From contig OY760175.1 in assembly GCA_963663165.1 (NCBI GenBank), positions 1,696,001 through 1,760,000 of the forward strand: a stretch of 64,000 nucleotides of DNA. The letters run 5' to 3'. A program made the translations under genes and the position numbers. The notes beneath the pieces were generated by a model that was not told the origin of the DNA, did not search any database, and saw nothing but the letters and a program-made list of their open reading frames with translations. The stretch is from an uncultured Desulfospira sp. GTDB taxonomy: Bacteria; Desulfobacterota; Desulfobacteria; Desulfobacterales; Desulfobacteraceae. Shown here piece after piece: positions 1 to 64,000 of the stretch. Each line of letters opens with the position of its first letter. The first letter of the stretch is position 1.

Positions 1-49
1 TGAGCCCTGGTTTGTACGATGCTGAAAATTAACCCGGATAATTTAAAGA

Positions 50-1078
50 TTAGGCCGCCTGGAACCCCGGCCTTTCAAGATCAATCTTCACCTTTAACGG
101 CCCCTTTTCTCCCATGGTTTTGCCGATGGCATTGGCAATGCCCTGGGGGTTGGGCAGAACCACATGCTCCAGGGGGCCTGCGGGAACCGGCAGATTCGCG
201 GCCGCCACCCGCTCAACCGGCGCCTTAAGGCTGCCCCATGCCTGTTCCATGATCAGCATGGAAAGTTCTCCGGTAACACCGCAGCGAAGGTTGTCTTCAT
301 CCACAATGACCACCCGGCCCGTTTTGTTGACCGATGCCATGATGGTATCCATATCCAGGGGTTCAAGGGTTCTCAGGTCAATGACCTCAACGCTGATCCG
401 GTCTTTCAGCGCCTGGGCCACGGCCAGGGCCATGTGCACCATATAGGAGGTGCAAAGCACCGTGACCTGTTCTCCGGGCATTTTGATATCGGCCTTGCCA
501 AAGGCGATGGTGTACTCACCCTCGGGCACCTCGCCGGTGGTGTTCAGCAGCTGTTTATGGAACAGATACACCACCGGATTGTTGTCCCGTATGGCGGTTT
601 TAAGCAGTCCCTTGGCATCATAAGGGGTTGAGGGAAGCGCTATTTTCAGCCCGGGCCGGTGCCATAAAAATCCTGACGGCACCTGGGAGTGCATCGGCCC
701 GCCCCCGCTGTAACCGCCCACAGCCGCTTTAATGACCATGGGCACTCGGGTCCGGCCGCCGTTTGAAAACCGGTGGGTGGCGGCCTGATTCAGGATTTCA
801 TCGGTGGCGCAGAACATGAAATCGGCGTACATGATATCCGCGATGGGCCGGTATCCGGCCAGTGCCGCCCCGACAGCGGCGCCCACAATAAAATTTTCGC
901 TGATGGTGGTGTCCCGGATGCGCTCTTTGCCGAATTTTTCCACCAGCCCCTGATGGGTATTCCAGTTGTCCCGGCACATATTCTCGCCCAGAATAAACAC
1001 CTTCTCATCTCTTGCCATTTCTTCGGTAAAGGCTTCGTTGATGGCCTCTCTATAGGTGATGTCTCTCATATCGTTCAC
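50..1078 (-). CDS. 2-oxoacid/acetoin dehydrogenase E1 component beta subunit
   Basis: ITYREAINEA, RIRDTTISE, HSQ, PSTPYDAKGLL and EVIDLRTLEPLD are typical E1-beta motifs. Likely start is GTG at 1078 after an AGGAG RBS (alternative ATG 1069). Confidence 0.9.
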   Translation of the reverse strand: MNDMRDITYREAINEAFTEEMARDEKVFILGENMCRDNWNTHQGLVEKFGKERIRDTTISENFIVGAAVGAALAGYRPIADIMYADFMFCATDEILNQAATHRFSNGGRTRVPMVIKAAVGGYSGGGPMHSQVPSGFLWHRPGLKIALPSTPYDAKGLLKTAIRDNNPVVYLFHKQLLNTTGEVPEGEYTIAFGKADIKMPGEQVTVLCTSYMVHMALAVAQALKDRISVEVIDLRTLEPLDMDTIMASVNKTGRVVIVDEDNLRCGVTGELSMLIMEQAWGSLKAPVERVAAANLPVPAGPLEHVVLPNPQGIANAIGKTMGEKGPLKVKIDLERPGFQAA

Positions 1079-1136
1079 GGTTCTCCTAAATTGCTCGGTT
1101 AAAACATTTGTTTTCAGATAATGCGGCAAGGGGGGA

Positions 1137-2117
1137 TTATTCAGCGTACAATGCGTCTTCTAAGATGCCCGGTTCGGCAACAGGGCTTTCATTGGCGAAT
1201 TTTTCCGCCGCCTGAATTTCCGCGGCCGCCTCATTATATATACGCTCAATGCCGGCCTGATCCAGAATGCCTTCTTTTTTGAGCGCTTCTTGAAACAGTT
1301 TAACAGGGTCCCTTTGTTTCCAGTGCGCCACCTCTTCTTCACTGCGCATGCCGTCCATGCAAAGGTCCGGGGCACCTTCAACCTGGGCGTTATACCGGCA
1401 GGTTTTCAATTCGATGAAACTTGGGCCCTCACCCTTTCGGGCCCTGTCTATAGCCGTCTTTGCGGCGTTGTGTACGGCGCATACATCCTGGCCGTCCACA
1501 ATTTCAGACGGGATATTGTACCCGAAGGCCCAGTCGGCAATGTTTTCTTTGGGATAAGCCACATCCACGGGCACCCACATGCTCATGCCGTTGTTGGAGC
1601 AGATCCAGATCAGCGGCAGCTTCCAGTTGGCGCTCATCAGCATGGCCGTATGGACACTGCCCTCGCCAATGGCGCCGTCACCGATAAAGCAGGCCACCAC
1701 CTGATTTTTATTGGCCAGTTTAGCGGCAAGGGCCACACCGCCGGCCAGGGTGGCCTCTCCGCCCACAGTGCCGCCCATGCCGAATATGCCTTTATCCGGG
1801 CTGCACGTGTTGATAAACCCGATGCCCCGGCATGAGCCGGTTTCTTTTCCATAATGTTCGGCAACAATTTGTCTTGCCGGCACCCCTTTGGACAACACCT
1901 CGCAAATGCCGTGGCCCCGGTGGGTGTACCAGACATAATCGTCCTCATTTAAAAAGGTGCAGACCCCGACACCGATGGCTTCCTGGCCCTGCTGGCTGTG
2001 GTAGAACGGGCCGGCCAGCTTTTTGGTGAAATAGGCGTCCACAAGGAATTCATCCAGGGCCCTGACCCGGACCATGTTGGTATAAAGTTCTAATTTCTGT
2101 TTTTTGTCTAATCCCAT
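1137..2117 (-). CDS. 2-oxoacid/acetoin dehydrogenase E1 component alpha subunit (ThDP-dependent)
   Basis: HSQQGQEA, THRGH, ThDP motif GDGAIGEG...NN, VDGQDV, GPSFIELKT. Confidence 0.9.
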   Translation of the reverse strand: MGLDKKQKLELYTNMVRVRALDEFLVDAYFTKKLAGPFYHSQQGQEAIGVGVCTFLNEDDYVWYTHRGHGICEVLSKGVPARQIVAEHYGKETGSCRGIGFINTCSPDKGIFGMGGTVGGEATLAGGVALAAKLANKNQVVACFIGDGAIGEGSVHTAMLMSANWKLPLIWICSNNGMSMWVPVDVAYPKENIADWAFGYNIPSEIVDGQDVCAVHNAAKTAIDRARKGEGPSFIELKTCRYNAQVEGAPDLCMDGMRSEEEVAHWKQRDPVKLFQEALKKEGILDQAGIERIYNEAAAEIQAAEKFANESPVAEPGILEDALYAE

Positions 2118-2132
2118 AACATTGTCCTTCTT

Positions 2133-3020
2133 TTATGATTCTATGGTTGTGTTGGACATTAACTCCAGTAACTTGACGATACCCGAATGATCCCAGTCCT
2201 TGCCGCCATCCTGGGCCAAAGCCGCATTCCACAGCTGGGACATCATGGATACCCCGGGCAGATAAAGGTTCATTTTCAACGCCGCATCAAGGGCGATCCG
2301 GGTATCTTTTTGGTGAATGCCGACCCTGGCACCGGGGGTGAACTGCCGCCGGGTCATTCGCCGGCCGTGAACCTCCAGGACCCGGCTCTGGGCAAACCCG
2401 CCCATGAGGGCGGCGCGCACTTTTTCAGGATCAACCCCTGACCGGGAGGCCATTAACAGGGCTTCGGCAACCGCCTCAATGGACAGGGCCACGATCATCT
2501 GGTTGGCGCATTTGGCAATCTGTCCGGCACCGCTGTCCCCCACATGGCTGATATTCCGGCCCATGGCCTTAAATACGGGCAGCATCCGGTTAAAGGCGTC
2601 CTCATTGCCGCCGGCCATGATGGACAGCGTGGCCTCCTGAGCGCCGACATCGCCGCCGCTGACCGGGGCATCCAGTAAAAACGCCCCTTTTCTTCGAAAC
2701 AGCGGCGCCATTTTCCGGGGCAGATCCGGCGACGTGGTGCTCATATCAATGGCCACGGCCTCCGGTTCTATCCCTTCCAGAATACCGTTTTCCCCAAGGC
2801 AGACCGACTCGACAACCCGGTCATCGGGCAGTATCGTAATGACGGCGTCGGCTGATTGCGCCGCATCAGCGGGCGAATCCGCTATTTGGGCCCCTGATTT
2901 TGCCAATATTTGAGACGGCTCAGGGCTTCGGTTGAACACCTTGACGGAAAACCCTTTTTGGATAAGGTTTTTCGCCATGGGCCGCCCCATAATGCCCAGG
3001 CCGATAAATCCGATTTTCAA
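2133..3020 (-). CDS. 2-hydroxy-3-oxopropionate reductase / beta-hydroxyacid dehydrogenase (GarR/GlxR family)
   Basis: KIGFIGLGIMG Rossmann motif, LDAPVSGG, GAGQIAKCANQ. Probable TTG start at 3020 after an AAGGGGG RBS. Confidence 0.88.
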   Translation of the reverse strand: MKIGFIGLGIMGRPMAKNLIQKGFSVKVFNRSPEPSQILAKSGAQIADSPADAAQSADAVITILPDDRVVESVCLGENGILEGIEPEAVAIDMSTTSPDLPRKMAPLFRRKGAFLLDAPVSGGDVGAQEATLSIMAGGNEDAFNRMLPVFKAMGRNISHVGDSGAGQIAKCANQMIVALSIEAVAEALLMASRSGVDPEKVRAALMGGFAQSRVLEVHGRRMTRRQFTPGARVGIHQKDTRIALDAALKMNLYLPGVSMMSQLWNAALAQDGGKDWDHSGIVKLLELMSNTTIES

Positions 3021-3033
3021 TTGATCCCCCTTT

Positions 3034-3480
3034 TTACGGCTCATCATATTGTGCCAGTTCAACGATTAACTGTTCGGGCCCCAAGATATAGGTCGCCCAG
3101 ACACCCGGCCGCAAATTCTGGGGGGCTGTGGTAAACCTGGCCCCGCTGTTGAGCATCTGCCCGTAGGCCTTATCAATATCGGCCACCTTAAGGCAGATAT
3201 GGGTAAAACCGTGGTCGCACTGTCTGAACGCGGCCCGGGGCTCCCCCTCAGGGTGCTTAAATTTTAACAGCTCAATATGGACCCCGTAGCCTTTAAGGAG
3301 AACCACATGAGCCTTGACATCTTCCAGTCCGATGACCTTGTCCAAAGGCTCTCCCGAACGGTTCGGATCTTCGATTTCAACTTCAAACCCTAATTTTTCA
3401 CAGAAAAAAGAGACCATTTTTTCCATATCGCCCACAGAGACGGCGACATGGTGAAATGCCGTTACACCCAATGTATTCAT
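3034..3480 (-). CDS. VOC (glyoxalase/bleomycin resistance/epimerase) family protein
   Basis: FHHVAVSV...IELL...THICLKVAD...VELAQ metal-binding pattern. ATG at 3480 after a GGGGAG RBS. Confidence 0.85.
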   Translation of the reverse strand: MNTLGVTAFHHVAVSVGDMEKMVSFFCEKLGFEVEIEDPNRSGEPLDKVIGLEDVKAHVVLLKGYGVHIELLKFKHPEGEPRAAFRQCDHGFTHICLKVADIDKAYGQMLNSGARFTTAPQNLRPGVWATYILGPEQLIVELAQYDEP

Positions 3481-3493
3481 GAACAACTCCCCT

Positions 3494-4804
3494 TTAACGG
3501 ACCAGTATTTTCGGCAGCCAGAGTGAAAGAATGGGAAACGCCACAAGGATGGTCAGCCGGACAAAATCCGCCAGCAAAAATGGAATGATGCCGATAAACA
3601 GCGTCTTTAAGGGATACTGTTCTTTGATAATCCCGTGCAGCATATAAATGTTGATTCCCATGGGCGGGGTGATCATTCCGATCTCAACCAGCACAATATT
3701 GACAATGCCCCACCAGATGGGCGAATACCCCATGCTGATGATCAGGGGCAGCACAAAGGGCATGGTGATCACCATGGCGCCCACGGTATCGAAAATACTG
3801 CCCAGAATGATATAGACCGCCATCAATATAAACAGGATCATAAAATTGGGCAGACCCGACTGAATGATGGTGTTGGCCAGGGTGTCCGGAAAATGCGTGA
3901 TCACAATATAATAATTGAACACCGCGGATCCCAGCAAAATAACATATATCATGGCGGTGTTGTTGGCCGTGTTGACCAGGGCGCCCCAGAACCTTTCCCA
4001 GGTCATCTGCCCTTTGACCAGGGCCAGCAGAAAAGACAGAATCACCCCCAGGGACGCCGCTTCAGTGACGGTGAACACCCCGCCGTATATCCCGAAGGCA
4101 ATGGTCCCGATCAGGACCACGGCAACCCAGCTTCTGGACAGCATTCTGAACCGTTCTGCCCAGGGCAGGGCTTCTGTGGCCGGGCCAGAGTCCGGATATA
4201 TCTTCACATAAATGGCAATGGCAACAAAATAAAGCAAAATGGTGACAATGGCCGGAATAATGGCGGCCACAAAGAGCTCCACAATAAACTGTTCGGATAA
4301 AACCGCATACATGACCAGGATGACCGAAGGCGGAACCAGTGACCCCAGGGTTCCCCCGCCGCCGATACTGCCGGTGGAAAGGGAGGGGGAGTATCCCCTC
4401 TGGGTCATTTCCGGCAGGGCGATGCGGCCGAAAGTGGCCGTCGTGGCCACGGAAGACCCGCAAACCGCGCCGAACAGGCCGCAGCCGCCCACCGTGGCCA
4501 TGGCCAGGCCGCCGCGCCGGTGGCCTAAGAAAGCGGAGGCGATATTGTACATATCCGTGGAAATACCGCCGGCCACGGCAAAATTGCCCATCAGGACAAA
4601 CAGCGGCACCACGGCCAGATCCATGTTGGCAATATTTCGAACCGCCTCTGTGGCCAGAATGGATGACCCCGTATGGAACGAGGCGGTCATCAGGCTGTAG
4701 CCCACCACGCCGACAACGGCCATGGATATGCCGATGGGCACGTGAAGGGCGATCAGAATGAACATGACTAAAATGGCTAAAATGGCAAGGGTAAACGGGC
4801 TCAT
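3494..4804 (-). CDS. dctM: TRAP transporter large permease
   Basis: Highly hydrophobic. AVVPLFVLMG, GTLGSLVPPS, FTVTEAA, EIGMITPPMG. Start re-assigned to ATG 4804. Confidence 0.92.
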   Translation of the reverse strand: MSPFTLAILAILVMFILIALHVPIGISMAVVGVVGYSLMTASFHTGSSILATEAVRNIANMDLAVVPLFVLMGNFAVAGGISTDMYNIASAFLGHRRGGLAMATVGGCGLFGAVCGSSVATTATFGRIALPEMTQRGYSPSLSTGSIGGGGTLGSLVPPSVILVMYAVLSEQFIVELFVAAIIPAIVTILLYFVAIAIYVKIYPDSGPATEALPWAERFRMLSRSWVAVVLIGTIAFGIYGGVFTVTEAASLGVILSFLLALVKGQMTWERFWGALVNTANNTAMIYVILLGSAVFNYYIVITHFPDTLANTIIQSGLPNFMILFILMAVYIILGSIFDTVGAMVITMPFVLPLIISMGYSPIWWGIVNIVLVEIGMITPPMGINIYMLHGIIKEQYPLKTLFIGIIPFLLADFVRLTILVAFPILSLWLPKILVR

Positions 4805-4811
4805 AGACTTC

Positions 4812-5336
4812 TCATGATTGAAGTGGTTTTTGATTTTCTGGTTCAAATTTGACGGCAGCGCCCACGGCGCTGAAAAAACAAACCAGCTCAATGGGAATGC
4901 AAAGGGTAATCAGCACTGCCGCCGCCAGCCACCAGGGGTAAAGAGGGATATGAACGATCCAGGTGCTCTCATGGGTTCCCATGAGCTCCAGGGCATATTT
5001 CCAGAGCTGAACCGTTAAAAATGTAAAAAACACCAGGGAAATAAGGGCACTGAAAGCGTCGAACAGGTGGCGGGTTCTGCCGCCGATGGCGGTCCCCAGC
5101 ACATTGACATTAATATGGGCGCGTTCAACGCTTGTCAGAGGGAAACAAGCGGTCACGATAACAACGACAATCAACTCCGACGCATCATAAATCCCCAGAA
5201 TGGATATTCCGAACACGGCCCTGAGCAACACCGCCCCTACCGTGATAACCGACAGGCAAAGCAATCCGATAAGGCCGATCAGTGACAGCCGTGTCGACCA
5301 CTTTGCGATCTTTTCCTCAATACGTTTCAGTGCCAT
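4812..5336 (-). CDS. dctQ: TRAP transporter small permease
   Basis: About 4 TM segments, ERAHINV motif, located between dctP and dctM. Confidence 0.88.
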   Translation of the reverse strand: MALKRIEEKIAKWSTRLSLIGLIGLLCLSVITVGAVLLRAVFGISILGIYDASELIVVVIVTACFPLTSVERAHINVNVLGTAIGGRTRHLFDAFSALISLVFFTFLTVQLWKYALELMGTHESTWIVHIPLYPWWLAAAVLITLCIPIELVCFFSAVGAAVKFEPENQKPLQS

Positions 5337-5351
5337 TATGATCCCTTTGTT

Positions 5352-6365
5352 TTATTTGTTTTCAGCCCGGACGGCCTCAAGTTCGTTCATGTATTGCTCG
5401 AGCAGTTCCGTGCGCCCGCTTTCCTTTCCCGCCCACCATTCCAGCGTGGGTTTCAAGGCGTCTTTCCATTGCTGGACTTCCCCGGCGGTCAGCTTGATAA
5501 TCTGGGTCTTTGGATCGGTTTGGGCCATGTCGTACAACTCTTTGCCATGGTCGACAACGGCCTGCTGCCACATCAATCCAAGCTTGGGCCCGTTTTCGAG
5601 AATGGCTGACTGCGCCTTTTCAGGAAGGCTGTCAAACTTGGGCCGGTTCATGACCACAGCCAGGGGAAAGGTGCCCAGAGGGGCCACGGTATGGTATTTG
5701 GCCACATCGGCAACCCTGAAGGTAATGACGGCGCTGTCGTCATTAATGGTGCCTTCGATGACGCCGCGGCTTAAATTCTCAGCGGCCTGAACATATTGCA
5801 TGGCCACGGGAACCGCGCCGAGGTTGTGAAGCACCTGGGCCCAGAAGTCATTTCCCGCCCGGATTTTGCGCCCTTTGATGTCCTCAGGCACCCGCACCGG
5901 GAAAGTAGTATGCAAATGAAACACATCGGTGGTGTAATGGGCAACGCAGATCAGGTCTCCCGTATATCCTTTGAGCAGCCCCTTGTCCAGCATGCGCTGG
6001 GAGGCAATGGTGGATTCAAACCCGTTTTCGGCAATCCCCGGCAGGGTGAACACCTCGTCCTGGGGGAACCGTCCCTGGACATAGGGCGGATTAAAATAGG
6101 TCAGATCGGCCACCCCGTCAGCCACCAGTTTGGCCTGTACCCGTGAATCCCGGCCCAGGGTCCCGCCGGGATAGACCTGGATTTTCACGGTTCCTTGGGA
6201 TGCTTTTTCAACAATTTCACACCAGGGCTCGTAGGCCTTTTTAACGGTTGGGGCCTGGGCGGAATCCACCACCGCAAATTTCAAGGTTACCGGATTGGCC
6301 AGCGCTGACTGACCGATGAATAACGCAAACACTGCCAATAAAACTGAAAAACAACCCTTTTTCAT
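5352..6365 (-). CDS. dctP: TRAP transporter substrate-binding protein
   Basis: Signal peptide, VKIQVYPGGTLG, PEDIKGRKIR, LGAVPVAM. Confidence 0.92.
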   Translation of the reverse strand: MKKGCFSVLLAVFALFIGQSALANPVTLKFAVVDSAQAPTVKKAYEPWCEIVEKASQGTVKIQVYPGGTLGRDSRVQAKLVADGVADLTYFNPPYVQGRFPQDEVFTLPGIAENGFESTIASQRMLDKGLLKGYTGDLICVAHYTTDVFHLHTTFPVRVPEDIKGRKIRAGNDFWAQVLHNLGAVPVAMQYVQAAENLSRGVIEGTINDDSAVITFRVADVAKYHTVAPLGTFPLAVVMNRPKFDSLPEKAQSAILENGPKLGLMWQQAVVDHGKELYDMAQTDPKTQIIKLTAGEVQQWKDALKPTLEWWAGKESGRTELLEQYMNELEAVRAENK

Positions 6366-6505
6366 GGAACCTCCTTTTGATTGAACCTGTTGTTGTTAAT
6401 CCGATGTGTCCACCGGTTGAAAACACTATCATTTATATCCCCTTTATCAAGGGGTGACGCCGGTTAATAACAGCGGTTTTTTCTATCGGTTTAGCCCCGG
6501 CGGGC

Positions 6506-7474
6506 TTATGCCTCCTTTTTTCGGGTGATCTGGTGAAACACTTTAAGCTGCATCAGCAGATGGGTATTAATGTCATTTCGAATTTCTTGAATATCCCTGC
6601 CGCTGTAATCATACCAGCCCTTTCCGGATTTAATGCCAAGCTCGCCGCGCCGTACTTTTTCCCGCAGGGATTCGGCGGCTTCCGTCCGGTTGCTCAATGT
6701 CTTGTAAATCAGGTCCGACACCCGCTCAGCCGTATCCAGCCCGATCACATCTTCGGCTTCCATGGGCCCAAGACAGGCCAGCCGGAACCCGTAGCTGGCC
6801 TTTAACACCGCATCCAGGTCCTCAGGGGTGACAATGCCTTCATCCAGCAGATAATCCACCTCCCTTTCCACGGCCCCCTGGAGCCGGTTGACGATAAAGC
6901 CGGGGACCTCTTTGCGGACCAGGGCCGGGGTTTTACCGGCCCTGACCATTAAGGCCCTTGTCAGATCCAGTGTTTCCCTTGACGTCTGCTTTGCCCGGTG
7001 AATCTCAACCGCCGGAATGATATGGGCCGGGTTAAAATAGTGAAGCCCCACCACCCGCTGGGGGTTATTCACGCCATCGGCCATGGGGGTCATGGTTAAA
7101 CTGCCGGTATTGCTGGCCAGGATTGCCTCTTTGGGGGCGGCGTTCCCCAGGCGGGCAAACAGCGCCTTCTTAAGATCAAGGACTTCAGGGATACTCTCCA
7201 CCACGAACTGGCAGCCGCTGACCACCGTGTCCAGGTCTGCCAGCAGATGCGGTTTGATCCTTCCCAGGATATCAGGGATCTCATCTTTCAGAAGGCCGTG
7301 GGCCTCAAGCAATTCCAGGTTGGCCTGAATCTGTGTATGGGCGCCATCCAGGGCGGATGCGGCCTGGTCAATCAACCGCACTGAAAACCCGGCCTGGGCA
7401 AACCCCTGAGCAATGCCGCTGCCCATGATACCGGCACCGATGACCGCTATATCCGTTATGTCTTCAAGCTTCAT
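6506..7474 (-). CDS. 3-hydroxyacyl-CoA dehydrogenase family protein
   Basis: VIGAGIMGSGIA, ESIPE, LASNTGS, GLHYFNP, PGFIVNRL, LGIKSGKGWYDY. Confidence 0.92.
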   Translation of the reverse strand: MKLEDITDIAVIGAGIMGSGIAQGFAQAGFSVRLIDQAASALDGAHTQIQANLELLEAHGLLKDEIPDILGRIKPHLLADLDTVVSGCQFVVESIPEVLDLKKALFARLGNAAPKEAILASNTGSLTMTPMADGVNNPQRVVGLHYFNPAHIIPAVEIHRAKQTSRETLDLTRALMVRAGKTPALVRKEVPGFIVNRLQGAVEREVDYLLDEGIVTPEDLDAVLKASYGFRLACLGPMEAEDVIGLDTAERVSDLIYKTLSNRTEAAESLREKVRRGELGIKSGKGWYDYSGRDIQEIRNDINTHLLMQLKVFHQITRKKEA

Positions 7475-7498
7475 TTTGCTTTTATGTCTCCATTATCC

Positions 7499-8494
7499 TT
7501 AGGGTTTGATCACCGTGTTGCGCAGAATGCCGATGCCTTCCACTTCGAGTTCTATGGTATCCCCGGGCTTGATCCATCGGTCCATTTCATCGCCGCATCC
7601 GTTCATGGGAGTGCCGGAGCCGATAAAATCACCCGGATAAAGGGTTTCCGACTGTGAAATCCATTCGATGATCTGGGGGAACCGCCAGAACATGTCCGAG
7701 GTCCTGGCCGAGGACCAGACCTCGCCGTTGATCCGGGCTTCCATTTTAATGTCCGAGACATCGAGCTCATCGGCCGTGACCATGCAGGGGCCCATGATAT
7801 ACCCGGTGGCCATATCCTTGCCTTTGCCCGGCCCAAGAAAGGTGCTGACGTCCTCGGTGAGGACGTCCCGGGCGCTGATATCATTAAAAATCGTATAACC
7901 GGCAATGTATTCGTGGGCTTTGTCTGCCGGGATATCCCTGCCCTGTTTGCCGATATAGATGCCAAATTCCAGTTCATAGTCCAGCTTGTTTGTAAAGGGC
8001 GGCCAGACCACGGGCTCATCCGGGCCGATCACGTTGCCCGGATTGCCCTTGTAGTAGGACGGCCGCTGATACCAGACCGGGGGACTGGGTTTTCCGGTAA
8101 TCTTTTCAAAATTTTTCATATGCCCTTCAAAACTCATGGTATCCCGGACCAAATGGGGTTTTGGCACCGGGGCATGAAGGGTGACCTGATCCGGGGAAAA
8201 CACCACCTGCTCCCCCTGGGGGCCTGTAATGTCCTGCCCGCCGGCCAGGTGTTTGCCGACATAGCCGGCTGTTTCATCGGCGGCATCCCTTGACAGCTGA
8301 CCGCCCTTTAGAAATTCGAGCATGTCCGGGGGCAGCAGTCCTGCAGCAATCTCGTATGCCCGGCCTGTTTTCCGGGATCCGGACAGCAGACTGACATATC
8401 CCATATTCAGGTCAATGATCCGGTTGTTTGCCAGCATGCCCATGCGGATATGTTTGCCCGCCGGGGTCCGGAAGCTGAATGTGACAAGTTTCAT
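7499..8494 (-). CDS. Fumarylacetoacetate hydrolase family protein
   Basis: LDYELEFG, GYTIFNDISARD, GKGKD, LYPGDFIGSGTP. Confidence 0.92.
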   Translation of the reverse strand: MKLVTFSFRTPAGKHIRMGMLANNRIIDLNMGYVSLLSGSRKTGRAYEIAAGLLPPDMLEFLKGGQLSRDAADETAGYVGKHLAGGQDITGPQGEQVVFSPDQVTLHAPVPKPHLVRDTMSFEGHMKNFEKITGKPSPPVWYQRPSYYKGNPGNVIGPDEPVVWPPFTNKLDYELEFGIYIGKQGRDIPADKAHEYIAGYTIFNDISARDVLTEDVSTFLGPGKGKDMATGYIMGPCMVTADELDVSDIKMEARINGEVWSSARTSDMFWRFPQIIEWISQSETLYPGDFIGSGTPMNGCGDEMDRWIKPGDTIELEVEGIGILRNTVIKP

Positions 8495-8525
8495 AAATCC
8501 ATTCTCTTTTTTTAAATTATGATTT

Positions 8526-8762
8526 TCATTTTAAAGTTTTTTGTTTGGAAAACGGTGAAGAACCGGTCCGGATCTCTTGTTGAAATCTGGCCATGCCCAG
8601 GGTTATCCGCTCTGCCTGGGCATCGGCCAGGCGGCCTTTTTTGACCGCATCGCCAAGGTAATCTCCTAAAGTATCCATGATGAAAACACGATCCAGGCCG
8701 GCATAATCCAGGGCTAAGATCAGTTCTTTTAACAAGTCTTGCGGTTCGATCGTCATAAGCAT
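8526..8762 (-). CDS. Small hypothetical protein (first gene of the catabolic operon)
   Basis: 78-aa ORF co-oriented with and directly upstream of the FAH gene. Protein-like composition but no recognisable motif. Confidence 0.5.
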   Translation of the reverse strand: MLMTIEPQDLLKELILALDYAGLDRVFIMDTLGDYLGDAVKKGRLADAQAERITLGMARFQQEIRTGSSPFSKQKTLK

Positions 8763-8850
8763 ATGGTCAAAATTAAAATGTAAAAAACAGGGTGCAAGCC
8801 AGCACCATGTCCTGACAGTTTTCTATTCTGTTTCTATTCTGTTGCTGTTT

Positions 8851-8866
8851 TGCAAATATGATACCG
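8851..8866 (-). promoter_or_regulatory. Putative sigma54 (-24/-12) promoter for the leftward catabolic operon
   Basis: Minus strand reads CGGTATCATATTTGCA (GG-N10-GC spacing), about 90 bp upstream of the 8762 ORF. Confidence 0.45.
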
Positions 8867-9198
8867 GATTAAAATTAAAGCGCAGGATGAATGGTGAAAA
8901 TATGGTACCGGTCACGGCAAAACAAAAATTTTGTCAATTATTTCAATGGGGAAACATTTAAAATTTTTTATAACAGACCGGCTGAAAATTTATTTTTTGA
9001 AAAAAAGAGGTGGGATTTTCGTGATATTCTGAAGGCAGAAAAAAGAAATGACGATATTTGGTCACAGGAATGTTAACATACGGGCAGCGGCTCGTGACCA
9101 GTTTAAACGCCTGCACCTGATACAGACGTGTAAAGCAAAAGAAACCGGACCAATGCACCAGAAAGAAACGCCCCAGGGCCGGCACGGCATGATTGATA

Positions 9199-9235
9199 AA
9201 AGGGGGCCTTCAGATAGCTCTTTTGGGCCCCCTTT
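9199..9235 (-). terminator. Probable intrinsic terminator after the ior gene
   Basis: AAAGGGGGCC...GGCCCCCTTT inverted repeat 16 bp past the stop codon, with a T-run on the minus strand. Confidence 0.65.
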
Positions 9236-9251
9236 GGTGAGGGGTTACGGG

Positions 9252-11765
9252 TTAGACAAGGCCAACCCCGGCGTTAAAGGCGGCAAAGTTGCTGTCCCAT
9301 ATGGCCGGTTTGGGGCTGACGTTTTTCAAGGCCTTGAGCCAGACCTCTTTGGGTACCGTATTGAACGGGGCAAGGGTGCTCAATGCCCCGAGCATGACCA
9401 CGTTGGCGGTCTTGCCGGTGCTGTCCCCAAGGTCCATGGCTGTCTTTAAGACATCGGCCCGGACCACATCAAACCCCTTCAGGGCATTGTCAATGGCCTG
9501 GTCATCGGGGTAACCGGCCGGGTCCATGCCCTGGGGGACCACCTGGGTATTGGCCATGAGGACAGTGCCGCCGGGTTTGAGGCAGGAGATAAACCCGGGC
9601 CGCAGCACCTCGCTTTTTTCCATGACAATAAGGGCATCGGCCGTTCCGGGCAGGATCTGGGGACTGTAAACCTTGCCGCAGCCAAAGGTGGAGATAACCG
9701 GACCGCCCATCTGGGCCATGCCGTGGGTCTCGCCTTTAATCAGGTTCTGCTCGGCATAACCGGCCAGAAAGGCCATCTGGGCCAGAACCTTGCCGAAAAA
9801 CAGATTCCCCTGTCCCCCGACCCCGCGGATGGCAAGGCTGAGGCGGTCCGGGAGGCTTGAGGGGTCAATTTCCGGCAGATTGATTTCTCCAGGCGCTGCT
9901 TGGGCAGCCGGTCCGGCAGATGAGGCCATGGCGGACTTGGCCGCCTGGATCTCTTCGGGTGTGGCCACCCGGATGGCGCCGGCAGGGCACATCTGCAGGC
10001 AGGCCGGGGTGTTGGACACACAGCCGGAACACAGGTTGTTCCAGACCGGGTGGTTGTTTTCATCATATTCAATGCCCGCACAGAAATTGCAGATCCCGCA
10101 CTCTTTGCACTTGTCCGCATCCACAACCATTTTCTGTCCGTAAGCGGTCTTGGGCACCCGGCGGATGCAGGTTCCGTTAATGACAATGATGGTGAATTCG
10201 CCGCCTTCGGCTTTTTTCAAGGCATCCTTTAAGGCGGCCCGGATGGCCTTAAGGTCATAGGCGCCCACTTCAACCACACTTGCGCCCTCGCCCCGCAATG
10301 CATTGGCCAGGTTAAATTTATTTTCCTGCCCTTTATAATTGACCGGGGAGGCCGGGGAGTTCTGGCCGCCGGTCATGGCGGTCCACTCGTTGTCCAGCAC
10401 CACCTTGACCCCCGGGCTGTTCCGGTAAATGGCGTTCCGGGTGGCATCCATGCCCGAATGGCATTCGGTGGAATCCCCGATGACGGAGATGCACTTTGCC
10501 GCTGATTCCGGCTTGGAGGCGACATAACCGGTCCGTTTGCTTTCGCTGGCACCCATGCCCACGCCCGTGTCCATGGCGTTGAGAAAATACAGCAGGGCAT
10601 TGCAGCCGATATCCCCGAAAATGGCCTCAAGGGCTCCCCGGTTTTTCATTTTGGAAACCACCGCGCCAAACAGGGCATAGGGGCACCCCGCACAGATCAT
10701 GGGCGGCCGGGGCACCGGGGCTGTGGATACGGCAACAGATTCGGTCTGATGGCCAAGAAAGTCTGCCACCAGGGCCGGCGTGTATTCGGTAAGGGTGCTT
10801 TGGAATGGCTTTCCAATGACTGAAAGCCCTGCCTGCATACAGGCTTCCTCAATAAAGCGGAACCCGTCCTCAACCACATAGACATCCCCGTCAATGCGGT
10901 CACAAAAAGACTTGATCAGGTTCATGGGCAGGGGATTGGTGAATGCCAGGGACAGAATGTCCAGGTCCGGTTCAAACCGCTCCCTGTACTCTTCCACAAA
11001 AAGGGTGTTGACCCCGTGGGTAATAACCCCTTTTTTGCCCGCCCCTTTGGTCCACTGGTTTAAGGGGGATTCTTCCACCATTTTGATCAGCCCCGGCACC
11101 CGTTCAGCCTGGATCCGGTCGTAACTGGCCCTGGCCATGACCGGCAGGCAGTTAAAGGCATGCAGGTCCCCCATTTTCACAGGATCACGGCGCTGCTCTG
11201 CCATGAGGGAGATCAATCCTTCACTGTGGCACAGGATGCCTGAGGCCAGGATGACCGTGGAGGTGTTGAACTGCCTGGCAATTTTTACGGCAACGGCGGC
11301 GGCTTCGTGCATTTCCTGGTGGTTCCGGGGTTCAAATACCGGCATAAAGCAGCTTTTGAACAGATATTTGGGGTCAATAACATGCTGGGTGGAACTCGGG
11401 GTAAAATCCGAGGCCAAAAAATAGATCAGGGCGCCCCGTTCCTGGGTAAAACAGGATGCACTGGTCACGATATCCCCGGCCTGGAACAGTCCCGGGATTT
11501 TCATGGTGACCACACAGTCCCGGCCGGCCAGGGAGTGGCCGTGCCCCACGCCGGCAGCCACGGCTTCACTCACGGACCAGTTGGCCTCGATCAGGTCCTG
11601 AACCTGGGAAAGCCCCCGGTCCAGCACTTCGGTACTCGGCGTGCCCGGATACCCGTCAACCGCATGAATGCCGGCCCTGACACAGCCGACGGCAAAGGCG
11701 ATATTGCCCTGGAGGACATGGGGTTTGCCGGGTTTGTCCGTACACATTTGTCTGATGGCGTTCAT
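9252..11765 (-). CDS. Indolepyruvate:ferredoxin oxidoreductase, fused alpha-beta (IorAB) polypeptide
   Basis: GYPGTPSTE, RPPMICAGCP, GDIGC, GDS...DN-W-TAMTGGQ, ferredoxin CKECGIC...CLQMCP, followed by an IorB-type domain GVGGQG...ETHGMAQMGG in the same frame. Confidence 0.9.
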   Translation of the reverse strand: MNAIRQMCTDKPGKPHVLQGNIAFAVGCVRAGIHAVDGYPGTPSTEVLDRGLSQVQDLIEANWSVSEAVAAGVGHGHSLAGRDCVVTMKIPGLFQAGDIVTSASCFTQERGALIYFLASDFTPSSTQHVIDPKYLFKSCFMPVFEPRNHQEMHEAAAVAVKIARQFNTSTVILASGILCHSEGLISLMAEQRRDPVKMGDLHAFNCLPVMARASYDRIQAERVPGLIKMVEESPLNQWTKGAGKKGVITHGVNTLFVEEYRERFEPDLDILSLAFTNPLPMNLIKSFCDRIDGDVYVVEDGFRFIEEACMQAGLSVIGKPFQSTLTEYTPALVADFLGHQTESVAVSTAPVPRPPMICAGCPYALFGAVVSKMKNRGALEAIFGDIGCNALLYFLNAMDTGVGMGASESKRTGYVASKPESAAKCISVIGDSTECHSGMDATRNAIYRNSPGVKVVLDNEWTAMTGGQNSPASPVNYKGQENKFNLANALRGEGASVVEVGAYDLKAIRAALKDALKKAEGGEFTIIVINGTCIRRVPKTAYGQKMVVDADKCKECGICNFCAGIEYDENNHPVWNNLCSGCVSNTPACLQMCPAGAIRVATPEEIQAAKSAMASSAGPAAQAAPGEINLPEIDPSSLPDRLSLAIRGVGGQGNLFFGKVLAQMAFLAGYAEQNLIKGETHGMAQMGGPVISTFGCGKVYSPQILPGTADALIVMEKSEVLRPGFISCLKPGGTVLMANTQVVPQGMDPAGYPDDQAIDNALKGFDVVRADVLKTAMDLGDSTGKTANVVMLGALSTLAPFNTVPKEVWLKALKNVSPKPAIWDSNFAAFNAGVGLV

Positions 11766-11805
11766 TGATATCTCCTTATTAAAATTAGATGTATAGTTTA
11801 TATAT

Positions 11806-13890
11806 TTAAGTTAAAATCCTGGCATCTACGACATAAAGGTTATCTTCCACCCCTTTGACCGGATTCAAATCCAGTTCCTTAATCACGGGAAAATCCGTTA
11901 CCAGCCGTGCCGTGCGGGCCAGGGTCATGGCCAGGGTGTCAATACAGACCCCGGGCTCTCCCCTCACCCCTTCAAGAATGGCATAGGAACGGATCTTTTG
12001 AATCATCTGGGTTGCCTCTTCCAGACTCAGCGGTGTTTCAGGGGTGGACAGGGCAAAGCTGACATCTTTGAGAACCTCGGCATGAATCCCCCCAAGGCCG
12101 AACATGATCAGCTGGCCGAATCCGGGATCGTTCACTGTGCCCATGATGATCTCAGGCCCGCTGACCATGGTCTGGAGCATCACCCCTCTGGCATCGGGGA
12201 TGGCCATCAGTTCCTGCCAGGCTTTCACGGCTTTTTCCGGGGTATCAATATGGAGCCTGACACCGCCCACATCGGTTTTGTGCAGGGGGCCGTCCACCTT
12301 CATGGCCAGGGGAAAGCCCATGGCCTTGCAGGCAGGTTCCAGCTGATCTTCAGCGGCAATGACCTGCTGCCCGGGAAGGGGAAAGCCGGACGCCTTGAGT
12401 ACCTGTTTGGTCAAATCTGACGACAGTGCCCCGGTCTGGCCGGACAGCAAGGATTCCAACGCACCACGGTCATAGCCGGACAGATCGGTTGCTTTATTCC
12501 GGAGCCGCGGCCGGTTGACGATCCTGCCAAAAGCCCTGCCTGCCGGCACCTCATCCAGAAAGTAAACCTTTCCCTGCCGGGCCCAGCCGTTTAGATAGTC
12601 CGCACAGGTGGTGGCCGAAGACAGAACCGGGAAAATGGGAATGGGACAGGTCTTTTTGGCCTCCTGAACGGCATCGTAAATCTGCCCGTTGTCGGACAGC
12701 CCTGAATTGCCGGACAGGAAAAAAGCCGCGTCCAGATTTCCGGCCTCTTTTTCACCGAGAATCTCAAACACGGATTTCAGCTGTTCGGCGGTCCGGCTGG
12801 GCAGGCAGTCAATGGGATTTTTAAGGGATGCCTGGGGGGGCAGCACCTGCCCAAGGGCTTCAAGTGTGTCCTCAGAAAACGAAGGCAGGCAGACGCCGTT
12901 TTTTTCAAGTTCGTCGGTGAGCATCACGCCGGGGCCGCCGGCATCGGTGATAATGCAGGCCCGGCTGCCTTTGGGCAGCCGGTTCATGGAGCTTAAGGCG
13001 CAGGCGGTTTCAATCAGGTCAATCTTTGAGGCCACCCGGATAATGCCGGCCTTGTCAAACAGGGCCTGGACCGTATGGTCGGCGGTGGCCATGGCCCCGG
13101 TATGGGAGGCAGCGGCCCTGGCCCCGGCCCGGGAAACACCGGATTTAATGCCGGCAAGGGTACACCCCTTCCGGATCAGGCTCCGGGCATGTCGCAGCAG
13201 CTTCAGGGGCTTGTTCACGGCTTCCATGTATAGCAGGATGATTTTTGAACTGTCCGGCCCGTGGTTTTCATCAAGAAGTTCGAGCATGTCTTCCACCCCG
13301 AGCTGGATGGAATTGCCCATGTTGACCACATGGCTGAACTTAAGCCCCCTGGTCTGGGCCTGTTCCATAAAATAGTCCACGGTGGCACCGGACCCGGAAA
13401 CGAAATCAATGGTGCCGGGTGACAGATCCGGGAGGATACCGGCAAACTTGCCGGCATACACCGGGGTCAGAAACCCGGAGCAGTTGGGGCCGACAATGGC
13501 CATATCATGGGCTTTGGCCGTGTCAAGGATCTGTTGTTCCACGGCCTTTCCCTCGGGAGAGACTTCCCCGAACCCGGCGGTCAATATAATGGTGGCCCGG
13601 TTTCCTTTCCGGCCAAGGGCATCCACCGTGTCCAGTACAAAAGGGGCCGGAATGGCGATCAGGGCCAGGTCCGGGGCATGGGGAAGGGATTCAATATCGG
13701 CATAGGCCGGTTTATCCATAATCTGGGATTCTTTGGGATTGATTGGCCAGAGTTCTCCGTTATAGCCGCTGATCAGGATATTTTCAAACACCCGCCCCCC
13801 GGGTTTCAGACGGTTTTTGCTGGCGCCGATAACGGCAATACTTCTGGGTTGAAACAGATTCTTAAACATCTCATTGGTGTCCACCATCAC
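11806..13890 (-). CDS. ADP-forming acyl-CoA synthetase (acetate-CoA ligase family, fused alpha/beta)
   Basis: PRSIAVIGAS, GPNCSG, SHTGAMA (phospho-His), NPID, HKTDVGGV and ELDLNP ATP-grasp motifs. Confidence 0.92.
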   Translation of the reverse strand: MMVDTNEMFKNLFQPRSIAVIGASKNRLKPGGRVFENILISGYNGELWPINPKESQIMDKPAYADIESLPHAPDLALIAIPAPFVLDTVDALGRKGNRATIILTAGFGEVSPEGKAVEQQILDTAKAHDMAIVGPNCSGFLTPVYAGKFAGILPDLSPGTIDFVSGSGATVDYFMEQAQTRGLKFSHVVNMGNSIQLGVEDMLELLDENHGPDSSKIILLYMEAVNKPLKLLRHARSLIRKGCTLAGIKSGVSRAGARAAASHTGAMATADHTVQALFDKAGIIRVASKIDLIETACALSSMNRLPKGSRACIITDAGGPGVMLTDELEKNGVCLPSFSEDTLEALGQVLPPQASLKNPIDCLPSRTAEQLKSVFEILGEKEAGNLDAAFFLSGNSGLSDNGQIYDAVQEAKKTCPIPIFPVLSSATTCADYLNGWARQGKVYFLDEVPAGRAFGRIVNRPRLRNKATDLSGYDRGALESLLSGQTGALSSDLTKQVLKASGFPLPGQQVIAAEDQLEPACKAMGFPLAMKVDGPLHKTDVGGVRLHIDTPEKAVKAWQELMAIPDARGVMLQTMVSGPEIIMGTVNDPGFGQLIMFGLGGIHAEVLKDVSFALSTPETPLSLEEATQMIQKIRSYAILEGVRGEPGVCIDTLAMTLARTARLVTDFPVIKELDLNPVKGVEDNLYVVDARILT

Positions 13891-14004
13891 TACTCCCCTG
13901 GTATCAATTATTAAACTGTTCTAATCAACTGTCCTGATAAACTGTTCATCGGCCCCCCGGATTTGCGCCCCGGCTTCGGGCCGGCTGTATCGAATGGTTT
14001 ATTT

Positions 14005-14018
14005 TTCTGCATACAGAA
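14005..14018. promoter_or_regulatory. Palindromic operator copy 1 (TTCTG-CATA-CAGAA), candidate IclR site
   Basis: Identical core to the copy at 14518-14535. Lies upstream of the acyl-CoA ligase gene. Confidence 0.6.
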
Positions 14019-14139
14019 CCTTTTTTTGTATTCTGGAAAACACCCTAATATGGTTTATTGAAGCTTGTCAAGGTCTTTTTTTTTGCTAAGAAACATCCTG
14101 TCTTCAGTGGGTTGGGAGGAGGATGTATATTGTTGAGAC

Positions 14140-14471
14140 GTGGGACTTGGGATATGGGGCAGCAAGGGGTTCTCAATGTATGGAATGCTTTTCTCCTTGC
14201 TCTGTCATCCTAAAATCGAGGGCTTCGCCCTCTTTTTTTATATTCTCACGCAAAGGCGCTAAGGCGCAAAGAATACTATTGCCCAAGGGAAGTTAAGCTT
14301 TGCGCCGTTGCGCCTTTGCGTGAGTTTTTTTTAAAGCGTTGCCCACCATTGTCCATAAAACATGTTGTTTGTGAGGGGTAAATCAAACGGGCCATGCTAA
14401 CTACCGGCTTGGGACTTGGGGAGGCCACGGACCCTGCAATCCCCAAGCCCCAAGTCCCATATCCCAAGTCC
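14140..14471. repeat. Intergenic REP-like / heptamer inverted repeats
   Basis: GGGACTTGGGATATGGGG (~14142) versus CCCCAAGTCCCATATCCCAAGTCC (~14448-14471), and CTCACGCAAAGGCGCTAAGGCGCAAAG versus CTTTGCGCCGTTGCGCCTTTGCGTGAG. Confidence 0.7.
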
Positions 14472-14517
14472 ATTTTATTGGAAATCTAATATTGAGGCCG
14501 GCATTTTTAGATAAAAC

Positions 14518-14535
14518 TTTTCTGCATACAGAAAA
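14518..14535. promoter_or_regulatory. Palindromic operator copy 2 (TTTTCTG-CATA-CAGAAAA), candidate IclR site
   Basis: Perfect 7-bp arms, about 70 bp upstream of the B3/4-IclR unit. Confidence 0.6.
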
Positions 14536-14602
14536 ATGATCTTGTATTTCCCCCAGCCATGATATACCCTGCCACCGGATATCAAACAAAAAAGGAGTTA
14601 TT

Positions 14603-15307
14603 TTGAGGCAGATCATTGTTCAGGATTCTATTTTTGAAATGTTCCCCGAGTTTTACAGAGGGATTATCATTATAAACGATTTCACCAACCATCCCTCTTT
14701 AAAACGGGTGCGCAAGGAACTCAAAAAAGCCGTAGATGAACAGGCCGGCATTGATATTGCCGCTGACGAACGGCTTACAGTATGGGACAAAGCCCACAGG
14801 GAATTTGGTTCCAACCCCAATAAGTTTTTGCCCTCCATTAAATCTTTGCTCAAACGGCTCCAGAAAAATCCGGCCCTGCCCTACATCAACACGGCGGTGG
14901 CCCTGTTCAACTATATCTCCATTAAATACTGCCTGCCCTGCGGCGGGGACGATACCGCCTGCATAGAGGGGGATCTGGTTCTAGGGGTATCGGACGGAAC
15001 CGAATCCTTTCTGGCTTTAGGATCAGATAAAGAAGAAAGCCCGGTGCCCGGCGAGGTGATTTATTTTGACAGCCTCACCAAAAATGTCATGTGCCGCCGC
15101 TGGAACTGGCGCAACGGGGATAAAACCAAAATTACGGAAGACAGCCGGCAGCTGGTCATCAACATTGACTGCATGCTGGAAAACGGCCGGCAGGCCGCCA
15201 ATGAGGCCAGGGATGAAATGGCCGCGCTGCTCAAAGAGCATTGCAATGCCGATCTTGTCACGGATGCCCTGCATGCAGACAGGCCCAAGATCGAAATCGC
15301 CATATGA
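14603..15307 (+). CDS. Stand-alone B3/4 domain protein (PheRS beta editing-domain homolog)
   Basis: WDKAHREFGSNPNKFLPSIKSLLKR, LPYINTAVALFNYIS, GGDD, MCRRWNWR. TTG start after AAGGAG. Confidence 0.88.
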   Translation: MRQIIVQDSIFEMFPEFYRGIIIINDFTNHPSLKRVRKELKKAVDEQAGIDIAADERLTVWDKAHREFGSNPNKFLPSIKSLLKRLQKNPALPYINTAVALFNYISIKYCLPCGGDDTACIEGDLVLGVSDGTESFLALGSDKEESPVPGEVIYFDSLTKNVMCRRWNWRNGDKTKITEDSRQLVINIDCMLENGRQAANEARDEMAALLKEHCNADLVTDALHADRPKIEIAI

Positions 15308-15309
15308 AA

Positions 15310-15380
15310 TTAGCTGTCAGCTGTTAGCTATAAGCGTGTTGCCTTTCACCAAATGGCTAACCGCTAATGGCTAACCGCTC
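15310..15380. repeat. Heptamer tandem repeats in inverted arrangement (TAGCTGT / GCTAACC type)
   Basis: tagctgtcagctgttagctataagc ... gctaaccgctaatggctaaccgct. Same family as 23370-23446. Confidence 0.6.
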
Positions 15381-15402
15381 TCATATGAAAGGACAGAATG
15401 CC

Positions 15403-16203
15403 ATGACACCCGCAGATACCCCCCGGAACAATCAACCGGATGAAAAAAAAAGCCGCTATAAATCCACGGTTCCGGCCGTGGATCAGTGCATGCAGGTCCT
15501 GAACTGCCTGGCCGAATCGCCCCGCCGGCAGCTAAGCCTTTCTGAAATCTGTGATATGGCCGGCATTCATAAGAGCCGGGGGTACACCATCCTCAATACC
15601 CTCATGGCCCACAACTTCATTGAAAAAAACCCCCACACCAAGGTGTACAAGTTAGGCATAGGCATTGTCTCTTTGGCAAGAAACGTCCTCAATGACCTCA
15701 ACCTTGGGGACATTGTCAACCCCCACCTTCAAACCCTGGCCCGAAACACGGATGCCACGGCCCATTACGGCGTCATCTCCGGTAACCGGTTTTATATTGT
15801 GGCAAAGGAGGAAAGCTCCGACACCTTTGGATATACCATGCGTCTGGGGATTCAGCACCACCTGACCCACGGCGCCCACGGCAAGGCCATTGTGGCGCTC
15901 ATGCCCGAAAAGGACAGGGAACAGATCCTGGCGGCCGAGCCCCTTTGCTTTTACGGCGACGGCAAGCCCGTAGACTTAGATTATTTAAAAGAAGAATTTG
16001 AGACCATACGGGAATTAGGCTATGCCGTAGATCTTGGGGAGACAAATCCCAATATCACCTGCATCAGTGCACCGGTCACCAACCTTGAGGGAAAGCTGGC
16101 CGGGGCCATTGTTCTGATCGGGGTGTTTCAGCGCGCCAGGGTCAAAACCTTTGGCCCCATGGTGGTGGAGGCTGCCCGGCGAGTATCCGAGAGAATGATT
16201 TAA
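15403..16203 (+). CDS. IclR family transcriptional regulator
   Basis: VPAVDQ...LSLSEI...HKSRGYTILNTL HTH, GAHGKA, GYAVD-GE...CISAPV. Start likely ATG 15403. Confidence 0.92.
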   Translation: MTPADTPRNNQPDEKKSRYKSTVPAVDQCMQVLNCLAESPRRQLSLSEICDMAGIHKSRGYTILNTLMAHNFIEKNPHTKVYKLGIGIVSLARNVLNDLNLGDIVNPHLQTLARNTDATAHYGVISGNRFYIVAKEESSDTFGYTMRLGIQHHLTHGAHGKAIVALMPEKDREQILAAEPLCFYGDGKPVDLDYLKEEFETIRELGYAVDLGETNPNITCISAPVTNLEGKLAGAIVLIGVFQRARVKTFGPMVVEAARRVSERMI

Positions 16204-16248
16204 TTCTTTCAAAACGAACCGGGGTTTCTTAACCCGGATATATCCGGG

Positions 16249-19242
16249 TCAAACAGCACCGGGACATGAAATACGATTACGCCCCTCCGCTTTGGATTTG
16301 TAGAGCATCTCATCGGTCTTTTTCACCATTTCATCAAAGGATTCAACGCCATCAGAGTAATGGGCCACCCCCAGGCTCAAGGTCAGTTTCAGATGGCCGC
16401 CGCCCTTTACCCCAAAGGTCTTTTTTTCAAAAATAGAGCGAATCTTGTCGGCCACCGGAATGGCGCCCTTAAGGCCGGTCCCGGGAAGGATGATCATAAA
16501 TTCATCCCCGCCATACCTTCCCGGAATATCGATTGCCCTAAGATTTTTCCGGATAATGGAAGACACCTGTTTTAACACCCTGTCTCCGATATCATGGCCA
16601 TACCTGTCATTGACCTCTTTGAAATAGTCGATATCTATCATGATAACGGACAGACTACCCTTTTTACGCCTTACCGTTTCAAATTCCCGTTTTCCGAAAT
16701 CCATGAAATATCTTCGGTTGTAAAGCCCTGTCAAGGGATCGATATTGGCCAGCCGCGCATTTTCAATGGCTCTGGCCGCAGCGTCTTTCAAGGAAAGATG
16801 AATATCAATTTTGGCAGACAGTTCGGTTTTGTCCACTGGTTTTACGATATAATCATTGGCCCCTACTTCAAAGGCGGTGACAATGTCGCCGGGTTGATTT
16901 TTTGCCGTTAGAAATATGATGGGCAGTTCAAACGTGGTGTAATTTTCCCTTAGCTTCCGGCAAACCTCATACCCGGACATTCTCGGCATCATGATATCCA
17001 GAAGGACAAGGTCATACCTGCAGGTTTTAACTCTTTCCAGGGCCAGACGCCCGCTTGGTACAAATTCAGCCCCCAGTTTTTTTACGCCCAGATAGTTGAG
17101 CAGAACCTGGCCGTTTATGGCCTCGTCATCAACGACGAGCACTTTTTCCGAACGTTCACAGATGCGGATATCGGGCAAGAAACCACAGGCGTCGGGAAAA
17201 GGCAGAATGCCGCTTAAAGGCGTTGGATCAAACCGGAACCCTTCAGCTTTTCTCTCATTGGCAGCCGCCTGTGGAAAGGTAAATATAAAACTGGCGCCCT
17301 TGCCCGGTTCTGATTCAACCCGGATATTCCCTTCGTGTAATTCCACCAGTTTTTTAGTGATGGGAAGCCCCAGCCCGGTTCCTTTGTATTCCCGTTCAAT
17401 AGAACCGTCACCCTGCTCAAACGATTTGAAAATTCGCTCTTTTAATGAAGGGTTTATCCCCATCCCCGAATCCTCAACCCGGATCTCCATTGTGCTTGCC
17501 CCGGGGCCTGTCCCCGGGGTGGCACTGACCCTGACATAGCCTTTTTCCGTATACTTTACACCGTTGCCGATGAGATTATACAAAATCTGCTGAAGTCTGT
17601 TTTCATCGCCGTAAGCAAAGGGCATGTCTTCGGGGATATCATTTATTAAATGGATGGCCTTATTTGGCGTGGTGGATTTTATAACGGTCATGACAACCAG
17701 GACCATCCGCCTTAAATCCAGGGGTTTTTTAGAAATCAGGATATCGTTGTTCCTGAGCTTGGAAAAGTCCAGGACATCGTTGATAAGCGTTGAAAGCCGC
17801 TTTCCGCTTGAGGCAATAAGGCCAAGGTTCTGGCGGGCTTCTCCGGACAGAGGCCCGGCCGCACCGTTGATCAATGACTCGGCAATGCCAATGATACCGT
17901 TGATTGGGGTTCTCAATTCATGGGAGGTGTTGGCAAGGAATTCATCTTTGAGGCGGTCAACAACCTTGAGTTTTTCAGACAGCAGGGCAACGGTCCGATG
18001 CTCCCGTGAAAATTTGATGGCCAGCATGAGGGACTCGACCAAAATGAACCCAAGAAAAAACAAGGCCAGGTAATACCCTGTATTGATCAGCTGCAGATAG
18101 TGCAGCATGTCATTGACAACCCCGGCGGCCAGGACCATGCTCCCGGATAAAAAGAGAATAGAGTACGCTGCTTTGTTCCCAATGGCCTTCAAATTAATGT
18201 AAAGGATAAACAAAACGCTGACCGCCACCATTGCCAGGTAATATTTGAACATAGCGGAGTAAGCCATTGTAGATAAAAAAGGGATACAGCCGGCATAAAG
18301 AACATGCACCGCCGTTATTAGCCAGAAGAGGGGCCAGGGAAAATCTTTTTTAAAAAAATAGGCGGTAAACAGCTGAAACGAGATAACACAACAGGGAATG
18401 GTGGCTGTGGCAAGCCGTGATCCGGTTGAAAAGGTCAGGTCAGGGATTATCCAGGAAATCAATGTATTGCCCGTGAATACGGTTCTAAGGGCAAGCATAA
18501 AACAAAACAAACCAAAATAAAGCAGCTCCTTTTCTTTTTGCCGGAACAAAAAGATGATGGTGTGGTAAACTCCGGCAAACAGGCAGATGGAGATCAGCAT
18601 GATCTCCATGGACGTGCTGATCATGAACTTGCGATACACTTGTTTTTCCGTACCCAGAATAAAACTTTGGGCAATGCCCGCGTTTCCATGAAGCCGGTTT
18701 CTTATTTGCAGAACAATTTCCACATCACCTGTATCAGAGGAAAAGGCCAGGATGTCCGGTTTAAGGAACCGGATCGGCTCGTCCGGCAAGATACCGTTCT
18801 GCCGGACCACCCCCCCATTGATCCACAGGCGGTATTCAGTAAACAGTTCCGGGGTCTGCAATGCCAGGCCCCTTTTTTTTTCGGATGTTTTTACAATAAG
18901 CCGGTAAGTGGCACACCCCGCAGCCGAAAAGCTATGGCGAGAATAGGTTGTCCAGAAGCGGGGAACCGGATAAAAAGCGGTCAGGTCAGGATCGGTCCAC
19001 TCCCCTGAATCAGGCCCGAGAAGCCTGTTCCAGCGAAACTGCCAGTTACCGTCAAGTTTAACCGGCCCGGTTTTTTGCAAATCCATGCCTCTTAAGTCTA
19101 AAACCCCGCTGACGATTTCCAGCCCTTCCCCGCTATGGCTCCCGGCCCATACCCTGGGGCCGGGCAGACCCGTGGCAATGGAAATTGCAATTGCCAAAAT
19201 TATTATTTGCAATTTTAAGGAACTCAGAACATCTATCATCAT
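16249..19242 (-). CDS. 7TM-DISM sensor hybrid histidine kinase with REC and C-terminal GGDEF domains
   Basis: LDGNWQFRW extracellular domain, 7TM region, H-box SHELRTP, NLIGNGVKY, GTGLGL, REC DIMMP, DPLTGLYNRR...RYGGDEF. Confidence 0.9.
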   Translation of the reverse strand: MMIDVLSSLKLQIIILAIAISIATGLPGPRVWAGSHSGEGLEIVSGVLDLRGMDLQKTGPVKLDGNWQFRWNRLLGPDSGEWTDPDLTAFYPVPRFWTTYSRHSFSAAGCATYRLIVKTSEKKRGLALQTPELFTEYRLWINGGVVRQNGILPDEPIRFLKPDILAFSSDTGDVEIVLQIRNRLHGNAGIAQSFILGTEKQVYRKFMISTSMEIMLISICLFAGVYHTIIFLFRQKEKELLYFGLFCFMLALRTVFTGNTLISWIIPDLTFSTGSRLATATIPCCVISFQLFTAYFFKKDFPWPLFWLITAVHVLYAGCIPFLSTMAYSAMFKYYLAMVAVSVLFILYINLKAIGNKAAYSILFLSGSMVLAAGVVNDMLHYLQLINTGYYLALFFLGFILVESLMLAIKFSREHRTVALLSEKLKVVDRLKDEFLANTSHELRTPINGIIGIAESLINGAAGPLSGEARQNLGLIASSGKRLSTLINDVLDFSKLRNNDILISKKPLDLRRMVLVVMTVIKSTTPNKAIHLINDIPEDMPFAYGDENRLQQILYNLIGNGVKYTEKGYVRVSATPGTGPGASTMEIRVEDSGMGINPSLKERIFKSFEQGDGSIEREYKGTGLGLPITKKLVELHEGNIRVESEPGKGASFIFTFPQAAANERKAEGFRFDPTPLSGILPFPDACGFLPDIRICERSEKVLVVDDEAINGQVLLNYLGVKKLGAEFVPSGRLALERVKTCRYDLVLLDIMMPRMSGYEVCRKLRENYTTFELPIIFLTAKNQPGDIVTAFEVGANDYIVKPVDKTELSAKIDIHLSLKDAAARAIENARLANIDPLTGLYNRRYFMDFGKREFETVRRKKGSLSVIMIDIDYFKEVNDRYGHDIGDRVLKQVSSIIRKNLRAIDIPGRYGGDEFMIILPGTGLKGAIPVADKIRSIFEKKTFGVKGGGHLKLTLSLGVAHYSDGVESFDEMVKKTDEMLYKSKAEGRNRISCPGAV

Positions 19243-19417
19243 AGATAAAACTCGTCAGATGGAGGACATTTATTTTTTCTTAAGCAAACCTTTAGCGCTT
19301 CCTTTTTTCACTTGTACAGTCAAGATCAGTTCTGGGGTACAACAAAAGAGATAAAAAAACAATAGCCTGAAGCGGTTTTAAAAAGGACGACACAAGTACG
19401 GGCCACTGAAACCGGAT

Positions 19418-20278
19418 TTATCCGAGCTGCATATCGGAAAGGATCGCACCGTTGCTTTCGGCAAGCGCAAGGTATCGGGCTCCTTCTTTTTCCCGGCCCC
19501 GTTTCATGCAGCCGTTGGCGTAAATCCGGCATTTTTCCTTAAATACCGTTAAAGCGGCCTGTTCCTGGTCGCAGGAAAGAACCTTTGACCGGATCAGGTT
19601 CAGGATAGCCTGGATACGGAACCGGTCCTGGGAATGGGCAGCGGACAGCTGGTCTTCATGCCCCCCGGTTTTAATGGTCAGCGGCCGGTCAATGAGGTAT
19701 ACGGGGGTGTCATAAGAGATCCGAAGCCAGAGGTCATAATCCTCGCACACCCAAAAATCCTCGTTAAAGCCCCCTTTTTTTTTAAAAAGCTTCTTTCGCA
19801 TCATGACGGCCGAGGGGCTGACCAGGCAAAGGTGAAGGGAGGGTTCAAAGATCATCCCCGAGGGTTTTTGATGCTTTTTTTTAGGGTTGACCCGTTTCCC
19901 TTTTCTGATCCAGATTTCCCCGGTCTGGCAGATCTGTGCCCCGGGGTTGGCTTTAAAAAACGACACCTGGCAGGACAGCTTTTCTGTTTCCCACGCATCA
20001 TCTGAATCCAGCAGGGCGATAAATTCCCCCCGGCTATGGGCAATTCCGAGATTCCGGGCCGAGCTCACCCCTTTGTTTTCCTGAACCAGGATCCGGACAT
20101 CATTCTGGTAGGCCTTGAGCCGCTCAGGGGTGTCATCCGTTGACCCGTCGTCCACCACAATGATTTCTGTGTTGCCATAATCCTGGGCCAGCACCGAATC
20201 AAGGGCCCGGTTCAGGGACCATGCCCGGTTAAAGGTCGGGATGATGACACTGACCATATCTGTTGTTTCACATGCCAT
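19418..20278 (-). CDS. Glycosyltransferase family 2 protein
   Basis: VSVIIPTFNR, VDDGSTD, GVSSARN, LDSDD, EDYDLWLR. Confidence 0.92.
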   Translation of the reverse strand: MACETTDMVSVIIPTFNRAWSLNRALDSVLAQDYGNTEIIVVDDGSTDDTPERLKAYQNDVRILVQENKGVSSARNLGIAHSRGEFIALLDSDDAWETEKLSCQVSFFKANPGAQICQTGEIWIRKGKRVNPKKKHQKPSGMIFEPSLHLCLVSPSAVMMRKKLFKKKGGFNEDFWVCEDYDLWLRISYDTPVYLIDRPLTIKTGGHEDQLSAAHSQDRFRIQAILNLIRSKVLSCDQEQAALTVFKEKCRIYANGCMKRGREKEGARYLALAESNGAILSDMQLG

Positions 20279-20618
20279 GGCAGTTGGTTATCCCACTAAA
20301 CCGGTGGCCCTGTCAACGGGTGCAAAAAAAGCTTTCAAAAAACTCAAAAGGCTGTAAAATTTAAATCAAGGCTGATGCCGGTTTTATTCCAAAACCGTAA
20401 TTTTTTTATTTTTTTTAAAGAAAATAATTGTAAACCCCCCTTTGTTTCTGATAAAAGCATGGGTCAAATTTATACAGCAAATATAAAGCAACCCATCCAT
20501 ATTTAACCACAAACCATCATAGACCAAACTATTGATAATCCTTGAGACAACAAATTGGACATCGCTTAAGGAAGAGCCCGGCTATTGAACGGGCTCATCA
20601 ACCCGCAATGAGGATACT

Positions 20619-20840
20619 ATGGGAAAAGGCAAATCCGTTAAACACATTATTGACAAAGAATGGTGCAAGGGATGCGGCATCTGCGTTCACTTCTGCCCGA
20701 AACATGTTCTGGAACTGGACAACAACGGGAAAGTGACGGCGGCCCGCCCCGAAGACTGCATTGCATGCATGCTGTGCGAACTTCGGTGCCCTGATCTGGC
20801 AATCCAAATCATAAACCATCAGGAAGGGGAAAATGACTAA
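20619..20840 (+). CDS. korD: 2[4Fe-4S] ferredoxin (delta subunit of 2-oxoacid:ferredoxin oxidoreductase)
   Basis: CKGCGICVHFCP and CIACMLCELRCP. Overlaps the start of korA. Confidence 0.88.
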   Translation: MGKGKSVKHIIDKEWCKGCGICVHFCPKHVLELDNNGKVTAARPEDCIACMLCELRCPDLAIQIINHQEGEND

Positions 20841-21981
20841 TACCATCAAGTTTGTCCAGGGAAACGAGGCCTGCGTTGAAGGGGCCCTTTATGCGGGACT
20901 GAACTTTTTTGCCGGCTACCCCATCACCCCGTCCACAGAGATCGCAGAACACCTGTCTTCCGCCCTTCCCCAAAGGGGGGGGAAATTCATCCAGATGGAA
21001 GACGAGATTGCCTCCATGAGCGCCATCATCGGGGCATCGCTGACGGGCAACAAGGTCATGACCGCCACATCCGGCCCGGGATTTTCCTTAAAGCAGGAAG
21101 CCTTGGGATATGCCTGCATGGCCGAGATTCCCTGTGTCATTGCCAATGTCCAGCGGGGCGGCCCGTCCACGGGCAACCCCACCCATGTCAGCCAGGGGGA
21201 TGTGAACCAGGCCCGGTGGGGGACCCATGGGGATCATGCCATTGTGGCCATGACCGCCTCCAACCACCAGGATGTATTTAAAATCACGGTGGAAGCCTTT
21301 AACATCGCTGAAACCTACCGGACCCCGGTGATTCTTCTTTTAGACGAGGTCATCGGCCACATGAGGGAAAAACTCGTGGTGCCGGCACCGGGCGAGATCC
21401 CCGTGGTGGGGCGCCTGCGAACCTCGGTTCCCAAAGGGGTGGACTACCATCCCTATCTGCCCAGGGAGGATGACCGGCTTCCCATGTCGGATTTCGGCGG
21501 GGAACACCGGTACAATGTCACGGGCCTGTTCCATGACATGTGGGGCTTTCCCAGCAACAACCCCTCCCTTGTCAGCAGCCTGCTCCACCATCTGGTGGAT
21601 AAAATCGAAAACAACGTCAACAGTATTGCCATGTATAAAAAACACTGGCTGGACGACGCCGAATATGTCCTGATTTCCTATGGATCTTCTGCCAGGAGCG
21701 CCATCCATGTGGCCAAAAACCGGCGGGCAAGGGGGGTCAAAATCGGTGTACTTGAACTTCAGACCATCTGGCCTTTTCCCGTGGACATTGTCAGGGAAAG
21801 TTGCGCCAATGCCAAAGCCGTGCTGGTGGTTGAAATGAACATGGGCCAGGTCATCACCCAGGTTAAAAATGCCGTGGACAATCCCCACAACGTATTTTTG
21901 GCCAACCGGATCGACGGACAGCTCATCTCACCCACCGACATTAAAACCGTTCTGAGAATGATCCAGGGAAAGGGGGTCTAA
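20833..21981 (+). CDS. korA: 2-oxoacid (2-oxoglutarate-type):ferredoxin oxidoreductase alpha subunit
   Basis: GYPITPSTE, QMEDEIAS, TATSGPGFSLKQE, QRGGPSTG, VVEMNMGQ. Confidence 0.9.
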   Translation: MTNTIKFVQGNEACVEGALYAGLNFFAGYPITPSTEIAEHLSSALPQRGGKFIQMEDEIASMSAIIGASLTGNKVMTATSGPGFSLKQEALGYACMAEIPCVIANVQRGGPSTGNPTHVSQGDVNQARWGTHGDHAIVAMTASNHQDVFKITVEAFNIAETYRTPVILLLDEVIGHMREKLVVPAPGEIPVVGRLRTSVPKGVDYHPYLPREDDRLPMSDFGGEHRYNVTGLFHDMWGFPSNNPSLVSSLLHHLVDKIENNVNSIAMYKKHWLDDAEYVLISYGSSARSAIHVAKNRRARGVKIGVLELQTIWPFPVDIVRESCANAKAVLVVEMNMGQVITQVKNAVDNPHNVFLANRIDGQLISPTDIKTVLRMIQGKGV

Positions 21982-21985
21982 GAAA

Positions 21986-22810
21986 ATGAACCAGAAACCA
22001 TTTGATTTTAAAGATTATATCAGGGCCCGGTTTTTCCCCCACATGTGGTGCCCGGGCTGCGGCCACGGCATTGTTCTGGGCTGCCTGCTCAGGGCGGTTC
22101 ATGAACTGGAACTGGATAAAAATGAAATTGTCATGACCTCGGGGATCGGGTGTTCGTCCAGAATATCCGGGTATGTGGATTTCCACTCCCTGCACACCAT
22201 CCACGGCAGGGCCCTGGCCTTTGCCACCGGTGTCAAGCTGTCCAAACCCAGCCTCAAAGCCATTGTTCCCATGGGGGACGGAGATGCCTTAGCCATTGGC
22301 GGCAACCACTTTATTCACGCAGCCAGAAGAAACATCGACATTACGGCCATTGTCATGAACAACCGGATCTACGGCATGACCGGCGGGCAGTTTTCCCCGC
22401 TTTCGGGAACCGGAAAAAAGGCCACCACAGCGCCCTACGCCACCATTGACCCGCCCTTTGATGTGGTGCAGTTAGCCCAAAGTGCCGGGGCCACCTTTGT
22501 GGCCAGATCCACCACCTTTCATGCCAGCGAGGCCAAGGACTTCATCAAAAAGGCCATCCAGCACAAGGGCTTTTCCGTGGTTGAAATTCTTTCCCAGTGC
22601 CCCACTTATTACGGCCGGAAAAACAAGGAAGGGGATGCGGCCCAGATGATGGAAAGCTATAAAACCAACACCGTAAAAATCGGGTCCAAAAAGCTGGAAA
22701 CCAATCCCGGCCTGATTCAACGGGGAATCTTTGTGGATGATGCCGATAAACCCGAATACTGCGAAGCCTACGATGCAATCATTGAAACAGCCATGAAAGG
22801 AAAGGCATAA
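21986..22810 (+). CDS. korB: 2-oxoacid:ferredoxin oxidoreductase beta subunit
   Basis: WCPGCG, SGIGCS, HGRA, GDGD...NN-IYGMTGGQ. Confidence 0.9.
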   Translation: MNQKPFDFKDYIRARFFPHMWCPGCGHGIVLGCLLRAVHELELDKNEIVMTSGIGCSSRISGYVDFHSLHTIHGRALAFATGVKLSKPSLKAIVPMGDGDALAIGGNHFIHAARRNIDITAIVMNNRIYGMTGGQFSPLSGTGKKATTAPYATIDPPFDVVQLAQSAGATFVARSTTFHASEAKDFIKKAIQHKGFSVVEILSQCPTYYGRKNKEGDAAQMMESYKTNTVKIGSKKLETNPGLIQRGIFVDDADKPEYCEAYDAIIETAMKGKA

Positions 22811-23364
22811 TGGAACGGTCAAGAATTGTTTTTTCAGGGTCAGGCGGCCAGGGGGTCATCACCGCAGCCATTATCCTTGCCAAGGCAGCCGTGATTTTTG
22901 AGGGCAAGAACGCCATCCAGTCCCAGAGTTACGGGGCAGCGGCCCGGGGCGGCGCCACCCGAAGCGATGTGTTGATTGCCGAATCCGAGATCTACTTTCC
23001 CAAGGTAAACCAGCCCAATATCCTGATCAGCTTAACCCAGGAAAGCTATAATACCTTTTCACCTATTATCCGGCCGGGGGGGCTGCTTCTGGTGGATTCC
23101 CGGTACGTTACCATCGGCAAAAAAATTGATGCCAAACATGTGTCACTGCCCATGTATGACACGGTGATGGCAGACATTAAAAACCCCATTGTGTTTAACA
23201 TCTGCATGCTTGGCGCACTGATCGGGCTGACTCAAATCATAAAACCCGAGTCTATCCTTAAAGTCCTGGAGACCACCATTCCCAAAGATTTTATGGAAAT
23301 GAACAAAAAAGCCCTGGATCTTGGAATGGATATGGGCAGTACCGCTGCAAATGGAGAAGGATGA
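22810..23364 (+). CDS. korC: 2-oxoacid:ferredoxin oxidoreductase gamma subunit
   Basis: SGSGGQG, QSYGAAARGG, NICMLG. Confidence 0.9.
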   Translation: MERSRIVFSGSGGQGVITAAIILAKAAVIFEGKNAIQSQSYGAAARGGATRSDVLIAESEIYFPKVNQPNILISLTQESYNTFSPIIRPGGLLLVDSRYVTIGKKIDAKHVSLPMYDTVMADIKNPIVFNICMLGALIGLTQIIKPESILKVLETTIPKDFMEMNKKALDLGMDMGSTAANGEG

Positions 23365-23369
23365 TTTTA

Positions 23370-23446
23370 AGCGTTTAGCTATCAGCCTTTAGCTGTTAGC
23401 AATTAGCTTATGGCCGGCTTTGCTAACGGCTAATAGCTAACAGCTG
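23370..23446. repeat. Inverted heptamer repeat array between convergent genes (possible bidirectional terminator)
   Basis: ttagctatcagcctttagctgttagc ... gctaacggctaatagctaacagctga. Confidence 0.6.
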
Positions 23447-23453
23447 AATTCTT

Positions 23454-23981
23454 TTATTTCATCAGGCTTTTTACAGCTTTCTCCATCCCTTTCCAGTCAA
23501 ATCCTTTGGCCAGGGCCAGGCTGTCATCTTCGGAAATGCCCTCGTAGGCAATGGAAAAAATGGCCGATTTACCCTGGCCTGGAGACTCGAATAAAAGGAC
23601 GGTCACGGTGCCAGCTTTTTCTTCCCCGTCATGGGCTTCAAGCACTTTAAATCCGTCCATCTCACTGGTTTTAACCTTTACCTGGCCCTGTTCCATGCTC
23701 ATCTGCTGGAACCCGGCCATTCCCATGGAACCCATCCCCGTGGATGAGACCATAACGGTGGCGGTAACGGTCTGATCGCCTTTTTCATAAACCCGAACCG
23801 CATTGATCATCTGCATGCCGTTCATGTTCATGTTCATGTCCTGGGCCTCTTCGGCCTGCCAGCCGTCAAGGGCCGGCAAGAATTCTTTAAGGGAATCGCC
23901 GGCAAGCAGGGTTGAAGCAAAGAAAGCGATATACAGAATCGCGGTCACAGGGATAAAAAACAATCTGGATGATGTTTTCAC
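23454..23981 (-). CDS. Hypothetical exported protein
   Basis: N-terminal signal-like segment followed by a Met-rich soluble domain (FLPALDGWQAE). Confidence 0.75.
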   Translation of the reverse strand: MKTSSRLFFIPVTAILYIAFFASTLLAGDSLKEFLPALDGWQAEEAQDMNMNMNGMQMINAVRVYEKGDQTVTATVMVSSTGMGSMGMAGFQQMSMEQGQVKVKTSEMDGFKVLEAHDGEEKAGTVTVLLFESPGQGKSAIFSIAYEGISEDDSLALAKGFDWKGMEKAVKSLMK

Positions 23982-24184
23982 AACGCTCTCCTTTAATCGT
24001 GGGGTAAACCAAAAAACTTACGAACAATTGTGGGATAAATAACACATTTTTTATTCAAAAGGAAATGAATAAACGGGAGGGCAGAAACCGGAAGTCCGCA
24101 GACCGGATACCAAACCCGAGTGTACGCGACATCCGGTCTCCATTCATTATCATCCCGGATTACAAATGAGGGGGGCCGGAATGT

Positions 24185-26251
24185 TTATTTGGCTTCCGTA
24201 TTTTCCAGCACCACGGCGGTCCGGGCCGGCAGGTAAAGGCTAAGATCATTGTGAATGCGGGGCTTTTTCTCAAACAGGGTGAAATGGACCTGGCCGGTTT
24301 TAAGCCGTCCCTGGCCGAAGAACTCGGTTTCGTCACTGTTGAAAACCATCTTGTATTTACCGGGCCGGGGGGCCTCAAACCGGTAGTCTGAAAAGGACCT
24401 TTCAGCGTGAAAGTTGAATACAAACACCAGGTCATGGCGTTCAAAGGCGATGATCCGGTTGGTCTCGTGGATATGGATGAGCCGGGGGGTACAATCGAAA
24501 AACCCTTCCCGTTCCCGGATCAGGGAAACCATCCCCTGGTCAAAGGCCCACAAACAGGAATAGACCAGGTCCTTGTCATAGGCCAGGGACCACTGGCGGC
24601 GGGCATAGTGAAATGAAAATTGATTCCGCTCACTGGGAAAATCAATCCATTCGGGATGGCCGAACTCGTTGCCCATGAAGTTAAGGTACCCGGAACCGGC
24701 ACAGGCAAGGGTAATCAGCCGGATCATTTTATGTAAAGAGGCCGCCCTGAAGGCATAAACGCTTTGGTCACAGGTTCGCATGTCCGTATAGATCCGGTCT
24801 CCCATCAACCGCATGATCAGGGTCTGGTCCCCGACCAGGGCCTGGTCGTGGGACTCGGCATAGCTGATGGTTTTTTCTTCTTTTCTGCGGCAGGTCAGTT
24901 CATACCAAAGAGAACCCAGGTGCCAGTCTTCATCCCTAACTTCCTTGAGCAGCTTGATCCAGTAATCGGCAATGCCCATGGCATACCGGAAATCAAATCC
25001 AACGCCCCCCTCTTTTATAGGGGCGGCAAGGCCGGGATAGCCGCTCACATCTTCGGCAATGGTCACAAATGAAGATTTCAGGTCATGGACCAGGTGATTG
25101 GCGCACCGAAGATAGGACAGGGCGTCTTTGTCCACATCATCCCCGTAATAGGCCGCGTAATTGTTAAAACTTATGCCAAGGCCGTGATCCTCAAACAGCA
25201 TGCTGGTGACCCCGTCAAACCGGAACCCATCCACGTGGAATTCTTCGATCCAGTACCGCAGGCAGGACAGTAAAAACCGGGCCACCTCGGGCTTACCGTA
25301 ATCAAAACACTTTGAATCCCACTGCCGGTGATGGCCTTTGGGGCCGTCATGGAAAAACTGAAAAGCAGTGCCGTCAAATCTTGACAAGCCCTCCACCTCG
25401 TTGGCCACGGCATGGGACTGGACCATGTCTATAAAAACCGATAGCCCGGCCCCATGGGCGGTATCAATCAGGGATTTTAACTCTTCGGGGGTGCCAAACC
25501 GTGAGGATGGGGCAAAAAAACCAGCCACATGATACCCTATAGAACCATAATAGGGATGTTCCAAAAGGGCCATAATTTGAAGGGTGTTGTACCCTGATGT
25601 CACGATCTTGGGCAGGATATACCGCTCAAACTCGGCAAAGGTCCCTACCCTGCCGTCCTCTAAAGCCATGCCCACGTGGGTTTCGTAGATGAGCAACGGA
25701 TGTTTGGATGGGGTAAAATGGGGGATCTTCCATTCATAGGGATGTTCCGGCTCCCAGACCTGGGCATTGAAAATCAGGGTTTCCGGGTCCTGAACCACCC
25801 GGCGGACCGCCGTGGGGATACGGTCCCCTTCCCCGCCGGGCCAGGATACCTTGAGCCGGAAAAGATCGCCATGATGAAGCATGTTTTTTTCAAACCGGGC
25901 CTCAAAGATCTGATCGTCTTTCTTGGGGACCCTGAACCGTTCCTGCTTTTCCCAGCCCGAAGCCGGACAGACCAGGTGCATGTCACGGGCATGGGGGGCC
26001 CATTCCCGGAACACCCAGCCGTCACTGTCCCGATGGAGGCCAAAGTCCTCGTGATAGTCGGACACATCCATCAAGGACCGGCCAAAGGTTTGAACCAGTT
26101 TTTTCTCATAGGCCAGGGCATGGTCCTGACGACCTGAAATCACAGGCTCAAAAGGAATCAGCAAAGGATCGTTGAACAACCCCTTACCGGAACCGTTGAT
26201 ATCCGGCTGTTTAATCTTAGACAATGAAGGGCCGCTGGAGCATTTTTTCAT
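24185..26251 (-). CDS. glgB: 1,4-alpha-glucan branching enzyme
   Basis: FREWAP, IYETHVGM, SSRFGTPEELK, DGFRFDGVTSM, AEDVSG, YAESHDQALVGD, NFMGNEFGHPEWIDFP. ATG 26251. Confidence 0.93.
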   Translation of the reverse strand: MKKCSSGPSLSKIKQPDINGSGKGLFNDPLLIPFEPVISGRQDHALAYEKKLVQTFGRSLMDVSDYHEDFGLHRDSDGWVFREWAPHARDMHLVCPASGWEKQERFRVPKKDDQIFEARFEKNMLHHGDLFRLKVSWPGGEGDRIPTAVRRVVQDPETLIFNAQVWEPEHPYEWKIPHFTPSKHPLLIYETHVGMALEDGRVGTFAEFERYILPKIVTSGYNTLQIMALLEHPYYGSIGYHVAGFFAPSSRFGTPEELKSLIDTAHGAGLSVFIDMVQSHAVANEVEGLSRFDGTAFQFFHDGPKGHHRQWDSKCFDYGKPEVARFLLSCLRYWIEEFHVDGFRFDGVTSMLFEDHGLGISFNNYAAYYGDDVDKDALSYLRCANHLVHDLKSSFVTIAEDVSGYPGLAAPIKEGGVGFDFRYAMGIADYWIKLLKEVRDEDWHLGSLWYELTCRRKEEKTISYAESHDQALVGDQTLIMRLMGDRIYTDMRTCDQSVYAFRAASLHKMIRLITLACAGSGYLNFMGNEFGHPEWIDFPSERNQFSFHYARRQWSLAYDKDLVYSCLWAFDQGMVSLIREREGFFDCTPRLIHIHETNRIIAFERHDLVFVFNFHAERSFSDYRFEAPRPGKYKMVFNSDETEFFGQGRLKTGQVHFTLFEKKPRIHNDLSLYLPARTAVVLENTEAK

Positions 26252-27719
26252 ACAGGTCAATATACCCCTGGGCGCACCGGCTGTGGTTAAACTCAAGAAT
26301 CCCCTCAATCATGATCCGGCGAATCTGGGTCTCTTTAACATCCGGATCCATCCGGGTAAACGCCATGGCCCGGTCAACGGCCCAGAAAAGCCCCTGGCTA
26401 TCATGGACGTTGAACAAAAACCCGTTGCCCGTATCGTGGTCCGTATCCAGGGGATGAACCGTGTCGTGGAGCCCGCCGGTATCATGGACAATGGGCAGAC
26501 TGCCATAGATGGTGCCGATCATCTGAGGCAGGCCGCAGGGTTCAAAGGATGACGGCATGAGAACAAAATCGCTGGCCGCAAAGCCCTGATGGCTCAACCC
26601 CTCGTTAAAACCGCACACGCATACCCGCCGGCCGATACCGTGGAGCCGGACAATATCATGAAAATGTTTCTGGAATTCGCCGCTGGCCACCAACACCACC
26701 TGAAGGTTGGACTCCCAGTACTTGGCCACCATGTCATAAAGGATCCGGGTTAACAGCTGGGGCCCTTTTTGGACCGGGTCCAGGCGGGAAGGCCAGAAAA
26801 ACATGGCCGCGTTCTCATCCTGGTCCAGATCCAGAATTTTCTGCAAAAACAGCTTGTTCTTCTTTTTTTCGTCCCTGTGGTTTTTGGGGCCGAAGGGATA
26901 CCGGATCATTTCATCCACGGCCGGGTTCAGCTCCGGTTCCGGGGCATTTAAAATCCCGGTGGCGCATCCGGCATGGTATTTATGGGTCAGTTCGGCCTTA
27001 AGGCAGGGCTCCACAAAAGGGTGGCGGTTGTCCACGATCTCCTTTAAAAAGGTAGGGCTCACCGTATTGACATAATGGGCCGAAAACACCCCGGAGGTTA
27101 AGAAATCCACCCGGTTCCAGTCCCGGCTTTCCTCATAATTATGGGGGGTTTTCTTAAAAAACAGCCATTGCCAGAACGAGGCGGCATCAATGCCCCGGTC
27201 CTCAATTTCGGCCATGGTGGATGTCATGGTGTGAATATTATGGATGGTAAACAGGCAGGGGATCTCCAGCTGCCTTGCCATGGCCGGGATCAGGCCGGTC
27301 ATCCAGTCGTTGCAGTGAATAATATCCGGGTTGACCCGGGGGATGATATTGTTGATCACCTCCCGCTGAAAGGCCAGGGACGCCTTGAGGTCCTGGTCGG
27401 AATAGCCTGAATACACGTTGTTCAGATAGTAAAAGGCCCGGTCCTGGGCCAGGTGGATCCGGTCTTCATCCAGCTTGGTCCGGATCCGTTCAAGTTTTCT
27501 GTCCCGATTGGCCGACACTTTCCCGTCAAATATGGACCGGTAATCGGGGAGGGCCACATGAACATCGCACTGAAGTTCAAACAGGGCGCTGATCAATGCG
27601 GCAGACACATCGGCCAGCCCCCCGGCCTTGGCCGAATACTGGGAAGAATCATCCATATCCTTGGGAAGATAGGTCACTTCAGGGGTCACGATTAATATTC
27701 TGGGTTTTGTCTGGGGCAT
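26217..27719 (-). CDS. glgA: Glycogen/starch synthase (GT5)
   Basis: KAGGLADV, HCNDW, FTIHN, MPSSFEPCGLPQM, TGGLHDTV. Confidence 0.92.
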   Translation of the reverse strand: MPQTKPRILIVTPEVTYLPKDMDDSSQYSAKAGGLADVSAALISALFELQCDVHVALPDYRSIFDGKVSANRDRKLERIRTKLDEDRIHLAQDRAFYYLNNVYSGYSDQDLKASLAFQREVINNIIPRVNPDIIHCNDWMTGLIPAMARQLEIPCLFTIHNIHTMTSTMAEIEDRGIDAASFWQWLFFKKTPHNYEESRDWNRVDFLTSGVFSAHYVNTVSPTFLKEIVDNRHPFVEPCLKAELTHKYHAGCATGILNAPEPELNPAVDEMIRYPFGPKNHRDEKKKNKLFLQKILDLDQDENAAMFFWPSRLDPVQKGPQLLTRILYDMVAKYWESNLQVVLVASGEFQKHFHDIVRLHGIGRRVCVCGFNEGLSHQGFAASDFVLMPSSFEPCGLPQMIGTIYGSLPIVHDTGGLHDTVHPLDTDHDTGNGFLFNVHDSQGLFWAVDRAMAFTRMDPDVKETQIRRIMIEGILEFNHSRCAQGYIDLYEKMLQRPFIV

Positions 27720-27726
27720 AGCTTAT

Positions 27727-27900
27727 CAAGAAACTGGAAACAAGAAACAAGAAACAAGATTTTTGAATATCCTGTCTTCTTGTCTTCCGCTATTTGTTCC
27801 CCGTCTCCTGTCTCCTATTTTTTTCCAATCTTCTGTCTCTTGCTTCTTATCTCTTGTCTCTCGCCTCTTGTTTCTTGTTTCTTGTCTCTTGTCTCTTGCT
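27727..27900. repeat. Heptamer tandem repeat (AAGAAAC / TCTTGTY) array
   Basis: gaaacaagaaacaagaaacaag and tcttgtttcttgtttcttgtctcttgtctctt between glgP and glgA. Confidence 0.75.
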
Positions 27901-30454
27901 AGTCTTCCGCCCAGGTCATCAGCCCGGGCGTGTTGGCCAGCACCTCATCCCCCTCGGGGACCACCCTTGCCGTATACCCGAACCTTCCGGAATCCAGGCA
28001 GGGGATGGTGCAGCTGTACAGGTACGTCCCCTCTGACAGGGTTTGCACAAGTTCCATGGATTCAGACCGGGCACCGGCCAGAACGTTGGAACCGGTAACC
28101 CGGCCATGGTAAATCTCAACCTTTACCTCACCGGGTGCAAGCTGTCCTAAGGCAACTTCCACACTGATCTTGAAATGGTCCCCTACCTTGAAATTTTCAC
28201 CGGAATCCAATTTTGGCCGGGACAATTTGATATCCCCCCACAGGGCCGTAAGTCTTGCCTGAACCCTGGCTAGTTCCCCGGCTTTTTTTGCGTTGTCCTG
28301 GGTCAGGCGCCGAAAATAGGTTGAGGCCGGCACATAAAACCGGACCGCGTAATCCCTGACCATCCGGTCGCTGGAAAACTCGCTGATGGCCATTTTCATG
28401 GACTCTTTCATCATGGTGATCCACCGCAAGGGCGGGTTTCCCCTGGTCCGTTCATAATACGTCGGGATCACATCATTTTCAAGGATATTGTACAATGTTT
28501 GGCTTTCCATATCGTCCTGGTAGACCGGGTCATCAAAAATATTCCCGTTTCCAATATTCCAGCCCCGGTCCCCCCGGTACCCTTCGCACCACCACCCGTC
28601 AAGGATGGACAGGTTAAGGGCCCCGTTGGCCGCAGCCTTCATGCCCGATGTCCCGCAGGCCTCCATGGGGCGCCGGGGGGTATTGAGCCAGACATCGCAG
28701 CCCTGGACCATGTACCGGGCAATATTAATGTCATAATTTTCAATAAACGCCACCCGGTGCCGGACATCGTGCCGATTGGCAAATTCCACGATCTGCTGGA
28801 TAATGTCTTTGCCTTCGGTATCGTTGGGATGGGCCTTTCCGGCAAAAATAAACTGGACCGGGAACTCATCATTGTTGACCATCCGGGCCAACCGCCTGAT
28901 GTCTGATAAAATCAGGGAAGCCCGCTTATAGGTAGCAAACCGCCGGGCAAAACAGATGGTCAGCACATGGGGGTCTAAGACCCCGGACACTTCGTCGAGC
29001 AGGTTTCTCGGGGCATTTCTGCGTTCATACTGGGTAATGAGCAGTTCCCGGCATTTTCGAATCAGGTTGGACCGGTCCAGTTCATGGACATGCCACAGGT
29101 CTGAATCCTCTATGGTCTCAATCCGCGTGATCAGGCCGGCATCAGACATTCTCTCAGCCCAGTCATGGGCCAGATACCGCTCTAACAAGGCGTTCTTATG
29201 CCGGGACAAATAGGAGCAGACATGGACCCCGTTGGTAATGTGGGAAATGGGGACTTCCTCTTCATACCGGTTGGGCCATAAATGGCGCCACATTTTCCGG
29301 GCCACCTGGCCGTGGAGCCGGCTGACCCCGTTGATGTGGCTGCACATCTTGGCCCCGAGGATGAACATGGAAAATTTATCATCCTTGCCGGCGTTCCGGA
29401 CCTTTCCCCAGGCAAGGATCTCTTCCTCCGAAACCTGGAATTTACCGAGATAAGGGGTGATATAGGGCCGGACCAGGTCGTTCTCAAATTCATCATGGCC
29501 GGCAGCCACCGGGGTATGGGTGGTAAACAGGCTGGTCCGCCGGGCAATCTGAAAGGCCGCATCAAAATCGGTCTTATGCCGGTCCATAACCATTGATATC
29601 CGTTCTAAGCCTGCAAAGGCGCAATGCCCCTCGTTCATGTGGCAAACCGCCGGAAAAATATCCATGGCAATGAGGGCCTTGATCCCGCCGATGCCCAGAA
29701 GAATTTCCTGGGCCACCCGGATCCTGCCGTGGCTGGCATAGAGTCTCGACGTGATATCCCTGATACTCTGGGGATTTTCAGCAAGGTTGGTATCCAGAAG
29801 ATAAAGCTTGATCCGTCCGACCTTTAACAGCCAGATACAGGCGATCATGTCCCCTTCAGGACCGGGGACCCTGATCCGGATCTCTTTGCCTTCCTGGTCC
29901 AGGACCTTTTGAAGGGGCAGTTCAAACACATCGTTAATGGGATAGGTTTCCTGCTGCCAGCCGGTATGGTCCAGGTACTGCTGGAAATACCCTTCCCGGA
30001 ACATCAGTCCCACGGCGGTTAAGGAAAGTCCCAGGGAAGAGGCCGCCTTTAAATGGTCCCCGGCCAGGACCCCCAGGCCCCCGGCAAACAGGGGAAGGGA
30101 TTCGTGAAGCCCGAATTCCATGGAAAAATAGGCAACGGTTTCTTTGGGCTCCAGATCAAATCCCTTGATCCTTACATCTGTGGAAAACATGTACTCAAAC
30201 TTGTTTTTCACCCGGGTCAGATGGCCCAGAAAACTTTCATCCTTTTCCAGCTCTTTAAACCGGCGCTGGGAAATATGGGTTAGAAACACCACCGGGTTTT
30301 TTCCTGATTTTTCCCACCTTGCGGGATCGATGCGGTGAAACAACTCTATGGCTTCATGGTTCCAGCACCACCACAGATTCCTTGCCAGATAATCCAGAAA
30401 TTCGAGAGACTCGGGAATGGCCGGGTAGACCTTATAAATGTTTAAATTTTTCAC
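27899..30454 (-). CDS. glgP: Alpha-glucan (glycogen) phosphorylase
   Basis: LARNLWW, YFSMEFG...GGLGVLAGD, HMNEGH, FARRFATYKR, EACGTSGMK (PLP lysine). Confidence 0.95.
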   Translation of the reverse strand: MKNLNIYKVYPAIPESLEFLDYLARNLWWCWNHEAIELFHRIDPARWEKSGKNPVVFLTHISQRRFKELEKDESFLGHLTRVKNKFEYMFSTDVRIKGFDLEPKETVAYFSMEFGLHESLPLFAGGLGVLAGDHLKAASSLGLSLTAVGLMFREGYFQQYLDHTGWQQETYPINDVFELPLQKVLDQEGKEIRIRVPGPEGDMIACIWLLKVGRIKLYLLDTNLAENPQSIRDITSRLYASHGRIRVAQEILLGIGGIKALIAMDIFPAVCHMNEGHCAFAGLERISMVMDRHKTDFDAAFQIARRTSLFTTHTPVAAGHDEFENDLVRPYITPYLGKFQVSEEEILAWGKVRNAGKDDKFSMFILGAKMCSHINGVSRLHGQVARKMWRHLWPNRYEEEVPISHITNGVHVCSYLSRHKNALLERYLAHDWAERMSDAGLITRIETIEDSDLWHVHELDRSNLIRKCRELLITQYERRNAPRNLLDEVSGVLDPHVLTICFARRFATYKRASLILSDIRRLARMVNNDEFPVQFIFAGKAHPNDTEGKDIIQQIVEFANRHDVRHRVAFIENYDINIARYMVQGCDVWLNTPRRPMEACGTSGMKAAANGALNLSILDGWWCEGYRGDRGWNIGNGNIFDDPVYQDDMESQTLYNILENDVIPTYYERTRGNPPLRWITMMKESMKMAISEFSSDRMVRDYAVRFYVPASTYFRRLTQDNAKKAGELARVQARLTALWGDIKLSRPKLDSGENFKVGDHFKISVEVALGQLAPGEVKVEIYHGRVTGSNVLAGARSESMELVQTLSEGTYLYSCTIPCLDSGRFGYTARVVPEGDEVLANTPGLMTWAED

Positions 30455-30475
30455 CGGATTCGGCTTTGCTCCTGA

Positions 30476-33400
30476 TCAAGACGGTTTAAGTTTATGAATC
30501 ACCCTTGCAAATTCACTGCTGGACCACCCCTGGGCATCACATCCCCTGGGGGTATGGGGAAAATCCCCGTCCAGGATCTCGGGGATGTACCCGGCAGATC
30601 CGGTCCGCATCAAATCTGCCACACTGCCAAGCCAGGCCAGGCAGGTGGCATAGCTCTTCTGGCCGAAGACATGGGCCCAGGCTTCACAAAAGACCGGAAA
30701 GGGCCAGGTCCAGGCCGTGCCGTTGTGATAGGCCGGCTTTCGTTTTGTATCCTCGTCCCCCTGGTAGGTTCCGGCGTAGGGCCGATGGGGGTCGTTTAGC
30801 AACTGGTCATTATAGAAGATATGCAGGCCGGTTTCAAGGGGGCGGTCCGAAAGACTTCGAATGCCGCCGGGCACCAGAAGATCCATGCAGGTTTCAAGGC
30901 AGACACAGGCTTTTTTCGGGTCATCCACCACCCCGAAGGGGATTAGAAACAGCTGGTTGGGCCGCAGGGCATCGTCAGGCCTGGCATTTTGGGCGCCCAC
31001 AGGCCCGTCCCCATGAAGGCAGTCAGAAAAATACCCCTTGTCCTGCAGATAAAACAGATCGTTAACCGATGTCCTGACCTGCCTTGCCCGGTCAGCCCAT
31101 ATGGCTTCATCCGGCCCTGGGATATGGGCAAGAAAGCTTAAGGCATGGTGCCACAGGCCCTGGATCTCCACGGGATACCCCTGCCTGGGGCTGCCGGCCG
31201 GATAGTTGGTGTCCATCCAGGTAAAGTGGGAGGGGCTGTACAACAAAAGGGTGTCGGGATCAGCCTTGACCCCGGTCGGGGTGCCTTCCATCATGGACCC
31301 TGCCATGGAAAAAAGGATCTCCTTAATGGTTCGTTTGGACAGTTTTTCATCCAGGAAAGCCAGACTGCCCTCTTTATCACAAAGCTCTTTGCAGCAGGTG
31401 AAAAACCATAAAGGGGCATCCGAGGTCTCAATGTTGCCGGCGTCTTTTCCCCGAATCATATTGGGCAGGGTGCCCTTGTTTTCAAACCGGCCGAACAGTT
31501 TTAAGACAGCCCGGGCATCTTCAAGCCTTCCAAGCTCAATAAGCCCCCGGCAGAAGATCAGGCTGTCCCGGCCCCAGTCCAGGAACCAGGGGTACCCGGC
31601 AATCACGCTTTTATCCTTGTCCCGGTCTACCAGAAAGGCGTCCATGCTGTCATAAACAGCCTGTTCCAGGGGAAGGGTTTCAGGGAAATCCCCTTTGACC
31701 TTAACCGTTTTTTTAGCTTTTAACTGCTGTTCATTCTCCCCTACCCGGCCCCAGAGACTGACGGTTCCCCCTCCCAGGCATTCGGCGATAAAATACCCCG
31801 GGGAAAACAGGTCCGAATCCGGGTCAAGCCCCCGTTGGGCTTCCAGGGGCCGGTACACCATATAATGCCATTCAGGTTCCGTAAAATATTGGCCCGAAGA
31901 GATATCCAGCCGGAAGGTCTGTCCCCTTGACAGGGAAAAATCAAAACCGGTTTCAAAGGCTAAAACCGCCCGGGGCCAGTCATTTTCCGGCCCGGTAAAG
32001 GCCTTGACCGGCTCGTGGAAGCTTCTGTCTTCAATATCCGGCCTGAAAATCAGGGACACGGGCCGGTCATCTTCTAAAAATCCGGCCCTCTTTTTGGCCT
32101 TTTTCCGCTCAACGGACAAAGTCACGGCATTGGTGTTCCGGTCCAGGGTCAACTTAAGATTAAGCACATAATACTTGCCCTGGGACGTGGGCACATGAAA
32201 CCGCCACTGGCCGCCCTGGGAATGGGAAAAGACAAACCGGTCCAGGCAGTCCGGGGCAAGTTCCCGGGAATACCCCTGGAAAACCGCCCAGATCCGGCAC
32301 CGTGAAAATACCATCCACCGGTCTTCAGGGGTGGTGGCAGACAGGTTGGCCGAAAGCAGGGCATCATACCGGCTGTAAAGTTCGGGCCAGCAGACCGCCG
32401 CGCGCATCATCCCGCCATGGCGGGTGGTGCCCAGCAATTTTAAAAAACCGCTTTTAATAATTTCCTTTCGGGTAAAGGCGTAGTTCATGACAAGCTTGTC
32501 AAAGGGAGCCAAGAACATCAGGCCGATCCGTTCCACCCGGGTGGGCTGTCCTTGAAAAATTCTTAAATCCAGGAAACAGTCCTGGGGAACCTCTTTGACG
32601 GCCATGGGATGGAACAGGGCAAAAAAAGCCGTCCCATCCTCCCGGGACAAGGATTCCCGGTATCCCACAGATTTTTTGTCATTTCCGGTTTCATCCATAA
32701 TCCAGGCCCGGAACGGATAAGGGCTTACAATCAGAAAAAAGAACCCGGGCGGGATCATGACCTTCCGGTGCAGATCCTTTTGTGTATCAAGCACAATGAC
32801 CCGGCTCTCTTTTGCGTCCGGGTACAGGGAGCGGATGAACTGCCGGGGGTTCTGACCCAAGGCGCCGGCCTGTTTTTCAAGGTCAAGCCCTGACACATCC
32901 TTATACCCGTGAACCGCGACAAAGGCCCTGAGGGCCTCGGCCTTAAGCCGCTGGTGCCGGGCCGCCAGGGGCTGGCCCGCCCCTGAGGTCCCGTTCACAA
33001 GCGCAAGATCCGCCTGGCGTGACGTTAAGGCCAGGACCTGTCCGGGGGAGAGGTCTGTTTCAAGGCGGTCACCGGCCTGGCCCAGGGTCACCTGGTCCCC
33101 GGTCAGCAGATCAAAAAAATCAGGGCCGGACCCCAGGCAGGGCTGTGCCGGGAAAACCGCCCTTGAAGGCCGGTCACAGTCCAGGTTGACCAGGATCACC
33201 AGGGCGGCATCCTTTAATTTGTTCTGCCGGAGAAGGACCAGGCACTGGTCATGATTTTCCTGGATCAGGGACAGATCAGTCCCGGCAAAAAAGGCCGGGT
33301 GGACGGCCAGAATCCGGTTGATGCGCGAGATCCGGTCCACCTGGTTGACCGGACTGCCCCAGTTCAGGCTCCGGGATTCATGGACATCAATCTTTTCTTT

Positions 33401-34768
33401 GGCAAACCATTCCACCCCGTTGGCAAAGCCGAACCCGCCATTGACGCTGAACAGGGCGCAAAGGGCGGTTCTCATGGCCGCATAGGTTTCAGACCGGGCG
33501 GCCAGGCGGTTGTTGTCATGGGTTTCGGCAAAATGAATGGTATGGCCACAGGTTCTTGAAATATCAAAGGCTGAAGGCAGATAGCCGGAAATCTCTTCTC
33601 TGGAATAGTTTTGAAACAGTTCGGAATAGGCCCAGTTGAAATTGGCCCGGGACAAAATATCCCGGGTGACGGCCACGGGGCCGCCAAGGCCTTCAAGGAA
33701 AAACAGGGTGCCGGGATACTGGCGCCTTACCTTGGCCACGATATACTCCCAGGCCTCCACGGGAATCATGTACCCGGCATCGCACCTGAACCCGTCCACC
33801 CCCCGCTTGCACCAATGAAGAAAAATATCCGCGATATAGGTCCAAAGCCCGGGCCGGGTATAATCCAGGCTGGTGAGATCCGCCCAGACCACCCCCCATG
33901 CCCCGGGGTTCTGAATTTTCTTATCCTCTCCCCTGACCAGCCACTCGGGATGGGTCTCATGGATGGCGGCGGCCCAGCCGGTATGGTTTACGGCAATGTC
34001 CATGAACAGGTAACCGTTACAGGCATGAACCCGGTCCGTTAATTCCATGAACTGGTCCAAAGGCGTTGCGGCCGGGTCAAACCGGGCCAGGGCCGGGTCC
34101 ACCTGGGTAAAGTTCAAGGCCGCATAGGGGCTGCCGAACCGGCCCATCCGGGCATAGGTGGTGGGGGTGGGATGGATGGGCAGCAGCAGCAGGGCACGAC
34201 ACCCGAGCTCATCAAAAATAAAGGGGACCTGCTCGGCCAGATCCCTGAACTTTCCGGATTCCGGAATCACCGTATACCCTTTTTCATCCAACATGGAAAC
34301 GGCCTGGTCCCTGGCCGGATCATCCACGGGCCGTTCCTTTGTCGCGCCGAACTGCCGGACAAAGGCATTGTAGATAATGTTGGCGCAGCAGGTTCCGGCA
34401 GGCTCCACACTGATACAGATATTGTCCCCGCCCGGCCAGACCGGCACGGTATCGTTTTCAGGCAGAAAATAACATTTGGCCTGGAAAAACCCGGTTTCGT
34501 GAAGGGGCAGAACAATGTTGAACCCTTCTTTTACCGAACCTTTCATAGGGATGTCATACCAGGCCTCATCCAGCTTGATTTCATCTTTTTCCACCCGGTT
34601 GATGATCTCGTTCCTGGCAACGGCCACGGCACCGAAGTTGGTCCGGACAAAGGCCGTGCCCTTACCCTTGCCTTGAACATCAAGGGACAGGGTAAGGGTA
34701 TCGCCGGCGTACATGACAAGGGACTGCCCCGGTAAAGGGGACTGAATGACAGCTGTTGGATGGTTCAT
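30476..34768 (-). CDS. Large glycogen debranching enzyme (GH13 glucanotransferase-like domain plus amylo-alpha-1,6-glucosidase domain)
   Basis: N-terminal GH13 motifs (GSPYA, NHTGW, DGFRCDAG, ETHDN) and C-terminal AGYPWFLDWGRD, FTWMD, LRPNQ, YHNGTAW, GCDAQGWS. Confidence 0.88.
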   Translation of the reverse strand: MNHPTAVIQSPLPGQSLVMYAGDTLTLSLDVQGKGKGTAFVRTNFGAVAVARNEIINRVEKDEIKLDEAWYDIPMKGSVKEGFNIVLPLHETGFFQAKCYFLPENDTVPVWPGGDNICISVEPAGTCCANIIYNAFVRQFGATKERPVDDPARDQAVSMLDEKGYTVIPESGKFRDLAEQVPFIFDELGCRALLLLPIHPTPTTYARMGRFGSPYAALNFTQVDPALARFDPAATPLDQFMELTDRVHACNGYLFMDIAVNHTGWAAAIHETHPEWLVRGEDKKIQNPGAWGVVWADLTSLDYTRPGLWTYIADIFLHWCKRGVDGFRCDAGYMIPVEAWEYIVAKVRRQYPGTLFFLEGLGGPVAVTRDILSRANFNWAYSELFQNYSREEISGYLPSAFDISRTCGHTIHFAETHDNNRLAARSETYAAMRTALCALFSVNGGFGFANGVEWFAKEKIDVHESRSLNWGSPVNQVDRISRINRILAVHPAFFAGTDLSLIQENHDQCLVLLRQNKLKDAALVILVNLDCDRPSRAVFPAQPCLGSGPDFFDLLTGDQVTLGQAGDRLETDLSPGQVLALTSRQADLALVNGTSGAGQPLAARHQRLKAEALRAFVAVHGYKDVSGLDLEKQAGALGQNPRQFIRSLYPDAKESRVIVLDTQKDLHRKVMIPPGFFFLIVSPYPFRAWIMDETGNDKKSVGYRESLSREDGTAFFALFHPMAVKEVPQDCFLDLRIFQGQPTRVERIGLMFLAPFDKLVMNYAFTRKEIIKSGFLKLLGTTRHGGMMRAAVCWPELYSRYDALLSANLSATTPEDRWMVFSRCRIWAVFQGYSRELAPDCLDRFVFSHSQGGQWRFHVPTSQGKYYVLNLKLTLDRNTNAVTLSVERKKAKKRAGFLEDDRPVSLIFRPDIEDRSFHEPVKAFTGPENDWPRAVLAFETGFDFSLSRGQTFRLDISSGQYFTEPEWHYMVYRPLEAQRGLDPDSDLFSPGYFIAECLGGGTVSLWGRVGENEQQLKAKKTVKVKGDFPETLPLEQAVYDSMDAFLVDRDKDKSVIAGYPWFLDWGRDSLIFCRGLIELGRLEDARAVLKLFGRFENKGTLPNMIRGKDAGNIETSDAPLWFFTCCKELCDKEGSLAFLDEKLSKRTIKEILFSMAGSMMEGTPTGVKADPDTLLLYSPSHFTWMDTNYPAGSPRQGYPVEIQGLWHHALSFLAHIPGPDEAIWADRARQVRTSVNDLFYLQDKGYFSDCLHGDGPVGAQNARPDDALRPNQLFLIPFGVVDDPKKACVCLETCMDLLVPGGIRSLSDRPLETGLHIFYNDQLLNDPHRPYAGTYQGDEDTKRKPAYHNGTAWTWPFPVFCEAWAHVFGQKSYATCLAWLGSVADLMRTGSAGYIPEILDGDFPHTPRGCDAQGWSSSEFARVIHKLKPS

Positions 34769-34864
34769 GGGCTTTTTGCGAACCTCCTTAATGTGAAAGG
34801 ATGAAGGATGAAGGCTAAAGGATGAAAAAAAATGATCCGATACACCTCATCGTTTTCAATACAC

Positions 34865-35170
34865 CTATTTTGAGTCTTTGGGCCTGCCTGGTTTTGAAGG
34901 TGCCGGTTTGGGGACGGCTTTTGGAAAAATGTCTTCCAGGTTCAGGCCCTTGATTTTTTTTAAGCAGTCTTCCAGGGCCTGTTGCTCGCTGTCCCCGGCG
35001 CCCTGGTGTTCAGGCCTTGCCACAATATTGACCAGGTTGGGCACGGCAATGTACGCCCCAGCCAGTTTTCCCTGAATTTTCTGATGAACATCAATATAAA
35101 TCATCCGGCCGTTACGAATCAGATTGTACCGGACCACCCGGGTCAGAATATCATTTACGTGCAGATCCAT
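34865..35170 (-). CDS. Hypothetical protein
   Basis: 101-aa ORF with an AGGG RBS and protein-like composition, co-oriented with the glycogen operon. Confidence 0.65.
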   Translation of the reverse strand: MDLHVNDILTRVVRYNLIRNGRMIYIDVHQKIQGKLAGAYIAVPNLVNIVARPEHQGAGDSEQQALEDCLKKIKGLNLEDIFPKAVPKPAPSKPGRPKDSK

Positions 35171-35369
35171 GTCAGATTTTCCCTATGATGATGAAGTGCT
35201 TAAAATTTTTAAATAATTTTACCATTAATTTTTATTCCAGGCAATGGCCGGCCCGGATATTCTCATCACCATCTAACATAGTGCGGCAGATCAGCCGGCA
35301 AAGCCGCTGCCAAACCATATGTTCCCTGCCGGCAAACACCACCTTCCAGGCGCTTGATGGTCATGGCCG

Positions 35370-35569
35370 TTTATATGAAAGTCTCACTAACAAGCTGAAA
35401 AGACTTTTATTTTTCGTTGTGGGCGGTGCTTGGTTGGATAACCAAGGCGGCCCGTGGCCGTTATATGAAAGAATCTGCAGCCTGCTGTAATTCTTTCATG
35501 ATTTGTTGTGGGCCGAACCGGATTAACAATCCAATCGGCCCATGGCCGTTAGTGAGACTTTCATATAAA
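35370..35569. repeat. 200-bp MITE-like element with 22-bp perfect terminal inverted repeats. Contains copy 1 (35429-35569) of a 141-bp direct repeat
   Basis: TTTATATGAAAGTCTCACTAAC (35370-35391) is the reverse complement of GTTAGTGAGACTTTCATATAAA (35548-35569). Confidence 0.7.
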
Positions 35570-35867
35570 AAATTTTGCGTCATCTTAGGCTTTGGGATAT
35601 CCGTAACCATGATCCGCCGCAACCTGTTACTTCCGACTCTATCCCTGATTTGGTTTATGTGTGACCTTCGGGTTATGACTTTTCTGACTCCCAAATCCCG
35701 GCCAGCGGCTTTCATTAATTCCAGCGTTTTGGGGGATTTCCGGTGAGGTATGCTCAAAATTAGCCAAAAAAATAGCTATTCCAGCCCTTTTCTAATGAAT
35801 TCGGTCCGATTTTATAATGTACTCTATTTGGGATTGTTTTTATCTCAACGGCCTTTCTGATGCCGAA

Positions 35868-35915
35868 GCCCCAGCCGGGCACAGCCACAACATGATGGCC
35901 GTGCCCGGCTGGGGC
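35868..35915. repeat. GC-rich hairpin downstream of the TA operon
   Basis: GCCCCAGCCGGGCAC...GTGCCCGGCTGGGGC perfect arms. Confidence 0.65.
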
Positions 35916-36048
35916 CATATTTCAAACTTAATCATCTTTGTCAAACGTTGGTCATCCTTTGCTTGACAAAAAGCGTCTTCCTATCCTACACCAGTTTATC
36001 CGACGCATTTTCTGGTTGGGATCATGTTCCCCAATAAATCATTATCCA

Positions 36049-36348
36049 TCATAATTTCAGCAACTTTGCACCATGAAATATTCGCAGAATATATACTGTT
36101 TTTTCAGCGATTCGATAAACTACCCGATATCTTTTATATATCAGATGGCGGTAGTTGGTTCCGAAGAATTCATTTTCCGGTATGAATGGGTTGCGGTCTG
36201 GAAATGTCTCAAGAGAATATACCTTTTCCTCCAATTGCAAAATAAAATGCCTTGCATTGTTGAAGCTGTCGTCTGCAATATAATAATAGATTTTTTCCAA
36301 ATCATTTTGCGCTTCCTGGGTCAATCTAACCTGATATTTCTTTATCAC
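36049..36348 (-). CDS. RelE/ParE family toxin
   Basis: YQVRLTQEAQNDLEKIYYYI...YRVVYRI...ILRIFHG. Overlaps the antitoxin stop. Confidence 0.9.
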   Translation of the reverse strand: MIKKYQVRLTQEAQNDLEKIYYYIADDSFNNARHFILQLEEKVYSLETFPDRNPFIPENEFFGTNYRHLIYKRYRVVYRIAEKTVYILRIFHGAKLLKL

Positions 36349-36610
36349 GTTTAAATTCCTCGAAAAAGTTCCGCACTTCTTTATATCGCTTGTTTTTTAT
36401 GTCTTCCTCTGCTGACATGAGAAGCTTGAGCAGGTTAAATGCATTTGCAATTTTCTCATATTCATTTGCGCCAAGAAGTACAGCCTCGGCTTTCCCATTC
36501 ACCGTTAGAACAACGGGTCGTTTAGTCTTATTTATTTGTTCAAGCACAGAGTTTGTATTCCTTTTTAAATCTGTAATTGAACGGATATCTTCTGTTATAC
36601 GTAATGTCAT
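36326..36610 (-). CDS. Phd/YefM family antitoxin
   Basis: IRSITDLKRN...RPVVLTVNGKAEAVL. ATG 36610 after GGAGG. Confidence 0.9.
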   Translation of the reverse strand: MTLRITEDIRSITDLKRNTNSVLEQINKTKRPVVLTVNGKAEAVLLGANEYEKIANAFNLLKLLMSAEEDIKNKRYKEVRNFFEEFKRDKEISG

Positions 36611-36663
36611 TAGGCACCCTCCGACCACTTAAAAGATTTAATTTGATGTTTTTACTATGCACT

Positions 36664-36685
36664 ACTTGATGATAATAAATCAAGT
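36664..36685. promoter_or_regulatory. Candidate TA autoregulatory operator
   Basis: ACTTGAT-N8-ATCAAGT inverted repeat just upstream of the antitoxin gene. Confidence 0.4.
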
Positions 36686-36780
36686 TGTTTTAATTAAATC
36701 CATTCTTGAAGGCAAACATCTGCGGCCAGTCCGCAGCATGTTACTTGTTGAAGAAAGTTCCTACATTAATGCTTTCAACT

Positions 36781-36937
36781 AACGGCCACGGGCCGTCTTG
36801 GTTATCCAACCAAGACGGCCCGTGACCGTTGTATAAAAGAATCTGCAAGCTGCTGTAATTCTTTCATGCTTTGTTATGGGCCGGACCGGATTAACAATCC
36901 AATCGGCCCGTGGCCGTTAGTGAGACTTTCATATAAA
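36781..36937. repeat. Copy 2 of the 141-bp direct repeat (36797-36937), overlapping a 50-bp near-perfect palindrome (36781-36830)
   Basis: AACGGCCACGGGCCGTCTTGGTT-ATCC-AACCAAGACGGCCCGTGACCGTT, then AAAGAATCTGCA...GGATTAACAATCCAATCGGCCC...GTTAGTGAGACTTTCATATAAA, matching 35429-35569. Confidence 0.8.
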
Positions 36938-37451
36938 CTTTTCCATGGTTATGTAGTATCATTTTTTTTATCACATGCAGCACATTTTTTTCGAGGCCCT
37001 TATCCTCAATTTTATATCAGGTAGCAGGTAGCAACACATTATAATCGACGATAAGGCTGCTAATCAGCGGCGCGGCGTCTTGAGTTCCGCTGCAAAAGCC
37101 TTGTCCAGCTTTCGATGTTGCGTATCGTATTCTCATGATTGAAAATGGGGGTTTTCTTTCAGACACCCCGCTTGACTGTACCACCATGTGGCATTATCTT
37201 CTCTTTGTTATTGATCGGAAGGATAGCTGGAAGACGGGTAAAGATTTCCTGTCATTCATAGCTGCATGTCATTACAAAGTGGTATTGGGGACATGTTTAT
37301 CCCCCCCCGGGAATGTGCCTCCGGCTTGGTTTAAGAGCATTTATGCCAATGTCCAAGGAGATTTATCGAAAGGGAAAACAATACCATAAGGCAAACTTGG
37401 ACTTCGTATTTGTTGACAATTTCAAATGGTTGAAACGACCAGGGAGGTTGT

Positions 37452-37594
37452 ATGCTTTATCGTAAAATCAAAAAAAATGGGGACGAATTATCGATTCTTG
37501 GATTTGGGTGTATGCATCTGCCGCAGACAAACAAGGGACAGTTCGGCTATGGTTTCGGGAAAATAGATGAAGAGCGGGCGAGAAACCAAATTTA
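37452..37594 (+). pseudogene. 5' fragment of aldo/keto reductase gene interrupted by the IS
   Basis: GGAGG RBS, then [24 protein letters not shown]...DEERARNQI. Joins in frame to the 3' fragment when the IS and one TSD are removed. Confidence 0.88.
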
Positions 37595-37767
37595 CAGTGC
37601 TGACGCATGAAAATTTATAGTCAATGATATCAATGACGCAGCTCGATATCCAAAATTATTTTGTCGCAAAATTTAAATAGACAAAATTTCGGCCTTTTGA
37701 TAATGTAGCATAGGGTACGAATGAGCGCCCCCCCAATCGAGACACTACATTTGAAGAGGAGGATGTC

Positions 37768-38643
37768 GTGATTGTCCAATGTGGCCGGAAAATTAAAGAC
37801 GAAGAGCTTATACAGATTTGCGAGACAGTAGAGACCTTTTCGAATTTGAGTCAGACTGAACTGGCTCATACAATATGCGAACATTTGGGCTGGTATACCG
37901 CTTCTGGTAGGAACAAGGTGGATGCCTGCCGGAAATTGCTTCTGCGACTGGAGTCCCAAGGTCTCATACGGTTGCCTGAAAAAGAGAAACTCGGTCCCAT
38001 AAAGGGCTCTCAACAGAAACTGCCGGTAGCGGACGACAGGACCCAGCCCCAAGATAAGGTAGCGGGCACGCTTTCGGATATCGGGCCGATCGTTGTCAGG
38101 GTCGCACAAGACACGGAAGAACGCTCACTGGTTAATGAATACCTGCACCGTTACCATTATCTTGGCTACAAGCGGCCGTTCGGATGTCATCTGCGTTATT
38201 TGATACAAGCTCAAGAGCGCATATTGGGATGTATGCTGTTCTCAGGGGCGGCCAAGGCGCTGACCCCGAGGGATCGATGGATCGGCTGGAGCACCAACGA
38301 ACGCTTAAGAAACTTGGGATTTGTTGTAAACAATGGACGCTTCCTGATTTTTCCGTGGGTCAAGGTCCGGTATCTGGCAAGTCACGTATTGGGTAAAATT
38401 GTCAGAGATCTGGTGCAAGACTGGGAGCGGAGCTGGGGGTATCGGCCGGCTTTGCTGGAGACCTTTGTCGACCCACAACACTTCGATGGGACGTGCTATC
38501 GGGCGGCCAATTTTAGACACCTTGGCATGACCAGCGGAAAGGGGCTTGTCCGGCAGGGTAGAAGTTACAGGACCAGTCCCAAAAAAATCTTCGTTTATCC
38601 GCTGGTGAATAATTTCCGTCAGGTTTTGAGGCAGATCGGATGA
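37768..38643 (+). CDS. DUF4338 / Druantia DruA-like protein
   Basis: ELAHTICEHLGW, YHYLGY, RDRWIGW, VVNNGRFLIFPWV, LASHVL, LLETFVD, GTCYRAANF, G-TSG-G. Confidence 0.8.
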   Translation: MIVQCGRKIKDEELIQICETVETFSNLSQTELAHTICEHLGWYTASGRNKVDACRKLLLRLESQGLIRLPEKEKLGPIKGSQQKLPVADDRTQPQDKVAGTLSDIGPIVVRVAQDTEERSLVNEYLHRYHYLGYKRPFGCHLRYLIQAQERILGCMLFSGAAKALTPRDRWIGWSTNERLRNLGFVVNNGRFLIFPWVKVRYLASHVLGKIVRDLVQDWERSWGYRPALLETFVDPQHFDGTCYRAANFRHLGMTSGKGLVRQGRSYRTSPKKIFVYPLVNNFRQVLRQIG

Positions 38644-40166
38644 GCAAGCCTATCCGACGCCCCAATCGTGAGGAGATAAAGGCCAAAAGAAAGCAGTTTA
38701 AAAAGGAGCAGAGAAAATTACGTCGGGATGAAGAGGCCAGGGGATTTCAGCCGCCCTCTCATGGCACAATTTCTAACTGCAAATGCCGATATGAAAGTGT
38801 AGAACAGGAGGGGCGCATCCGCAATGAGGCCGTGGCTGAGAAAATGAGTATTTTTCGCGCTAAGCTGCCCATTCTGCTCAAACGTATGGCCAAGATTGAA
38901 GACCCTCGAAACCCTAAGAAGATAAAACACCAAATATCCACACTCATGATCTATGGGATACTGACCTTTGTGTTTCAGATGGCTTCTTGCCGTGAGGCCA
39001 ACAAAGAAATGAGCCGGCCGATGTTCTGGAAGAATCTTCAATATTTTTTCCCGGAGCTTGAAACGCTTCCCCATCATGATACGTTAAAACGCCTATTGTC
39101 TAAGATTGATATCAATCAAATCAAGAAGCTTCATCTCGATCTGGTCAGAGATCTGATCCGGAAAAAGAAATTTCGACGGTACCTGGTCAATGGCTGTTAT
39201 CCGATTGCCATAGATGGTACAGGTAAATTCAAACGCGACTGGCTTTGGGATGAAGAGTGCCTGGAACGTAACATCAAGAAAGAGGATGGCACCAGGAAAC
39301 AGTATCATGTCTATGTTCTGGAAGCTAATCTTGCGTTTTCCGATGGCATGAGCATTCCGCTGATAAGCGAAATCCTGAGCTACACCGAAGGAGATACCGC
39401 TAATGATAAGCAGGACTGCGAACTCAAGGCGTTTTACCGGTTAGCCTCTTGCCTGAAGGCGGCATTTCCCGCCCTAAAAATTATGGTGCTTTTGGATGGG
39501 CTTTATGCCAAGGGCCCCGTGGCAGAAATTTGCCGAACAAACAAATGGCAGTTCATGATTGTACTGAAAGATGACGCTCTACCCAGCGTAATGAATGAAT
39601 TTGAAACGCTTGCCGCACTCGATACAGAAAACTGCCACCAACACACATGGGGCAATAGGAAACAGGTTTTTCGGTGGATCAACGCCATTGACTACCGGTT
39701 TGGTCCGAACGGCAAGAAAAGTCAAATCCTGCACGTTGTTGAATGCAAAGAGAGCTGGAAAGAGGTTAGCCGGGAAAGCGGTCAACCGGAAAAGAAAAAT
39801 AGTCGTCATGTGTGGTTGTCCAGCGAACCTTTGGACAGATTTAATCTTCACGAACGATGCAACATAGCCGCCCGTTCCCGTTGGTGTATTGAAACCGGTA
39901 TTCTCGTTGAGAAACATCATGGATATGAGTACGAGCACTGTTTTTCGTATGATTGGAACGTCATGAAGGGGTATCATGCCTTGATGCGCCTGGGCCATAT
40001 GTTTAACGTTTTGGCCAGATACTCGCAGCGGCTTGCCAGGATTATTGAAGATACCGGCGCACGGGGCCTGATTCGTTTAGTCCGGGATACCATGTCCGGC
40101 CCGTGGCTGGATTACATGTGGCTGGAAGATCGTCTGTCCACTCCCTTTCAACTCCGATTAGTATGA
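38640..40166 (+). CDS. DDE transposase
   Basis: IEDPRNPKKIKH, LPHHDTL, IAIDGT, KQDCELKAF, LLDGLYA, ARSRWCIE. Lies within TIRs. Confidence 0.88.
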   Translation: MSKPIRRPNREEIKAKRKQFKKEQRKLRRDEEARGFQPPSHGTISNCKCRYESVEQEGRIRNEAVAEKMSIFRAKLPILLKRMAKIEDPRNPKKIKHQISTLMIYGILTFVFQMASCREANKEMSRPMFWKNLQYFFPELETLPHHDTLKRLLSKIDINQIKKLHLDLVRDLIRKKKFRRYLVNGCYPIAIDGTGKFKRDWLWDEECLERNIKKEDGTRKQYHVYVLEANLAFSDGMSIPLISEILSYTEGDTANDKQDCELKAFYRLASCLKAAFPALKIMVLLDGLYAKGPVAEICRTNKWQFMIVLKDDALPSVMNEFETLAALDTENCHQHTWGNRKQVFRWINAIDYRFGPNGKKSQILHVVECKESWKEVSRESGQPEKKNSRHVWLSSEPLDRFNLHERCNIAARSRWCIETGILVEKHHGYEYEHCFSYDWNVMKGYHALMRLGHMFNVLARYSQRLARIIEDTGARGLIRLVRDTMSGPWLDYMWLEDRLSTPFQLRLV

Positions 40167-40371
40167 CGGCAACGACGGACGGGTAATCGAAAACACTCTC
40201 CCAAGCAGAGAGGTGGGAACGCTATGTTCGGACCGAAGGACCGTCTTTCGTTTCGGCCATAGTCAGTGTCTGAAGGACTGCCTTTTTGAATTAAAAAAGG
40301 CTGGATCTCCCCCCAAAGGGAGTGGTTAGATCGACTAAAGCCAACCTTTTTTTATTCATGCGTCAGCACTG

Positions 40372-41173
40372 CCAAATTTACGAGGCAATTGACAATGGCG
40401 TCAATTATATCGATACGACAATGATTAATCAAAATGGGGAGTCTGAAACTTTTTTAGGAAAAATATTGTCTGATGGATATCGGGATAAAATACATCTTAC
40501 GACAAAGCTTTTACCCGCTTATGTAAAAAAGCGTGAAGATATGGATCGACTTTTAAATTCGCAACTGGCAAATCTGCAGACTGATTATGTGGATTATTAT
40601 TTTCTTCATGCCATGAACCGGTCGTATTGGAACAGGCTTAAGTCATTGGGAGTTCTTGAGTTTCTTGAAGCCGCCAAAAAGGATCAACGCATTAAAAATA
40701 CGGGTTTTTCGTTTTATGGCGATCTTGATACGTTCAAAGAAATTATTGATTCCTATGACTGGCCGGTCTGCCAGATTCGATACAATTATTTGGATGAATT
40801 GACTCAAGCCGGTAAAAGTGGATTAGAGTATGCAGCAGAAAAAGGCGTTGGCGTGATCGTTATGGAATCTTTAAGACGGGGGCGGCTTGTAGGAGAAACA
40901 CCGGAAACGGTTGAAAAAATTTGGGAAGAGGCTGAACAAAAAAGGAGTCCGGCTGAGTGGGCTCTTCGGTGGGTCTGGAATCATCCGGAAGTCTCGGTGG
41001 TTCTTTCCGGCATGAATGAAGAAGAACATGTCAGAGAAAATATAAAAATTGCAAACCAAGCTATGCCGCAGTCATTGAGTCCGCATGAAGTGGATGTAAT
41101 GAACAGGGTTAAACATCAGTATAACGAATTGAAGAAAAATGGGTGTAGAGGATGCGGTTTGTGTAATTCATAA
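40372..41173 (+). pseudogene. 3' fragment of aldo/keto reductase gene (ends after a single CxxCxxC)
   Basis: AIDNGVNYIDT, LTTKL, LQTDYVDYYFLH, GFSF, VIVME, WALRWVW, VVLSGM. The ORF-track start at 40322 lies inside the IS end. Confidence 0.85.
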
Positions 41174-41339
41174 ACATCAATCTCCCTGTCAAAAACGATA
41201 ATGGAAGGGCTGATAAGGGATTTTCCGGGGACAGTGTACCTATTAGTCTAAATCAAAACAGGGATGCTGTCCCCTGATTCTTATGATCTATCCTCGCCCA
41301 AGCCTATTTCAAAGCAGCATTCAATGGCAGAAGCCAGGG

Positions 41340-41456
41340 GGGGGGCGCGCTTTTTGTGCCCACCATTTGTCAAAAATTCGATTCCATCATATTCATCGTT
41401 TAGAGGCCAGGTGTTATGCCCCAAATGGTGGGCAACGCTGCGCTTTTGCCCACCCA
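41340..41456. repeat. REP-like palindromic elements
   Basis: GCGCGCTTTTTGTGCCCACCAT and ATGGTGGGCAACGCTGCGCTTTTGCCCACC hairpin-forming motifs. Confidence 0.55.
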
Positions 41457-41733
41457 AATGGTCCTTCATAGTATCTACTTTTCTGAGTTTTCGTATACCG
41501 ACATCTGTCGACCGGGAGTTCACATTACGGTGCTCTTCCCGGCGAACTGTCACATATTTTCTGACAGTTGCCTCTGGTGCCGGCCCACCTCCTTCATCAA
41601 TTGAAATGACGGACAGATAGAACAAACAGGTCAAGGACAATTAACTTGCCATGAGAGACGTTCTACGTCACCACAGGCAAGTTGGGGATTTTTGGAATTC
41701 AAAAAAATGATTGACTAATGGTCATTTCCATGC

Positions 41734-41751
41734 AATGAATGATCATTCATT
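41734..41751. promoter_or_regulatory. Perfect 18-bp palindrome, candidate TetR/FadR-type operator of the acyl-CoA dehydrogenase gene
   Basis: AATGAATGATCATTCATT is self-complementary. Adjacent weaker box TGACTAATGGTCA at 41712-41724. Confidence 0.55.
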
Positions 41752-41944
41752 TTTGATAAACGGGATTATTGATGGGGAAACAAAAAATCATATCATCTGG
41801 GAAATAAGATTAACTCAATAGTTTAATTAGATAAATATAAAATCAAAACATTGTCTTGAGACCAGAATAACAGGTTGCTCACTGGAAACAACTCAATGAG
41901 GATAAATTCATCAAAATTTCTCAAACCCAACAGGAGGCTTTAAA

Positions 41945-43759
41945 ATGGCACAGGTACTTTCCGACAAACGGGATATTGAATTTGTCATGCACGAAATGCT
42001 TAATGCGGGACAAATTGCAGATCTGCATGAAAATTTTACCGATTTTAACAAGAAAACCATTGACCTGATCATCTCCGAGGCCCGGAACTTCGCCGTCAAG
42101 GAACTGCTGCCGGCCAATAAAGAAGGTGACGAACAGGGTTGCACCCTTAACGACGGAAAGGTTACCACCCCGGAACCGTTTAAGCGCCTGTTTGAACTGT
42201 TCACTGAAGGCGAATGGCTGGCCCCCACCGAAGCCGTGGAATGGGGCGGCCAGGGCATGCCAAGGACCGTGGCCTCCCCGGTTCTCGAATATTTTAATGC
42301 GGCCAATTTTCCGTTCATGATGTACGGTGCCCTGACCCAGGGAGCCGGCCACTTGGTGGAAAACTTTGGCACAGATGAGCAGAAAAACACCTATCTTAAA
42401 AACATGTATACCGGCCAGTGGACCGGCACCATGCTGCTCACAGAGCCCGGCGCCGGATCAGATGTCGGGGCACTGACCACCAAGGCCGTTCCCAACGGCG
42501 ACGGCACCTATGCCATCACCGGTGAAAAAATATTTATTTCCGGCGGGGAGCATGATCTGGCTGAAAACATCATTCATCCGGTTTTGGCCAGGATCGAAGG
42601 CGCACCCGAAGGCACCAAGGGGATTTCCCTGTTCCTGGTGCCCAAGTTCCGGGTCAATGAAGACGGCTCTTTAGGGGAATTCAACGATGTGATCTGCACC
42701 GGGATTGAACATAAAATGGGCATCCACGGCAACTCCACCTGTTCCCTTTCTTTAGGCTCCAAGGGCGGCTGCATCGGCACCCTCCTGGGCGAAGAGAACA
42801 AAGGTATGAAGGCCATGTTCCTGATGATGAACGAAGCCCGGCGCCTGGTGGGATTCCAGGGGTTTGCCTGTGCCAGTGCCGCCTATATGTATGCCCTGGA
42901 TTATGCCAGAAACAGAATCCAGGGGAAAAACCTGCTTGAAATGCTCAACCCTGAAGCCAAATCCGTTTCCATCTTCCGGCACCCGGACGTCCGGCGCCAG
43001 CTGATGATGATGAAAACCAACGTGGAAGGCATGAGAACCCTGCTGTACTACGTCCAGTTCTGTGCCGACATGGCCAAATACGCTGATTCCGAGGAAGAAA
43101 AGGCCAAATACCAGGGGTTTGTTGAAATTCTTACCCCCATTGTCAAAGGGTATATCACCGACCGGGCCTTTGAGGTGTGCAGCCAGGGTGTTCAAGTATA
43201 CGGCGGTTACGGCTTTATTGAAGAATACCCCATGGCCCAGCTGCTCAGGGACTGCCGCATCACCCTGATCTACGAGGGGACCAACGGGATCCAGGCCATG
43301 GACCTGTTAGGACGAAAACTTGGCCTGAACAAGGGAAAACCCATCATGGACCTGTTCGGGGAAATGCAAAAAACCATTGCCCAGGCCAAACAGATTCCCG
43401 AGCTTGAAAAATTTGCCGTCAAGGTGGAAGAGGTCATTAACAAACTGGCGGAAGTGGCCCTTCACATGGGGCAGACCGCCATGTCTGAAAAGGTGCTGAC
43501 CGCCTTTGCCAATGCCCATCCCTTCCAGGACGCCACCGGCGACGCCGTCATGGCATGGCTGTTGCTCTGGCGGGCCGTGGTGGCAACCCAGAAACTTGAA
43601 AAGGCCAAGAAAAAGGACAAACCCTTTTACCAGGGGATCATCAAGTCCCTGCAATACGTTGTGGAGACCCAGGCCCCCATCACCTTAGGCCGAATGGCGG
43701 CCCTGATGAACACCAGTGCGGTGGCCCTTGAAATCGAGGACGATATGTTTCCCAGTTAA
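41945..43759 (+). CDS. Acyl-CoA dehydrogenase
   Basis: GGQGMP, GTMLLTEPGAGSDVG, GEKIFIS, EHKMGIHG, QVYGGYGF, IYEGTNGIQAMDL. Confidence 0.95.
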   Translation: MAQVLSDKRDIEFVMHEMLNAGQIADLHENFTDFNKKTIDLIISEARNFAVKELLPANKEGDEQGCTLNDGKVTTPEPFKRLFELFTEGEWLAPTEAVEWGGQGMPRTVASPVLEYFNAANFPFMMYGALTQGAGHLVENFGTDEQKNTYLKNMYTGQWTGTMLLTEPGAGSDVGALTTKAVPNGDGTYAITGEKIFISGGEHDLAENIIHPVLARIEGAPEGTKGISLFLVPKFRVNEDGSLGEFNDVICTGIEHKMGIHGNSTCSLSLGSKGGCIGTLLGEENKGMKAMFLMMNEARRLVGFQGFACASAAYMYALDYARNRIQGKNLLEMLNPEAKSVSIFRHPDVRRQLMMMKTNVEGMRTLLYYVQFCADMAKYADSEEEKAKYQGFVEILTPIVKGYITDRAFEVCSQGVQVYGGYGFIEEYPMAQLLRDCRITLIYEGTNGIQAMDLLGRKLGLNKGKPIMDLFGEMQKTIAQAKQIPELEKFAVKVEEVINKLAEVALHMGQTAMSEKVLTAFANAHPFQDATGDAVMAWLLLWRAVVATQKLEKAKKKDKPFYQGIIKSLQYVVETQAPITLGRMAALMNTSAVALEIEDDMFPS

Positions 43760-43802
43760 TAATTAAACGGAGACCGGATTTGCAGTTCCCTCTGGTTGTG
43801 GC

Positions 43803-43855
43803 GTAGGAGCGGGCCATGCCCGCGATCCGATCGCGGGCATGGCCCGCGCTCCTAC
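43803..43855. repeat. GTAG-type REP doublet (REPIN-like)
   Basis: GTAGGAGCGGGCCATGCCCGCGATC-C-GATCGCGGGCATGGCCCGCGCTCCTAC. Confidence 0.8.
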
Positions 43856-44130
43856 AGGGTTGGTTTTCTTGCCCTTGTTCAAACTATTCAGAGCAAGATG
43901 CTAATCCCCGAATTTGCTATCTGGTCTCCTGTCTCCATTTTTCAATACCATTCCCCCTGATATTTTCCTTGACCCAAGCATCCCTTAAGTTTAAAATTCA
44001 GTTTAAGCAGAAACACTTGAAACGGCCTTTCTTATTCCTGTTCATGGCTGGTTTCACTGATCGACTCTTTCCTGTTTCTCTAAGTTAACTTCCAACCTGC
44101 ACAACCGGTTTTAATTAAAGGAGGTGACCC

Positions 44131-45051
44131 ATGAGAATAGCCCCCAAAAAAATTATGTGTGCCGTTGATTTCAGCGAGCATACCGGCCAGGTCCTGACCA
44201 CCGGCAGCGGCCTGGCAAAGGAGTTCGGCTCACAGCTTATCGTGTGCCATGTGTTGTCCAATGTGGTCCTGGTTTCCAGCGCAGGCCAGGCCTATATCGT
44301 TGCCAGAAGAATAGAGGAGGAACAGCGCCAGGAAGTTGAAACCCGCATGGAAAACTTAAAAGAGCTGCTGGACATTCCTTTTCAACCCCTTGTTCTGTCC
44401 GGGCACCCGGCCACTGTCCTGACCCAGACCGCCCTTGAGGAAAAAGTCGATCTGGTGATTGCCGCCACCCACGGCAGGGCCGGCATAAACCGGTTTCTGG
44501 TGGGCTCAGTCACGGACCGGCTGGTCAAAACCCTGGCCTGCCCGCTGATGGTGCTGCCCCCCGGGGGGCCTTCGGACCAGGATGTCCGCCGCCTTCAGAT
44601 AAACCGGATCCTGGTGGGATGCGATTTTTCCAGGGACTCAGCCCTTGCCTTCAACTACGGGTTAAGCCTTGCCCAGGAATTCCAGGCAGATCTTTTTCTG
44701 GCCCATGTCATAAGGTTCCCGGACCGGCTTGAATTTATCAGTGCGGGCAATGACGGCCAGGCCATGCCCGGGTACGATCGCCCAGTGACCGGCACCCTTG
44801 CAAGGATCGAACAAAAACTGTTTGAAATGGTTCCCGAAGACTGCCGGAACTGGTGCACCCCCATTACCGCCGTTCTTGAAGGGGAGCCCTGGTCTGAACT
44901 GATCCGCTTTTCCAAGCAGGAGAACGTAGACCTTATCGTGCTTGGCATTCACGGCCGAAGCCTTTTGGAACAGTTTTTGGTGGGGTCCACCACGGACCGG
45001 GTCATTGGCCGGGGGAAATGTCCGGTACTGGCGGTCAGACAGGAAGCATAA
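44131..45051 (+). CDS. Universal stress protein (tandem Usp domains)
   Basis: KIMCAVDFS...DLVIAATHGR...GSVTDRLV and ILVGCDFS...DLIVLGIHGR...GSTTDRV. Confidence 0.93.
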   Translation: MRIAPKKIMCAVDFSEHTGQVLTTGSGLAKEFGSQLIVCHVLSNVVLVSSAGQAYIVARRIEEEQRQEVETRMENLKELLDIPFQPLVLSGHPATVLTQTALEEKVDLVIAATHGRAGINRFLVGSVTDRLVKTLACPLMVLPPGGPSDQDVRRLQINRILVGCDFSRDSALAFNYGLSLAQEFQADLFLAHVIRFPDRLEFISAGNDGQAMPGYDRPVTGTLARIEQKLFEMVPEDCRNWCTPITAVLEGEPWSELIRFSKQENVDLIVLGIHGRSLLEQFLVGSTTDRVIGRGKCPVLAVRQEA

Positions 45052-45139
45052 AAAAGGTTTTTCTTCCGGTCAAAAAATGTGGTATATTCCATAAAAGCTA
45101 TAACAACATATCAACATATTTTAATATGGAATAGACAAC

Positions 45140-46204
45140 ATGACCCGTTTCAAAGCCAACAGCTTTGCCCTGCTCATCGGCAGCCTTCCCATGGACGACC
45201 ACAAGGCCGCAACCGACCTTGTTTTTGATCATACCCCCCAGGTCCCCCTGTGGGTCCAGCTTCCTGCGTTCAAAAAGGAAGGCATGATTGAGCAGTTCCT
45301 TTCAGGCCTTCCCGGGCTGACCCGGGAAAAAGACAAATCTTTTTTAGATACCAGCAAGCCGGGCTTTGATGAAGCGTATCTTGCCTTTTATGAAAATTAC
45401 CTGGCCCTGTCTGAGTCTGGTGCTGATTTAAGCGACTCCACCTTTGCCTTTAATCAGGAGAATGGCAAAGGGTTTTTTGAATTTACCCGGCAGGTTGATG
45501 AACGAAAAGGGCCGTTTCATGCCTTAAAAGGCCAGATTACCGGTCCCGTCACCTTTGGCACGGCCGTCAAAGACGAGAATGACCGGGATATTTTCTACAA
45601 TGACCAGTTAAGGGATGCGGCTTTAAAGAAACTGGCCCTGAATGCGAAATGGCAGACCCGGGAACTTGGCAAACGGGCTGAAGTTCCAATTTTGTTCATG
45701 GACGAACCGGCCCTGGCGGGATTCGGTACATCCGCCTATATCACCATCACCCAGAAGGATGTGGTTGACAGTTTAGAAGAAATTGCCACGGAAATCCATG
45801 CTGAGAACGGCCTTGCCGGGGTTCATGTCTGCGCCAATACCGAGTGGGATATGCTCCTCACCGCCAATATCGACATCATATCCTTTGACGCATTTTCCTA
45901 TTTTGACCGGTTCATTCTCTACCCGGACCAGATCAGATCCTTTTTTGGCAAAGGCGGTATTCTGGCCTGGGGGATTGTTCCCACAGACAACGCCGACCTC
46001 ATTGCCGACCAGACCAAAGAAGGGTTAACGCAAAAGCTCCAAGACCAGATTCAGCAGGTGGTTGATCTGGGGATTTCCCGGGAAACCGTCTTAGAGCAGA
46101 TGTTTGTCACGCCCAGCTGCGGTACCGGATCATTGGATTTTGGCTCGGCCAAAAAGGTGCTGACACTGACCCGGGAAGTTTCTGAAGCCATCAGAACCGT
46201 TTAA
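45140..46204 (+). CDS. Cobalamin-independent methionine synthase catalytic-domain protein (core synthase, MesB-like)
   Basis: IGSLP, WVQLP...EGMIEQF...LPG, KGQITGP, DEPAL, Zn-ligand motifs HVC and TPSCG, WGIVPT. Only one MetE barrel. Confidence 0.75.
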   Translation: MTRFKANSFALLIGSLPMDDHKAATDLVFDHTPQVPLWVQLPAFKKEGMIEQFLSGLPGLTREKDKSFLDTSKPGFDEAYLAFYENYLALSESGADLSDSTFAFNQENGKGFFEFTRQVDERKGPFHALKGQITGPVTFGTAVKDENDRDIFYNDQLRDAALKKLALNAKWQTRELGKRAEVPILFMDEPALAGFGTSAYITITQKDVVDSLEEIATEIHAENGLAGVHVCANTEWDMLLTANIDIISFDAFSYFDRFILYPDQIRSFFGKGGILAWGIVPTDNADLIADQTKEGLTQKLQDQIQQVVDLGISRETVLEQMFVTPSCGTGSLDFGSAKKVLTLTREVSEAIRTV

Positions 46205-46214
46205 AATGAAAAAA

Positions 46215-46874
46215 TCAGTTCTCTTTTAACGCCTCAGCCTTAAAATCGGCCTGTCCCCGGTCTTTATTTTGAAAGTAGCCGGGGTAGGCCTTAATCGAAT
46301 CTGCCATGATCCGTTCAAAGGGAAGATCGGCAAAGGTGCCGTGGTCCCGGACATACTCCATATGCCGGTTTCCCCTGGCGTCAAAGGGATGAAAGATGGA
46401 GTCACTGATGCCGTCAAACTCCAGGGGCTTAACCTTAAAAGCCTTACAGAGGCTTAAGTTAAATGCCGGGGTGGCCTTGACCCATTGGCCTTCCAGAAAA
46501 ACATCAGTATACCCGTGCCAGATAAAGAGGTCTGTTTGCATTAAGGCTTTCAAACGGCCGGTAACCAGGTGGTTTTTCACATCGGCAAAGCCCAGGCGGG
46601 CCGGAATCCCAAGACTTCTCAAACAGGCGGCTAACAGCACGGCCTTGGCCACACAATACCCCTCTTTTTTTTCCAGAATCCGGCTTGCCCGCATATTTTC
46701 TTTTGCCTGGTCCATCCCATAAGGGTTATAGCGGATCTGATCCCTGACCCCGTAATAGATGGCCACGGCCCGGTCCGTATCGGTTTGTTTGCCCTTGGAA
46801 ACCTTTTGGGAGAATGCCCGAATTTTTGGGTGGTCCTTTTCAATAAAATAGGTGGCCTTTAAGTACGCTTCCAT
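46215..46874 (-). CDS. Transglutaminase-like domain protein
   Basis: VRDQIRYNPY, GYCVAKA (catalytic Cys), GIPARLGFADVKNH, HGY, WVKATPAF. Confidence 0.88.
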   Translation of the reverse strand: MEAYLKATYFIEKDHPKIRAFSQKVSKGKQTDTDRAVAIYYGVRDQIRYNPYGMDQAKENMRASRILEKKEGYCVAKAVLLAACLRSLGIPARLGFADVKNHLVTGRLKALMQTDLFIWHGYTDVFLEGQWVKATPAFNLSLCKAFKVKPLEFDGISDSIFHPFDARGNRHMEYVRDHGTFADLPFERIMADSIKAYPGYFQNKDRGQADFKAEALKEN

Positions 46875-47161
46875 TTTTTTGCCCCTTTCATCCGGGCTGT
46901 TTTGTAAACTGACGTGCCTCTATTGAGCCGCCCGAACATGGATTTTCGCCCAACTGTCCAATAAGATGGCCTGGTTTTACCTATACTCAAAATCCCCTGG
47001 ATGAACAAGGTACTTCTAAAAGATACAACCTTTTTACAATGGGCCGGCCCTCTTCCCATAAGCCCCATGGGCAAATTTACGCTAAAAATTATGCCTCAGC
47101 TTGAAATAGTGGTATACTTTTTTTAGTCCCAACCCAATTGGTATGCTGATTAAAGGAAAAA

Positions 47162-47653
47162 GTGATGACCGAATATCGAAAACTTGAACATGTTGATATG
47201 GACTGTTTTGCCTGCGGCCCGGAAAATCCCCACGGACTGCACATGACCTTTGAAACCAACGGGGAAGCCCTTAGATCCACGGTAACCATCCCATCCTACC
47301 TGAGGGGTTGGCACAACCTGGTCCACGGGGGAATTTTGTCCACCATCTGCGATGAGGTCATGTCCTGGGCCGCCATCTACTTAACCCAGCGGTTTATCCT
47401 CACCCGGGGCCTGAATGTCCGCTACCTGAAGCCGGTTACCATTGGTGAGACGGTCACGGCCACAGGGTTTATCAAAGAACGAATCGACAAGCGAAATGCC
47501 GTTGTCTGTGCTGAAATTAAAAATGAAAAAGGGGAGCTTTGCACCACAAGCCAGGGGGATTTTGCCCTGTTTTCCCCGGAGAATTTCCGAAAACTCAACA
47601 TCATGCCGGAAAATTTGATTGATGAGATGTTGGCAACCTTTGAGGATTTCTAA
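47162..47653 (+). CDS. PaaI-family (hotdog) thioesterase
   Basis: CFACGPENPHGL, VHGGILSTICDE, VRYLKPV. Confidence 0.88.
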   Translation: MMTEYRKLEHVDMDCFACGPENPHGLHMTFETNGEALRSTVTIPSYLRGWHNLVHGGILSTICDEVMSWAAIYLTQRFILTRGLNVRYLKPVTIGETVTATGFIKERIDKRNAVVCAEIKNEKGELCTTSQGDFALFSPENFRKLNIMPENLIDEMLATFEDF

Positions 47654-47665
47654 ACCGTAAGGATA

Positions 47666-48361
47666 ATGAATTCAACAAAAAAATCACCATCTCCCCGGGG
47701 AAGACAAACCCGGAAAAATGTTCTAAGGATTCTTAAATTTTCAGACAAAGAACAGGCCTTAGAACGTCTGGCCCAAATCCCCGATGAACAGCTGGTGGCC
47801 CACCTGTTCTCCCATTTTTACCGGGGAGACGAGCTGGTCAAGTTTCGAAGCGCGGCCGCCATGGGAGAACTGGTCAGCCGGATGGCGGCCCAAAGCATGG
47901 AAAAAGCCCGGATTGTACTGCGAAGAATCATGTGGAACCTGAACGATGAATCCGGCGGCATCGGCTGGGGATCGCCTGAGGCCATGGGGGAGATTCTATC
48001 CCGGAACCCTGCGCTTGCCGCTGATTTTAAGTCTATTTTGTTTTCCTATCTGGATGACAAAGGCAACTTTATTGAACATGAACTGCTTCAGCAAGGGGTC
48101 CTGTGGGGGGTGGGGACCTATCTTAAAACAAGTCCCAAGGATCTGGATAAGACAACCCAAAAAATTCTTGAAAATTTCCTGACATCACCGGACCCGGTCA
48201 AACGGGCCTATGCCCTTCGTGCCCTTGTGAACGCCGGGCAACCCCTGGAAACGGCTGCTTTAGAAAAGCTTAAAGGCGACGGTACCCGTGTGGATATCTT
48301 CAATGGCTGGGATTTTGAAAACAGCCGGATCTGCGATATGGTTCCGGAAAATCCGGCCTGA
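47666..48361 (+). CDS. HEAT-repeat protein (DVU0298-like)
   Basis: RRIMWNLNDESGGIGWGSPEAMGEI signature. Confidence 0.75.
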   Translation: MNSTKKSPSPRGRQTRKNVLRILKFSDKEQALERLAQIPDEQLVAHLFSHFYRGDELVKFRSAAAMGELVSRMAAQSMEKARIVLRRIMWNLNDESGGIGWGSPEAMGEILSRNPALAADFKSILFSYLDDKGNFIEHELLQQGVLWGVGTYLKTSPKDLDKTTQKILENFLTSPDPVKRAYALRALVNAGQPLETAALEKLKGDGTRVDIFNGWDFENSRICDMVPENPA

Positions 48362-48371
48362 TCCGGCAGCG

Positions 48372-48872
48372 TTAAGATTCATCCTCGCTGGTGGATTCAT
48401 CGGTTGTGGTGGTATCTTCATCGGTTTCCTCGGTGGTGGTGTCATCTTCGCTTTCATCTTCCTCACCGCTGATGGCCGAAATCGTAGTACTGCTGGAGTC
48501 TGTGTCGGTGAAAATTTCCTCAAAGGTGTCCGGATCCGACGTGGCCAGTTCTTCGGCCTGTCCTAAGGCATCCAGGATAGTGAGGGTGTCGTACCCTTCT
48601 GCCTGAAGCTGGGAGGCAAAGGCCCAGACATTGGTAATGGCTTCCTCGGATATGCCCGATTCTTCAGCAGCCTTGACAACGGCGCTGGCAGCCGCTGAAA
48701 TGGATGAAAGGGTACAGATATCGGTCTGGGAGGAACACAGGGTTTCTGTGAAACTCGCGATGGATGTATCGCCGGACAGGAGGATGGATACTGAATTGGC
48801 CTTGGCCTCAATCATCTGCGAGCCAACAGTGCTGTACTGGGATAAAACCGAACTGCTGATGGAACTTGTCAT
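48372..48872 (-). CDS. Hypothetical Ser/Thr- and acidic-rich protein
   Basis: 166-aa ORF with GGAGG RBS and a strongly acidic low-complexity C-terminus. Confidence 0.65.
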   Translation of the reverse strand: MTSSISSSVLSQYSTVGSQMIEAKANSVSILLSGDTSIASFTETLCSSQTDICTLSSISAAASAVVKAAEESGISEEAITNVWAFASQLQAEGYDTLTILDALGQAEELATSDPDTFEEIFTDTDSSSTTISAISGEEDESEDDTTTEETDEDTTTTDESTSEDES

Positions 48873-48971
48873 GGGACCCTCCTGACGGATGTAATTTATT
48901 GCTCAACTACATCATCGGCAGATTTGATCAAAAAATTAGAGGAAAAGAAATTCTTCATATTCTCCACACAT

Positions 48972-50423
48972 TCAAATTCCGCCCATGCACAAATATTTAA
49001 TCTCAAGGTAATCGTCCATCCCATATTTTGACCCTTCCCGGCCGTTTCCTGACGCCTTGATGCCGCCAAAGGGGGCGGCCTCATTGGAAATAATACCCTC
49101 GTTGATGCCGACGATGCCGTATTCAAGCCCTTCGGCCACCCGCCAGACCCGGCCAATGTCCCGGGCGTAAAAGTAGCCGGCCAGGCCAAATTCCGTATCA
49201 TTGGCCATTTTTATGGCCTCTTCTTCGGTATCAAACTTTAATACCGGGGCCACCGGCCCGAAAATTTCCTCTTTAAAGACCCGCATTGAAGGGGTGACCC
49301 CGGTTAAAACAGTGGGCTCAAAAAAGCAGACCCCCAGTTCCGAGGGCTTTCCGCCCAGAACCGCCGTTGCCCCTTTTTCAAGGGCGTCTTCCACCATTTG
49401 GGCCACATTGGCCACAGCTGAAGTGGTAATCATGGGCCCCACAGCTACCCCTTCCTGGGTTCCGGGACCCATCTTCAACGCTTTAACTGCAGCCACCAGT
49501 TTTTTCACAAACGCATCATAAATCCCTGACTGGACAATCAAACGGTTGGAGCAGACACAGGTCTGGCCGGCATTCCGGTATTTGCTGGCCACAGTCCCTT
49601 TGACGGCTTCATCAAGATCCGCATCATCAAACACAATAAAGGGGGCATTGCCCCCCAGTTCCATGGAGGTTTTTTTTACAGTGTCGGCGCAGGCCCGGAT
49701 CAGTTGACTTCCGACCGCTGTAGAGCCCGTAAAAGCAAGCTTTCGGACAACGGGATTCGAGGCCAGTTCGTCCCCGATGGCATCGGTGGCCCCGGCCACG
49801 ATGTTGATCACCCCGGAAGGAATCCCTGCCCTGTGGGCCAGTTCCCCCAGGGCCAGGGCCGATAAGGGGGTAGCCGTGGCAGGCTTGCAGACCACGGTAC
49901 ACCCTGCAGCCAGGGCCGGGGCAATTTTGCGGGTCAGCATGGCATTGGGAAAATTCCAGGGGGTGATGCAGGCCACCACGCCGACCGGCTGTTTGATACA
50001 GACAATCCGCTTGTCCTTTGAAGGTCCTGGAATGGTATCCCCGTAAATGCGCCGGGCCTCTTCTGCAAACCAGCGGATGTAGGATGCCCCGTACCGGATC
50101 TCACCGGCCGCCTCGGCCAGGGGTTTGCCCTGTTCGGCCGTTAAAATCCAGGCCAGATCGTCCACATGGGCCATGACCTGTTCATACCACTTCATCAACA
50201 GGTCCGATCTTTCAAGGGCCGTCAAGGCTTTAAAGGAAGCAAAGGCCCTGTCGGCGGCCTCAATGGCCCTGCGGGTTTCAGCCCCGCCGCACCGGGCCAC
50301 CGAAGCAATGGTCTTTCCGGTGGCCGGGTTGGTCACGTCAAACAGACTGCCATCATCACTGTCCATCCACTGGCCATCCACATAGGCCCCTGTTTTCAAC
50401 AAGCCCTTATCCCTTAATTCCAT
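48972..50423 (-). CDS. gabD: NAD(P)-dependent succinate-semialdehyde dehydrogenase
   Basis: ITPWNFP, FTGST, MELGGNAPF, RNAGQTCVC, EEIFGP, PFGGIKASG. Confidence 0.92.
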   Translation of the reverse strand: MELRDKGLLKTGAYVDGQWMDSDDGSLFDVTNPATGKTIASVARCGGAETRRAIEAADRAFASFKALTALERSDLLMKWYEQVMAHVDDLAWILTAEQGKPLAEAAGEIRYGASYIRWFAEEARRIYGDTIPGPSKDKRIVCIKQPVGVVACITPWNFPNAMLTRKIAPALAAGCTVVCKPATATPLSALALGELAHRAGIPSGVINIVAGATDAIGDELASNPVVRKLAFTGSTAVGSQLIRACADTVKKTSMELGGNAPFIVFDDADLDEAVKGTVASKYRNAGQTCVCSNRLIVQSGIYDAFVKKLVAAVKALKMGPGTQEGVAVGPMITTSAVANVAQMVEDALEKGATAVLGGKPSELGVCFFEPTVLTGVTPSMRVFKEEIFGPVAPVLKFDTEEEAIKMANDTEFGLAGYFYARDIGRVWRVAEGLEYGIVGINEGIISNEAAPFGGIKASGNGREGSKYGMDDYLEIKYLCMGGI

Positions 50424-50457
50424 TGCCTTAAGTTTCCTTCCTTTAATAATGATTCAG

Positions 50458-50540
50458 CCCCCACCGGCCCACCGGCCCACTTTCTCACTTTCTCACTTTC
50501 TCACTTTCCCACTTTCCCACTTTCCCTTCAGCCTTCAGCC
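50458..50540. repeat. Octamer/heptamer tandem repeats
   Basis: (CCCACCGG)x2, (CACTTTCY)x6, (TTCAGCC)x2 between clpB and gabD. Confidence 0.75.
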
Positions 50541-53131
50541 TATCGACCTAATTTCAAATGCTCGCCTGAGGGATCCGCCGTAAACCGAATCACATCCCCT
50601 TTGGTAAACTCTCCTTTAAGCAATGCCATAGACAACGGATTTTCAATTTCCCGCTGGATCATCCGTTTCAAAGGCCTTGCACCGAATCCCGGATCATACC
50701 CGTTCTGGGCCAGCCAGTCCATGGCTGCGTCATCCAGGTTAACCTCAAGATTCCGGGATCTTAACCGCTTGTTCAGGCCGTTGATCTGGATTTTGGCAAT
50801 ATCCTGAATATCTTCCCGGCTCAGGGCATGGAAGGTAATGATCTCGTCAATCCGGTTAAGAAACTCGGGTCTGAACGCCTGTTTTAATGCCTGAGTGACC
50901 CCTTCCTGCCGGTCGGACTCAGACAGGGTGGCATCTTCGCCGGCCGCCTGGATAAACCGGGACCCCACATTGGAGGTCATGATGATAATGGTGTTTCTAA
51001 AATCCACGGTCCGCCCCTGTCCGTCGGTCATCCTTCCGTCGTCCAGCACCTGGAGCAGCACGTTAAACACATCGGGATGGGCCTTTTCAATCTCGTCAAA
51101 CAGGATCACCGAATAGGGCCGCCGTCTCACCGACTCGGTCAGATAACCGCCTTCATCATATCCCACATATCCGGGAGGGGCACCAATCAGCCTTGCCACC
51201 GAGTGTTTTTCCATGTACTCGGACATGTCCACCCTGACCATGGCCTGGTCGCTGTCAAACATAAATTCAGCCAAAGACTTGGCAAGCTCGGTCTTGCCCA
51301 CGCCCGTGGGTCCCATGAAGATAAAGGTCCCGATGGGCCGGTCTTCGGGCTGAAGCCCGGATCTTGCCCGTCTGACGGCATTGGATACGGCGTCAATGGC
51401 GGTCTTCTGGCCAATGACCCGTTTCTGGATATAGGATTCCATGGCCACCAGTTTTTCCTGCTCGCCCTGGAGCATCTTGGATACCGGAATCCCGGTCCAG
51501 GAAGAGACCACCTCTGCCACGTCAGCTTCTTCCACGTCCTCCCGGAGCATCTTCCGGTTTTCCTGGAGGCGGTTCAGCTCCTGCTTCTTGGCTTCAATCC
51601 GTTTTTTTAATTCTTCAATGGTGCCGTACCGGATCTGGGCCACTTTTTCAAGGTCCCCGCTGCGTTCGGCCATCTGGGCCTGGGTCTGGGCCCGGTCTAC
51701 ATCTTCCCTTAACCCGGAAATCTCCTGGATCAGGGATTTTTCATTATCCCAGTGAAGTTTTAAGGGACCCATCTCCTCCTGCATGGCCGCGATCTGCCGT
51801 TCAAGAACTTCGAGCCGTTCTTTTGAGGCGGCATCCTTTTCCTTTACCAGGGCCTGGCGCTCAATCTGGGCCTGGGTGATTTTACGCTGAATCTCGTCAA
51901 TGGCCCGGGGCATGGAGTCGATCTCAATCCGAAGCCTTGAGGCACACTCATCAATCAAGTCCACGGCCTTATCCGGCAAAAACCGGTCGGCAATGTACCG
52001 GTTGGACAGGGTGGCGGCCGCCACGATGGCCGAGTCTTTGATCCTTATGCCGTGGTGGACCTCGTATTTTTCCTTAAGTCCCCTTAAAATGGAGATGGTA
52101 TCCGCCACGGTGGGCTCCTTGGCCATGACCGGCTGGAACCGCCGTTCTAAGGCGGCATCCTTTTCAATATACTTTCGGTACTCGTCCAGGGTGGTGGCGC
52201 CCACGCATCTTAAGGTGCCTCTGGCCAGGGCCGGCTTGAGCATGTTGGAGGCATCTACGGAGCCTTCGGCGGCACCGGCGCCCACGACGGTATGAAGCTC
52301 GTCAATAAAGAGGACCACTTCCCCTTCAGCCGCTTCCACCTCCTTTAAAACCGCCTTTAACCGGTCTTCAAACTCGCCCCTGAACTTGGCACCGGCCAGC
52401 AAGGCCCCCATATCCAGGGCAATCACCCGCCTGTTTTTCAAGCTGTCGGACACATCGCCTTCCACGATTCTCTGGGCCAAGCCTTCCACAATGGCAGTTT
52501 TTCCCACCCCGGGATCACCGATGAGAACCGGGTTGTTCTTCCGTCTGCGGGACAGCACCTGGACAATCCTTCGGATTTCCTCATCCCGTCCGATCACCGG
52601 ATCCAGTTTGCCGGACCGGGCAAGGTCGGTGAGGTCTCTGCCGAATTTTTCCAGGGCCTGGTACTTTTCTTCCGGGTTCTGGTCAGTGACGGTCTGATTT
52701 CCCCGGATATCCTTTAACACGGACAAAATCGCCTCCCGGGTAACCCCGGCCCCTGACAGGATATCCCGGGTCTCCCCTTTCTGGCCGGCAAGGGAAAGGA
52801 AAATGTGTTCTAAACTGACATACTGGTCCTTCATCTTTGAGGCTTCATCAAATGCCAGGTCCAGAATTTTCTTGCCGTCCCGGGAAAGGTACAGATCCGC
52901 CCCCCCGGACACCGTGGGCTTTTTCCCAAGGCCCTCATCAACGGCCCGGTTCAGGGACGCTGTGTCCACCCCGATTTTTTTTAAGATGGAAACCGCCACC
53001 CCCTGATGATCCCCGAGCATGGCTTTAAGGAAATGAATGGGGTCAATGGTCGGATGATGGGCACCCGATGCCAGATCGTGGGCTGCTTGAACCAGTTCCT
53101 GGGACTTTACCGTGAGCTTGTCATATTTCAT
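50540..53131 (-). CDS. clpB: ATP-dependent chaperone ClpB
   Basis: Two AAA+ modules ([16 protein letters not shown]), coiled-coil middle domain, GAPPGYVG. Confidence 0.97.
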
Positions 53132-53333
53132 TTATTTTTCCTTTTCATTATCATTTTCAGTTTATAACAAAAAGTAATGCGATTTGGACCTTGGTCAAGC
53201 CACGCTGAAAAATAAATTTACATTATCCCAAACCAATGCCATTAACTTAAGAGTTTTCATCACTATAAATTGGAACGGCTCTTATTAACATCATGAAGTG
53301 CACATCTCCCAATGCCTGACCCTGTCCGTTACT

Positions 53334-53514
53334 CTCTGTGAAGTTTGGCGCAACCAAACCTTAAGTGTCCTCTGTGGTTTAAAAACATGAAATCCCAAAG
53401 GGATTGAAAGGTTTTTCTTGAAATTCCTGGTTTGTGAAATCAGCGGGCTTCGCCCGCATTTTCTATTCAACCACAGAGAGAATAGAGGTTTGGCTTGCGC
53501 CAAACTACACAGAG
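53334..53514. repeat. Inverted REP/MITE-like repeat pair
   Basis: CTCTGTGAAGTTTGGCGCAACCAAACC...CTCTGTGGTT versus AACCACAGAG...GGTTTGGCTTGCGCCAAACTACACAGAG. Confidence 0.65.
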
Positions 53515-53570
53515 GAAACCTACAAATAACATACTCGATGCTTAAGTTAATGACATTGTATCCCAAACAC

Positions 53571-54734
53571 CTAATTTGTCTCCCAGAAAGGCGACATCTG
53601 CCTTAACCGTTCAATAATGGGCACCATGGCCTCAACAATGTCATCCATTTCCTGGCGGGTATTGTAATGGGACAGGGAAAACCGGATGGTCCCGTGAAGG
53701 GATTTCTGGGGGACCTTCATGGCCATGAGCACATGGGAGGGATCAAGAGAGCCCGAGGTGCAGGCCGATCCGGAAGAGGCGCAGATGCCTTTCTGATCCA
53801 GGAGCATGAGAATGGACTCCCCCTCTACGGCGTCAAAGCCGATGGACAGGGTATTGGGCAGCCGGTGGTCCATATCCCCGTTCACGGAACAGGCAGGAAT
53901 GGTGTCAAGCAGCCGGTTCTGGAGACAATCCCTTAACTCCTTAACCCGGGTGTTCATTTCATCTAAATTCTCTTTGGCCAGTTGGGCGGCCTTGCCAAGG
54001 CCGATAATGGAAACCGTGTTTTCCGTTCCGCCCCGCCGGCCCTTTTCCTGGTGGCCGCCAATAAGAAATGGCGTGAACTTGAGGCCGTTTTTGATATACA
54101 GCACACCAATGCCCTTGGGGGCATGAATTTTATGCCCGGACAAGGAGAGCATGTCCACACCGGTTTTCTTCACGTCAATGGGCACCTTGCCCGTGGCCTG
54201 GACCGCGTCGGTATGAAATAAAATCCCTTTTTGAGCCGCTTCTTTAGCAATCTCGTCAATGGGGAAAATCACGCCTGTTTCGTTGTTGGCCCACATGACG
54301 GATACGATGGCGGTATTCTCAGACATGCTTGAATAGAGCAGGTCCAGGTCCAGCCGCCCCCTGCTGTCCACGGGCACCAGGGTAATCTCATACCCCCGGT
54401 TTCTTTTTAGGTGTTTACACAGGTTAAGAATGGCCGGATGCTCAACCGCTGTGGTAATGATATGCTTTTTTTCGGGGAAAGCGGCAAGGGCCGTGTTAAT
54501 GGCCGCATTATCACTCTCCGTGCCGCAGCTGGTAAACACGATCTCATCCGGGTCCGCATTGATCAGGCCGGCCACATGTTCTCTGGCCTGTTTAACCTTT
54601 TGGGCCACCTGGTCCCCGAAGGTATACATGGAAGACGGGTTCCCGTACATCTCGCCGAAATAAGGAAGCATTGTCTCAATGACCTCATCAGCGACTTTGG
54701 TGGTGGCGTTGTTATCCGTGTAAATAATAGTCAT
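53571..54734 (-). CDS. nifS: Cysteine desulfurase NifS
   Basis: DNNATT, TSCGTESDN, NNETG, HTDAVQ, SGHK (PLP Lys), SSGSACTSGS. Confidence 0.95.
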   Translation of the reverse strand: MTIIYTDNNATTKVADEVIETMLPYFGEMYGNPSSMYTFGDQVAQKVKQAREHVAGLINADPDEIVFTSCGTESDNAAINTALAAFPEKKHIITTAVEHPAILNLCKHLKRNRGYEITLVPVDSRGRLDLDLLYSSMSENTAIVSVMWANNETGVIFPIDEIAKEAAQKGILFHTDAVQATGKVPIDVKKTGVDMLSLSGHKIHAPKGIGVLYIKNGLKFTPFLIGGHQEKGRRGGTENTVSIIGLGKAAQLAKENLDEMNTRVKELRDCLQNRLLDTIPACSVNGDMDHRLPNTLSIGFDAVEGESILMLLDQKGICASSGSACTSGSLDPSHVLMAMKVPQKSLHGTIRFSLSHYNTRQEMDDIVEAMVPIIERLRQMSPFWETN

Positions 54735-54750
54735 GGGTCACCTTCTCGGG

Positions 54751-55323
54751 TTATGCCAGGCCTTGAGCAGCCCGGGTGGATTCAATGATCTGTTCGATCC
54801 GGTCAATGCATTTGCCGCAGCCGCCGCCAGCCTTAAGATAGTTGGTGACATCTTCGGTGGTCTTAAGGTCGTTGTTTTTGACGGCATCCTTAATTTCAAG
54901 ATCGGTCACATCAAAACATTCACAGACCAGGTCTCCTGGTTTCTCAAGGATCTGAACGCCCCGGTAATTGGCAATGGCCTTTTTCAAGGCGGCATGGCCC
55001 ATGACCGAGCAGTGCATTTTGGCTTTGGGAAGCCCCCCTAAATAATCGGCAATATCGTCGTTGGTCACCTTGATAGCCTCATCCAGGGTCATGCCCTTGA
55101 TGATTTCCGTCAGGGCCGATGAGGACGCCACGGCACTGGCGCAGCCAAATGTCATGAAAGAGGCATTGATGATTCTTTCATTTTCATTCACCTTTAAATA
55201 TAAGGTCAGGGCATCCCCGCAATTGAGGGACCCGGTCTCTCCCACCGCATTTGCATCTCTCATGACCCCTACGTTCCTGGGGTTCAAAAAATGGTCTTTG
55301 ACCTGATCAGAGTAATTCCACAT
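54751..55323 (-). CDS. nifU: Fe-S scaffold NifU (IscU-like plus BFD-like domains, no C-terminal Nfu domain)
   Basis: HFLNPRNVG, CGD, FGCASA, LPKAKMHCS, VCECF...GGCGKC. Ends at 190 aa. Confidence 0.9.
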   Translation of the reverse strand: MWNYSDQVKDHFLNPRNVGVMRDANAVGETGSLNCGDALTLYLKVNENERIINASFMTFGCASAVASSSALTEIIKGMTLDEAIKVTNDDIADYLGGLPKAKMHCSVMGHAALKKAIANYRGVQILEKPGDLVCECFDVTDLEIKDAVKNNDLKTTEDVTNYLKAGGGCGKCIDRIEQIIESTRAAQGLA

Positions 55324-55615
55324 GACAGCCTCCCTTATTGATCTGTTTTACGGCCTGCCCCGGGAATCGTGTAACAGGCCTGATGATTTTGCCATGATTT
55401 AAAATACTACATGGTGGTAGATTGTCAAATAGAAACAATGGAGACCGGAAGAAGGGAAACCGCCAGACCGGAAACGGGAGACCGGATGTTACGGACCCTT
55501 TAGGCTGTCTTTTTTTCCATGGTGTAAAAAAACCCGACAAAATGCGGTGCCATTCCCTGCATTGTTTTCCATTCATTTCATTGAATTACAAGCAGTTAAA
55601 CAAAATCCCCCCCAT

Positions 55616-55631
55616 TGGTATGGTCATTGCT
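55616..55631 (+). promoter_or_regulatory. sigma54 (-24/-12) promoter of the aspA-hydF operon
   Basis: TGGTAT-GGTCA-TTGCT fits TGGYAY-N5-TTGCW with GG-N10-GC spacing. Confidence 0.7.
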
Positions 55632-55770
55632 CATACAGGTTTTATCAGCCGTCCGGTACAAGGATATCCCGGCCGGGCCAAGATGAACCGGCAGATTGGA
55701 CGTTTGGGGCATTAAACTTTTAAATTAGGTTGACAAGAGGCAATGACTTATCATATGACCACCGTAACGG

Positions 55771-55838
55771 AAAACAGCCACGAAGGCTTAAAGGTTATCC
55801 CCAGGGATAGGTTTAGGCTTTTGTGGCTGTTTTTTTTT
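55771..55838 (+). terminator. Long leader hairpin followed by a U-tract (attenuator/terminator candidate)
   Basis: AAAACAGCCACGAAGGCTTAAA pairs with TTTAGGCTTTTGTGGCTGTTTT (three G-U pairs), apical TATCCC-CA-GGGATA, then a T-run. Confidence 0.6.
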
Positions 55839-55945
55839 GCGCCGTTGCCCACCCCTTGCAAAAGGGTGCCAAAAAAAGGGAAGGGCCATGGCCCGGTCTG
55901 CCCGTTTGAACTTGATGAAGCACTGTTTTTTACAGGATATCAACC

Positions 55946-57382
55946 ATGAGCAGCAACCAGACATTAATGCGCCGGGAGCGTGACACCTTAGGAGAACTCG
56001 ATGTTCCGGCCACGGCCCTTTACGGCATCCATACCATGCGGGCCATCCACAATTTCCCCTTTTCAACGGCCCGCCTTCCCGAACCGTTCATAAAGGCCAT
56101 GGGACAGGTAAAACAGGCCTGTGCCCTGACGAACCAGACCCTTGGCTATCTTGATCCAAATCCGGGCGAGGCCGTTATCACCGCCTGCAAAGAGCTTGAA
56201 AAAGGCGATCTGTCAGACCACATTCTGGTGGACCCCTTCCAGGGCGGGGCCGGCACCTCCACCAACATGAACGTTAACGAGGTCATTGCCAACCGGGCCG
56301 AACAACTCCTGGGCGGGAATCTAGGCGAATACCGGATGGTTCACCCCATTCATCACGTCAATATGCACCAGTCCACCAATGATGTGTATCCCACGGCTCT
56401 GAAGGTAGCAGCGCTTAAGCTGCTGGTGACCCTGGAAAACGAGATAGAAAAGCTGCAACAGGCCCTCCAGGAAAAGGAGGGGGAATTTCGCAGCATTGTA
56501 AAGGTGGCCAGAACCGAGCTTGTGGACGCCGTTCCCATGACCCTGGGCATGACCTTTGGGGCCTTTGCCGATGCCGCGGCCCGTGACCGCTGGCGTATTT
56601 TCAAGAGCCGGGAACGGATCAAACGGGTCAATCTTGGGGGAACCGCCATTGGTACGGGGCTGGGCGCGCCCAGGGACTATGTGCTGAAGGTGACTGAAAC
56701 CCTGCGGAATATCACCGCTTTACCGGTATCCCGTGCTGAAAATCTCATCGACGCCACCCAGAATATGGACCCTTTGGTAGAAGTTTCGGGCATGCTCAAG
56801 GCCTATGCGGCCAATCTGCTCAAACTGTCCTCGGATTTAAGGCTGCTGTCCAGCGGGCCTGAAACCGGCATCGGGGAGATCATTCTTGACCCCTTGCAGG
56901 CGGGATCTTCCATTATGGCCGGCAAGATCAATCCGGTCATGCCCGAAGCCGTGACCCAGGTGGCGATCAAGGTGATGGGCAACGACCAGACCATCGCCTT
57001 TGCCGCCGGCATGGGCCAGCTTGAACTCAATCACCTCCTGCCGCTGTTAACCCACACTTTTTTAGAATCACTGATGCTGCTGATCAGCGCCACAAAAGGG
57101 CTTTCCACACACTGTATCCCTAAAATCCAAGCCAACCCAAAACAATGTCTGGCCCATTTAGAACGAAGCCATGCGCTGGCCACGGTCCTGGTCCCGGCAC
57201 TGGGATATGCCCGGGTGGAGGAGATCGTCAACGCCGCAAGGGCATCGGGCAGATCCATAAAAGAGGAGATCATCCATCAGCATCTGGCATCACGGGAAAT
57301 TGTCGATACGCTGCTGTCGCCCAAACGGCTGTGTAAACTCGGGTTTACGCCAAATGAATTTGACGGGGTGAACCGGCCATGA
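55946..57382 (+). CDS. aspA: Aspartate ammonia-lyase
   Basis: RRERDTLGE, YGIHT-RA, QGGAGTSTNMN, HVNMHQSTND, GSSIMAGKINPV fumarase/aspartase signature. Confidence 0.9.
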   Translation: MSSNQTLMRRERDTLGELDVPATALYGIHTMRAIHNFPFSTARLPEPFIKAMGQVKQACALTNQTLGYLDPNPGEAVITACKELEKGDLSDHILVDPFQGGAGTSTNMNVNEVIANRAEQLLGGNLGEYRMVHPIHHVNMHQSTNDVYPTALKVAALKLLVTLENEIEKLQQALQEKEGEFRSIVKVARTELVDAVPMTLGMTFGAFADAAARDRWRIFKSRERIKRVNLGGTAIGTGLGAPRDYVLKVTETLRNITALPVSRAENLIDATQNMDPLVEVSGMLKAYAANLLKLSSDLRLLSSGPETGIGEIILDPLQAGSSIMAGKINPVMPEAVTQVAIKVMGNDQTIAFAAGMGQLELNHLLPLLTHTFLESLMLLISATKGLSTHCIPKIQANPKQCLAHLERSHALATVLVPALGYARVEEIVNAARASGRSIKEEIIHQHLASREIVDTLLSPKRLCKLGFTPNEFDGVNRP

Positions 57383-57424
57383 CCCCTGTGGCAGGACTTA
57401 TAAAAACACCGGCTGAAAGGAGAA

Positions 57425-58636
57425 ATGCTTATGTCCAGTAAGGCCCCCCGGGGTGTACGCCTTGTTATTGCACTGGTGGGCCGGCGCAATGCCGGAAAAT
57501 CATCCCTTGTCAACGCCATTGCCGGGCAGGAGATTGCCATCGTTTCCGATCACCCGGGCACGACCACGGACCCGGTGGCCAAGCCCTACGAACTGCTGCC
57601 CTTAGGGCCTGTCACCTTTTATGATACGGCAGGCCTGGATGACGAAGGGGAACTTGGAGACCTGCGGGTCAGGGCCACCCGGAAAATCCTCTGGCGGTCG
57701 GATGTGGCCGTGGTGGTCATTTCAGAGCAAGGCATCACCCATTATGAAAAAAAGATCGTTGATGAAATCCGTGATCTGGACATTCCCTTCCTCATGGTCT
57801 TTAACAAGAGCGATCTGGCCAGGCCTTCAGACCCGGATCTTGCCTTTTGCAGGGAAAACAGCCTGCCTTATCTGATCATCAGTGCAAAAGACAATGTGAA
57901 TATTACGGCAGTAAAAGAGGCAATTATCGACATTGCCCCGCCGGAAATAAAGCGGGAGCCTTTGCTGGCCGGCGACCTCATCAATGAGGGCGACTGGGTG
58001 GTCTGTGTGGTTCCCATTGATCTGGCAGCCCCCAAAGGCAGGCTCATCCTGCCCCAGGTTCAGGTTCTTCGTGAAATCCTGGACTGTGATGCCTTGGGGC
58101 TCATGGTCAAGGAAAAAGAAATTGATGCGGCCCTTTCCGGCCTGCATCGAAAACCGGCCCTGGTGATTGCCGATTCCCAGGTGGTGATGAGCGTGGCCGG
58201 GGACGTGCCCGAAGATATCCCCTTAACCACTTTTTCCATTCTGTTTGCCCGGTACAAGGGGGACATCACAAAGCTTACGGCCGGTGCGGCCGCCATAGAC
58301 GATCTTAAGGACGGGGACCGGGTCCTTATTGCCGAGGCCTGTTCCCACCATCCAGTGGCCGACGACATCGGCCGGGTCAAGATTCCCCGCTGGATCACCC
58401 AGTACACGGGCAGGGATTTGAACTTTGATGTCTATTCCGGCCACGATTTTCCTGAACATCTGGAAAAGTACCGGCTGGCCGTTCATTGCGGGGGATGCAT
58501 GATCAACCGCGTTGAAATGCTGCGCAGAATCAAGGAGTGCCGCCGCCGAGGGGTGGCCATTACCAACTTTGGCCTGGCCATCTCAAAGGTCCAGGGGGTG
58601 CTGGACAGGGTCATAAAGCCCTTTGGAGGGATATAA
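57425..58636 (+). CDS. hydF: [FeFe]-hydrogenase H-cluster maturation GTPase HydF
   Basis: GRRNAGKSS, GTTTDPV, DTAG, NKSD, PIDLAAPKGRLILPQVQ, and EACSHH...HCGGC Fe-S motif. Confidence 0.95.
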   Translation: MLMSSKAPRGVRLVIALVGRRNAGKSSLVNAIAGQEIAIVSDHPGTTTDPVAKPYELLPLGPVTFYDTAGLDDEGELGDLRVRATRKILWRSDVAVVVISEQGITHYEKKIVDEIRDLDIPFLMVFNKSDLARPSDPDLAFCRENSLPYLIISAKDNVNITAVKEAIIDIAPPEIKREPLLAGDLINEGDWVVCVVPIDLAAPKGRLILPQVQVLREILDCDALGLMVKEKEIDAALSGLHRKPALVIADSQVVMSVAGDVPEDIPLTTFSILFARYKGDITKLTAGAAAIDDLKDGDRVLIAEACSHHPVADDIGRVKIPRWITQYTGRDLNFDVYSGHDFPEHLEKYRLAVHCGGCMINRVEMLRRIKECRRRGVAITNFGLAISKVQGVLDRVIKPFGGI

Positions 58637-60309
58637 TGCACCTTCAGGAAAACGGCATTACCTTCGCAGCCCCCCCCTTGAACCGGCTGCCGTCGGTTCA
58701 CAGGAAAATTTTCTGTCCGGGAAACACCTTGATTGTCTGCGTGCAGCTGGCAGACGGGCGGGTGGAAGATGCCTGGAGTACCGGCCGGATGATGCGCAGC
58801 ATGAACCTTTTGCTGCAGGTTATTTCAGATGACCCCGGCCGGCCCTGTTTTGTCCGGCGCGCCCATTGCCTGTGCAACGACGGACATGCCCTGGCTGCGG
58901 TTCGCGCATTAGAGGACCTGGCCGGGATAGCGCCGCCCCGCAGCGCGCTTCTGGTGCGCAGCCTGGTTCAGGCCCTTCGATGTATCCAGGAGCACCTGCT
59001 TCACTTTTATCAATTTCACCTGTCCAACTGGGTCTGTTTAGGGCCGGCCCTGGGGGCTGATCCCGGTAAAACCGCCCGGCTGGCAGATCCATTGAACCGG
59101 GGACCTGATTATTTCAGGCAGGTCCAGGAGCGGTTGCGGCCCCTGGCTGAAAATAAAGGGATCAATGGATTTAATGACCGTTTCTGTGATCATCCGGATT
59201 ACCGTGGAGCCGACGAATTCCATCTGCTGGTTCACAGCCACAGCCTGGAATCCCTTCAAATACAAAGTCTTCTGAACAAGGCCCTGGGGCTGCTTGGCTG
59301 TAAAAACGGCCGGCATCCGGCCTATCAGACAGGCGGGCTGTCCCCGGACATGAACCTTGGACAGGCCGTGCTGCAGCAGCTGCACGGCCTGGTTCGCCAC
59401 TGCCGGGATTTTATTAACACCTCTTTTCTTACCGATCTTGAACAGATGGCCAGGGCCTACCCCCATTGGAAGGACCTGGCCATTGGCAGCACGTTTCTTT
59501 GCCTGGGCGATTTTGCCCGACCCCATGACAGGGGCCTGCTGTTTCCCAACGGCATTACCCGGACGGCAGGCAAAAATCAAATCGTTGATCCGGCCCGGCC
59601 CGATCGGGTCACGGAAGAACACACCCCTAAATGGAAGGACCTGGACACAGAACGGTACCGGCTCAACTTCGGCAGACACGGCCCGGTATTTTTCTGGAAC
59701 AAAGGAAATTTGCCTTGGATTTTTGCTCCCCGCCACGGCAAAGATGCCTGTGAGGCGGGATCCCTTGCCCGGGTGATGGGGGCCTTTACCCAGGGCCGGC
59801 AGGAAGTGTGTAAAGCCGTAAATAACAGCCTGAAGGCCTCCGGCCTTTTGCCGGGGGATATGAACTGTGCACTGGGGAGGCTGTTGTCCCGGGGCATTGA
59901 ATCTTCGGTTCTTTCAAAGGCCGCTTTGGACTGGCTGGATGAACTCAAGACTGAACCGGTCGGCAAACGGGCATTGATGAACCAGAACTTTCGTCTGCCC
60001 CGTACCGGTGTGGGAACCGGAAAGGTGGAAGTGCCAAGGGGATCTTTGATCCATACCATCCAAATGGACAAACACAGAATCATCCGCCATGACTGCCTTA
60101 TCCCGTCCATGTGGAATTTTTCCGTCCGGGATTCAAAGGGCCGGCGCGGCCCCCTGGAACAGGCGCTGCTGGGGACACCGGTGAGAAACCCTGATCATCC
60201 CCTGGAACTTTTACGCATTGTCCACGCCTTTGACCCCTGCAACCCCTGCCATGTGGTGGTCCAGGATGCGGACACCGGAAGGGTCACCCTGTCAGGCCCC
60301 GGGACGTGA
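58636..60309 (+). CDS. Divergent [NiFe]-hydrogenase large-subunit-like protein
   Basis: HALAAVRALED, HLLHFYQFH, APRH, CEAGSLAR, EVPRGSLIH, PSMWNFSVRD-KG-RGPLEQALLGTP, ELLRIVHAFDPCNPC. ATG overlaps the hydF TAA (TAATG). Confidence 0.85.
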   Translation: MHLQENGITFAAPPLNRLPSVHRKIFCPGNTLIVCVQLADGRVEDAWSTGRMMRSMNLLLQVISDDPGRPCFVRRAHCLCNDGHALAAVRALEDLAGIAPPRSALLVRSLVQALRCIQEHLLHFYQFHLSNWVCLGPALGADPGKTARLADPLNRGPDYFRQVQERLRPLAENKGINGFNDRFCDHPDYRGADEFHLLVHSHSLESLQIQSLLNKALGLLGCKNGRHPAYQTGGLSPDMNLGQAVLQQLHGLVRHCRDFINTSFLTDLEQMARAYPHWKDLAIGSTFLCLGDFARPHDRGLLFPNGITRTAGKNQIVDPARPDRVTEEHTPKWKDLDTERYRLNFGRHGPVFFWNKGNLPWIFAPRHGKDACEAGSLARVMGAFTQGRQEVCKAVNNSLKASGLLPGDMNCALGRLLSRGIESSVLSKAALDWLDELKTEPVGKRALMNQNFRLPRTGVGTGKVEVPRGSLIHTIQMDKHRIIRHDCLIPSMWNFSVRDSKGRRGPLEQALLGTPVRNPDHPLELLRIVHAFDPCNPCHVVVQDADTGRVTLSGPGT

Positions 60310-60340
60310 CAAGAAACCGGAAAAAAAGATAAAAGAAGCT

Positions 60341-61351
60341 ATGAACCGGAACACCATATTAGATGCACTTAAAGACCAAACCGGACAAACCGGCCTGTTT
60401 GCGGCAGCCGATCGGGTGCGCAAAGAAAACCTTGGCGACACCGCCCAGCTGCGCGGCGTGGTCCATTTCTCAAATTACTGCCGGTGTAATGACCTTTATT
60501 GCGGCCTGCTTAAAAACAACACCCAATGCCGGCGGTTTCGCATGAGTGAGGATAAGATTGTCGACACGGCCCTGGCCATTGCCCGGGCCGGGTTAAAAAC
60601 CGTGGTGCTTCAGTCGGGTGAGGACCTTTACTACACCCGGCCCATGATCAGTTCTGTGATTGAACGAATCCTGGATAACGCCGATGTGGCCGTTACCTTA
60701 AGCTTGGGAATGCGGTCCAGAGACGACTTTAAGGCCTTTCGGGACGCCGGGGCCCAGCGGTATCTCATGAAGCACGAAACCATGAACCCCGTTCTCTATT
60801 CCAGGATGCGCCCGGGCCAGCAGCTTGCGGACCGGCTTAAAACCATCCATGAGTTGCGGGAACTCGGATACCAGGTGGGGGTGGGCAATATCGTGGGCCT
60901 GCCCGGCCAGACCCTTTCAGATCTGTGCGAGGACATCCTTTTTTTCCAGGATTTCCAGCCGGACATGATTAATATCGGCCCGTTTATTCCCCATGCCCAG
61001 ACCGTGCTTAAGGATGAACCGGCCGGGGACATGGACCTGATGCTGCGGGTGTTTGCCTTAACCCGGATGGTGACCGGCAACACCCATATTGCTGCGGCCA
61101 ATACCGTGGCCACCCTGGACCCGGAACAGGGGCAGTACCGGGCCTTGACTCAGGGCGGCGCCAATGTAATGATGCCCAATTGCAACCCGTTTCAAAAAAG
61201 CCAAAAGGATAAAATTGAATACGAGTTTCAGATAACCACCCATAAACGCTACGTTTCCGTTAACGAGGCCCGAAGCGTCCTTGCCCGGGCCAACCGGACC
61301 GTGGACAAGGGAAAGGGACACTCCCTTAAAATACGAGGAGAACAGGTTTGA
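60341..61351 (+). CDS. HydE-like radical SAM protein with altered cluster motif
   Basis: RGVVHFSNYCRCNDLYCGL, TVVLQSGED, VTLSLG, RYLMKHET, VGLPGQT, IGPFIPH, GANVMMPN. ATG 60341. Confidence 0.85.
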   Translation: MNRNTILDALKDQTGQTGLFAAADRVRKENLGDTAQLRGVVHFSNYCRCNDLYCGLLKNNTQCRRFRMSEDKIVDTALAIARAGLKTVVLQSGEDLYYTRPMISSVIERILDNADVAVTLSLGMRSRDDFKAFRDAGAQRYLMKHETMNPVLYSRMRPGQQLADRLKTIHELRELGYQVGVGNIVGLPGQTLSDLCEDILFFQDFQPDMINIGPFIPHAQTVLKDEPAGDMDLMLRVFALTRMVTGNTHIAAANTVATLDPEQGQYRALTQGGANVMMPNCNPFQKSQKDKIEYEFQITTHKRYVSVNEARSVLARANRTVDKGKGHSLKIRGEQV

Positions 61352-62103
61352 TTAAGGTAGCCATATACGGTAAGGGGGGCATTGGCAAATCCACCGTGGC
61401 CTCATGCATATCCGCCGCTTTAGGGATACAGGGAACCCATGTCATGCAGATCGGCTGCGACCCCAAAACCGATTCCACCATCAATCTTCTGGGGGGAACC
61501 CCGCCGCCGCCCATCCTGCAGTATCTTCAGGAAAACGGGCGGCCCGACACCCTGGACGCCATTGCCAGACGGGGCTTCGGCAATACAATCTGCATGGAGG
61601 TAGGCGGCCCGACCCCGGGTGTGGGCTGTTTTGGCCGGGGCATGCTCACCGCTTTTGAGCTTTTGGACGACATGGGCGCCTATGATGTTTACCAGCCGGA
61701 CGTGGTGCTTTACGACATTCTGGCCGATGTGGTGTGCGGCGGCATTGCCGTGCCCATGCGCGAAGGATTTGCCGATAAGGTCTGTATTGTCACCTCAGGT
61801 GAAAAAATGGCCCTGCTGGCCGCCCAGAACATTATCCTGGCCCTGCGCAATTTTGCAGACCGCAACTATGCTGAACTCGGCGGGCTGATCCTCAACTGCC
61901 GGGATATGGAAAACGAAGCGGAACGGGTAAAGGCCTTTGCCCAGAAAATGGAAACCGCCATTTTAGGGGTGATTCCCCGGGACAGGGCCATCCACACATT
62001 TGAAGAAGAAGGCAAGACCATTGTTGAGGCAGACCGTACCCTGCCCACCTCGGCCCGGTTTTTTGAACTGGCCAAAACCATTGCCGGGTTTGGGGACCTT
62101 TAA
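61348..62103 (+). CDS. NifH-like (nitrogenase iron protein family) ATPase/reductase
   Basis: YGKGGIGKST, GCDPKTDST, GGPTPGVGCFGRG, DVVCGG. TTG start overlaps the upstream TGA. Confidence 0.9.
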   Translation: MIKVAIYGKGGIGKSTVASCISAALGIQGTHVMQIGCDPKTDSTINLLGGTPPPPILQYLQENGRPDTLDAIARRGFGNTICMEVGGPTPGVGCFGRGMLTAFELLDDMGAYDVYQPDVVLYDILADVVCGGIAVPMREGFADKVCIVTSGEKMALLAAQNIILALRNFADRNYAELGGLILNCRDMENEAERVKAFAQKMETAILGVIPRDRAIHTFEEEGKTIVEADRTLPTSARFFELAKTIAGFGDL

Positions 62104-62148
62104 AACATTGCTCAAGGATTGAACAAACACGACCGTAAGGATATTTGT

Positions 62149-63447
62149 ATGGACCTGGATCATGCCCGCATCAGGGTTGAAAACCTGCGTGAGAAATCGG
62201 ATTTTCCCTTTGCCCCCCTGGAAGGGGTGGGCCCTAACCTGGCCGGCTGGGGCGTCATCGAGACCTGCCTGCTGCTGCCGGAGTCGGTGGCGGTCATGGT
62301 CGGGCCTTCGGCCTGCCTGCGCCATTCAGCCTTTATGGCCCATGCCAGGGGATTTACAGAACGGTTTTATATGCTGTGCGTGCCTGAACTTGACATGGCC
62401 ATGGGCAATCACCTGTCCGTGGTGGAAAAGGGCATCAGGGACATTGCAAAAACGCGGCAGGAAAAGGTAATTTTCCTGATTGTGGGGTGCCCGGATTATA
62501 TTCTGGGTACGGATCTTACCGGGGTCATCCGGCGCCTGGAAGCCGCCACCGGGAAAAAGATCATCCCCGGGGCCATGGCACCCATTACCATCGGGCTTAA
62601 ATCATCCCCCTTTGCCTCGGCCTATACCTCGTTTTTCGAGTTCCTTAAGGACACACCCCGGGGTCAAGATGACCGGGTCCTCAACCTTTTGGGCACATTT
62701 ATGCCCCTGTCGGATTCCGGGGAGCTTTATCAGGTTCTGGCCGCCGCCGGCATGGACACGGTACTTCAAATCCCCCTGTGCCGTGATTTAACACAATTCT
62801 CGCGCATGGCCCATGGCCGGGCCTCAGTGGTCCTGCACCCGCTGGCCAACGGCCTTTCCGGCAAAATGGAACAAGAGATGGGCATTCCGGCCTGTTTTGC
62901 GCCAACGTCCTATGGATTTTCCATTATCCGGGAACAGTATGAGAAAATCAGTGAGGCTGTGGGACAGCCCCTTGATACCGGGCCTTATGAACAGGCGGCC
63001 CGGCAGGCGGCGGCCCCCTTGCTGGAGATGCTTTACGGCAAATCGGCCGCCGTGGGATGCAGTATCAACGGCAGCCCCTTTGAGCTTTCCCTGTTTCTGG
63101 TCCAAAGCGGTGTCAATGTGGAAGCCGTTTTTGCCCGGGGCGCCATCAAGCCCTATGAATGGGACCTGATCCAGCAATTGCGTAAGGTAAAACCGGACAT
63201 CCATGTGTACAACGCATCCCATCCGGCCCTGTGCGGACACACCCAACCTTTTGACACCGTGGAACTGGCCTATGGCGTTGATGCGGGTATTTTTTGTGCC
63301 CAGGCCGCCAATGTGCCCCTGTCCCGCTACCAGGAACAAACATACGGGTTTGAAGCCGCTGTCTGGATGCTTGAACAAAGCTGCCGGGCCCTGACCCATC
63401 CGGTGGACAACTATGAGTGGATATACAAACACAACTTTCTCATATGA
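62149..63447 (+). CDS. Nitrogenase component-1 type oxidoreductase subunit (NifD/NifE-like fold)
   Basis: MVGPSACLRH, ELDMAMG, GCPDYILGTD, LNLLG. Follows the NifH-like gene. ATG 62149 after AAGGA. Confidence 0.8.
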   Translation: MDLDHARIRVENLREKSDFPFAPLEGVGPNLAGWGVIETCLLLPESVAVMVGPSACLRHSAFMAHARGFTERFYMLCVPELDMAMGNHLSVVEKGIRDIAKTRQEKVIFLIVGCPDYILGTDLTGVIRRLEAATGKKIIPGAMAPITIGLKSSPFASAYTSFFEFLKDTPRGQDDRVLNLLGTFMPLSDSGELYQVLAAAGMDTVLQIPLCRDLTQFSRMAHGRASVVLHPLANGLSGKMEQEMGIPACFAPTSYGFSIIREQYEKISEAVGQPLDTGPYEQAARQAAAPLLEMLYGKSAAVGCSINGSPFELSLFLVQSGVNVEAVFARGAIKPYEWDLIQQLRKVKPDIHVYNASHPALCGHTQPFDTVELAYGVDAGIFCAQAANVPLSRYQEQTYGFEAAVWMLEQSCRALTHPVDNYEWIYKHNFLI

Positions 63448-63457
63448 GGGATCACCC

Positions 63458-64000
63458 ATGAAAGCATATCATCATCTCCTTCCCCTGGCCACGGGCTATT
63501 TCGGGGTCAGTTCCGCACTTTACAACTTTGGCGGCCTGGTGGTCATCTATGGACCTGCAGGCGGGGCCTGGCACATCAATATCGAGGATGAACCGCGCTG
63601 GTACCGGGGGCCGGCCACAGTGGTGGGGGCGGGCCTGCTGGAAATGGACGTGATCCTGGGCAATGATAACAAATTTATCACCCATATCGTTGAGACCGCC
63701 AAGGGGTTGAATTCCCCTTTTGTGGCCCTGTCAGGCACCCCCATCTCAGAGATTATCGGTACCGATCTTAAGGGATTTGTGCGGAGTGTTGAAAGCCGTA
63801 CCGGCATCCCGGTGTTCATGGTGCCCACGGCCGGTTCCGAACCCTATCCCGAGGGGGCGTCCAAGGCGCTTCTGGCCCTTTCCGACAAAATCATGGATCC
63901 GGATGCCCCTAAGCAGCCCAAAGGGGTTAACATCCTCGGGGCCATTCATCTTTCCACGGGCCGGCAGGCCCATATCGAACCGTTGCTTAACGCCATCCGG
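63458..64000 (+). CDS. Second nitrogenase component-1 type subunit (partial, runs off the window; absent from the ORF track)
   Basis: Open frame from ATG 63458: MKAYHHLLPLATGYFGVSSALYNFGGLVVIYGPAGG...DEPRWY...LLEMDVILG...GTPISEIIGTDLKG...GVNILG. Confidence 0.8.
   Translation, partial: MKAYHHLLPLATGYFGVSSALYNFGGLVVIYGPAGGAWHINIEDEPRWYRGPATVVGAGLLEMDVILGNDNKFITHIVETAKGLNSPFVALSGTPISEIIGTDLKGFVRSVESRTGIPVFMVPTAGSEPYPEGASKALLALSDKIMDPDAPKQPKGVNILGAIHLSTGRQAHIEPLLNAIR

Follow-up and report, generated by a model that had tools for sequence, protein, structure and literature searches.

The HypCDEF proteins make an Fe-cyanide/carbonyl unit from carbamoyl phosphate for [NiFe] enzymes, and the CN:CO ratio of this unit, Fe(CN)2(CO), differs from that of the [2Fe] subcluster. 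In hyd operons, aspA occurs as a neighbour of hydF and serves as the ammonia source for the dithiomethylamine bridge, according to PMC11736057. In all characterised relatives, NifH-type proteins donate low-potential electrons in an ATP-dependent manner, as stated in a 2026 review of nitrogenase-like systems (PMC13474568); a term search of this review found no HydE, Desulfovibrio, Desulfobacter or hydrogenase-maturation context. Our literature searches found no description of a gene cluster that combines these elements as the one reported here does, in agreement with the preliminary description of this DNA.

The window (that is, the whole 64,000-nucleotide stretch that was analysed, from an uncultured Desulfospira sp.) ends in an operon of seven genes, all on the plus strand and all assigned by profile searches to the families named in the preliminary description. 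The features are as follows.

53571-54734, minus strand: nifS, divergent from the operon (TIGR03402, 610 bits)
54751-55323, minus strand: nifU, divergent from the operon (TIGR02000, 289 bits)
55616-55631, plus strand: candidate sigma-54-type -24/-12 motif TGGTATGGTCATTGCT, ~315 bp upstream of aspA
55946-57382, plus strand: aspA, aspartate ammonia-lyase (NF008909, 604.8 bits, cut-off 510)
57425-58636, plus strand: hydF, H-cluster scaffold GTPase (TIGR03918, 548.3 bits, cut-off 325.55)
58636-60309, plus strand: NiFeL, [NiFe]-hydrogenase large-subunit-like gene (PF00374, 320.1 bits)
60341-61351, plus strand: hydE*, HydE paralogue (TIGR03956, 265.1 bits, cut-off 254.6), with an alternative TTG start at 60218
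61348-62103, plus strand: nifH-like ATPase/reductase subunit gene (PF00142, 251.6 bits)
62149-63447, plus strand: c1A, cysteine-rich nitrogenase component-1-like subunit (PF00148, 94.5 bits), with an alternative TTG start at 62119
63458 to ~64657, plus strand, running beyond the window end: c1B, second component-1-like subunit (PF00148, 98.1 bits over its full length), with an alternative ATG start at 63413 and full-length coordinates L002:8414-9658

The junctions are as tight as had been claimed, with a TAATG overlap between hydF and NiFeL, a 4-base overlap between hydE* and the nifH-like gene, and all remaining intergenic gaps at or below 42 bp. The sequence past position 64000, which the preliminary description had proposed to inspect, contains the end of c1B, where the operon stops at ~64657, and then a convergent sulfatase-family gene; no hydG, hydA or ABC transporter gene was found there, so that the downstream hydG/hydA genes of an ordinary [FeFe] maturation locus, which the preliminary description had named as a refuting outcome, are missing. 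Within the window, our survey of open reading frames (34 of at least 110 amino acids in 1-49000, and the genes at 49000-64000) likewise found no hydA, hydG, small-subunit, hyp, nifB or nifEN gene, in agreement with that description. The divergent nifU-nifS pair (53571-55323, minus strand) lies where it had been placed; these genes are general Fe-S assembly neighbours of the operon, with the adjacency present in the closest relative (a Desulfospira MAG, locus L050) and absent from L051 and 20 Desulfovibrionaceae loci. The sigma-54-like pattern occurs twice in the window, where 0.35 occurrences would be expected, and the motif upstream of aspA is conserved as TGGTATACTCATTGCT in that closest relative.

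Conservation and purifying selection mark the cluster as a genuine unit and not a chance juxtaposition. The five core genes (NiFeL-hydE*-nifH-like-c1A-c1B) are colinear in 23/23 genome loci from two families (Desulfobacteraceae and Desulfovibrionaceae) and in five metagenome loci, and a second form of this module, which lacks NiFeL, is found in two other families, where the order hydA-hydB-...-aspA-hydF-hydE*-nifH-like-c1A-c1B is kept on one strand in each of the five loci whose upstream side is covered (L118, L129 (on the same contig as L115), L130, L131 and L132). The dN/dS values of all seven genes lie between 0.10 and 0.35 (0.28-0.35 for NiFeL), and hydE* was always next to the nifH-like gene, the two never being apart in the 37 loci examined; the preliminary description had named a gene order unique to this genome with relaxed selection as an outcome that would count against it, and neither was found. 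Next to hydF, aspA is present in 10/23 module loci and in 5/5 loci of the NiFeL-free form. Outside the five-gene core the flanks differ between genomes, with no other family common to more than 6/23 loci by clustering of open reading frames, a procedure that missed hyp genes later detected by tblastn. Identities of 61-85% for the module proteins across the two families, versus 52-72% for HydF, suggest horizontal transfer of the module. It occurs in Desulfobacteraceae, in Desulfovibrionaceae and in another two families of their phylum; Thermodesulfobium and Lebetimonas, which appear as source names of protein matches only, may be further carriers.

The preliminary description had proposed a role outside H2 metabolism, a view from which we depart. 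The source genome encodes two PF02906 HydA proteins, both canonical, with the H-cluster motifs TSCCPxW, MPCxxKxxE and ExMxCxxGCxxGGGQP (CPGGCxxGGGQP) present in each. Its hydF is single-copy (the only TIGR03918 match above the cut-off), and its sole HydE-family gene is hydE* (the only TIGR03956 match above the cut-off). No HydG match was found in this genome, the best TIGR03955 score (36.8 bits, cut-off 312.15) being that of hydE* itself, and tblastn with two HydG proteins matched only the hydE* region. Given that this operon is thus the single source of HydF and of a HydE-family protein in a genome with two hydA genes and no HydG, and that elsewhere hydE*-nifH-like-c1A-c1B directly follows hydA-hydB-aspA-hydF, the gene content points to H-cluster maturation. 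On this basis we suggest, with a probability of roughly 0.6, that the operon encodes a HydG-independent route of H-cluster maturation in which the Fe-CO/CN unit would come from the Hyp system.

The altered metal ligands that had been reported for NiFeL, HydE* and the component-1 proteins are confirmed across 23 orthologues. In HydE*, CX3DX2C replaces the radical-SAM motif CX3CX2C, with Asp at the middle Cys position in 23/23 orthologues and three distant ones, versus Cys in 9/9 canonical HydE proteins of related genomes and in solved HydE. HydE* accordingly lacks the CX3CX2C cluster motif of HydE, although its TIGR03956 score is just above the cut-off, and it shares 36-41% identity with canonical HydE of the same family; as the canonical radical-SAM triad is missing, HydE-type chemistry should not be assumed. 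Among solved chains, NiFeL is closest to periplasmic [NiFe] large subunits of Desulfovibrio (422 bits by profile); it is 31-36% identical to true large subunits and falls below every NCBIfam equivalog cut-off (best 248 versus 600). It keeps three of the four Cys ligands of the RxCGxCxxxH and DPCxxCxxH motifs, including both Fe-bridging cysteines: C80, H84 and C535 occur in 23/23 orthologues and C538 in 22/23, and the canonical Cys1 (the first Ni ligand) is replaced in the orthologues (by His in 14/23). A Cys occupies the canonical Gly position, the PRG motif and C-terminal tail are retained, and the His three residues past the last Cys, which we take to mark the C-terminal processing site in large subunits, is not conserved. 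NiFeL had been called an orphan, which holds in so far as no small-subunit family is found among the window genes and the 23 loci share no additional conserved flanking family. NiFeL is an accessory and not a universal part of the module, being confined to the form that occurs in Desulfobacteraceae and Desulfovibrionaceae.

The preliminary description had also judged HydF and the NifH-like protein to be intact, and this is borne out by the HydF score above the equivalog cut-off and by the intact P-loop (GKGGIGKS) and both [4Fe-4S] cysteines (C94 and C130, in 23/23 orthologues) of the NifH-like protein. The latter has NifH proteins as its nearest solved chains and scores below the equivalog cut-offs for nifH (271.9 versus 394) and CfbC (268 versus 402), as well as those for BchL and BchX. 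Together with c1A and c1B it forms a trio that shows two features of nitrogenase-like (NFL) reductases (a NifH-family ATPase with two [4Fe-4S] cysteines, and two PF00148 paralogues), and an inter-subunit cluster with cysteines from both component-1 subunits is not indicated, as c1B has no conserved Cys at the motifs concerned. Of the eight conserved cysteines of c1A (23 orthologues), C66 and C124 are invariant even when distant members are included, as are C393, H69, H240 and H368; C124 corresponds to the cysteine of CPxGLIGDD in solved alpha chains, and beside C66 and C124 the third position is variable (C, S or T). The Cys in the cHRS motif of solved alpha chains, presumably the cofactor-binding residue, has no aligned Cys in c1A. 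Conserved cysteines are almost missing from c1B (only C304, in 21/23), in which the motif YGPAGGAWHINIEDEPRWYRG is invariant. Similarity to solved nitrogenase chains is very weak for both proteins (E 1e-5 to 1e-16): c1B is nearest to NifE, distant c1A proteins also match NifE best, and c1A matches chains 9fmg_A and 9d9u_A, titled 'Nitrogenase', which we take to be methylthio-alkane reductase.

The module is strongly enriched in HydG-free genomes, which is consistent with replacement. Among the module genomes, HydA is encoded in 31/32, HydF in 32/32 and HydG above the cut-off in 4/32, and among module-free HydA-positive Desulfovibrionaceae HydG is present in 25/39 (Fisher test, 4/31 versus 25/39: p = 2e-5, without correction for kinship, a value that overstates the case because the genomes are related and the module is apparently horizontally mobile). 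The predicted pattern held in 4/4 genomes found later by c1A alone. Traces of loss include three genomes that keep hydA-aspA-hydE-hydF and have lost hydG (G475, G494 and G499), one with a HydG remnant of the first 132 residues only (G440) and one in which canonical hydE is down to 198 bits (G668). Four module genomes retain a complete HydE/F/G set, so that module and HydG are not strict alternatives. Moreover, absence of HydG alone proves little, because 14 module-free genomes also have HydA without HydG; nine of these also lack HydE/HydF and five, which are drafts, have both (the HydE/HydF status refers to these 14 genomes).

A link to the Hyp system is apparent in many relatives. In 13/20 Desulfovibrionaceae loci, hypC lies at most 128 bp past c1B on the same strand, with hypD next in nine and hypE in nine, and three NiFeL-free loci (L130, L131 and L132) read hydA-hydB-TM1266-hypE-hypC-aspA-hydF-hydE*-nifH-like-c1A-c1B-...-hypF-hypD, with neither hypA nor hypB (Ni insertion) among the annotated open reading frames of these arrays. 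G077, G111 and G175 each have one copy of hypF, and the hyp genes of these arrays could just be serving [NiFe] enzymes. In the source genome, as in the two genomes closest to it, no hyp gene was found in the flanks examined (~10 kb beyond the module), and the source genome encodes HypCDEF elsewhere, at 4.12 Mb.

On the basis of these observations, the route can be envisioned to begin with the assembly of an Fe-cyanide/carbonyl unit from carbamoyl phosphate by HypCDEF. NiFeL, which retains both Fe-bridging cysteines, may then receive this unit; we infer that it accepts or adapts the Hyp-made Fe(CN)2(CO). The trio, acting as an ATP-driven NifH-like reductase with a NifEN-like c1A/c1B scaffold, would turn the unit into a diiron carbonyl-cyanide precursor together with HydE*, whose cluster site would be Cys-Asp-Cys; as the CN:CO ratio of Fe(CN)2(CO) is wrong for the [2Fe] subcluster, extra ligand exchange would be needed. 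Jointly, the trio and HydE* would replace HydG and, in most genomes, canonical HydE too. Finally, the dithiomethylamine bridge would be added on HydF with ammonia that AspA presumably supplies, and HydF would then load HydA. As a wider scenario, we propose tentatively, and at somewhat less than even odds, that several lineages make the H-cluster without tyrosine cleavage by HydG, with CN and CO from HypCDEF, a HydF-bound precursor made by the trio and the Asp-ligated HydE*, and hand-over of the unit by NiFeL in sulfate reducers.

The same gene content could be read in other ways. The module might make a different organometallic cofactor for NiFeL or another enzyme, with HydF and AspA merely shared or co-regulated and HydA matured otherwise or inactive. 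The near-complete metal site of NiFeL and its C-terminal tail, similar to that of a real pre-large subunit, would suit such a role, as would ligand sets of HydE*, c1A and c1B that are unlike those of characterised relatives; in addition, HydA occurs without any maturase in 9/39 module-free HydA-positive genomes, so orphan HydA is not rare in Desulfovibrionaceae. However, NiFeL is absent from the module form of two other families and is therefore not the universal target, the block lies within hydA operons in that form (between hydF and hypF), the module HydF scores as a normal equivalog and is the only copy, and neither the HydG remnant nor the disappearance of canonical hydE beside hydA in module carriers would be explained; we thus regard this reading as quite unlikely. 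Alternatively, hydF and aspA might be an ordinary pair that has come by chance to lie next to a decaying hydrogenase gene and a nitrogenase-like operon with which it has no connection. Such a chance adjacency would fit the differing flanks of the five-gene core, but is highly improbable in view of the order conserved in 23/23 loci and in 5/5 of the second form, the overlapping coding regions, the low dN/dS (NiFeL included) and the unbroken pairing of hydE* with the nifH-like gene in 37 loci.

A further reading is an accessory role, in which the trio and HydE* form an ATP-driven system that supplies electrons of very low potential or Fe-S units, or repairs and reactivates HydF or HydA, HydG is not replaced and the diatomic ligands come from another source. 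NifH-type proteins are indeed ATP-dependent low-potential donors (PMC13474568), four module genomes keep the full HydE/F/G set, and HydF co-expressed with only HydE is reported to give ~1% activation from trace cellular diatomics (PMC9431212). The HydG-free skew of the module genomes and the HydG remnant nevertheless favour functional replacement, and the recurring hypC/D/E/F neighbours indicate a source of diatomic ligands beyond electrons alone; we consider the accessory role unlikely. Should the wider scenario outlined above hold, a nitrogenase-like system would for the first time have a part in making a hydrogenase cofactor, and the three great Fe-S/organometallic assembly lines would be joined by a direct biochemical bridge.

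Compared with the HydE/HydF/HydG machinery, the operon is alike in its full HydF equivalog (548 bits), in aspA beside hydF, as in many hyd operons (PMC11736057), in the canonical HydA clients of the genome and in HydE*, which reaches 318 bits with solved HydE chains from Thermotoga in an alignment that spans residues 36-306 of 357 of the solved chain with many identical blocks; it differs in the missing HydG, in the CX3DX2C motif and the low identity of HydE* to canonical HydE, and in the insertion of NiFeL and three nitrogenase-like genes. Relative to the [NiFe] large subunit (group 1, periplasmic Desulfovibrio type), NiFeL is set apart by the lack of a small subunit, of the first Ni-ligand Cys and of the post-Cys His and by its low identity, below all equivalog cut-offs, yet has the PF00374 domain (320 bits), both Fe-bridging cysteines, one terminal Cys, PRG and the C-terminal tail. 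Nitrogenase cofactor assembly (radical-SAM NifB, the NifEN scaffold and NifH), DPOR (BchLNB), CfbCD and methylthio-alkane reductase are matched by the locus in its three-part arrangement of a NifH-like ATPase with both cluster Cys and two component-1 paralogues, with a radical-SAM-family gene directly upstream; here, however, the radical-SAM partner is of the HydE and not the NifB type, conserved cluster cysteines are missing from c1B and a cHRS-aligned Cys from c1A, and the genomic context is hydrogenase maturation. With regard to the HypCDEF pathway, the annotated hyp arrays at the module differ in having no hypA or hypB, whereas the likeness is that in many relatives hypC/D/E/F lie beside the module or among its genes.

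The hybrid operon of seven genes set out in the preliminary description was recovered in full, with its gene families, its junctions and the divergent nifU–nifS pair. NiFeL denotes its [NiFe] large-subunit-like member, c1A and c1B are nitrogenase component-1-like, and HydE-like refers to a HydE paralogue in which CX3DX2C replaces the radical-SAM motif CX3CX2C; we call the five genes from NiFeL to c1B the module and its last three the trio.

Features of the operon region (window coordinates)
Upstream of aspA, divergent: nifU and nifS
55616–55631: sigma-54-like −24/−12 motif (a sequence pattern), retained in the closest relative
55946–57382, + strand: aspA
57425–58636, + strand: hydF, full HydF equivalog (548 bits)
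58636–60309, + strand: NiFeL, PF00374 at 320 bits, below every NCBIfam equivalog cut-off
60341–61351, + strand: hydE-like, HydE family at 265.1 bits against a cut-off of 254.6
61348–62103, + strand: nifH-like
62149–63447, + strand: c1A, nitrogenase component-1-like
63458 to about 64657, past the window end, + strand: c1B, nitrogenase component-1-like

Adjacent genes overlap by 1 or 4 bases or are separated by gaps of at most 42 bp, and the sigma-54-like pattern occurs twice in the window, where 0.35 occurrences would be expected. The rest of the window (34 further open reading frames (ORFs) scanned) contains no other gene of hydrogenase or nitrogenase systems. The possibility that an ordinary [FeFe] maturation locus continues past position 64,000 was ruled out by the fetched downstream DNA, in which the stop of c1B is followed by a convergent sulfatase-family gene and no hydG, hydA or transporter gene was found. 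We dropped nifU–nifS as part of the unit, given that across 23 loci their adjacency is retained in the closest relative only. Between the sigma-54-like motif and aspA, about 200 bp (55690–55890) are missing in that relative; this stretch carries a promoter-like pair (TTGACA...TATCAT) and a hairpin rich in GC with a T run behind it, and might encode a small RNA, act as an attenuator or be a small insertion, the region upstream of aspA having no match in Rfam. Elsewhere in the window, about 3 kb (34800–37700) without an ORF longer than 109 amino acids and likewise without an Rfam match adjoin a DruA-like gene (37768–38643) and a second gene, whose product has a transposase-associated domain (38640–40166).

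The module is neither peculiar to this genome nor under relaxed selection, as one outcome foreseen in the preliminary description would have had it. Among 5.8 billion proteins, NiFeL homologues form about 55 clusters at 39–99% identity, after which identity drops to 25–26%; in a phylum sample of 400 genomes, only ordinary large subunits were matched (30–36% identity). A single-protein scan returned two close loci with NiFeL, in metagenome-assembled genomes (MAGs) titled Desulfospira and Desulfobacter, and 24 of 401 surveyed Desulfovibrionaceae genomes (14 of 72 genera) carry the module. We fetched 20 of these 24 loci and searched them, along with the window genome and the two MAG relatives (23 loci in total), with all seven proteins by tblastn. 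The order NiFeL–hydE-like–nifH-like–c1A–c1B was kept in all 23; in 7 of them aspA–hydF immediately precedes this block on the same strand, and in 3 more the pair lies nearby. Identity to the window genome ranges over 66–90% for HydE-like, 76–95% for NifH-like, 65–92% for c1A, 61–93% for c1B and 38–81% for NiFeL. Against the two closest relatives, dN/dS is 0.10–0.20 for most genes and 0.28–0.35 for NiFeL, and all seven genes are under purifying selection. Module proteins of the window locus (L002) are 61–85% identical to those of the Desulfovibrionaceae loci (L080–L099), compared with 52–72% for HydF and 54–70% for AspA, and the flanks of the five-gene block differ among loci, which together suggest that the block moves horizontally. 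ORF clustering of these flanks found no widely shared neighbour; it missed hyp genes that tblastn later found.

A second form of the module lacks NiFeL and lies inside hyd operons. Homologues of c1A exist at 43–51% identity (with Thermodesulfobium narugense and Lebetimonas among the source names), a metagenome scan gave 14 loci, and searching the phylum sample with a c1A profile added four carriers (G077, G111, G175 and G285) from three genera and two families. HydA adjoins the module in all four, and the absence of HydG, predicted beforehand, held in 4/4, their best HydG match (37–46 bits) being the hydE-like gene itself. In five arrays (L118, L129, which is the L115 contig, and L130–L132), the order hydA–hydB–...–aspA–hydF–hydE-like–nifH-like–c1A–c1B runs on one strand without NiFeL. 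The universal unit is therefore hydE-like plus the nitrogenase-like trio, which occupies the place of hydE and hydG in the hyd operon; NiFeL as the client of the module was dropped as a candidate, since it is absent from this form. The arrays also contain toxin–antitoxin-type genes (L119:2939–3744, L118:6205–6877, L130:11095–11684 and L115:12734–13165), among them a HepT/nucleotidyltransferase pair between c1A and c1B, a TumE-like gene between aspA and hydF, and DUF433/PIN pairs or a PIN gene preceding hypF.

In L130–L132 the array reads hydA–hydB–TM1266 regulator–hypE–hypC–aspA–hydF–hydE-like–nifH-like–c1A–c1B–hypF–hypD, with a toxin–antitoxin pair between c1B and hypF in L130; the four Hyp proteins all score at equivalog or family level, and neither hypA nor hypB was found among the annotated ORFs of these arrays. 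With NiFeL present, hypC lies on the same strand at most 128 bp 3' of c1B in 13 of the 20 Desulfovibrionaceae loci (tblastn), followed downstream by hypD in nine and by hypE in nine, and three metagenome loci of this form show the same c1B–hypC arrangement. No hyp genes were found near the module in the window genome and its two closest relatives; the window genome has a single hypC–hypF–hypD–hypE set at 4.12 Mb. One hypF copy each is present in G077, G111 and G175 and two in G285, where the second (G285:C1:101532–103760, L133) stands alone about 50 kb from the array copy, without hyp neighbours.

The window genome encodes two HydA proteins, both with H-cluster motifs: one of the periplasmic HydAB type, whose small subunit has a Tat signal, and one of the cytoplasmic type (618 residues). 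The hydF and hydE-like genes of the operon are its sole HydF and sole HydE-family gene, and no HydG was found by profile search or whole-genome tblastn; the two MAG relatives give the same HydA and HydG picture. The same genome (G000) holds a further NifH-family match within an 812-residue open frame (G000:C1:2841025–2841813, L013) and two loci for [NiFe]-type large subunits that contain a TGA in frame, as in selenocysteine enzymes (4597005–4598309, L005 and L006; 3148876–3150126, L007 and L008). Among Desulfovibrionaceae carriers, HydA was found in 23/24, HydF in 24/24 and HydG above the cut-off in 4/24, and HydE-like is the sole HydE-family member found in 14 of the 24, in G479 and in the window genome. 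As controls we took 80 of the 401 sampled Desulfovibrionaceae genomes, of which G479 was set aside as a carrier by the c1A search; HydA was present in 39 of the remaining 79, and HydG in 25 of these 39. Figures for HydE and HydF cover the 14 HydA-positive, HydG-negative controls: nine lack both proteins and five, drafts of 40–170 contigs, have both. Nine genomes of the Desulfovibrionaceae sample (G404, G405, G420, G427, G430, G434, G471, G472 and G483) hold a full-scoring HydA, with none of HydE, HydF, HydG or module c1A found in them; completeness is 99% in six of the nine.

Several module carriers show the canonical hyd layout in decay. In Desulfovibrionaceae this layout is hydA–hydB–(hydG)–aspA–hydE–hydF; carriers G475, G494 and G499 retain it with hydG gone, carrier G440 has only a HydG remnant (residues 3–134) just 5' of aspA, and in carrier G668 the canonical hydE is down to 198 bits.

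Several of the proteins have altered metal ligands. In an alignment with canonical large subunits of the genomes analysed, the 23 NiFeL orthologues keep the second N-terminal Cys (23/23), the His that follows (23/23) and DPCxxC (23/23 and 22/23); in place of the first Cys stands another residue (His in 14/23), the canonical Gly position is taken by Cys in 20/23, and the His three residues past the last Cys is not retained. The two inner Cys that NiFeL retains are those that, in large subunits, form the bridge to the Fe(CN)2(CO) iron. HydE-like matches solved Thermotoga HydE chains at 318 bits with many identical residue blocks; Asp replaces the middle Cys of CX3CX2C in every member, distant ones included, and an extra Cys follows the first by 1–2 residues in 20/23. 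NifH-like retains its P-loop and both cluster Cys. In c1A eight Cys are conserved; one of them, C124, corresponds to the Cys in the CPxGLIGDD motif of solved alpha chains. The cHRS-motif Cys of those chains has no Cys aligned to it in c1A, although the adjacent His does align. Essentially without conserved Cys, c1B shows an invariant motif rich in His and acidic residues. The nearest solved chains are two titled 'Nitrogenase' for c1A (E 1e-11 to 1e-16) and NifE for c1B (E 2e-5). The c1A profile also matches 219 cluster representatives at E ≤ 1e-30 (among them P0145–P0289), which at 150–290 bits are far more distant than the orthologues; these look like a wider, uncharacterised nitrogenase-like clade, and many span 770–1000 residues and match the profile in two stretches, suggesting that they are two-domain fusions.

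We suggest, with a probability of about 0.6, that the operon serves an H-cluster maturation independent of HydG; on this reading, [FeFe]-hydrogenase maturation would draw on components not known to have been connected with it. The preliminary description was right about a conserved, unusual hybrid and was not borne out in placing its role outside H2 metabolism, as the operon supplies the only HydF and HydE-family genes of a genome with two HydA proteins and the module, in its second form, sits in hyd operons. The observations behind our reading are gene content and its conservation, this placement, the skew towards HydG-free genomes, the decay of hydG and hydE, the hyp neighbours and the ligand patterns. 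Against it count the HydG still present in four carriers, the occurrence of HydA without HydG in non-carriers too, and the relatedness of the genomes together with the seeming horizontal mobility of the module. From the genomic data we further infer, more tentatively and at slightly less than even odds, a Hyp-fed pathway to HydA: HypCDEF would make an Fe–CN/CO unit, NiFeL, where present, may take this up in the manner of a large subunit, the ATP-driven nitrogenase-like system and HydE-like could convert it to a diiron precursor, and HydF, with ammonia from AspA (a role for AspA taken from the available text of PMC11736057), would complete the precursor and deliver it to HydA. A weak point of this specific route is that the Hyp product contains CN and CO in a ratio mismatched to the [2Fe] subcluster; the Asp substitution in HydE-like is another.

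A full-text literature search, in which subscription journals are mostly uncovered, found no description of such a cluster or of a HydG-independent route. In the term-searched text of a 2026 review (PMC13474568), HydE, Desulfovibrio and Desulfobacter are unmentioned and the three retrieved uses of 'hydrogenase' are unrelated; its available text names functions for orphan nitrogenase-like clades as a main challenge of the field. If our reading is true, one such orphan clade would for the first time be placed in a functional context, and both the 'broken' [NiFe] large subunit and the radical-SAM paralogue with its Asp substitution would be accounted for. Cross-talk between the maturation of [NiFe] and of [FeFe] enzymes would come to light, and new parts would become available for active [FeFe]-hydrogenases in Hyp-containing hosts. 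Our reading would also mean a second origin for the CO and CN ligands of the H-cluster: current accounts, in their available portions, require HydE, HydF and HydG and derive all CO and CN from tyrosine via HydG. Among nitrogenase-like proteins, the group VI paralogue of Elusimicrobia differs in context, lying among many radical-SAM genes with a proposed tetrapyrrole role, according to the accessible part of its description (10.1101/765248).

Follow-up and report, generated by a model that had tools for sequence, protein, structure and literature searches.

The closest described relatives in fold of the protein reported here are the large subunits of group 1 periplasmic [NiFe] hydrogenases, such as those of Desulfovibrio gigas, D. 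fructosovorans, and D. vulgaris Miyazaki (PDB IDs 1yq9, 2frv, 1frf, and 4u9h). The precursor of such a subunit receives an Fe(CN)2CO unit from HypC/HypD before nickel is added and the C terminus is cleaved. The large-subunit fold has also been reused outside hydrogenases, in NuoD/Nqo4 of complex I and in Ehr-type proteins, which are derived from group 4, have lost the NiFe ligands including all four Cys, and belong to membrane complexes. In the textbook view, [FeFe] hydrogenases cannot assemble their H cluster without HydE, HydF, and HydG, and tyrosine is the source of every CO and CN ligand through HydG, a radical SAM tyrosine lyase whose product is the Fe(CO)2(CN) synthon of the cluster. Systems of NFL group IV (MarBHDK, IsrBHDK, and NifB/NifEN) combine a radical SAM gene with a nifH-like gene and two nifD/K-like genes. 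The function of HypCDEF is described in PMC9431212. Some or all of the H-cluster maturases are nevertheless missing from many organisms whose [FeFe] hydrogenases are active or seem functional. A 2024 Cell paper (PMC11216029) concludes that there is probably an alternative pathway and names no parts for it. The operon described below, of which we found no account in print, nor of its central protein, points to an undescribed way of making the [FeFe] active site.

The window analyzed here is a stretch of 64,000 nucleotides from a genome assembled as a single 6.74-Mb contig (96.7% complete). It contains an operon with the order aspA-hydF-X-hydE'-nflH-nflD-nflK (Table 1), in which X is our name for a 557-residue protein. 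The reading frame of X is unbroken from its ATG at 58636 to the stop codon at 60307-60309; the ATG overlaps the hydF stop codon by 1 nt (TAATG), and a GGAGG lies 6 nt upstream. The operon runs past the end of the window, and the full nflK frame (L007:9413-10657) encodes 414 residues, ends at genome position 1760657, and matches PF00148 with an E value of 6.7e-28; a sulfatase gene on the minus strand follows it. A preliminary description of this DNA, made from the letters and open reading frames, had recognized an uninterrupted frame of about 557 residues encoding a full-length [NiFe] large-subunit homolog with HydF- and HydE-type neighbors, all of which the profile matches bear out. The nitrogenase-like trio, the missing HydG, and the link to Hyp proteins were absent from that description.

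Table 1. Features of the X operon in the window
Feature	Position	Strand	Basis
aspA, aspartate ammonia-lyase, first gene of the operon in the window	55946..57382	+	NF008909, 605 bits (cut-off 510)
hydF, H-cluster maturation GTPase/scaffold	57425..58636	+	TIGR03918, 548 bits (cut-off 326)
X, rewired [NiFe]-hydrogenase large-subunit homolog	58636..60309	+	PF00374, phmmer, AlphaFold/Foldseek
N-terminal F-C-P-G-N of X, residues 26-30, in place of canonical R-x-E-G-H	58711..58725	+	
L1 H-C-L-C-N-D-G-H of X, residues 77-84, in place of C-G-x-C-x-x-x-H	58864..58887	+	
L2 D-P-C-N-P-C-H-V-V of X with kept precursor-type C-terminal tail, residues 533-557	60232..60306	+	
hydE', divergent HydE-type radical SAM protein, 336 residues from ATG	60341..61351	+	TIGR03956, 265 bits (cut-off 254.6)
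nflH, NifH-like ATPase/reductase	61348..62103	+	PF00142, E 1.3e-74
nflD, NifD/NifE/BchN-like subunit	62119..63447	+	PF00148, E 8.5e-27
nflK, second NifD/K-like subunit, last gene of the operon	63413..64000, past window end	+	PF00148

X has the sequence and the fold of the PF00374 superfamily over its full length. It matches the Pfam profile from position 17 to 507 of 508 (E value 3.4e-95, 320 bits against a cut-off of 25.8), and its closest solved structures in a phmmer search are the group 1 large subunits of D. gigas and D. fructosovorans (E values near 1e-76). An AlphaFold model (pLDDT 87.5, pTM 0.90) retrieves the same D. gigas and D. fructosovorans subunits in Foldseek, with TM scores of about 0.8. 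All the same, X falls below every NCBIfam equivalog cut-off for the NiFeSe, Hyd-1, and Hyd-2 enzymes, the best score being 248 bits against 600 (NF033181); NF007778 gives 204 bits against 969. The 52 sequences that we aligned as the X family form a single clade (SH-aLRT 100) on a long branch off the canonical group 1 large subunits, and a profile search separates the two sets cleanly, with at least 617 bits for the X family, at most 401 for canonical large subunits, and nothing in between. Sources of the relatives include Pseudodesulfovibrio nedwellii, P. methanolicus, Desulfolutivibrio sulfoxidireducens, and Desulfobaculum xiamenense.

We compared the active-site motifs residue by residue, aligning X with 1yq9 and the canonical sequence P0057; the functional roles of the D. 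gigas active-site residues are those of the literature. The preliminary description had found the N-terminal DPxTRxEGH motif unrecognizable, and the alignment places ..FCPGN there, so the proton-relay Glu motif is missing. In the family, the canonical R-x-E-G-H becomes C-x-G-N, with Cys27 in 49 of the 52 sequences, Gly29 in 46, and Asn30 in all; no conserved Glu occurs in this region across the 52, and Cys27 sits one or two positions ahead of the canonical Glu, the alignment being ambiguous by one residue. RGxE reads RSMN in X, as the same description had stated, and R-N-M-N in the family. It had likewise read the L1 motif RxCGxCxxxH as RAHCLCNDGH, with His for the first Cys and a Cys shifted by one, and this holds in the alignment: D. 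gigas Cys65, Gly66, and Cys68 correspond to His77, Cys78, and Cys80 of X, leaving L1 without its canonical pair of Cys. The first position is Cys in only one member of the family; His77 is found in 43 of 52 and is otherwise replaced by A, N, Q, C, Y, or S. The new Cys78 (50/52), Cys80 (52/52), and His84 (52/52; D. gigas His72) are nearly or fully invariant, and two sequences (P0004 and P0006) lack both His77 and Cys78.

At the other end of the protein, DPCxxCxxH reads DPCNPCHVV, with both Cys kept and the terminal His displaced, again as first described. D. gigas Cys530 and Cys533 are represented by Cys535 (52/52) and Cys538 (49/52, and thus missing in three), and the terminal His aligns with Val541. 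This position, which carries the cleavage-site His or Arg in canonical subunits, is V in 42 members, L in 5, R in 4, and M in 1, with Arg541 restricted to four members of a basal clade, so that the terminal His/Arg is missing in 48 of 52. A tail of 16 residues follows L2 in X; it includes an E-D-x-D-T-G-R motif conserved in the family and can be aligned with the corresponding segments of two canonical precursors, P0069 and P0070. The canopy Arg of EVPRG (Arg468; D. gigas Arg463) and the PSxWN residues Pro490, Ser491, Trp493, and Asn494 are retained as reported earlier, Pro490 and Ser491 corresponding to D. gigas Pro485 and Ser486. Arg468 is invariant and Ser491 is present in 50 of 52 sequences. 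The best-kept active-site positions are thus on the Fe side, namely the Fe-bridging Cys80 and Cys538, the CN-contacting Arg468 and Ser491, and His84. X thereby shares its Fe-side ligands and its type of tail with the precursor of a [NiFe] large subunit.

These features support the earlier proposal that X is not a conventional hydrogenase: the Glu motif, one of the Ni-only Cys, and the cleavage His are lost, and there is no small subunit. The genome has four Oxidored_q6 matches, at 1.07, 3.15, 4.46, and 4.60 Mb, all well away from X (1.755 Mb) and three of them adjoining other genes for large subunits; the operon and the flanks of the related loci examined contain no small-subunit (Oxidored_q6) gene either. 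We saw no kinase, regulator, or electron-transfer partner attached to X at the locus, and no endopeptidase or hypA/hypB at the X cluster. One explanation of the altered ligand and proton-relay motifs would be that X is a decaying paralog of the genome's group 1 large subunit, or a regulatory H2 sensor, with no part in maturation, and one MAG copy (L026) is indeed split across two reading frames. Against this, the six-residue set Cys27/His77/Cys78/Cys80/Cys535/Cys538 is common to 40 of the 52 sequences, dN/dS for X is 0.35 and 0.28, gene order is strictly conserved over two bacterial families, the profile scores leave a gap with no intermediates, and a sensor would be without small subunit, kinase, or regulator. 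We regard the explanation as highly improbable, nearly refuted by the conservation data; motif conservation in homologs, set as a check in the preliminary description, speaks for purifying selection and not for pseudogene decay. X is nonetheless the fastest-evolving and least constrained gene of the operon (0.09 to 0.28 for the others), which fits a carrier better than a catalyst. The case resembles NuoD/Nqo4 and the Ehr-type proteins in that the large-subunit fold appears to be reused for a role other than that of a hydrogenase, but X descends from group 1, retains the CN/CO pocket and three of the four Cys, and lies in a maturation operon.

HydF is encoded by a single copy in the genome, providing the HydF component of the HydE/HydF/HydG system. 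The pair aspA-hydF lies directly upstream of X in eight loci (that of the window, L016, L020, L024, L031, L033, L036, and L039); ammonia-lyases of hyd clusters are the source of NH4+ for the dithiomethylamine bridge (PMC11736057). HydE', which passes the TIGR03956 cut-off by a narrow margin, is 34 to 36% identical to canonical HydE and 69 to 90% identical to its own orthologs. Its Cys motif is C-R-C-N-D-L-Y-C, compared to the canonical C-x3-C-x2-C; the second radical SAM Cys is replaced by Asp in all 21 orthologs, 20 of which have a Cys at +1 or +2 instead, the remaining one (L036) reading C-R-H without the shifted Cys. HydE' is the only HydE-like gene of the window's genome and of the five other compact-operon genomes checked. 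In all five genomes checked in which hydF lies apart from X, a second HydE of canonical type adjoins HydF.

After hydE' come the three nitrogenase-like genes. NflH, whose nearest solved relatives are NifH proteins (217 bits), has the P-loop GKGGIGKS and keeps Cys94 and Cys130 in 18 of 18 sequences; NflD keeps Cys66, Cys87, and Cys124, the BchN/NifE pattern, also in 18 of 18. Together they display the makeup of a nitrogenase-like two-component system, a NifH-like P-loop with two Cys and a NifD-like subunit with three. NflK has a single conserved Cys (Cys304), lacks the three Cys of NifK/NifN, and is closest among solved structures to NifE (E value 2e-5). The closest solved chains to NflD are 9fmg and 9d9u (E value 3.6e-11), 9FMG being in the methylthio-alkane reductase structure paper. 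The gene layout is that of NFL group IV, which also supplies the nearest solved relatives of NflD and NflK, but in contrast to those systems the radical SAM partner is of HydE type rather than NifB type and the genes are associated with those for hydrogenase maturation. An association of this kind goes unmentioned in a 2026 NFL review, with no occurrence of HydE, HypC, or Desulfovibrio (PMC13474568).

These components allow a reading in which X and NflHDK generate diatomic ligands: with low-potential electrons supplied by NflH/NflDK at the expense of ATP, CO would be made (e.g., from CO2) or CN released at an iron held by X, and HydE' would serve the NflDK cofactor as a NifB-like maturase. Reduction of CO2 to CO is within the reach of nitrogenase and of its Fe protein, and the retained P-loop, the two cluster Cys of NflH, and the three Cys of NflD would suit a reductase of this kind. 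The altered Cys motif of HydE', its distance from canonical HydE, and the second HydE beside HydF in genomes with a separate hydF are consistent with a job other than that of HydE; nitrogenase-like clusters usually include a radical SAM protein (PMC13474568). The compact-operon genomes weigh against this reading: HydE' being their sole HydE-like gene, it would also have to do the job of HydE, or that job would have to be bypassed. We think it quite unlikely that the operon works in this way.

Gene order around X is strictly conserved over two bacterial families. hydE' comes next after X in all 22 related loci with room to tell (L034 holds only the C-terminal end of X), and the full order X-hydE'-nflH-nflD-nflK is found in 23 loci, comprising 19 of those 22, L086, L087, L088, and the window. 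Of the 21 loci with room downstream of nflK, 16 have hypC directly after it, 12 have hypD, and 10 have hypE, and dedicated copies of hypC, hypD, and hypE are attached to the cluster at most Desulfovibrionaceae loci. HypD is present twice in all five genomes checked, and HypC twice in four of the five, in each case with one copy inside the cluster. At the cluster of the window's genome and of its two relatives there is no hyp gene, and these genomes have a single HypC and a single HypD elsewhere. In locus L036, aspA-hydF-X-hydE'-nflHDK-hypC is followed directly by a group A [FeFe] hydrogenase gene, and HydA is encoded within a few kilobases of the cluster in G162 and G166.

The window's genome encodes two group A [FeFe] hydrogenases, both of which retain intact H-cluster motifs, and its one HydF and one HydE-like gene are both within the X operon. 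HydG was not found in this genome; the best match to TIGR03955 is HydE' itself, at 36.8 bits against a cut-off of 312. HydG is missing from 22 of 23 other carrier genomes, the exception being a MAG (G178), and HydA is present in 21 of these 23. As a control we took 151 Desulfovibrionaceae genomes, 69 of them HydF positive: HydG is missing in 14 of the 17 with the cluster versus 9 of the 52 without it (Fisher's test, odds ratio 0.045, p = 2e-6, with relatives that are not independent of one another). Three Desulfovibrionaceae (G271, G315, and G322) and MAG G178 have both, so the X cluster and HydG can coexist. HydF is encoded in 7 of 161 genomes of the window's own family: three of these carry the cluster without HydG, two carry HydG without the cluster, and the remaining two (G104 and G111) have neither, so that loss of HydG is not always paired with X. 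In the same family, 17 of 24 HydA-positive genomes have neither HydF nor HydG, and HydA alone is therefore no proof of a need for maturases.

The hyp genes admit a further explanation, that X is itself the end product, a new enzyme on the large-subunit fold whose Fe-CO/CN site would be built by HypC/D/E, HydE', and NflHDK and might include a second metal bound by Cys27/His77/Cys78/Cys535; co-regulation or shared precursors would in that case account for the linkage to HydF and HydA. Dedicated copies of hypCDE adjoining a large-subunit gene are the organization of true [NiFe] enzymes, X has a further conserved set of Cys (Cys27, Cys222, Cys256, and Cys372, each in 48 to 49 of 52 sequences), and cofactor-bearing nitrogenase-like systems usually have a radical SAM gene next to nflHDK (PMC13474568). 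Such an enzyme would leave unexplained why carriers without HydG still have HydF and HydA and why HydA follows hypC in L036. It would have no electron-transfer partner or small subunit, and it would be the fastest-evolving protein of its operon, with variable putative ligands. We consider an end-product role unlikely.

The reading that we favor, at somewhat better than an even chance and from sequence comparison, is that X is a nickel-free, uncleaved derivative of a large subunit that carries a Hyp-made Fe-CO/CN unit into HydE'/HydF, in a module that replaces HydG. X would be a maturation factor and not a hydrogenase, never cleaved at its C terminus, and X, HydE', NflH, NflD, and NflK, together with HydF and AspA, would build the [2Fe] part of the H cluster in bacteria without HydG. 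HypC, HypD, and HypE, with the HypF of the cell, would assemble the Fe-CN/CO unit as they do for [NiFe] enzymes, and HypC would pass it to X. X is a candidate acceptor of Hyp-made Fe(CN)2CO; the residues are kept, and hypC adjoins the cluster elsewhere, though not in the window's genome. On X, Cys80 and Cys538 would hold the unit, and Arg468 and Ser491 would make contact with its diatomic ligands. Loss of the cleavage-site His and retention of the precursor tail would presumably keep the site open; with the cleavage residue lost, X would remain permanently precursor-like, and the iron unit would be passed on instead of being completed with nickel. The putative ligands of X vary across the family, which counts against this reading.

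The CO:CN ratio of Fe(CN)2(CO) is wrong for the H cluster, so the reading calls for additional chemistry. Conversion or release of the unit could fall to HydE' and to NflHDK, a nitrogenase-like reductase driven by ATP, by adjusting the CO:CN ratio, reducing the iron, or cleaving a C-S bond reductively, and the product would go to HydF and on to HydA. The likely direction of this flow is from X to HydE', HydF, and HydA; the carriers lack HydG. The preliminary description had proposed X as a scaffold or carrier of an Fe(CO)x(CN)y unit supplied by HydF or HydE. The scaffold or carrier part is the best supported of its options, given the Fe-bridging Cys, the Arg and Ser, and the attached hypC/hypD/hypE, while the supplier is likely to be the Hyp machinery and not HydF or HydE; its sensor and alternative-metal enzyme options find no specific support. 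The X module is the proposed functional equivalent of HydG, found where HydG is missing and HydF, a HydE-type protein, and HydA are present, but it has no homology to HydG, comprises four to eight proteins rather than one, and would take its cyanide from the Hyp route rather than from tyrosine. We see about an even chance that some sulfate reducers have a hybrid, HydG-free [2Fe] route that joins three metallo-assembly lineages, with a Hyp-made unit, X as its carrier, conversion by HydE' and the nitrogenase-like proteins, and delivery by HydF.

The X operon is a concrete, genetically testable candidate for an alternative H-cluster route. Should X prove to be an end product instead, the large-subunit fold would have yielded a new organometallic enzyme. 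If the carrier reading is true, the parts of an alternative route of H-cluster maturation could be named for the first time, a nitrogenase-like enzyme and a large-subunit homolog would each have their first role in cofactor biosynthesis, and a nitrogenase-like clade of unknown function would gain a role. Other hosts could then be made to produce [FeFe] hydrogenases with a toolkit that does not depend on tyrosine, and it would mean that [NiFe] and [FeFe] maturation, thought to be independent inventions, can be spliced.

The [NiFe]-hydrogenase large-subunit homolog considered here, which we call X, is encoded by a gene whose ATG shares one base with the TAA stop of hydF and is preceded by GGAGG six bases upstream. 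Pfam family PF00374 matches X at 320 bits over profile positions 17 to 507 of 508, the solved group-1 enzymes of D. gigas and D. fructosovorans match with E of about 1e-76, and an AlphaFold model computed with 52 relatives as input (pLDDT 87.5, pTM 0.90) retrieves the same group-1 structures in Foldseek, with TM of about 0.8. The pLDDT drops below 50 at segments 62 to 68 and 73 to 77, immediately preceding the H-C-L-C motif.

The preliminary description had read the active site as rewired, and alignments to the D. gigas structure (1yq9) and to a canonical large subunit (P0057) bear this out. In the L1 motif, D. gigas Cys65 corresponds to His77 of X, Gly66 to Cys78, and Cys68 to Cys80. The terminal His of L2 is displaced, the aligned residue being Val541 with a 16-residue tail beyond it; R-G-L-E is replaced by R-S-M-N, and D-P-x-T-R-x-E-G-H is gone, the stretch at that place ending in F-C-P-G-N. 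As was also claimed, the L2 cysteine pair is kept (D. gigas Cys530 and Cys533 are Cys535 and Cys538 of X in a residue-level alignment), and so are the canopy Arg463 and, from P-S-x-W-N, Pro485 and Ser486 (Arg468, Pro490 and Ser491 of X). We take the D. gigas cysteines to be divided into nickel-only and bridging ones, its Arg and Ser to contact CN, a Glu to serve as proton relay, and the R-G-x-E Glu and C-terminal His to form the Mg site. Although X belongs to the large-subunit superfamily, it lacks four features that define a functional hydrogenase.

Coordinates and matches of the features discussed (empty cells, no entry)
Feature	Sequence	Coordinates	Strand	Remarks
nifS and nifU-type scaffold gene	window	53571-55323	-	nifS, TIGR03402, 610 bits; divergent from operon
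89-aa ORF	window	55307-55576	-	between nifU and aspA; no Pfam or NCBIfam match
aspA	window			first of same-strand gene run; NF008909, 605 bits
hydF	window			between aspA and X; TIGR03918, 548 bits
X	window	58636-60309	+	open frame, 557 codons
hydE'	window	60341-61351		directly 3' of X; TIGR03956, 265 bits (cut-off 254.6)
nifH-like gene, then two nifD/K-like genes	window			3' of hydE', same strand
Large-subunit gene (L003-L006)	G000:C1	4597005-4598309		one in-frame TGA
Large-subunit gene (L003-L006)	G000:C1	3148876-3150126		one in-frame TGA
X of L026	G169	10001-11625		two frames, 10001-11041 and 11023-11625; positions are within L026
HydG-less hyd locus L084	G104:C1	174001-194000

A word-indexed search returned 55 relatives of X at 39 to 99% identity, after which identity falls to 25%. 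Every relative with a named source is from the Desulfovibrionaceae, Pseudodesulfovibrio nedwellii and Desulfolutivibrio sulfoxidireducens among them, and the annotation throughout is just nickel-dependent hydrogenase large subunit. In an alignment of 52 family sequences, built without P0002 (which shares 99% identity with the query) and without three incomplete sequences (P0046, P0055 and P0056), Asn30, Cys80, His84, Arg468, Pro490, Trp493 and Cys535 are invariant (52/52). Ser491 and Cys78 are each present in 50, Cys538 and Cys27 each in 49, and His77 in 43, the remainder having A, N, Q, C, Y or S. Position 541, the cleavage His/Arg of canonical subunits, is V in 42 sequences, L in 5, R in 4 and M in 1. 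The tail carries a family-wide E-D-x-D-T-G-R motif and aligns with canonical precursor tails, which start after D-P-C-x-x-C-x-x-H.

Random decay of the altered positions, raised earlier as a possible sign of an incipient pseudogene, is not seen in the homologs. The complete set of Cys27, His77, Cys78, Cys80, Cys535 and Cys538 is common to 40 of the 52 sequences, and dN/dS against the two nearest orthologs is 0.35 and 0.28, compared to 0.09 to 0.28 for six neighboring genes; X is under purifying selection, weaker than that on these neighbors. Because of this conservation and the dN/dS values we reject a pseudogene, and the conservation data nearly exclude a decaying or sensory paralog as well. 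The observation on X is real and non-random. In one locus, L026, X is broken over two frames by a frameshift or an assembly error, and a HydF search of that genome (G169) gave no match.

A quick maximum-likelihood tree with 20 canonical group-1 and 3 distant sequences as references, rooted at the midpoint only, places the 52 sequences in one clade (SH-aLRT 100) on a long branch away from canonical group-1, with the sub-clade containing the window's X nested among the remaining members. In a profile search of 1.84 billion representatives, 8 full-length family members scored at least 617 bits, plus fragments; the next full-length matches score no more than 401 bits and their motifs are fully canonical, and no graded intermediates between a canonical large subunit and X were found among these representatives. 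The basal clade of the family (P0047, P0048, P0050 and P0051) keeps Arg at the cleavage position (D-P-C-N-A-C-x-x-R) and lacks His77, with Cys27 also gone in two members, and it may be an evolutionary intermediate.

X lies in the operon aspA-hydF-X-hydE'-nflH-nflD-nflK, where hydE' is a divergent HydE-type radical SAM gene and nflHDK a nitrogenase-like trio. The second nifD/K-like gene extends 657 bases beyond the end of the window; next comes a sulfatase gene on the minus strand. A promoter and terminator scan of window positions 55300 to 64000 gave counts no higher than in shuffles. The genome, a single contig of 6.74 Mb, has exactly one HydF and one HydE-like gene, both inside the operon, and two group A [FeFe] hydrogenases with intact H-cluster motifs. 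HydG, the radical SAM tyrosine lyase of H-cluster maturation, is absent from this genome, the top TIGR03955 match (36.8 bits) being HydE' itself. Three further large-subunit genes are each paired with their own small subunit; the single in-frame TGA in each of two further large-subunit genes of this genome is expected of selenocysteine-containing [NiFeSe] enzymes. The nifS/nifU pair beside the operon, which occupies the same place in L016, may be linked to the provision of iron or sulfur during maturation.

Gene order around X is conserved. Scanning a single genome per species, we obtained 24 loci (L016 to L039) whose X is at least 39% identical. Their labels name Pseudodesulfovibrio, Desulfolutivibrio, Desulfocurvus, Desulfovibrio and unclassified Desulfovibrionaceae; two MAGs, labelled Desulfospira and Desulfobacter, match the window's own family. 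Read by tblastn with the window's proteins as queries, hydE' is immediately 3' of X in all 22 loci long enough to show it (L018 and L038 stop short), and the complete X-hydE'-nflH-nflD-nflK order is present in 19, contig ends cutting L017, L029 and L030; three additional loci (L086 to L088) have it too. The aspA-hydF pair is immediately 5' of X in 8 loci, window included. In 3 loci hydF is found a few kb 3' of X on the opposite strand, with aspA adjoining it in L023 and L027 and L019 ending within hydF. Where hydF is apart from X, a second HydE-type gene adjoins it in 5/5 genomes checked (at 198 bits, under the family cut-off, in G162), and where the operon is compact, HydE' is the sole HydE-like gene in 5/5 genomes checked, plus the window's genome.

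HydE' orthologs are 69 to 90% identical to one another and 34 to 36% identical to canonical HydE. Unlike the canonical HydE of two related genomes, which retain the classical C-x3-C-x2-C, all 21 orthologs have Asp at the second Cys, and 20 have a Cys at +1 or +2 of the first (C-R-C, C-C-R, C-C-K or C-C-C); in L036 the motif reads C-R-H and the shifted Cys is absent. NflH retains the P-loop and both cluster cysteines, NflD has three cysteines in the NifE/BchN pattern plus four other conserved ones, and NflK retains a single Cys. Their nearest solved relatives are distant: 9fmg and 9d9u for NflD (E of 3.6e-11) and NifE for NflK (2e-5). 9FMG appears in the methylthio-alkane reductase structure paper. 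One alternative is that X and NflHDK could generate CO or CN, with HydE' as a NifB-like maturase of NflDK. Complex prediction for X with HydE' (score 0.00, mark 0.32) is evidence neither way.

Of the 21 loci that extend far enough, 16 have hypC directly 3' of nflK, the exceptions being the window, L016, L020, L031 and L087; hypD is found there in 12 loci, and hypE in 10. NCBIfam scores in L028 are 60 bits for hypC (TIGR00074, cut-off 48), 435 for hypD (TIGR00075, cut-off 193) and 439 for hypE (TIGR02124, cut-off 252). Two HypD genes are present in 5/5 genomes checked and two HypC genes in 4/5, one of each within the cluster; the cluster-borne hyp genes are extra copies. The window's genome has one hypC and one hypD, about 2.4 Mb distant from the operon. 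In L036 the order aspA-hydF-X-hydE'-nflH-nflD-nflK-hypC is followed by a group A [FeFe] hydrogenase gene (TIGR02512, 488 bits against a cut-off of 406).

Among 23 genomes carrying the cluster, HydG is above cut-off in one (G178). Of these genomes, 21 encode the [FeFe] hydrogenase HydA, whose gene is a few kb or less from the cluster in G162, G166 and G177. The control was an evenly drawn sample of 151 Desulfovibrionaceae genomes, in which HydF was found in 69, HydG in 49 and the cluster in 18. The cluster was detected with the well-conserved NflD as query, with X itself checked in G290, G315 and G322; the X query P0028 at E ≤ 1e-110 missed 6 of these 18 genomes (G169, G173, G177, G179, G271 and G290), and the final counts use the NflD query. 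Among the HydF-positive genomes, 17 have the cluster, 14 of them without HydG and 3 with it (G271, G315 and G322), and 52 do not, 9 without HydG and 43 with it. The odds ratio is 0.045 with a Fisher p of 2e-6, a value that ignores kinship and overstates the case because relatives are not independent.

In the window's own family HydF is found in 7 of 161 genomes: three have the cluster and no HydG, and two have HydG and no cluster, one of them showing, at locus L085, the classical hydG-hydE-lyase-hydF layout adjoining HydA. The other two, G104 and G111, have hydE, a lyase gene and hydF with neither HydG nor the cluster. At L084, the HydG-less locus of G104, these three genes adjoin a NitT/TauT-type ABC transporter and a sigma-54 regulator, together with a group A [FeFe] hydrogenase, a HydN-like protein and a formate-dehydrogenase-like subunit; no HydG, X or NflD was found there. 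G111 presumably has the same layout. HydA alone is a weak indicator, since 17 of the 24 genomes with a [FeFe]-hydrogenase catalytic domain, among the 161 searched, have no HydF or HydG match; one of the 17, G112, belongs to the same genus and is rated 100% complete. A heliobacterial genome paper describes hydA without hydEFG (PMC9147875).

The best-kept positions of X are those which in true enzymes hold the Fe(CN)2CO unit and make contact with it, and those lost are linked to nickel, to the transfer of protons and to proteolytic finishing. X retains its precursor tail, has no small subunit and is the fastest-evolving gene of the operon. HydE'/HydF-type genes flank it on one side, and on the far side most carriers have dedicated genes for the proteins by which Fe-CN/CO is made and delivered. 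The simplest reading of these features, with the conservation, synteny, Hyp duplication and HydG distribution observed, is that X would accept a Hyp-made iron-carbonyl-cyanide unit and remain open; HydE' and the ATP-driven NflHDK would turn the X-held unit into a precursor, and HydF would hand this to HydA. The X route would fill the HydG gap and, in compact operons, may additionally cover the missing canonical HydE. Metal binding by X, the direction of flow and the chemistry are putative. Since a Hyp-type unit has a CO:CN ratio unsuited to the H-cluster, additional steps would be needed; speculatively, NflHDK might form CO, reduce iron, or cleave C-S bonds reductively like its nearest solved relative.

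Against this reading, HydG coexists with the cluster in four carriers (G178, G271, G315 and G322), there are HydF-positive genomes that lack both HydG and the cluster, hyp genes are absent from the cluster in the window's genome, and some family members lack His77 and Cys78, or Cys538. X could also be the product enzyme of the cluster, not a helper.

PMC11736057 attributes the ammonium for the dithiomethylamine bridge to ammonia-lyases in hyd clusters, which accounts for aspA. According to a 2024 Cell paper (PMC11216029), archaea and some eukaryotes probably have an alternative pathway of H-cluster maturation, whose parts it leaves unnamed. A study of Clostridium acetogens describes hypCDEF without hypAB and cites work reporting that HydF, when produced in the absence of HydG, brought about trace activation, which increased on addition of CO or CN (PMC9431212). 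In a term search, HydE, HypC and Desulfovibrio were each absent from the main text of a 2026 review of nitrogenase-like systems (PMC13474568), and no published description of the X cluster was found in the literature searched, most of it from outside subscription journals. X is part of a conserved, apparently undescribed module, which most likely takes the place of HydG when [FeFe] hydrogenases are matured.

Follow-up and report, generated by a model that had tools for sequence, protein, structure and literature searches.

A HydE-family protein with aspartate in its cluster motif, encoded among nitrogenase-like genes, as a candidate part of a HydG-independent route to the H-cluster

Introduction

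What does a HydE-family protein do when the middle cysteine of its cluster motif is an aspartate and the genes beside it encode a nitrogenase-like reductase? This question is raised by hydE(Asp), a gene in a 64,000-nucleotide stretch of contig OY760175.1 from an uncultured Desulfospira sp., referred to here as the window. A 2024 Cell paper on archaeal hydrogenases holds in one passage that an alternative maturation pathway must exist for organisms lacking HydEFG (PMC11216029). A 2026 Chem Rev review of nitrogenase-like systems names, in one of its parts, the finding of functions for uncharacterised groups as the main challenge; HydE and HydF have 0 occurrences in it (PMC13474568). With its compact gene set, the locus is a testable candidate both for HydEFG-less [FeFe] maturation and for the function of a nitrogenase-like group. 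Our literature search found no publication describing hydE(Asp) and its recurrent partner genes, hereafter the module.

Results

An aspartate in the cluster motif marks a clade of HydE relatives

The hydE(Asp) protein scored barely above the cut-off of the HydE equivalog family TIGR03956 (264.6 against 254.6 bits) and reached 61.6 bits against the radical SAM family PF04055. It matched T. maritima HydE structures over its full length (E = 2e-74). The CX3CX2C motif of radical SAM enzymes is absent. Re-reading positions 60479-60502 gave the codons reported in the initial annotation, and thus C47-R-C49-N-D51-L-Y-C54. The further departures described there were also found, namely AAANT at residues 251-255 where canonical HydE has PATTA, and YEFQ for the C-terminal YxxY, which places Phe296 at a canonical Tyr. 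GPFIPH and GANVxMPN (here GANVMMPN) are indeed kept.

Of 117 full-length matches to the family, 81 form a monophyletic group (support 1.0, unchanged after removal of 27 marker columns) of proteins with 57-99% identity. Asp occupies the motif column in 80 of the 81 (C-x3-D-x2-C) and the canonical Cys in one, whilst all 36 matches outside the clade have Cys. The possibility raised at the outset, that close orthologs would carry CxxxCxxC and the Asp be a private mutation or sequencing error, is thus contradicted. The lone Cys51 member, P0082, has every other clade marker and is nested within the clade. Asp-bearing genomic copies come from several orders and, among 31 of them, use GAC in 22 and GAT in 9; the use of both codons indicates that the residue has been retained through synonymous change. 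NCBI names several clade members HydE, and database pipelines label the clade as ordinary HydE or biotin synthase.

The additional cysteine in the motif proved less constant. It lies at +2 from the first motif Cys in 55/81 members and at +1 in 24/81, with both in 5 and neither in 7/81. Asp and this shifted Cys had both been put forward as the cluster ligand. The Asp is conserved in all members but one; the shifted Cys is not fixed in the clade and therefore cannot be a general third ligand. As constant candidates, the alignment leaves Asp51, Cys281 and His42.

The substrate pocket had been proposed to be unlike that of canonical HydE, and it does differ at clade-invariant positions. AAANT, His42, Arg157 and Phe296 each reach at least 99% conservation among clade members, and the canonical residue at each place reaches at least 95% among the other relatives. 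Every clade member also has Cys281, where canonical HydE has F, Y or V. Conserved on both sides are M209, M278, QSGED and G180-x-G182...G186LPGQ; within the clade, QSGED, G-x-I-x-G-x-x-E and other SAM-motif residues are invariant across divergence to 57% identity. M209 and M278 align with T. maritima M224 and M291, which bind Fe and hold Fe(CO)2(CN) species according to one section of a HydE study (PMC10114646).

hydE(Asp) adjoins nitrogenase-like and hydrogenase-maturation genes

The reading frame of hydE(Asp) is intact, and its overlaps with its neighbours give a translationally coupled layout. The gene order in the window is aspA-hydF-[NiFe]-large-subunit-like-hydE(Asp)-nifH/D/K-like (Table 1). 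Seven sequencing data sets were found to contain 57425-63447, and none of them is recorded as RNA.

Table 1. Position and assignment of the genes and the motif discussed, in window coordinates
Feature	Position	Strand	Details
nifS	53571-54734	-	TIGR03402 610 bits; divergent from module
nifU	54751-55323	-	TIGR02000 289 bits; divergent from module
aspA, aspartate ammonia-lyase	55946..57382	+	
hydF, H-cluster scaffold GTPase	57425..58636	+	TIGR03918 548.3 bits, cut-off 325.6; sole genome copy
[NiFe]-hydrogenase large-subunit-like protein	58636..60309	+	557 aa; PF00374 320 bits; start overlaps hydF stop by 1 nt
hydE(Asp), HydE-family radical-SAM-fold protein	60341..61351	+	ATG start; 336 aa; C47-x3-D51-x2-C54
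Variant cluster motif C-R-C-N-D-L-Y-C, Asp at middle-Cys position	60479..60502	+	Codons TGC CGG TGT AAT GAC CTT TAT TGC
nifH-like ATPase/reductase	61348..62103	+	251 aa; PF00142 251.6 bits; TTG start overlaps hydE(Asp) stop
nifD-like subunit	62119..63447	+	PF00148 94.5 bits; likely true start ATG 62149, giving 432 aa as in homologues
nifK-like subunit	63413..64000, beyond window to window-equivalent 64657 (L006:2414-3658)	+	414 aa; PF00148 98.1 bits

The HydF protein has its dimerisation and tetramerisation domains (PF18133, PF18128), and its CxH...HCxxC residues C306, H308, H354, C355 and C358 are invariant in 14/14 cluster copies. The large-subunit-like protein resembles the D. gigas large subunit (E = 2e-76) and scores under every NCBIfam cut-off. 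Its motifs read RAHCLCNDGH against canonical RACGVCTYVH and DPCNPCHV against canonical DPCIACGV. Three of the four metal cysteines are kept (C80 in 22/22, C535 in 21/22, C538 in 20/22) and the first is replaced by His or a variable residue. The family has a conserved C-terminal tail; the His at +3 that marks the C-terminal cleavage site is absent from the protein, and no small-subunit gene was found within the cluster. Complex prediction of this protein with HydE(Asp) gave an ipSAE of 0.00 in both runs, which were made without controls. The large-subunit-like protein has a CLCND that is similar to the CRCND of HydE(Asp), a likeness that we treat as coincidence.

Of the nitrogenase-like trio, the NifH-like protein falls under the NifH, CfbC and BchL cut-offs. 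It has the P-loop GKGGIGKS, and C37, C82, C94 and C130 are invariant in 30/30 sequences; by their motifs, we take C94 and C130 to be A. vinelandii Cys97 and Cys132, the cysteines of the dimer-bridging [4Fe-4S] cluster. In the NifD-like subunit C66, H69, C124, H240, H368 and C393 are invariant in 27/27, and its family comprises about 80 database clusters whose taxa match those of the HydE(Asp) clade. Among solved structures its best relative, aligned over part of the subunit, is the 519-aa chain of 9fmg/9d9u (E = 3.6e-11), which is entered simply as 'Nitrogenase' and is presumably MarD of methylthio-alkane reductase. The NifK-like subunit has no invariant Cys among 27 sequences; H54, H179 and H385 are invariant.

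The nifU and nifS genes adjoin the module only in the closest relative (L026) among 32 loci. They could possibly supply it with Fe-S clusters, and their membership is uncertain. The context carrying most meaning comprises the nifHDK-like, hydF, aspA and [NiFe]-large-subunit-like genes here, together with the hyp genes in relatives.

The module recurs with hyp genes and, in some lineages, within [FeFe]-hydrogenase operons

Synteny was compared between the window region and 32 loci. The order hydE(Asp)-nifH-nifD-nifK occurs in 25/32, and five more loci end inside the trio. The trio was unseen in two short loci and in L027, a 10.7-kb contig that has hydE(Asp) without its partners. The further partners are usually hydF-aspA together with a degenerate [NiFe] large-subunit-like gene, hypC/D/E(/F), or both. 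Adjacency of aspA and hydF is specific to H-cluster maturation, as stated in a passage of PMC11736057. The large-subunit-like gene is found directly 5' of hydE(Asp) in about 22 loci, among them those of Desulfobacterales and Desulfovibrionales.

Over the window region and the 32 loci, the downstream genes include hypC in 14 cases, hypD in 13 and hypE in 12, and in Desulfovibrionaceae hypC-hypD-hypE follows 3' of the module. HypC, HypD, HypE and HypF in or beside the module all scored above their cut-offs (TIGR00074, TIGR00075, TIGR02124, TIGR00143), and a second hypD copy is found at the module in G018 and G022. In the Thermodesulfobacteria-type loci L037, L040 and L042 the module is part of a one-strand operon, hydA-hydB-TM1266-hypE-(hypC)-aspA-hydF-hydE(Asp)-nifHDK-like-hypF-hypD, in which hypC was identified in L042 and in L049 (=L040), the two of the three that were scanned for it. 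These operons thus start with hydAB, contain the hyd regulator TM1266 and have no large-subunit-like gene.

Carriers of the module usually have HydA and rarely HydG

The genome studied here encodes two canonical HydA proteins with intact H-cluster motifs, one HydF and a single HydE, which is hydE(Asp). No HydG turned up in the single contig of 6.74 Mb, which excludes the HydG-derived synthon as the substrate of this HydE. The proposal of a different substrate in the initial annotation is thus supported here. Among 25 other carrier genomes, HydA was found in 23, HydF in 22 (a single copy each) and HydG above cut-off in 2. The single HydF of carriers often adjoins hydA.

A sample of 151 Desulfovibrionaceae genomes gave a similar picture. 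HydA was present in 17/17 genomes with the nifD-like gene and in 65/134 without it, an association that the Fisher test overstates because these genomes are related and not independent. HydG was found in 3/17 of the nifD-like carriers against 43/65 of the other HydA-positive genomes. Two members of one genus differ in the same way: G055 has hydA-hydB-aspA-hydG-x-hydF-hydE and G020 has the module, and their HydA proteins are orthologous, with 70% identity over their full length. Natural intermediates also exist. In G008 and G015, which carry the module, aspA-hydE(canonical)-hydF lies beside hydA with no hydG at that place, and no HydG above cut-off was found genome-wide. G396 likewise pairs hydE(Asp) and the trio with a canonical HydE. 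G023 combines the module with a 127-residue hydG remnant at its hydA locus. In four genomes (G024, G413, G457, G464) HydG and the module occur together, with canonical HydE also present in three of those checked.

Other genomes fit this pattern less well. G003 and G021, whose assemblies may be incomplete, have the module and gave no HydA or HydF match. In the phylum sample, 6/11 genomes with HydA and no HydG lack the module; of five examined among these six, none has HydE above cut-off and only one has HydF. Likewise, 22/82 HydA-positive Desulfovibrionaceae lack both HydG and the nifD-like gene; HydE is still found in 7/22. HydA without HydG is thus not unique to carriers of the module.

Discussion

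A proposed HydG-independent route to the H-cluster

From its gene neighbourhood and its distribution among genomes we propose, with moderate confidence, that the module makes the [2Fe] subcluster of the H-cluster without HydG. In such a route the Hyp proteins would supply an Fe-CN/CO fragment, which the large-subunit-like protein, where present, may carry. The nitrogenase-like enzyme would give ATP-driven low-potential electrons, for example for an extra CO or for Fe(II) -> Fe(I). HydE(Asp), whose pocket would no longer fit the cysteinate of the HydG product, may process the fragment; HydF with AspA would then install the dithiomethylamine bridge and deliver the cluster to HydA.

For [NiFe] enzymes, Hyp proteins build Fe-CN/CO units out of carbamoyl phosphate, and their product has two CN and one CO per iron, against one CN per iron in the H-cluster. 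The chemistry would therefore not be one-to-one, which counts against the proposed route. We put forward only tentatively, for some sulfate reducers and thermophiles, the chemical sequence in which cyanide comes from carbamoyl phosphate via HypF/HypE/HypC/HypD, a nitrogenase-like reducing or CO-forming step follows, an Asp-ligated radical SAM HydE(Asp) acts, and HydF/AspA finish HydG-less [2Fe] assembly. The sole hypD of G020 lies inside the cluster and this genome also encodes [NiFe] hydrogenases; the hyp genes may thus simply serve the latter. Also counting against a HydG-independent route are the HydA-positive, HydG-less genomes that lack the module, the four genomes in which HydG and the module coexist, the lack of a HydA or HydF match in G003 and G021, and the solitary L027 gene.

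Some of these observations would suit an alternative that we consider unlikely, though the strongest of those weighed. Here the module would take no part in maturing HydA and would instead assemble some other organometallic Fe-CO/CN cofactor, destined for the upstream large-subunit-like protein or the NifDK-like pair; HydF and HydE(Asp) would be recruited paralogues. The direct position of the large-subunit-like gene before hydE(Asp) in about 22 loci, its retained metal cysteines and C-terminal tail, the coexistence of the module with intact HydG and canonical HydE, and the module of G003 all favour it. Nevertheless, the Thermodesulfobacteria-type operons open with hydAB, contain TM1266 and do without the large-subunit-like gene. 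Each carrier has a single HydF, often beside hydA, HydG is lost or a remnant exactly in module carriers, and all 17 nifD-like carriers of the Desulfovibrionaceae sample have HydA.

The cluster ligand and mechanism of HydE(Asp)

From the alignment, Asp51 is most likely a ligand of the [4Fe-4S] cluster together with Cys47 and Cys54, since clade members have either Asp or Cys at this position. It is doubtful, on the other hand, that HydE(Asp) has given up radical SAM chemistry and holds at most a degraded form of the site-differentiated [4Fe-4S] cluster. The protein would then be a scaffold or carrier for an Fe-CO/CN species via Met209, Met278, Cys281 and His42, and the nitrogenase-like reductase would take over the reductive chemistry of the 5'-deoxyadenosyl radical in canonical HydE. 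This alternative concerns the mechanism of the protein and fits either reading of the pathway. The loss of the defining three-Cys motif, the newly conserved Cys281 and His42, and the adjoining genes for an ATP-dependent reductase are in line with it, and our literature search found no radical SAM enzyme with an Asp cluster ligand. SAM motifs that stay invariant at 57% identity are however hard to explain without SAM binding, and position 51 is only ever Asp or Cys, as expected of a metal ligand. An Asp-ligated [4Fe-4S] cluster also exists elsewhere, for example the NB-cluster of DPOR as described in a part of the 2026 review (PMC13474568).

We think it similarly improbable that the third ligand is a cysteine, either the +1/+2 Cys or Cys281, with Asp51 serving for instance in tuning or as a substrate contact. 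Cys at +1 or +2 is present in 74/81 clade members, compared with 10/36 (+1) and 1/36 (+2) of canonical HydEs, and Cys281 is found throughout the clade and not in canonical HydE. Against a cysteine ligand, Cys is missing from both +1 and +2 in six of the Asp-bearing members (CVRND in two, CLRND, CKRND, CRHDD, CISND), the extra Cys moves between two positions where a ligand would be fixed, and P0082, with Cys51 restored, still has Cys281. Lastly, a sequencing error or a decaying pseudogene, for which nothing speaks but the deviation from the canonical motif, was rejected and deserves almost no credence, given the Asp in 80 database clusters and 31 genomic loci of several orders with both Asp codons, the intact frame with overlapping neighbours, and the two nucleotide changes that Cys -> Asp takes.

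If the preferred readings are true, the module would be the first described alternative H-cluster pathway and would give its nitrogenase-like group a first function. The cluster of HydE(Asp) would be the first among radical SAM enzymes to have a carboxylate ligand, widening the definition of the superfamily. Several carrier records bear names resembling those of cultured strains (Thermodesulfobium narugense DSM 14796, Pseudodesulfovibrio senegalensis, P. nedwellii, Desulfolutivibrio sulfoxidireducens, Desulfobaculum xiamenense), and the carriers that have lost HydG, keep a remnant or hold both systems are natural intermediates.

Comparison with known systems

HydE(Asp) resembles HydE (TIGR03956; T. 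maritima 3CIW, 5FEW, 7O1O) in the barrel segments QSGED, TLSLG, RYL-x-x-HET, G-x-I-x-G-x-x-E, GPFIPH and GANV-x-MPN, in both Fe-binding methionines and in its genomic link to hydF, aspA and hydA. It differs in the Asp at the middle cluster Cys and in having no auxiliary-cluster cysteines. In T. maritima numbering, mapped from the alignment, Glu58 is replaced by His, His172 by Arg, PATTA by AAANT, the Trp294 position by the invariant Cys and Tyr by Phe at two sites. Its partners are nitrogenase-like and Hyp proteins and not HydG. At operon level, the module shares hydA, hydB, TM1266, aspA and hydF, in a similar order, with HydEFG operons such as that of G055 (hydA-hydB-aspA-hydG-hydF-hydE), but it has hypE, hypC, nifHDK-like genes, hypF and hypD instead of hydG, and its hydE is the Asp variant.

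The HypC/D/E/F proteins in or beside the module are genuine, as in HypCDEF assembly of Fe(CN)2(CO), yet their genes lie within an [FeFe]-hydrogenase operon. The adjacent large-subunit-like protein of Desulfobacterales and Desulfovibrionales departs from the [NiFe] large subunit: it has no small-subunit partner, no C-terminal His cleavage site and one Ni-binding Cys fewer.

Like DPOR (BchLNB) and CfbCD, the module combines a NifH-like ATPase that has both cluster cysteines with a NifD/K-like pair, although it scores below every NCBIfam cut-off. The K-like subunit has no conserved Cys, a likeness to DPOR as far as ligation is described in a part of PMC13474568; an interface cluster would thus be held mainly by the D-like subunit. 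The same part describes three P-cluster cysteines on either subunit of true NifDK, and a Cys/His pair for FeMo-co (PMC13474568); the K-like subunit departs from this in having no invariant Cys. When the NifD-like protein was aligned to the 'Nitrogenase protein alpha chain' of 9p1x, the Cys column of C-H-R-S fell beside the invariant His240. We take this Cys to be FeMo-co Cys275. The Group VI nitrogenase paralogues of Elusimicrobia are not the same system, being set apart by their description in a part of bioRxiv 10.1101/765248: they occur in Elusimicrobia, Gracilibacteria and Myxococcales, with B12-binding and HemN-like radical SAM proteins as partners.

Departures from CX3CX2C within the radical-SAM fold have precedents. 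HmdB/HcgA (CX5CX2C) and ThiC (CX2CX4C) have non-canonical spacing and keep three cysteines. HydE(Asp) resembles them in its departure from the motif but differs in its kind, keeping the spacing and exchanging one ligand position for a carboxylate residue.

A HydE-family protein with aspartate in its cluster motif

The hydE(Asp) product matched the Pfam Radical_SAM family (61.6 bits) and narrowly passed the NCBIfam HydE model (264.6 bits, cut-off 254.6), with scores against the PylB, BioB and HmdB models far below its HydE score. Its alignment with T. maritima HydE structures spanned residues 10-288 (E = 2e-74) and set CRCNDLYC opposite the canonical CRKNCLYC. The initial annotation had described a HydE-like radical SAM protein with CxCxDxxC replacing CxxxCxxC, and the bases do read C-R-C-N-D-L-Y-C. 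The pocket differences it listed were confirmed (AAANT replacing PATTA, and Phe where the C-terminal Tyr would be), as was retention of GPFIPH and of GANVxMPN, here GANVMMPN.

Features of the window gene cluster
Feature	Position	Strand	Remarks
nifU + nifS	53571-55323	-	divergent, upstream of aspA, 620-bp gap
aspA	55946-57382	+	NF008909, 604.8 bits
hydF	57425-58636	+	548 bits
[NiFe]-hydrogenase large-subunit-like	58636-60309	+	PF00374, 320 bits; under all NCBIfam cut-offs
hydE(Asp)	60341-61351	+	ATG start, 336 residues
Variant cluster motif	60479-60502	+	TGC CGG TGT AAT GAC CTT TAT TGC = C47-R-C49-N-D51-L-Y-C54
nifH-like	61348-62103	+	PF00142, 251.6 bits
nifD-like	62119-63447	+	PF00148, 94.5 bits
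nifK-like	63413 to past window end (64000; L006:2414-3658)	+	414 aa in the overlapping locus L006

A collection of 5.8 billion proteins was searched and the best 120 matches listed. After four of fewer than 300 residues were left out, 116 matches and the query were aligned and split by the motif column, which held Asp in 80 and Cys in 37 of the 117 sequences. One of the 37, database protein P0082, otherwise has all the markers of the Asp group. The resulting 81-member Asp clade is monophyletic with support of 1.0, unchanged when 27 discriminating columns were removed, and P0082 is nested in a 12-member subclade within it. Because P0082 keeps the other clade markers and lies inside the clade, its Cys is likely an Asp-to-Cys reversal. 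This protein (eight member sequences, 1.4-kb contig) is the sole Asp-clade member with a canonical CxxxCxxC, CISDCLYC.

With Asp in 80 of 81 members of a monophyletic clade, and encoded by both GAC (22) and GAT (9) in 31 genomic copies, the Asp is under selection, and the substitution is no private change of the window. Variation restricted to Asp and Cys is the pattern that would be expected of a metal ligand. The extra Cys two residues after the first, which the initial annotation took as part of the motif, is not fixed: Asp-clade members have Cys at +2 in 55 of 81 cases, at +1 in 24, at both in five and at neither in seven, six of these being Asp members. The narrower statement, that this HydE is conserved and neofunctionalised and has Asp in a ligand position, is very probably correct.

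Further residues are invariant in the Asp clade and differ from canonical HydE: His42 for Glu, Phe66 and Phe296 for Tyr, Arg157 for His, Asn211 for Gly, AAANT (251-255) for PATTA, and a new Cys281 where canonical HydE has Phe, Tyr or Val. Both groups share Met209 and Met278 as well as QSGED, TLSLG, RYL..HET and the G-x-I-x-G-x-x-E region. The two methionines are equivalent to Met224 and Met291 of T. maritima HydE, which according to Nicolet's review (PMC10114646) bind and hand on the Fe(CO)2(CN) species.

Conservation of the gene module

Scanning a single genome from each species gave 32 loci with hydE(Asp), from records titled Desulfobacter, Desulfospira, many Desulfovibrionaceae, Desulfofervidaceae, Thermodesulfatator and Thermodesulfobacterium. 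Using the window proteins in tblastn, the order hydE(Asp)-nifH-nifD-nifK was found in 25; five more loci stop within the nifHDK-like trio and two short ones at hydE. The large-subunit-like gene lies ahead of hydE(Asp) in every Desulfobacterales and Desulfovibrionales locus and is missing from the six Thermodesulfobacteria-type loci. In the window, stop and start codons overlap between hydF and the large-subunit-like gene (TAATG) and between hydE(Asp) and nifH-like (TTGA). An opposite-strand sulfatase gene closes the cluster. The nifU and nifS genes adjoin the module only in L026, the closest relative. A 10.7-kb contig binned as Spirochaetia (L027) carries a lone hydE(Asp), 75% identical to the window copy, whose neighbours (coding for an S1 protein, a thioesterase and an ABC transporter) are unrelated; this bin also contains HydG and a canonical HydE, and the contig may be mis-binned.

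Clustering all ORFs of the window region and the 32 loci revealed three further conserved genes after nifK: hypC (14), hypD (13) and hypE (12), each above its NCBIfam cut-off. Three loci (L037, L040, L042) have a single-strand operon, hydA-hydB(Tat)-TM1266-hypE-(hypC)-aspA-hydF-hydE(Asp)-nifH-nifD-nifK-hypF-hypD, its hypC identified where small ORFs at that place were scanned, in L042 and L049 (the L040 region). In locus L039, hydA is present twice, together with hydB and hypF. The operon hypD is an extra copy in genomes G018 and G022, which carry another one elsewhere; in G020 it is the sole hypD.

The large-subunit-like protein aligned to the D. gigas enzyme (E = 2e-76), whose RACGVCTYVH and DPCIACGV become RAHCLCNDGH and DPCNPCHV. 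The first, Ni-binding Cys is His in the window and His or variable across the 22 family members, whose genes all immediately precede hydE(Asp). In 20 of the members a Cys follows that position, and the remaining three metal cysteines are kept in 22, 21 and 20. The family lacks the C-terminal His of the protease cleavage site, beyond which it has a conserved extension of about 20 residues, and no small-subunit gene lies beside it in the window cluster. Its C-L-C-N-D (58866-58880) resembles the C-R-C-N-D of hydE(Asp) (60479-60493), both in altered metal motifs, probably by coincidence.

Both cluster cysteines are kept in 30/30 NifH-like proteins. NifD-like proteins have invariant C66, H69, C124, H240, H368 and C393, and NifK-like proteins three invariant histidines and no invariant Cys (27 sequences). 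Aligned to the 9p1x nitrogenase alpha chain, NifD-like His240 adjoins the column that we take to be FeMo-co Cys275. The NifD-like family (about 80 database clusters) matches the HydE(Asp) clade in taxonomic range, and by record name also occurs in Lebetimonas and Thermodesulfobium; the word-indexed search behind this count turned up no relatives from Clostridia.

Module carriers generally lack HydG

The window's own genome, G000 (one 6.74-Mb contig, 96.7% complete), encodes two [FeFe] hydrogenases whose H-cluster motifs are intact; a Tat small subunit follows one of them. It has a single HydF and a single HydE match, hydE(Asp), which was also the top HydG-model match at 36.8 bits; no HydG was found. 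Among 25 other carrier genomes, HydA was present in 23 and HydF in 22 (single copy each), a lone HydE-family match in 19, and HydG above cut-off in two. A phylum sample of 301 genomes had HydG in 58, HydA in 42 and both in 31; the five with the nifD-like gene were all HydA-positive and HydG-negative. Among 151 Desulfovibrionaceae genomes, HydA was present in 17/17 nifD-like carriers versus 65/134 others, and HydG in 3/17 carriers versus 43/65 other HydA-positive genomes. The Fisher values obtained for this sample (6e-4 and 3e-5) overstate the association, since related genomes are not independent data points. Outside the window, at G000:C1:4597005-4598309, lies the gene for a [NiFeSe]-type hydrogenase large subunit; it contains a single in-frame TGA that presumably encodes selenocysteine, and such genes also occur in G018, G019 and G022.

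Related genomes with and without HydG were compared. G055, of the same genus as G020, has hydA-hydA-hydB-aspA-hydG-x-hydF-hydE(canonical), and G020 has the module; the adjacent HydA proteins are 70% identical over their full length, HydF and AspA 52% each, and HydE and HydE(Asp) 46%. G008 and G015 keep hydA with aspA-hydE(canonical, EFS..CxxxCxxC)-hydF and have the module elsewhere; HydG was absent from this cluster and not above cut-off genome-wide. By coordinates G396 is alike, with a second HydE match near hydA and no HydG found in the genome search. The module carrier G023 retains a 127-residue hydG remnant (L052:2730-3110, contig C84; residues 32-158 of a 501-aa HydG) between hydA and aspA-hydE-hydF, in the contig interior. 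Taken together, these cases suggest a sequence in which the module was gained, HydG was then lost and canonical HydE usually disappeared too, with HydF kept throughout.

A possible HydG-independent route to the H-cluster

The conserved fold and motifs, the Asp/Cys toggle, gene linkage and phyletic pattern are direct observations; that the module forms a HydG-independent route to the H-cluster is, in our judgement, evenly balanced. In such a route, Hyp proteins would provide an Fe-CN/CO fragment, which the degenerate large subunit may carry, and the nitrogenase-like trio ATP-driven reduction. HydE(Asp), its cluster held by Cys47, Asp51 and Cys54, would act on a substrate without the cysteinate of the HydG product. 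HydF with AspA would complete and deliver the [2Fe] unit; AspA adjoining hydF would provide the bridgehead nitrogen (PMC11736057).

Several genomes weaken the case for this route. Four of them (G024, G413, G457, G464) have HydG alongside the module, and all but G024 have canonical HydE as well; no HydA or HydF match was found in carriers G003 and G021, whose completeness was not given. Six phylum-sample genomes are HydA-positive and HydG-negative without the module (five tested: HydE above cut-off in 0/5, HydF in 1/5), as are 22 Desulfovibrionaceae genomes (HydE in 7/22). Strong [FeFe]-hydrogenase catalytic-domain matches occur in G137, G037, G059 and G150 of the phylum sample and 15 of these 22, with neither HydG nor HydE above cut-off; HydF, searched in the former four, was not found. 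Such genomes may be incomplete assemblies or use another way of maturation. Alternatively, the hyp genes may serve co-resident [NiFe] hydrogenases. The Hyp product also has a ligand set unlike that required by the H-cluster.

The observation behind the initial annotation is real, and following it up uncovered a hybrid Hyd/Hyp/nitrogenase-like module that is conserved and of which no published description was found. With subscription journals outside the search, we found no literature linking HydE or HydF with nitrogenase-like or Hyp proteins in one pathway, nor any on an Asp-ligated radical SAM cluster; HydE and HydF have zero occurrences in a 2026 Chem Rev review of nitrogenase-like systems. 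Record names resembling cultured strains suggest that the module is directly testable. Its HydE adds a new form of the radical SAM motif, and the module as a whole would be a new form of hydrogenase maturation.
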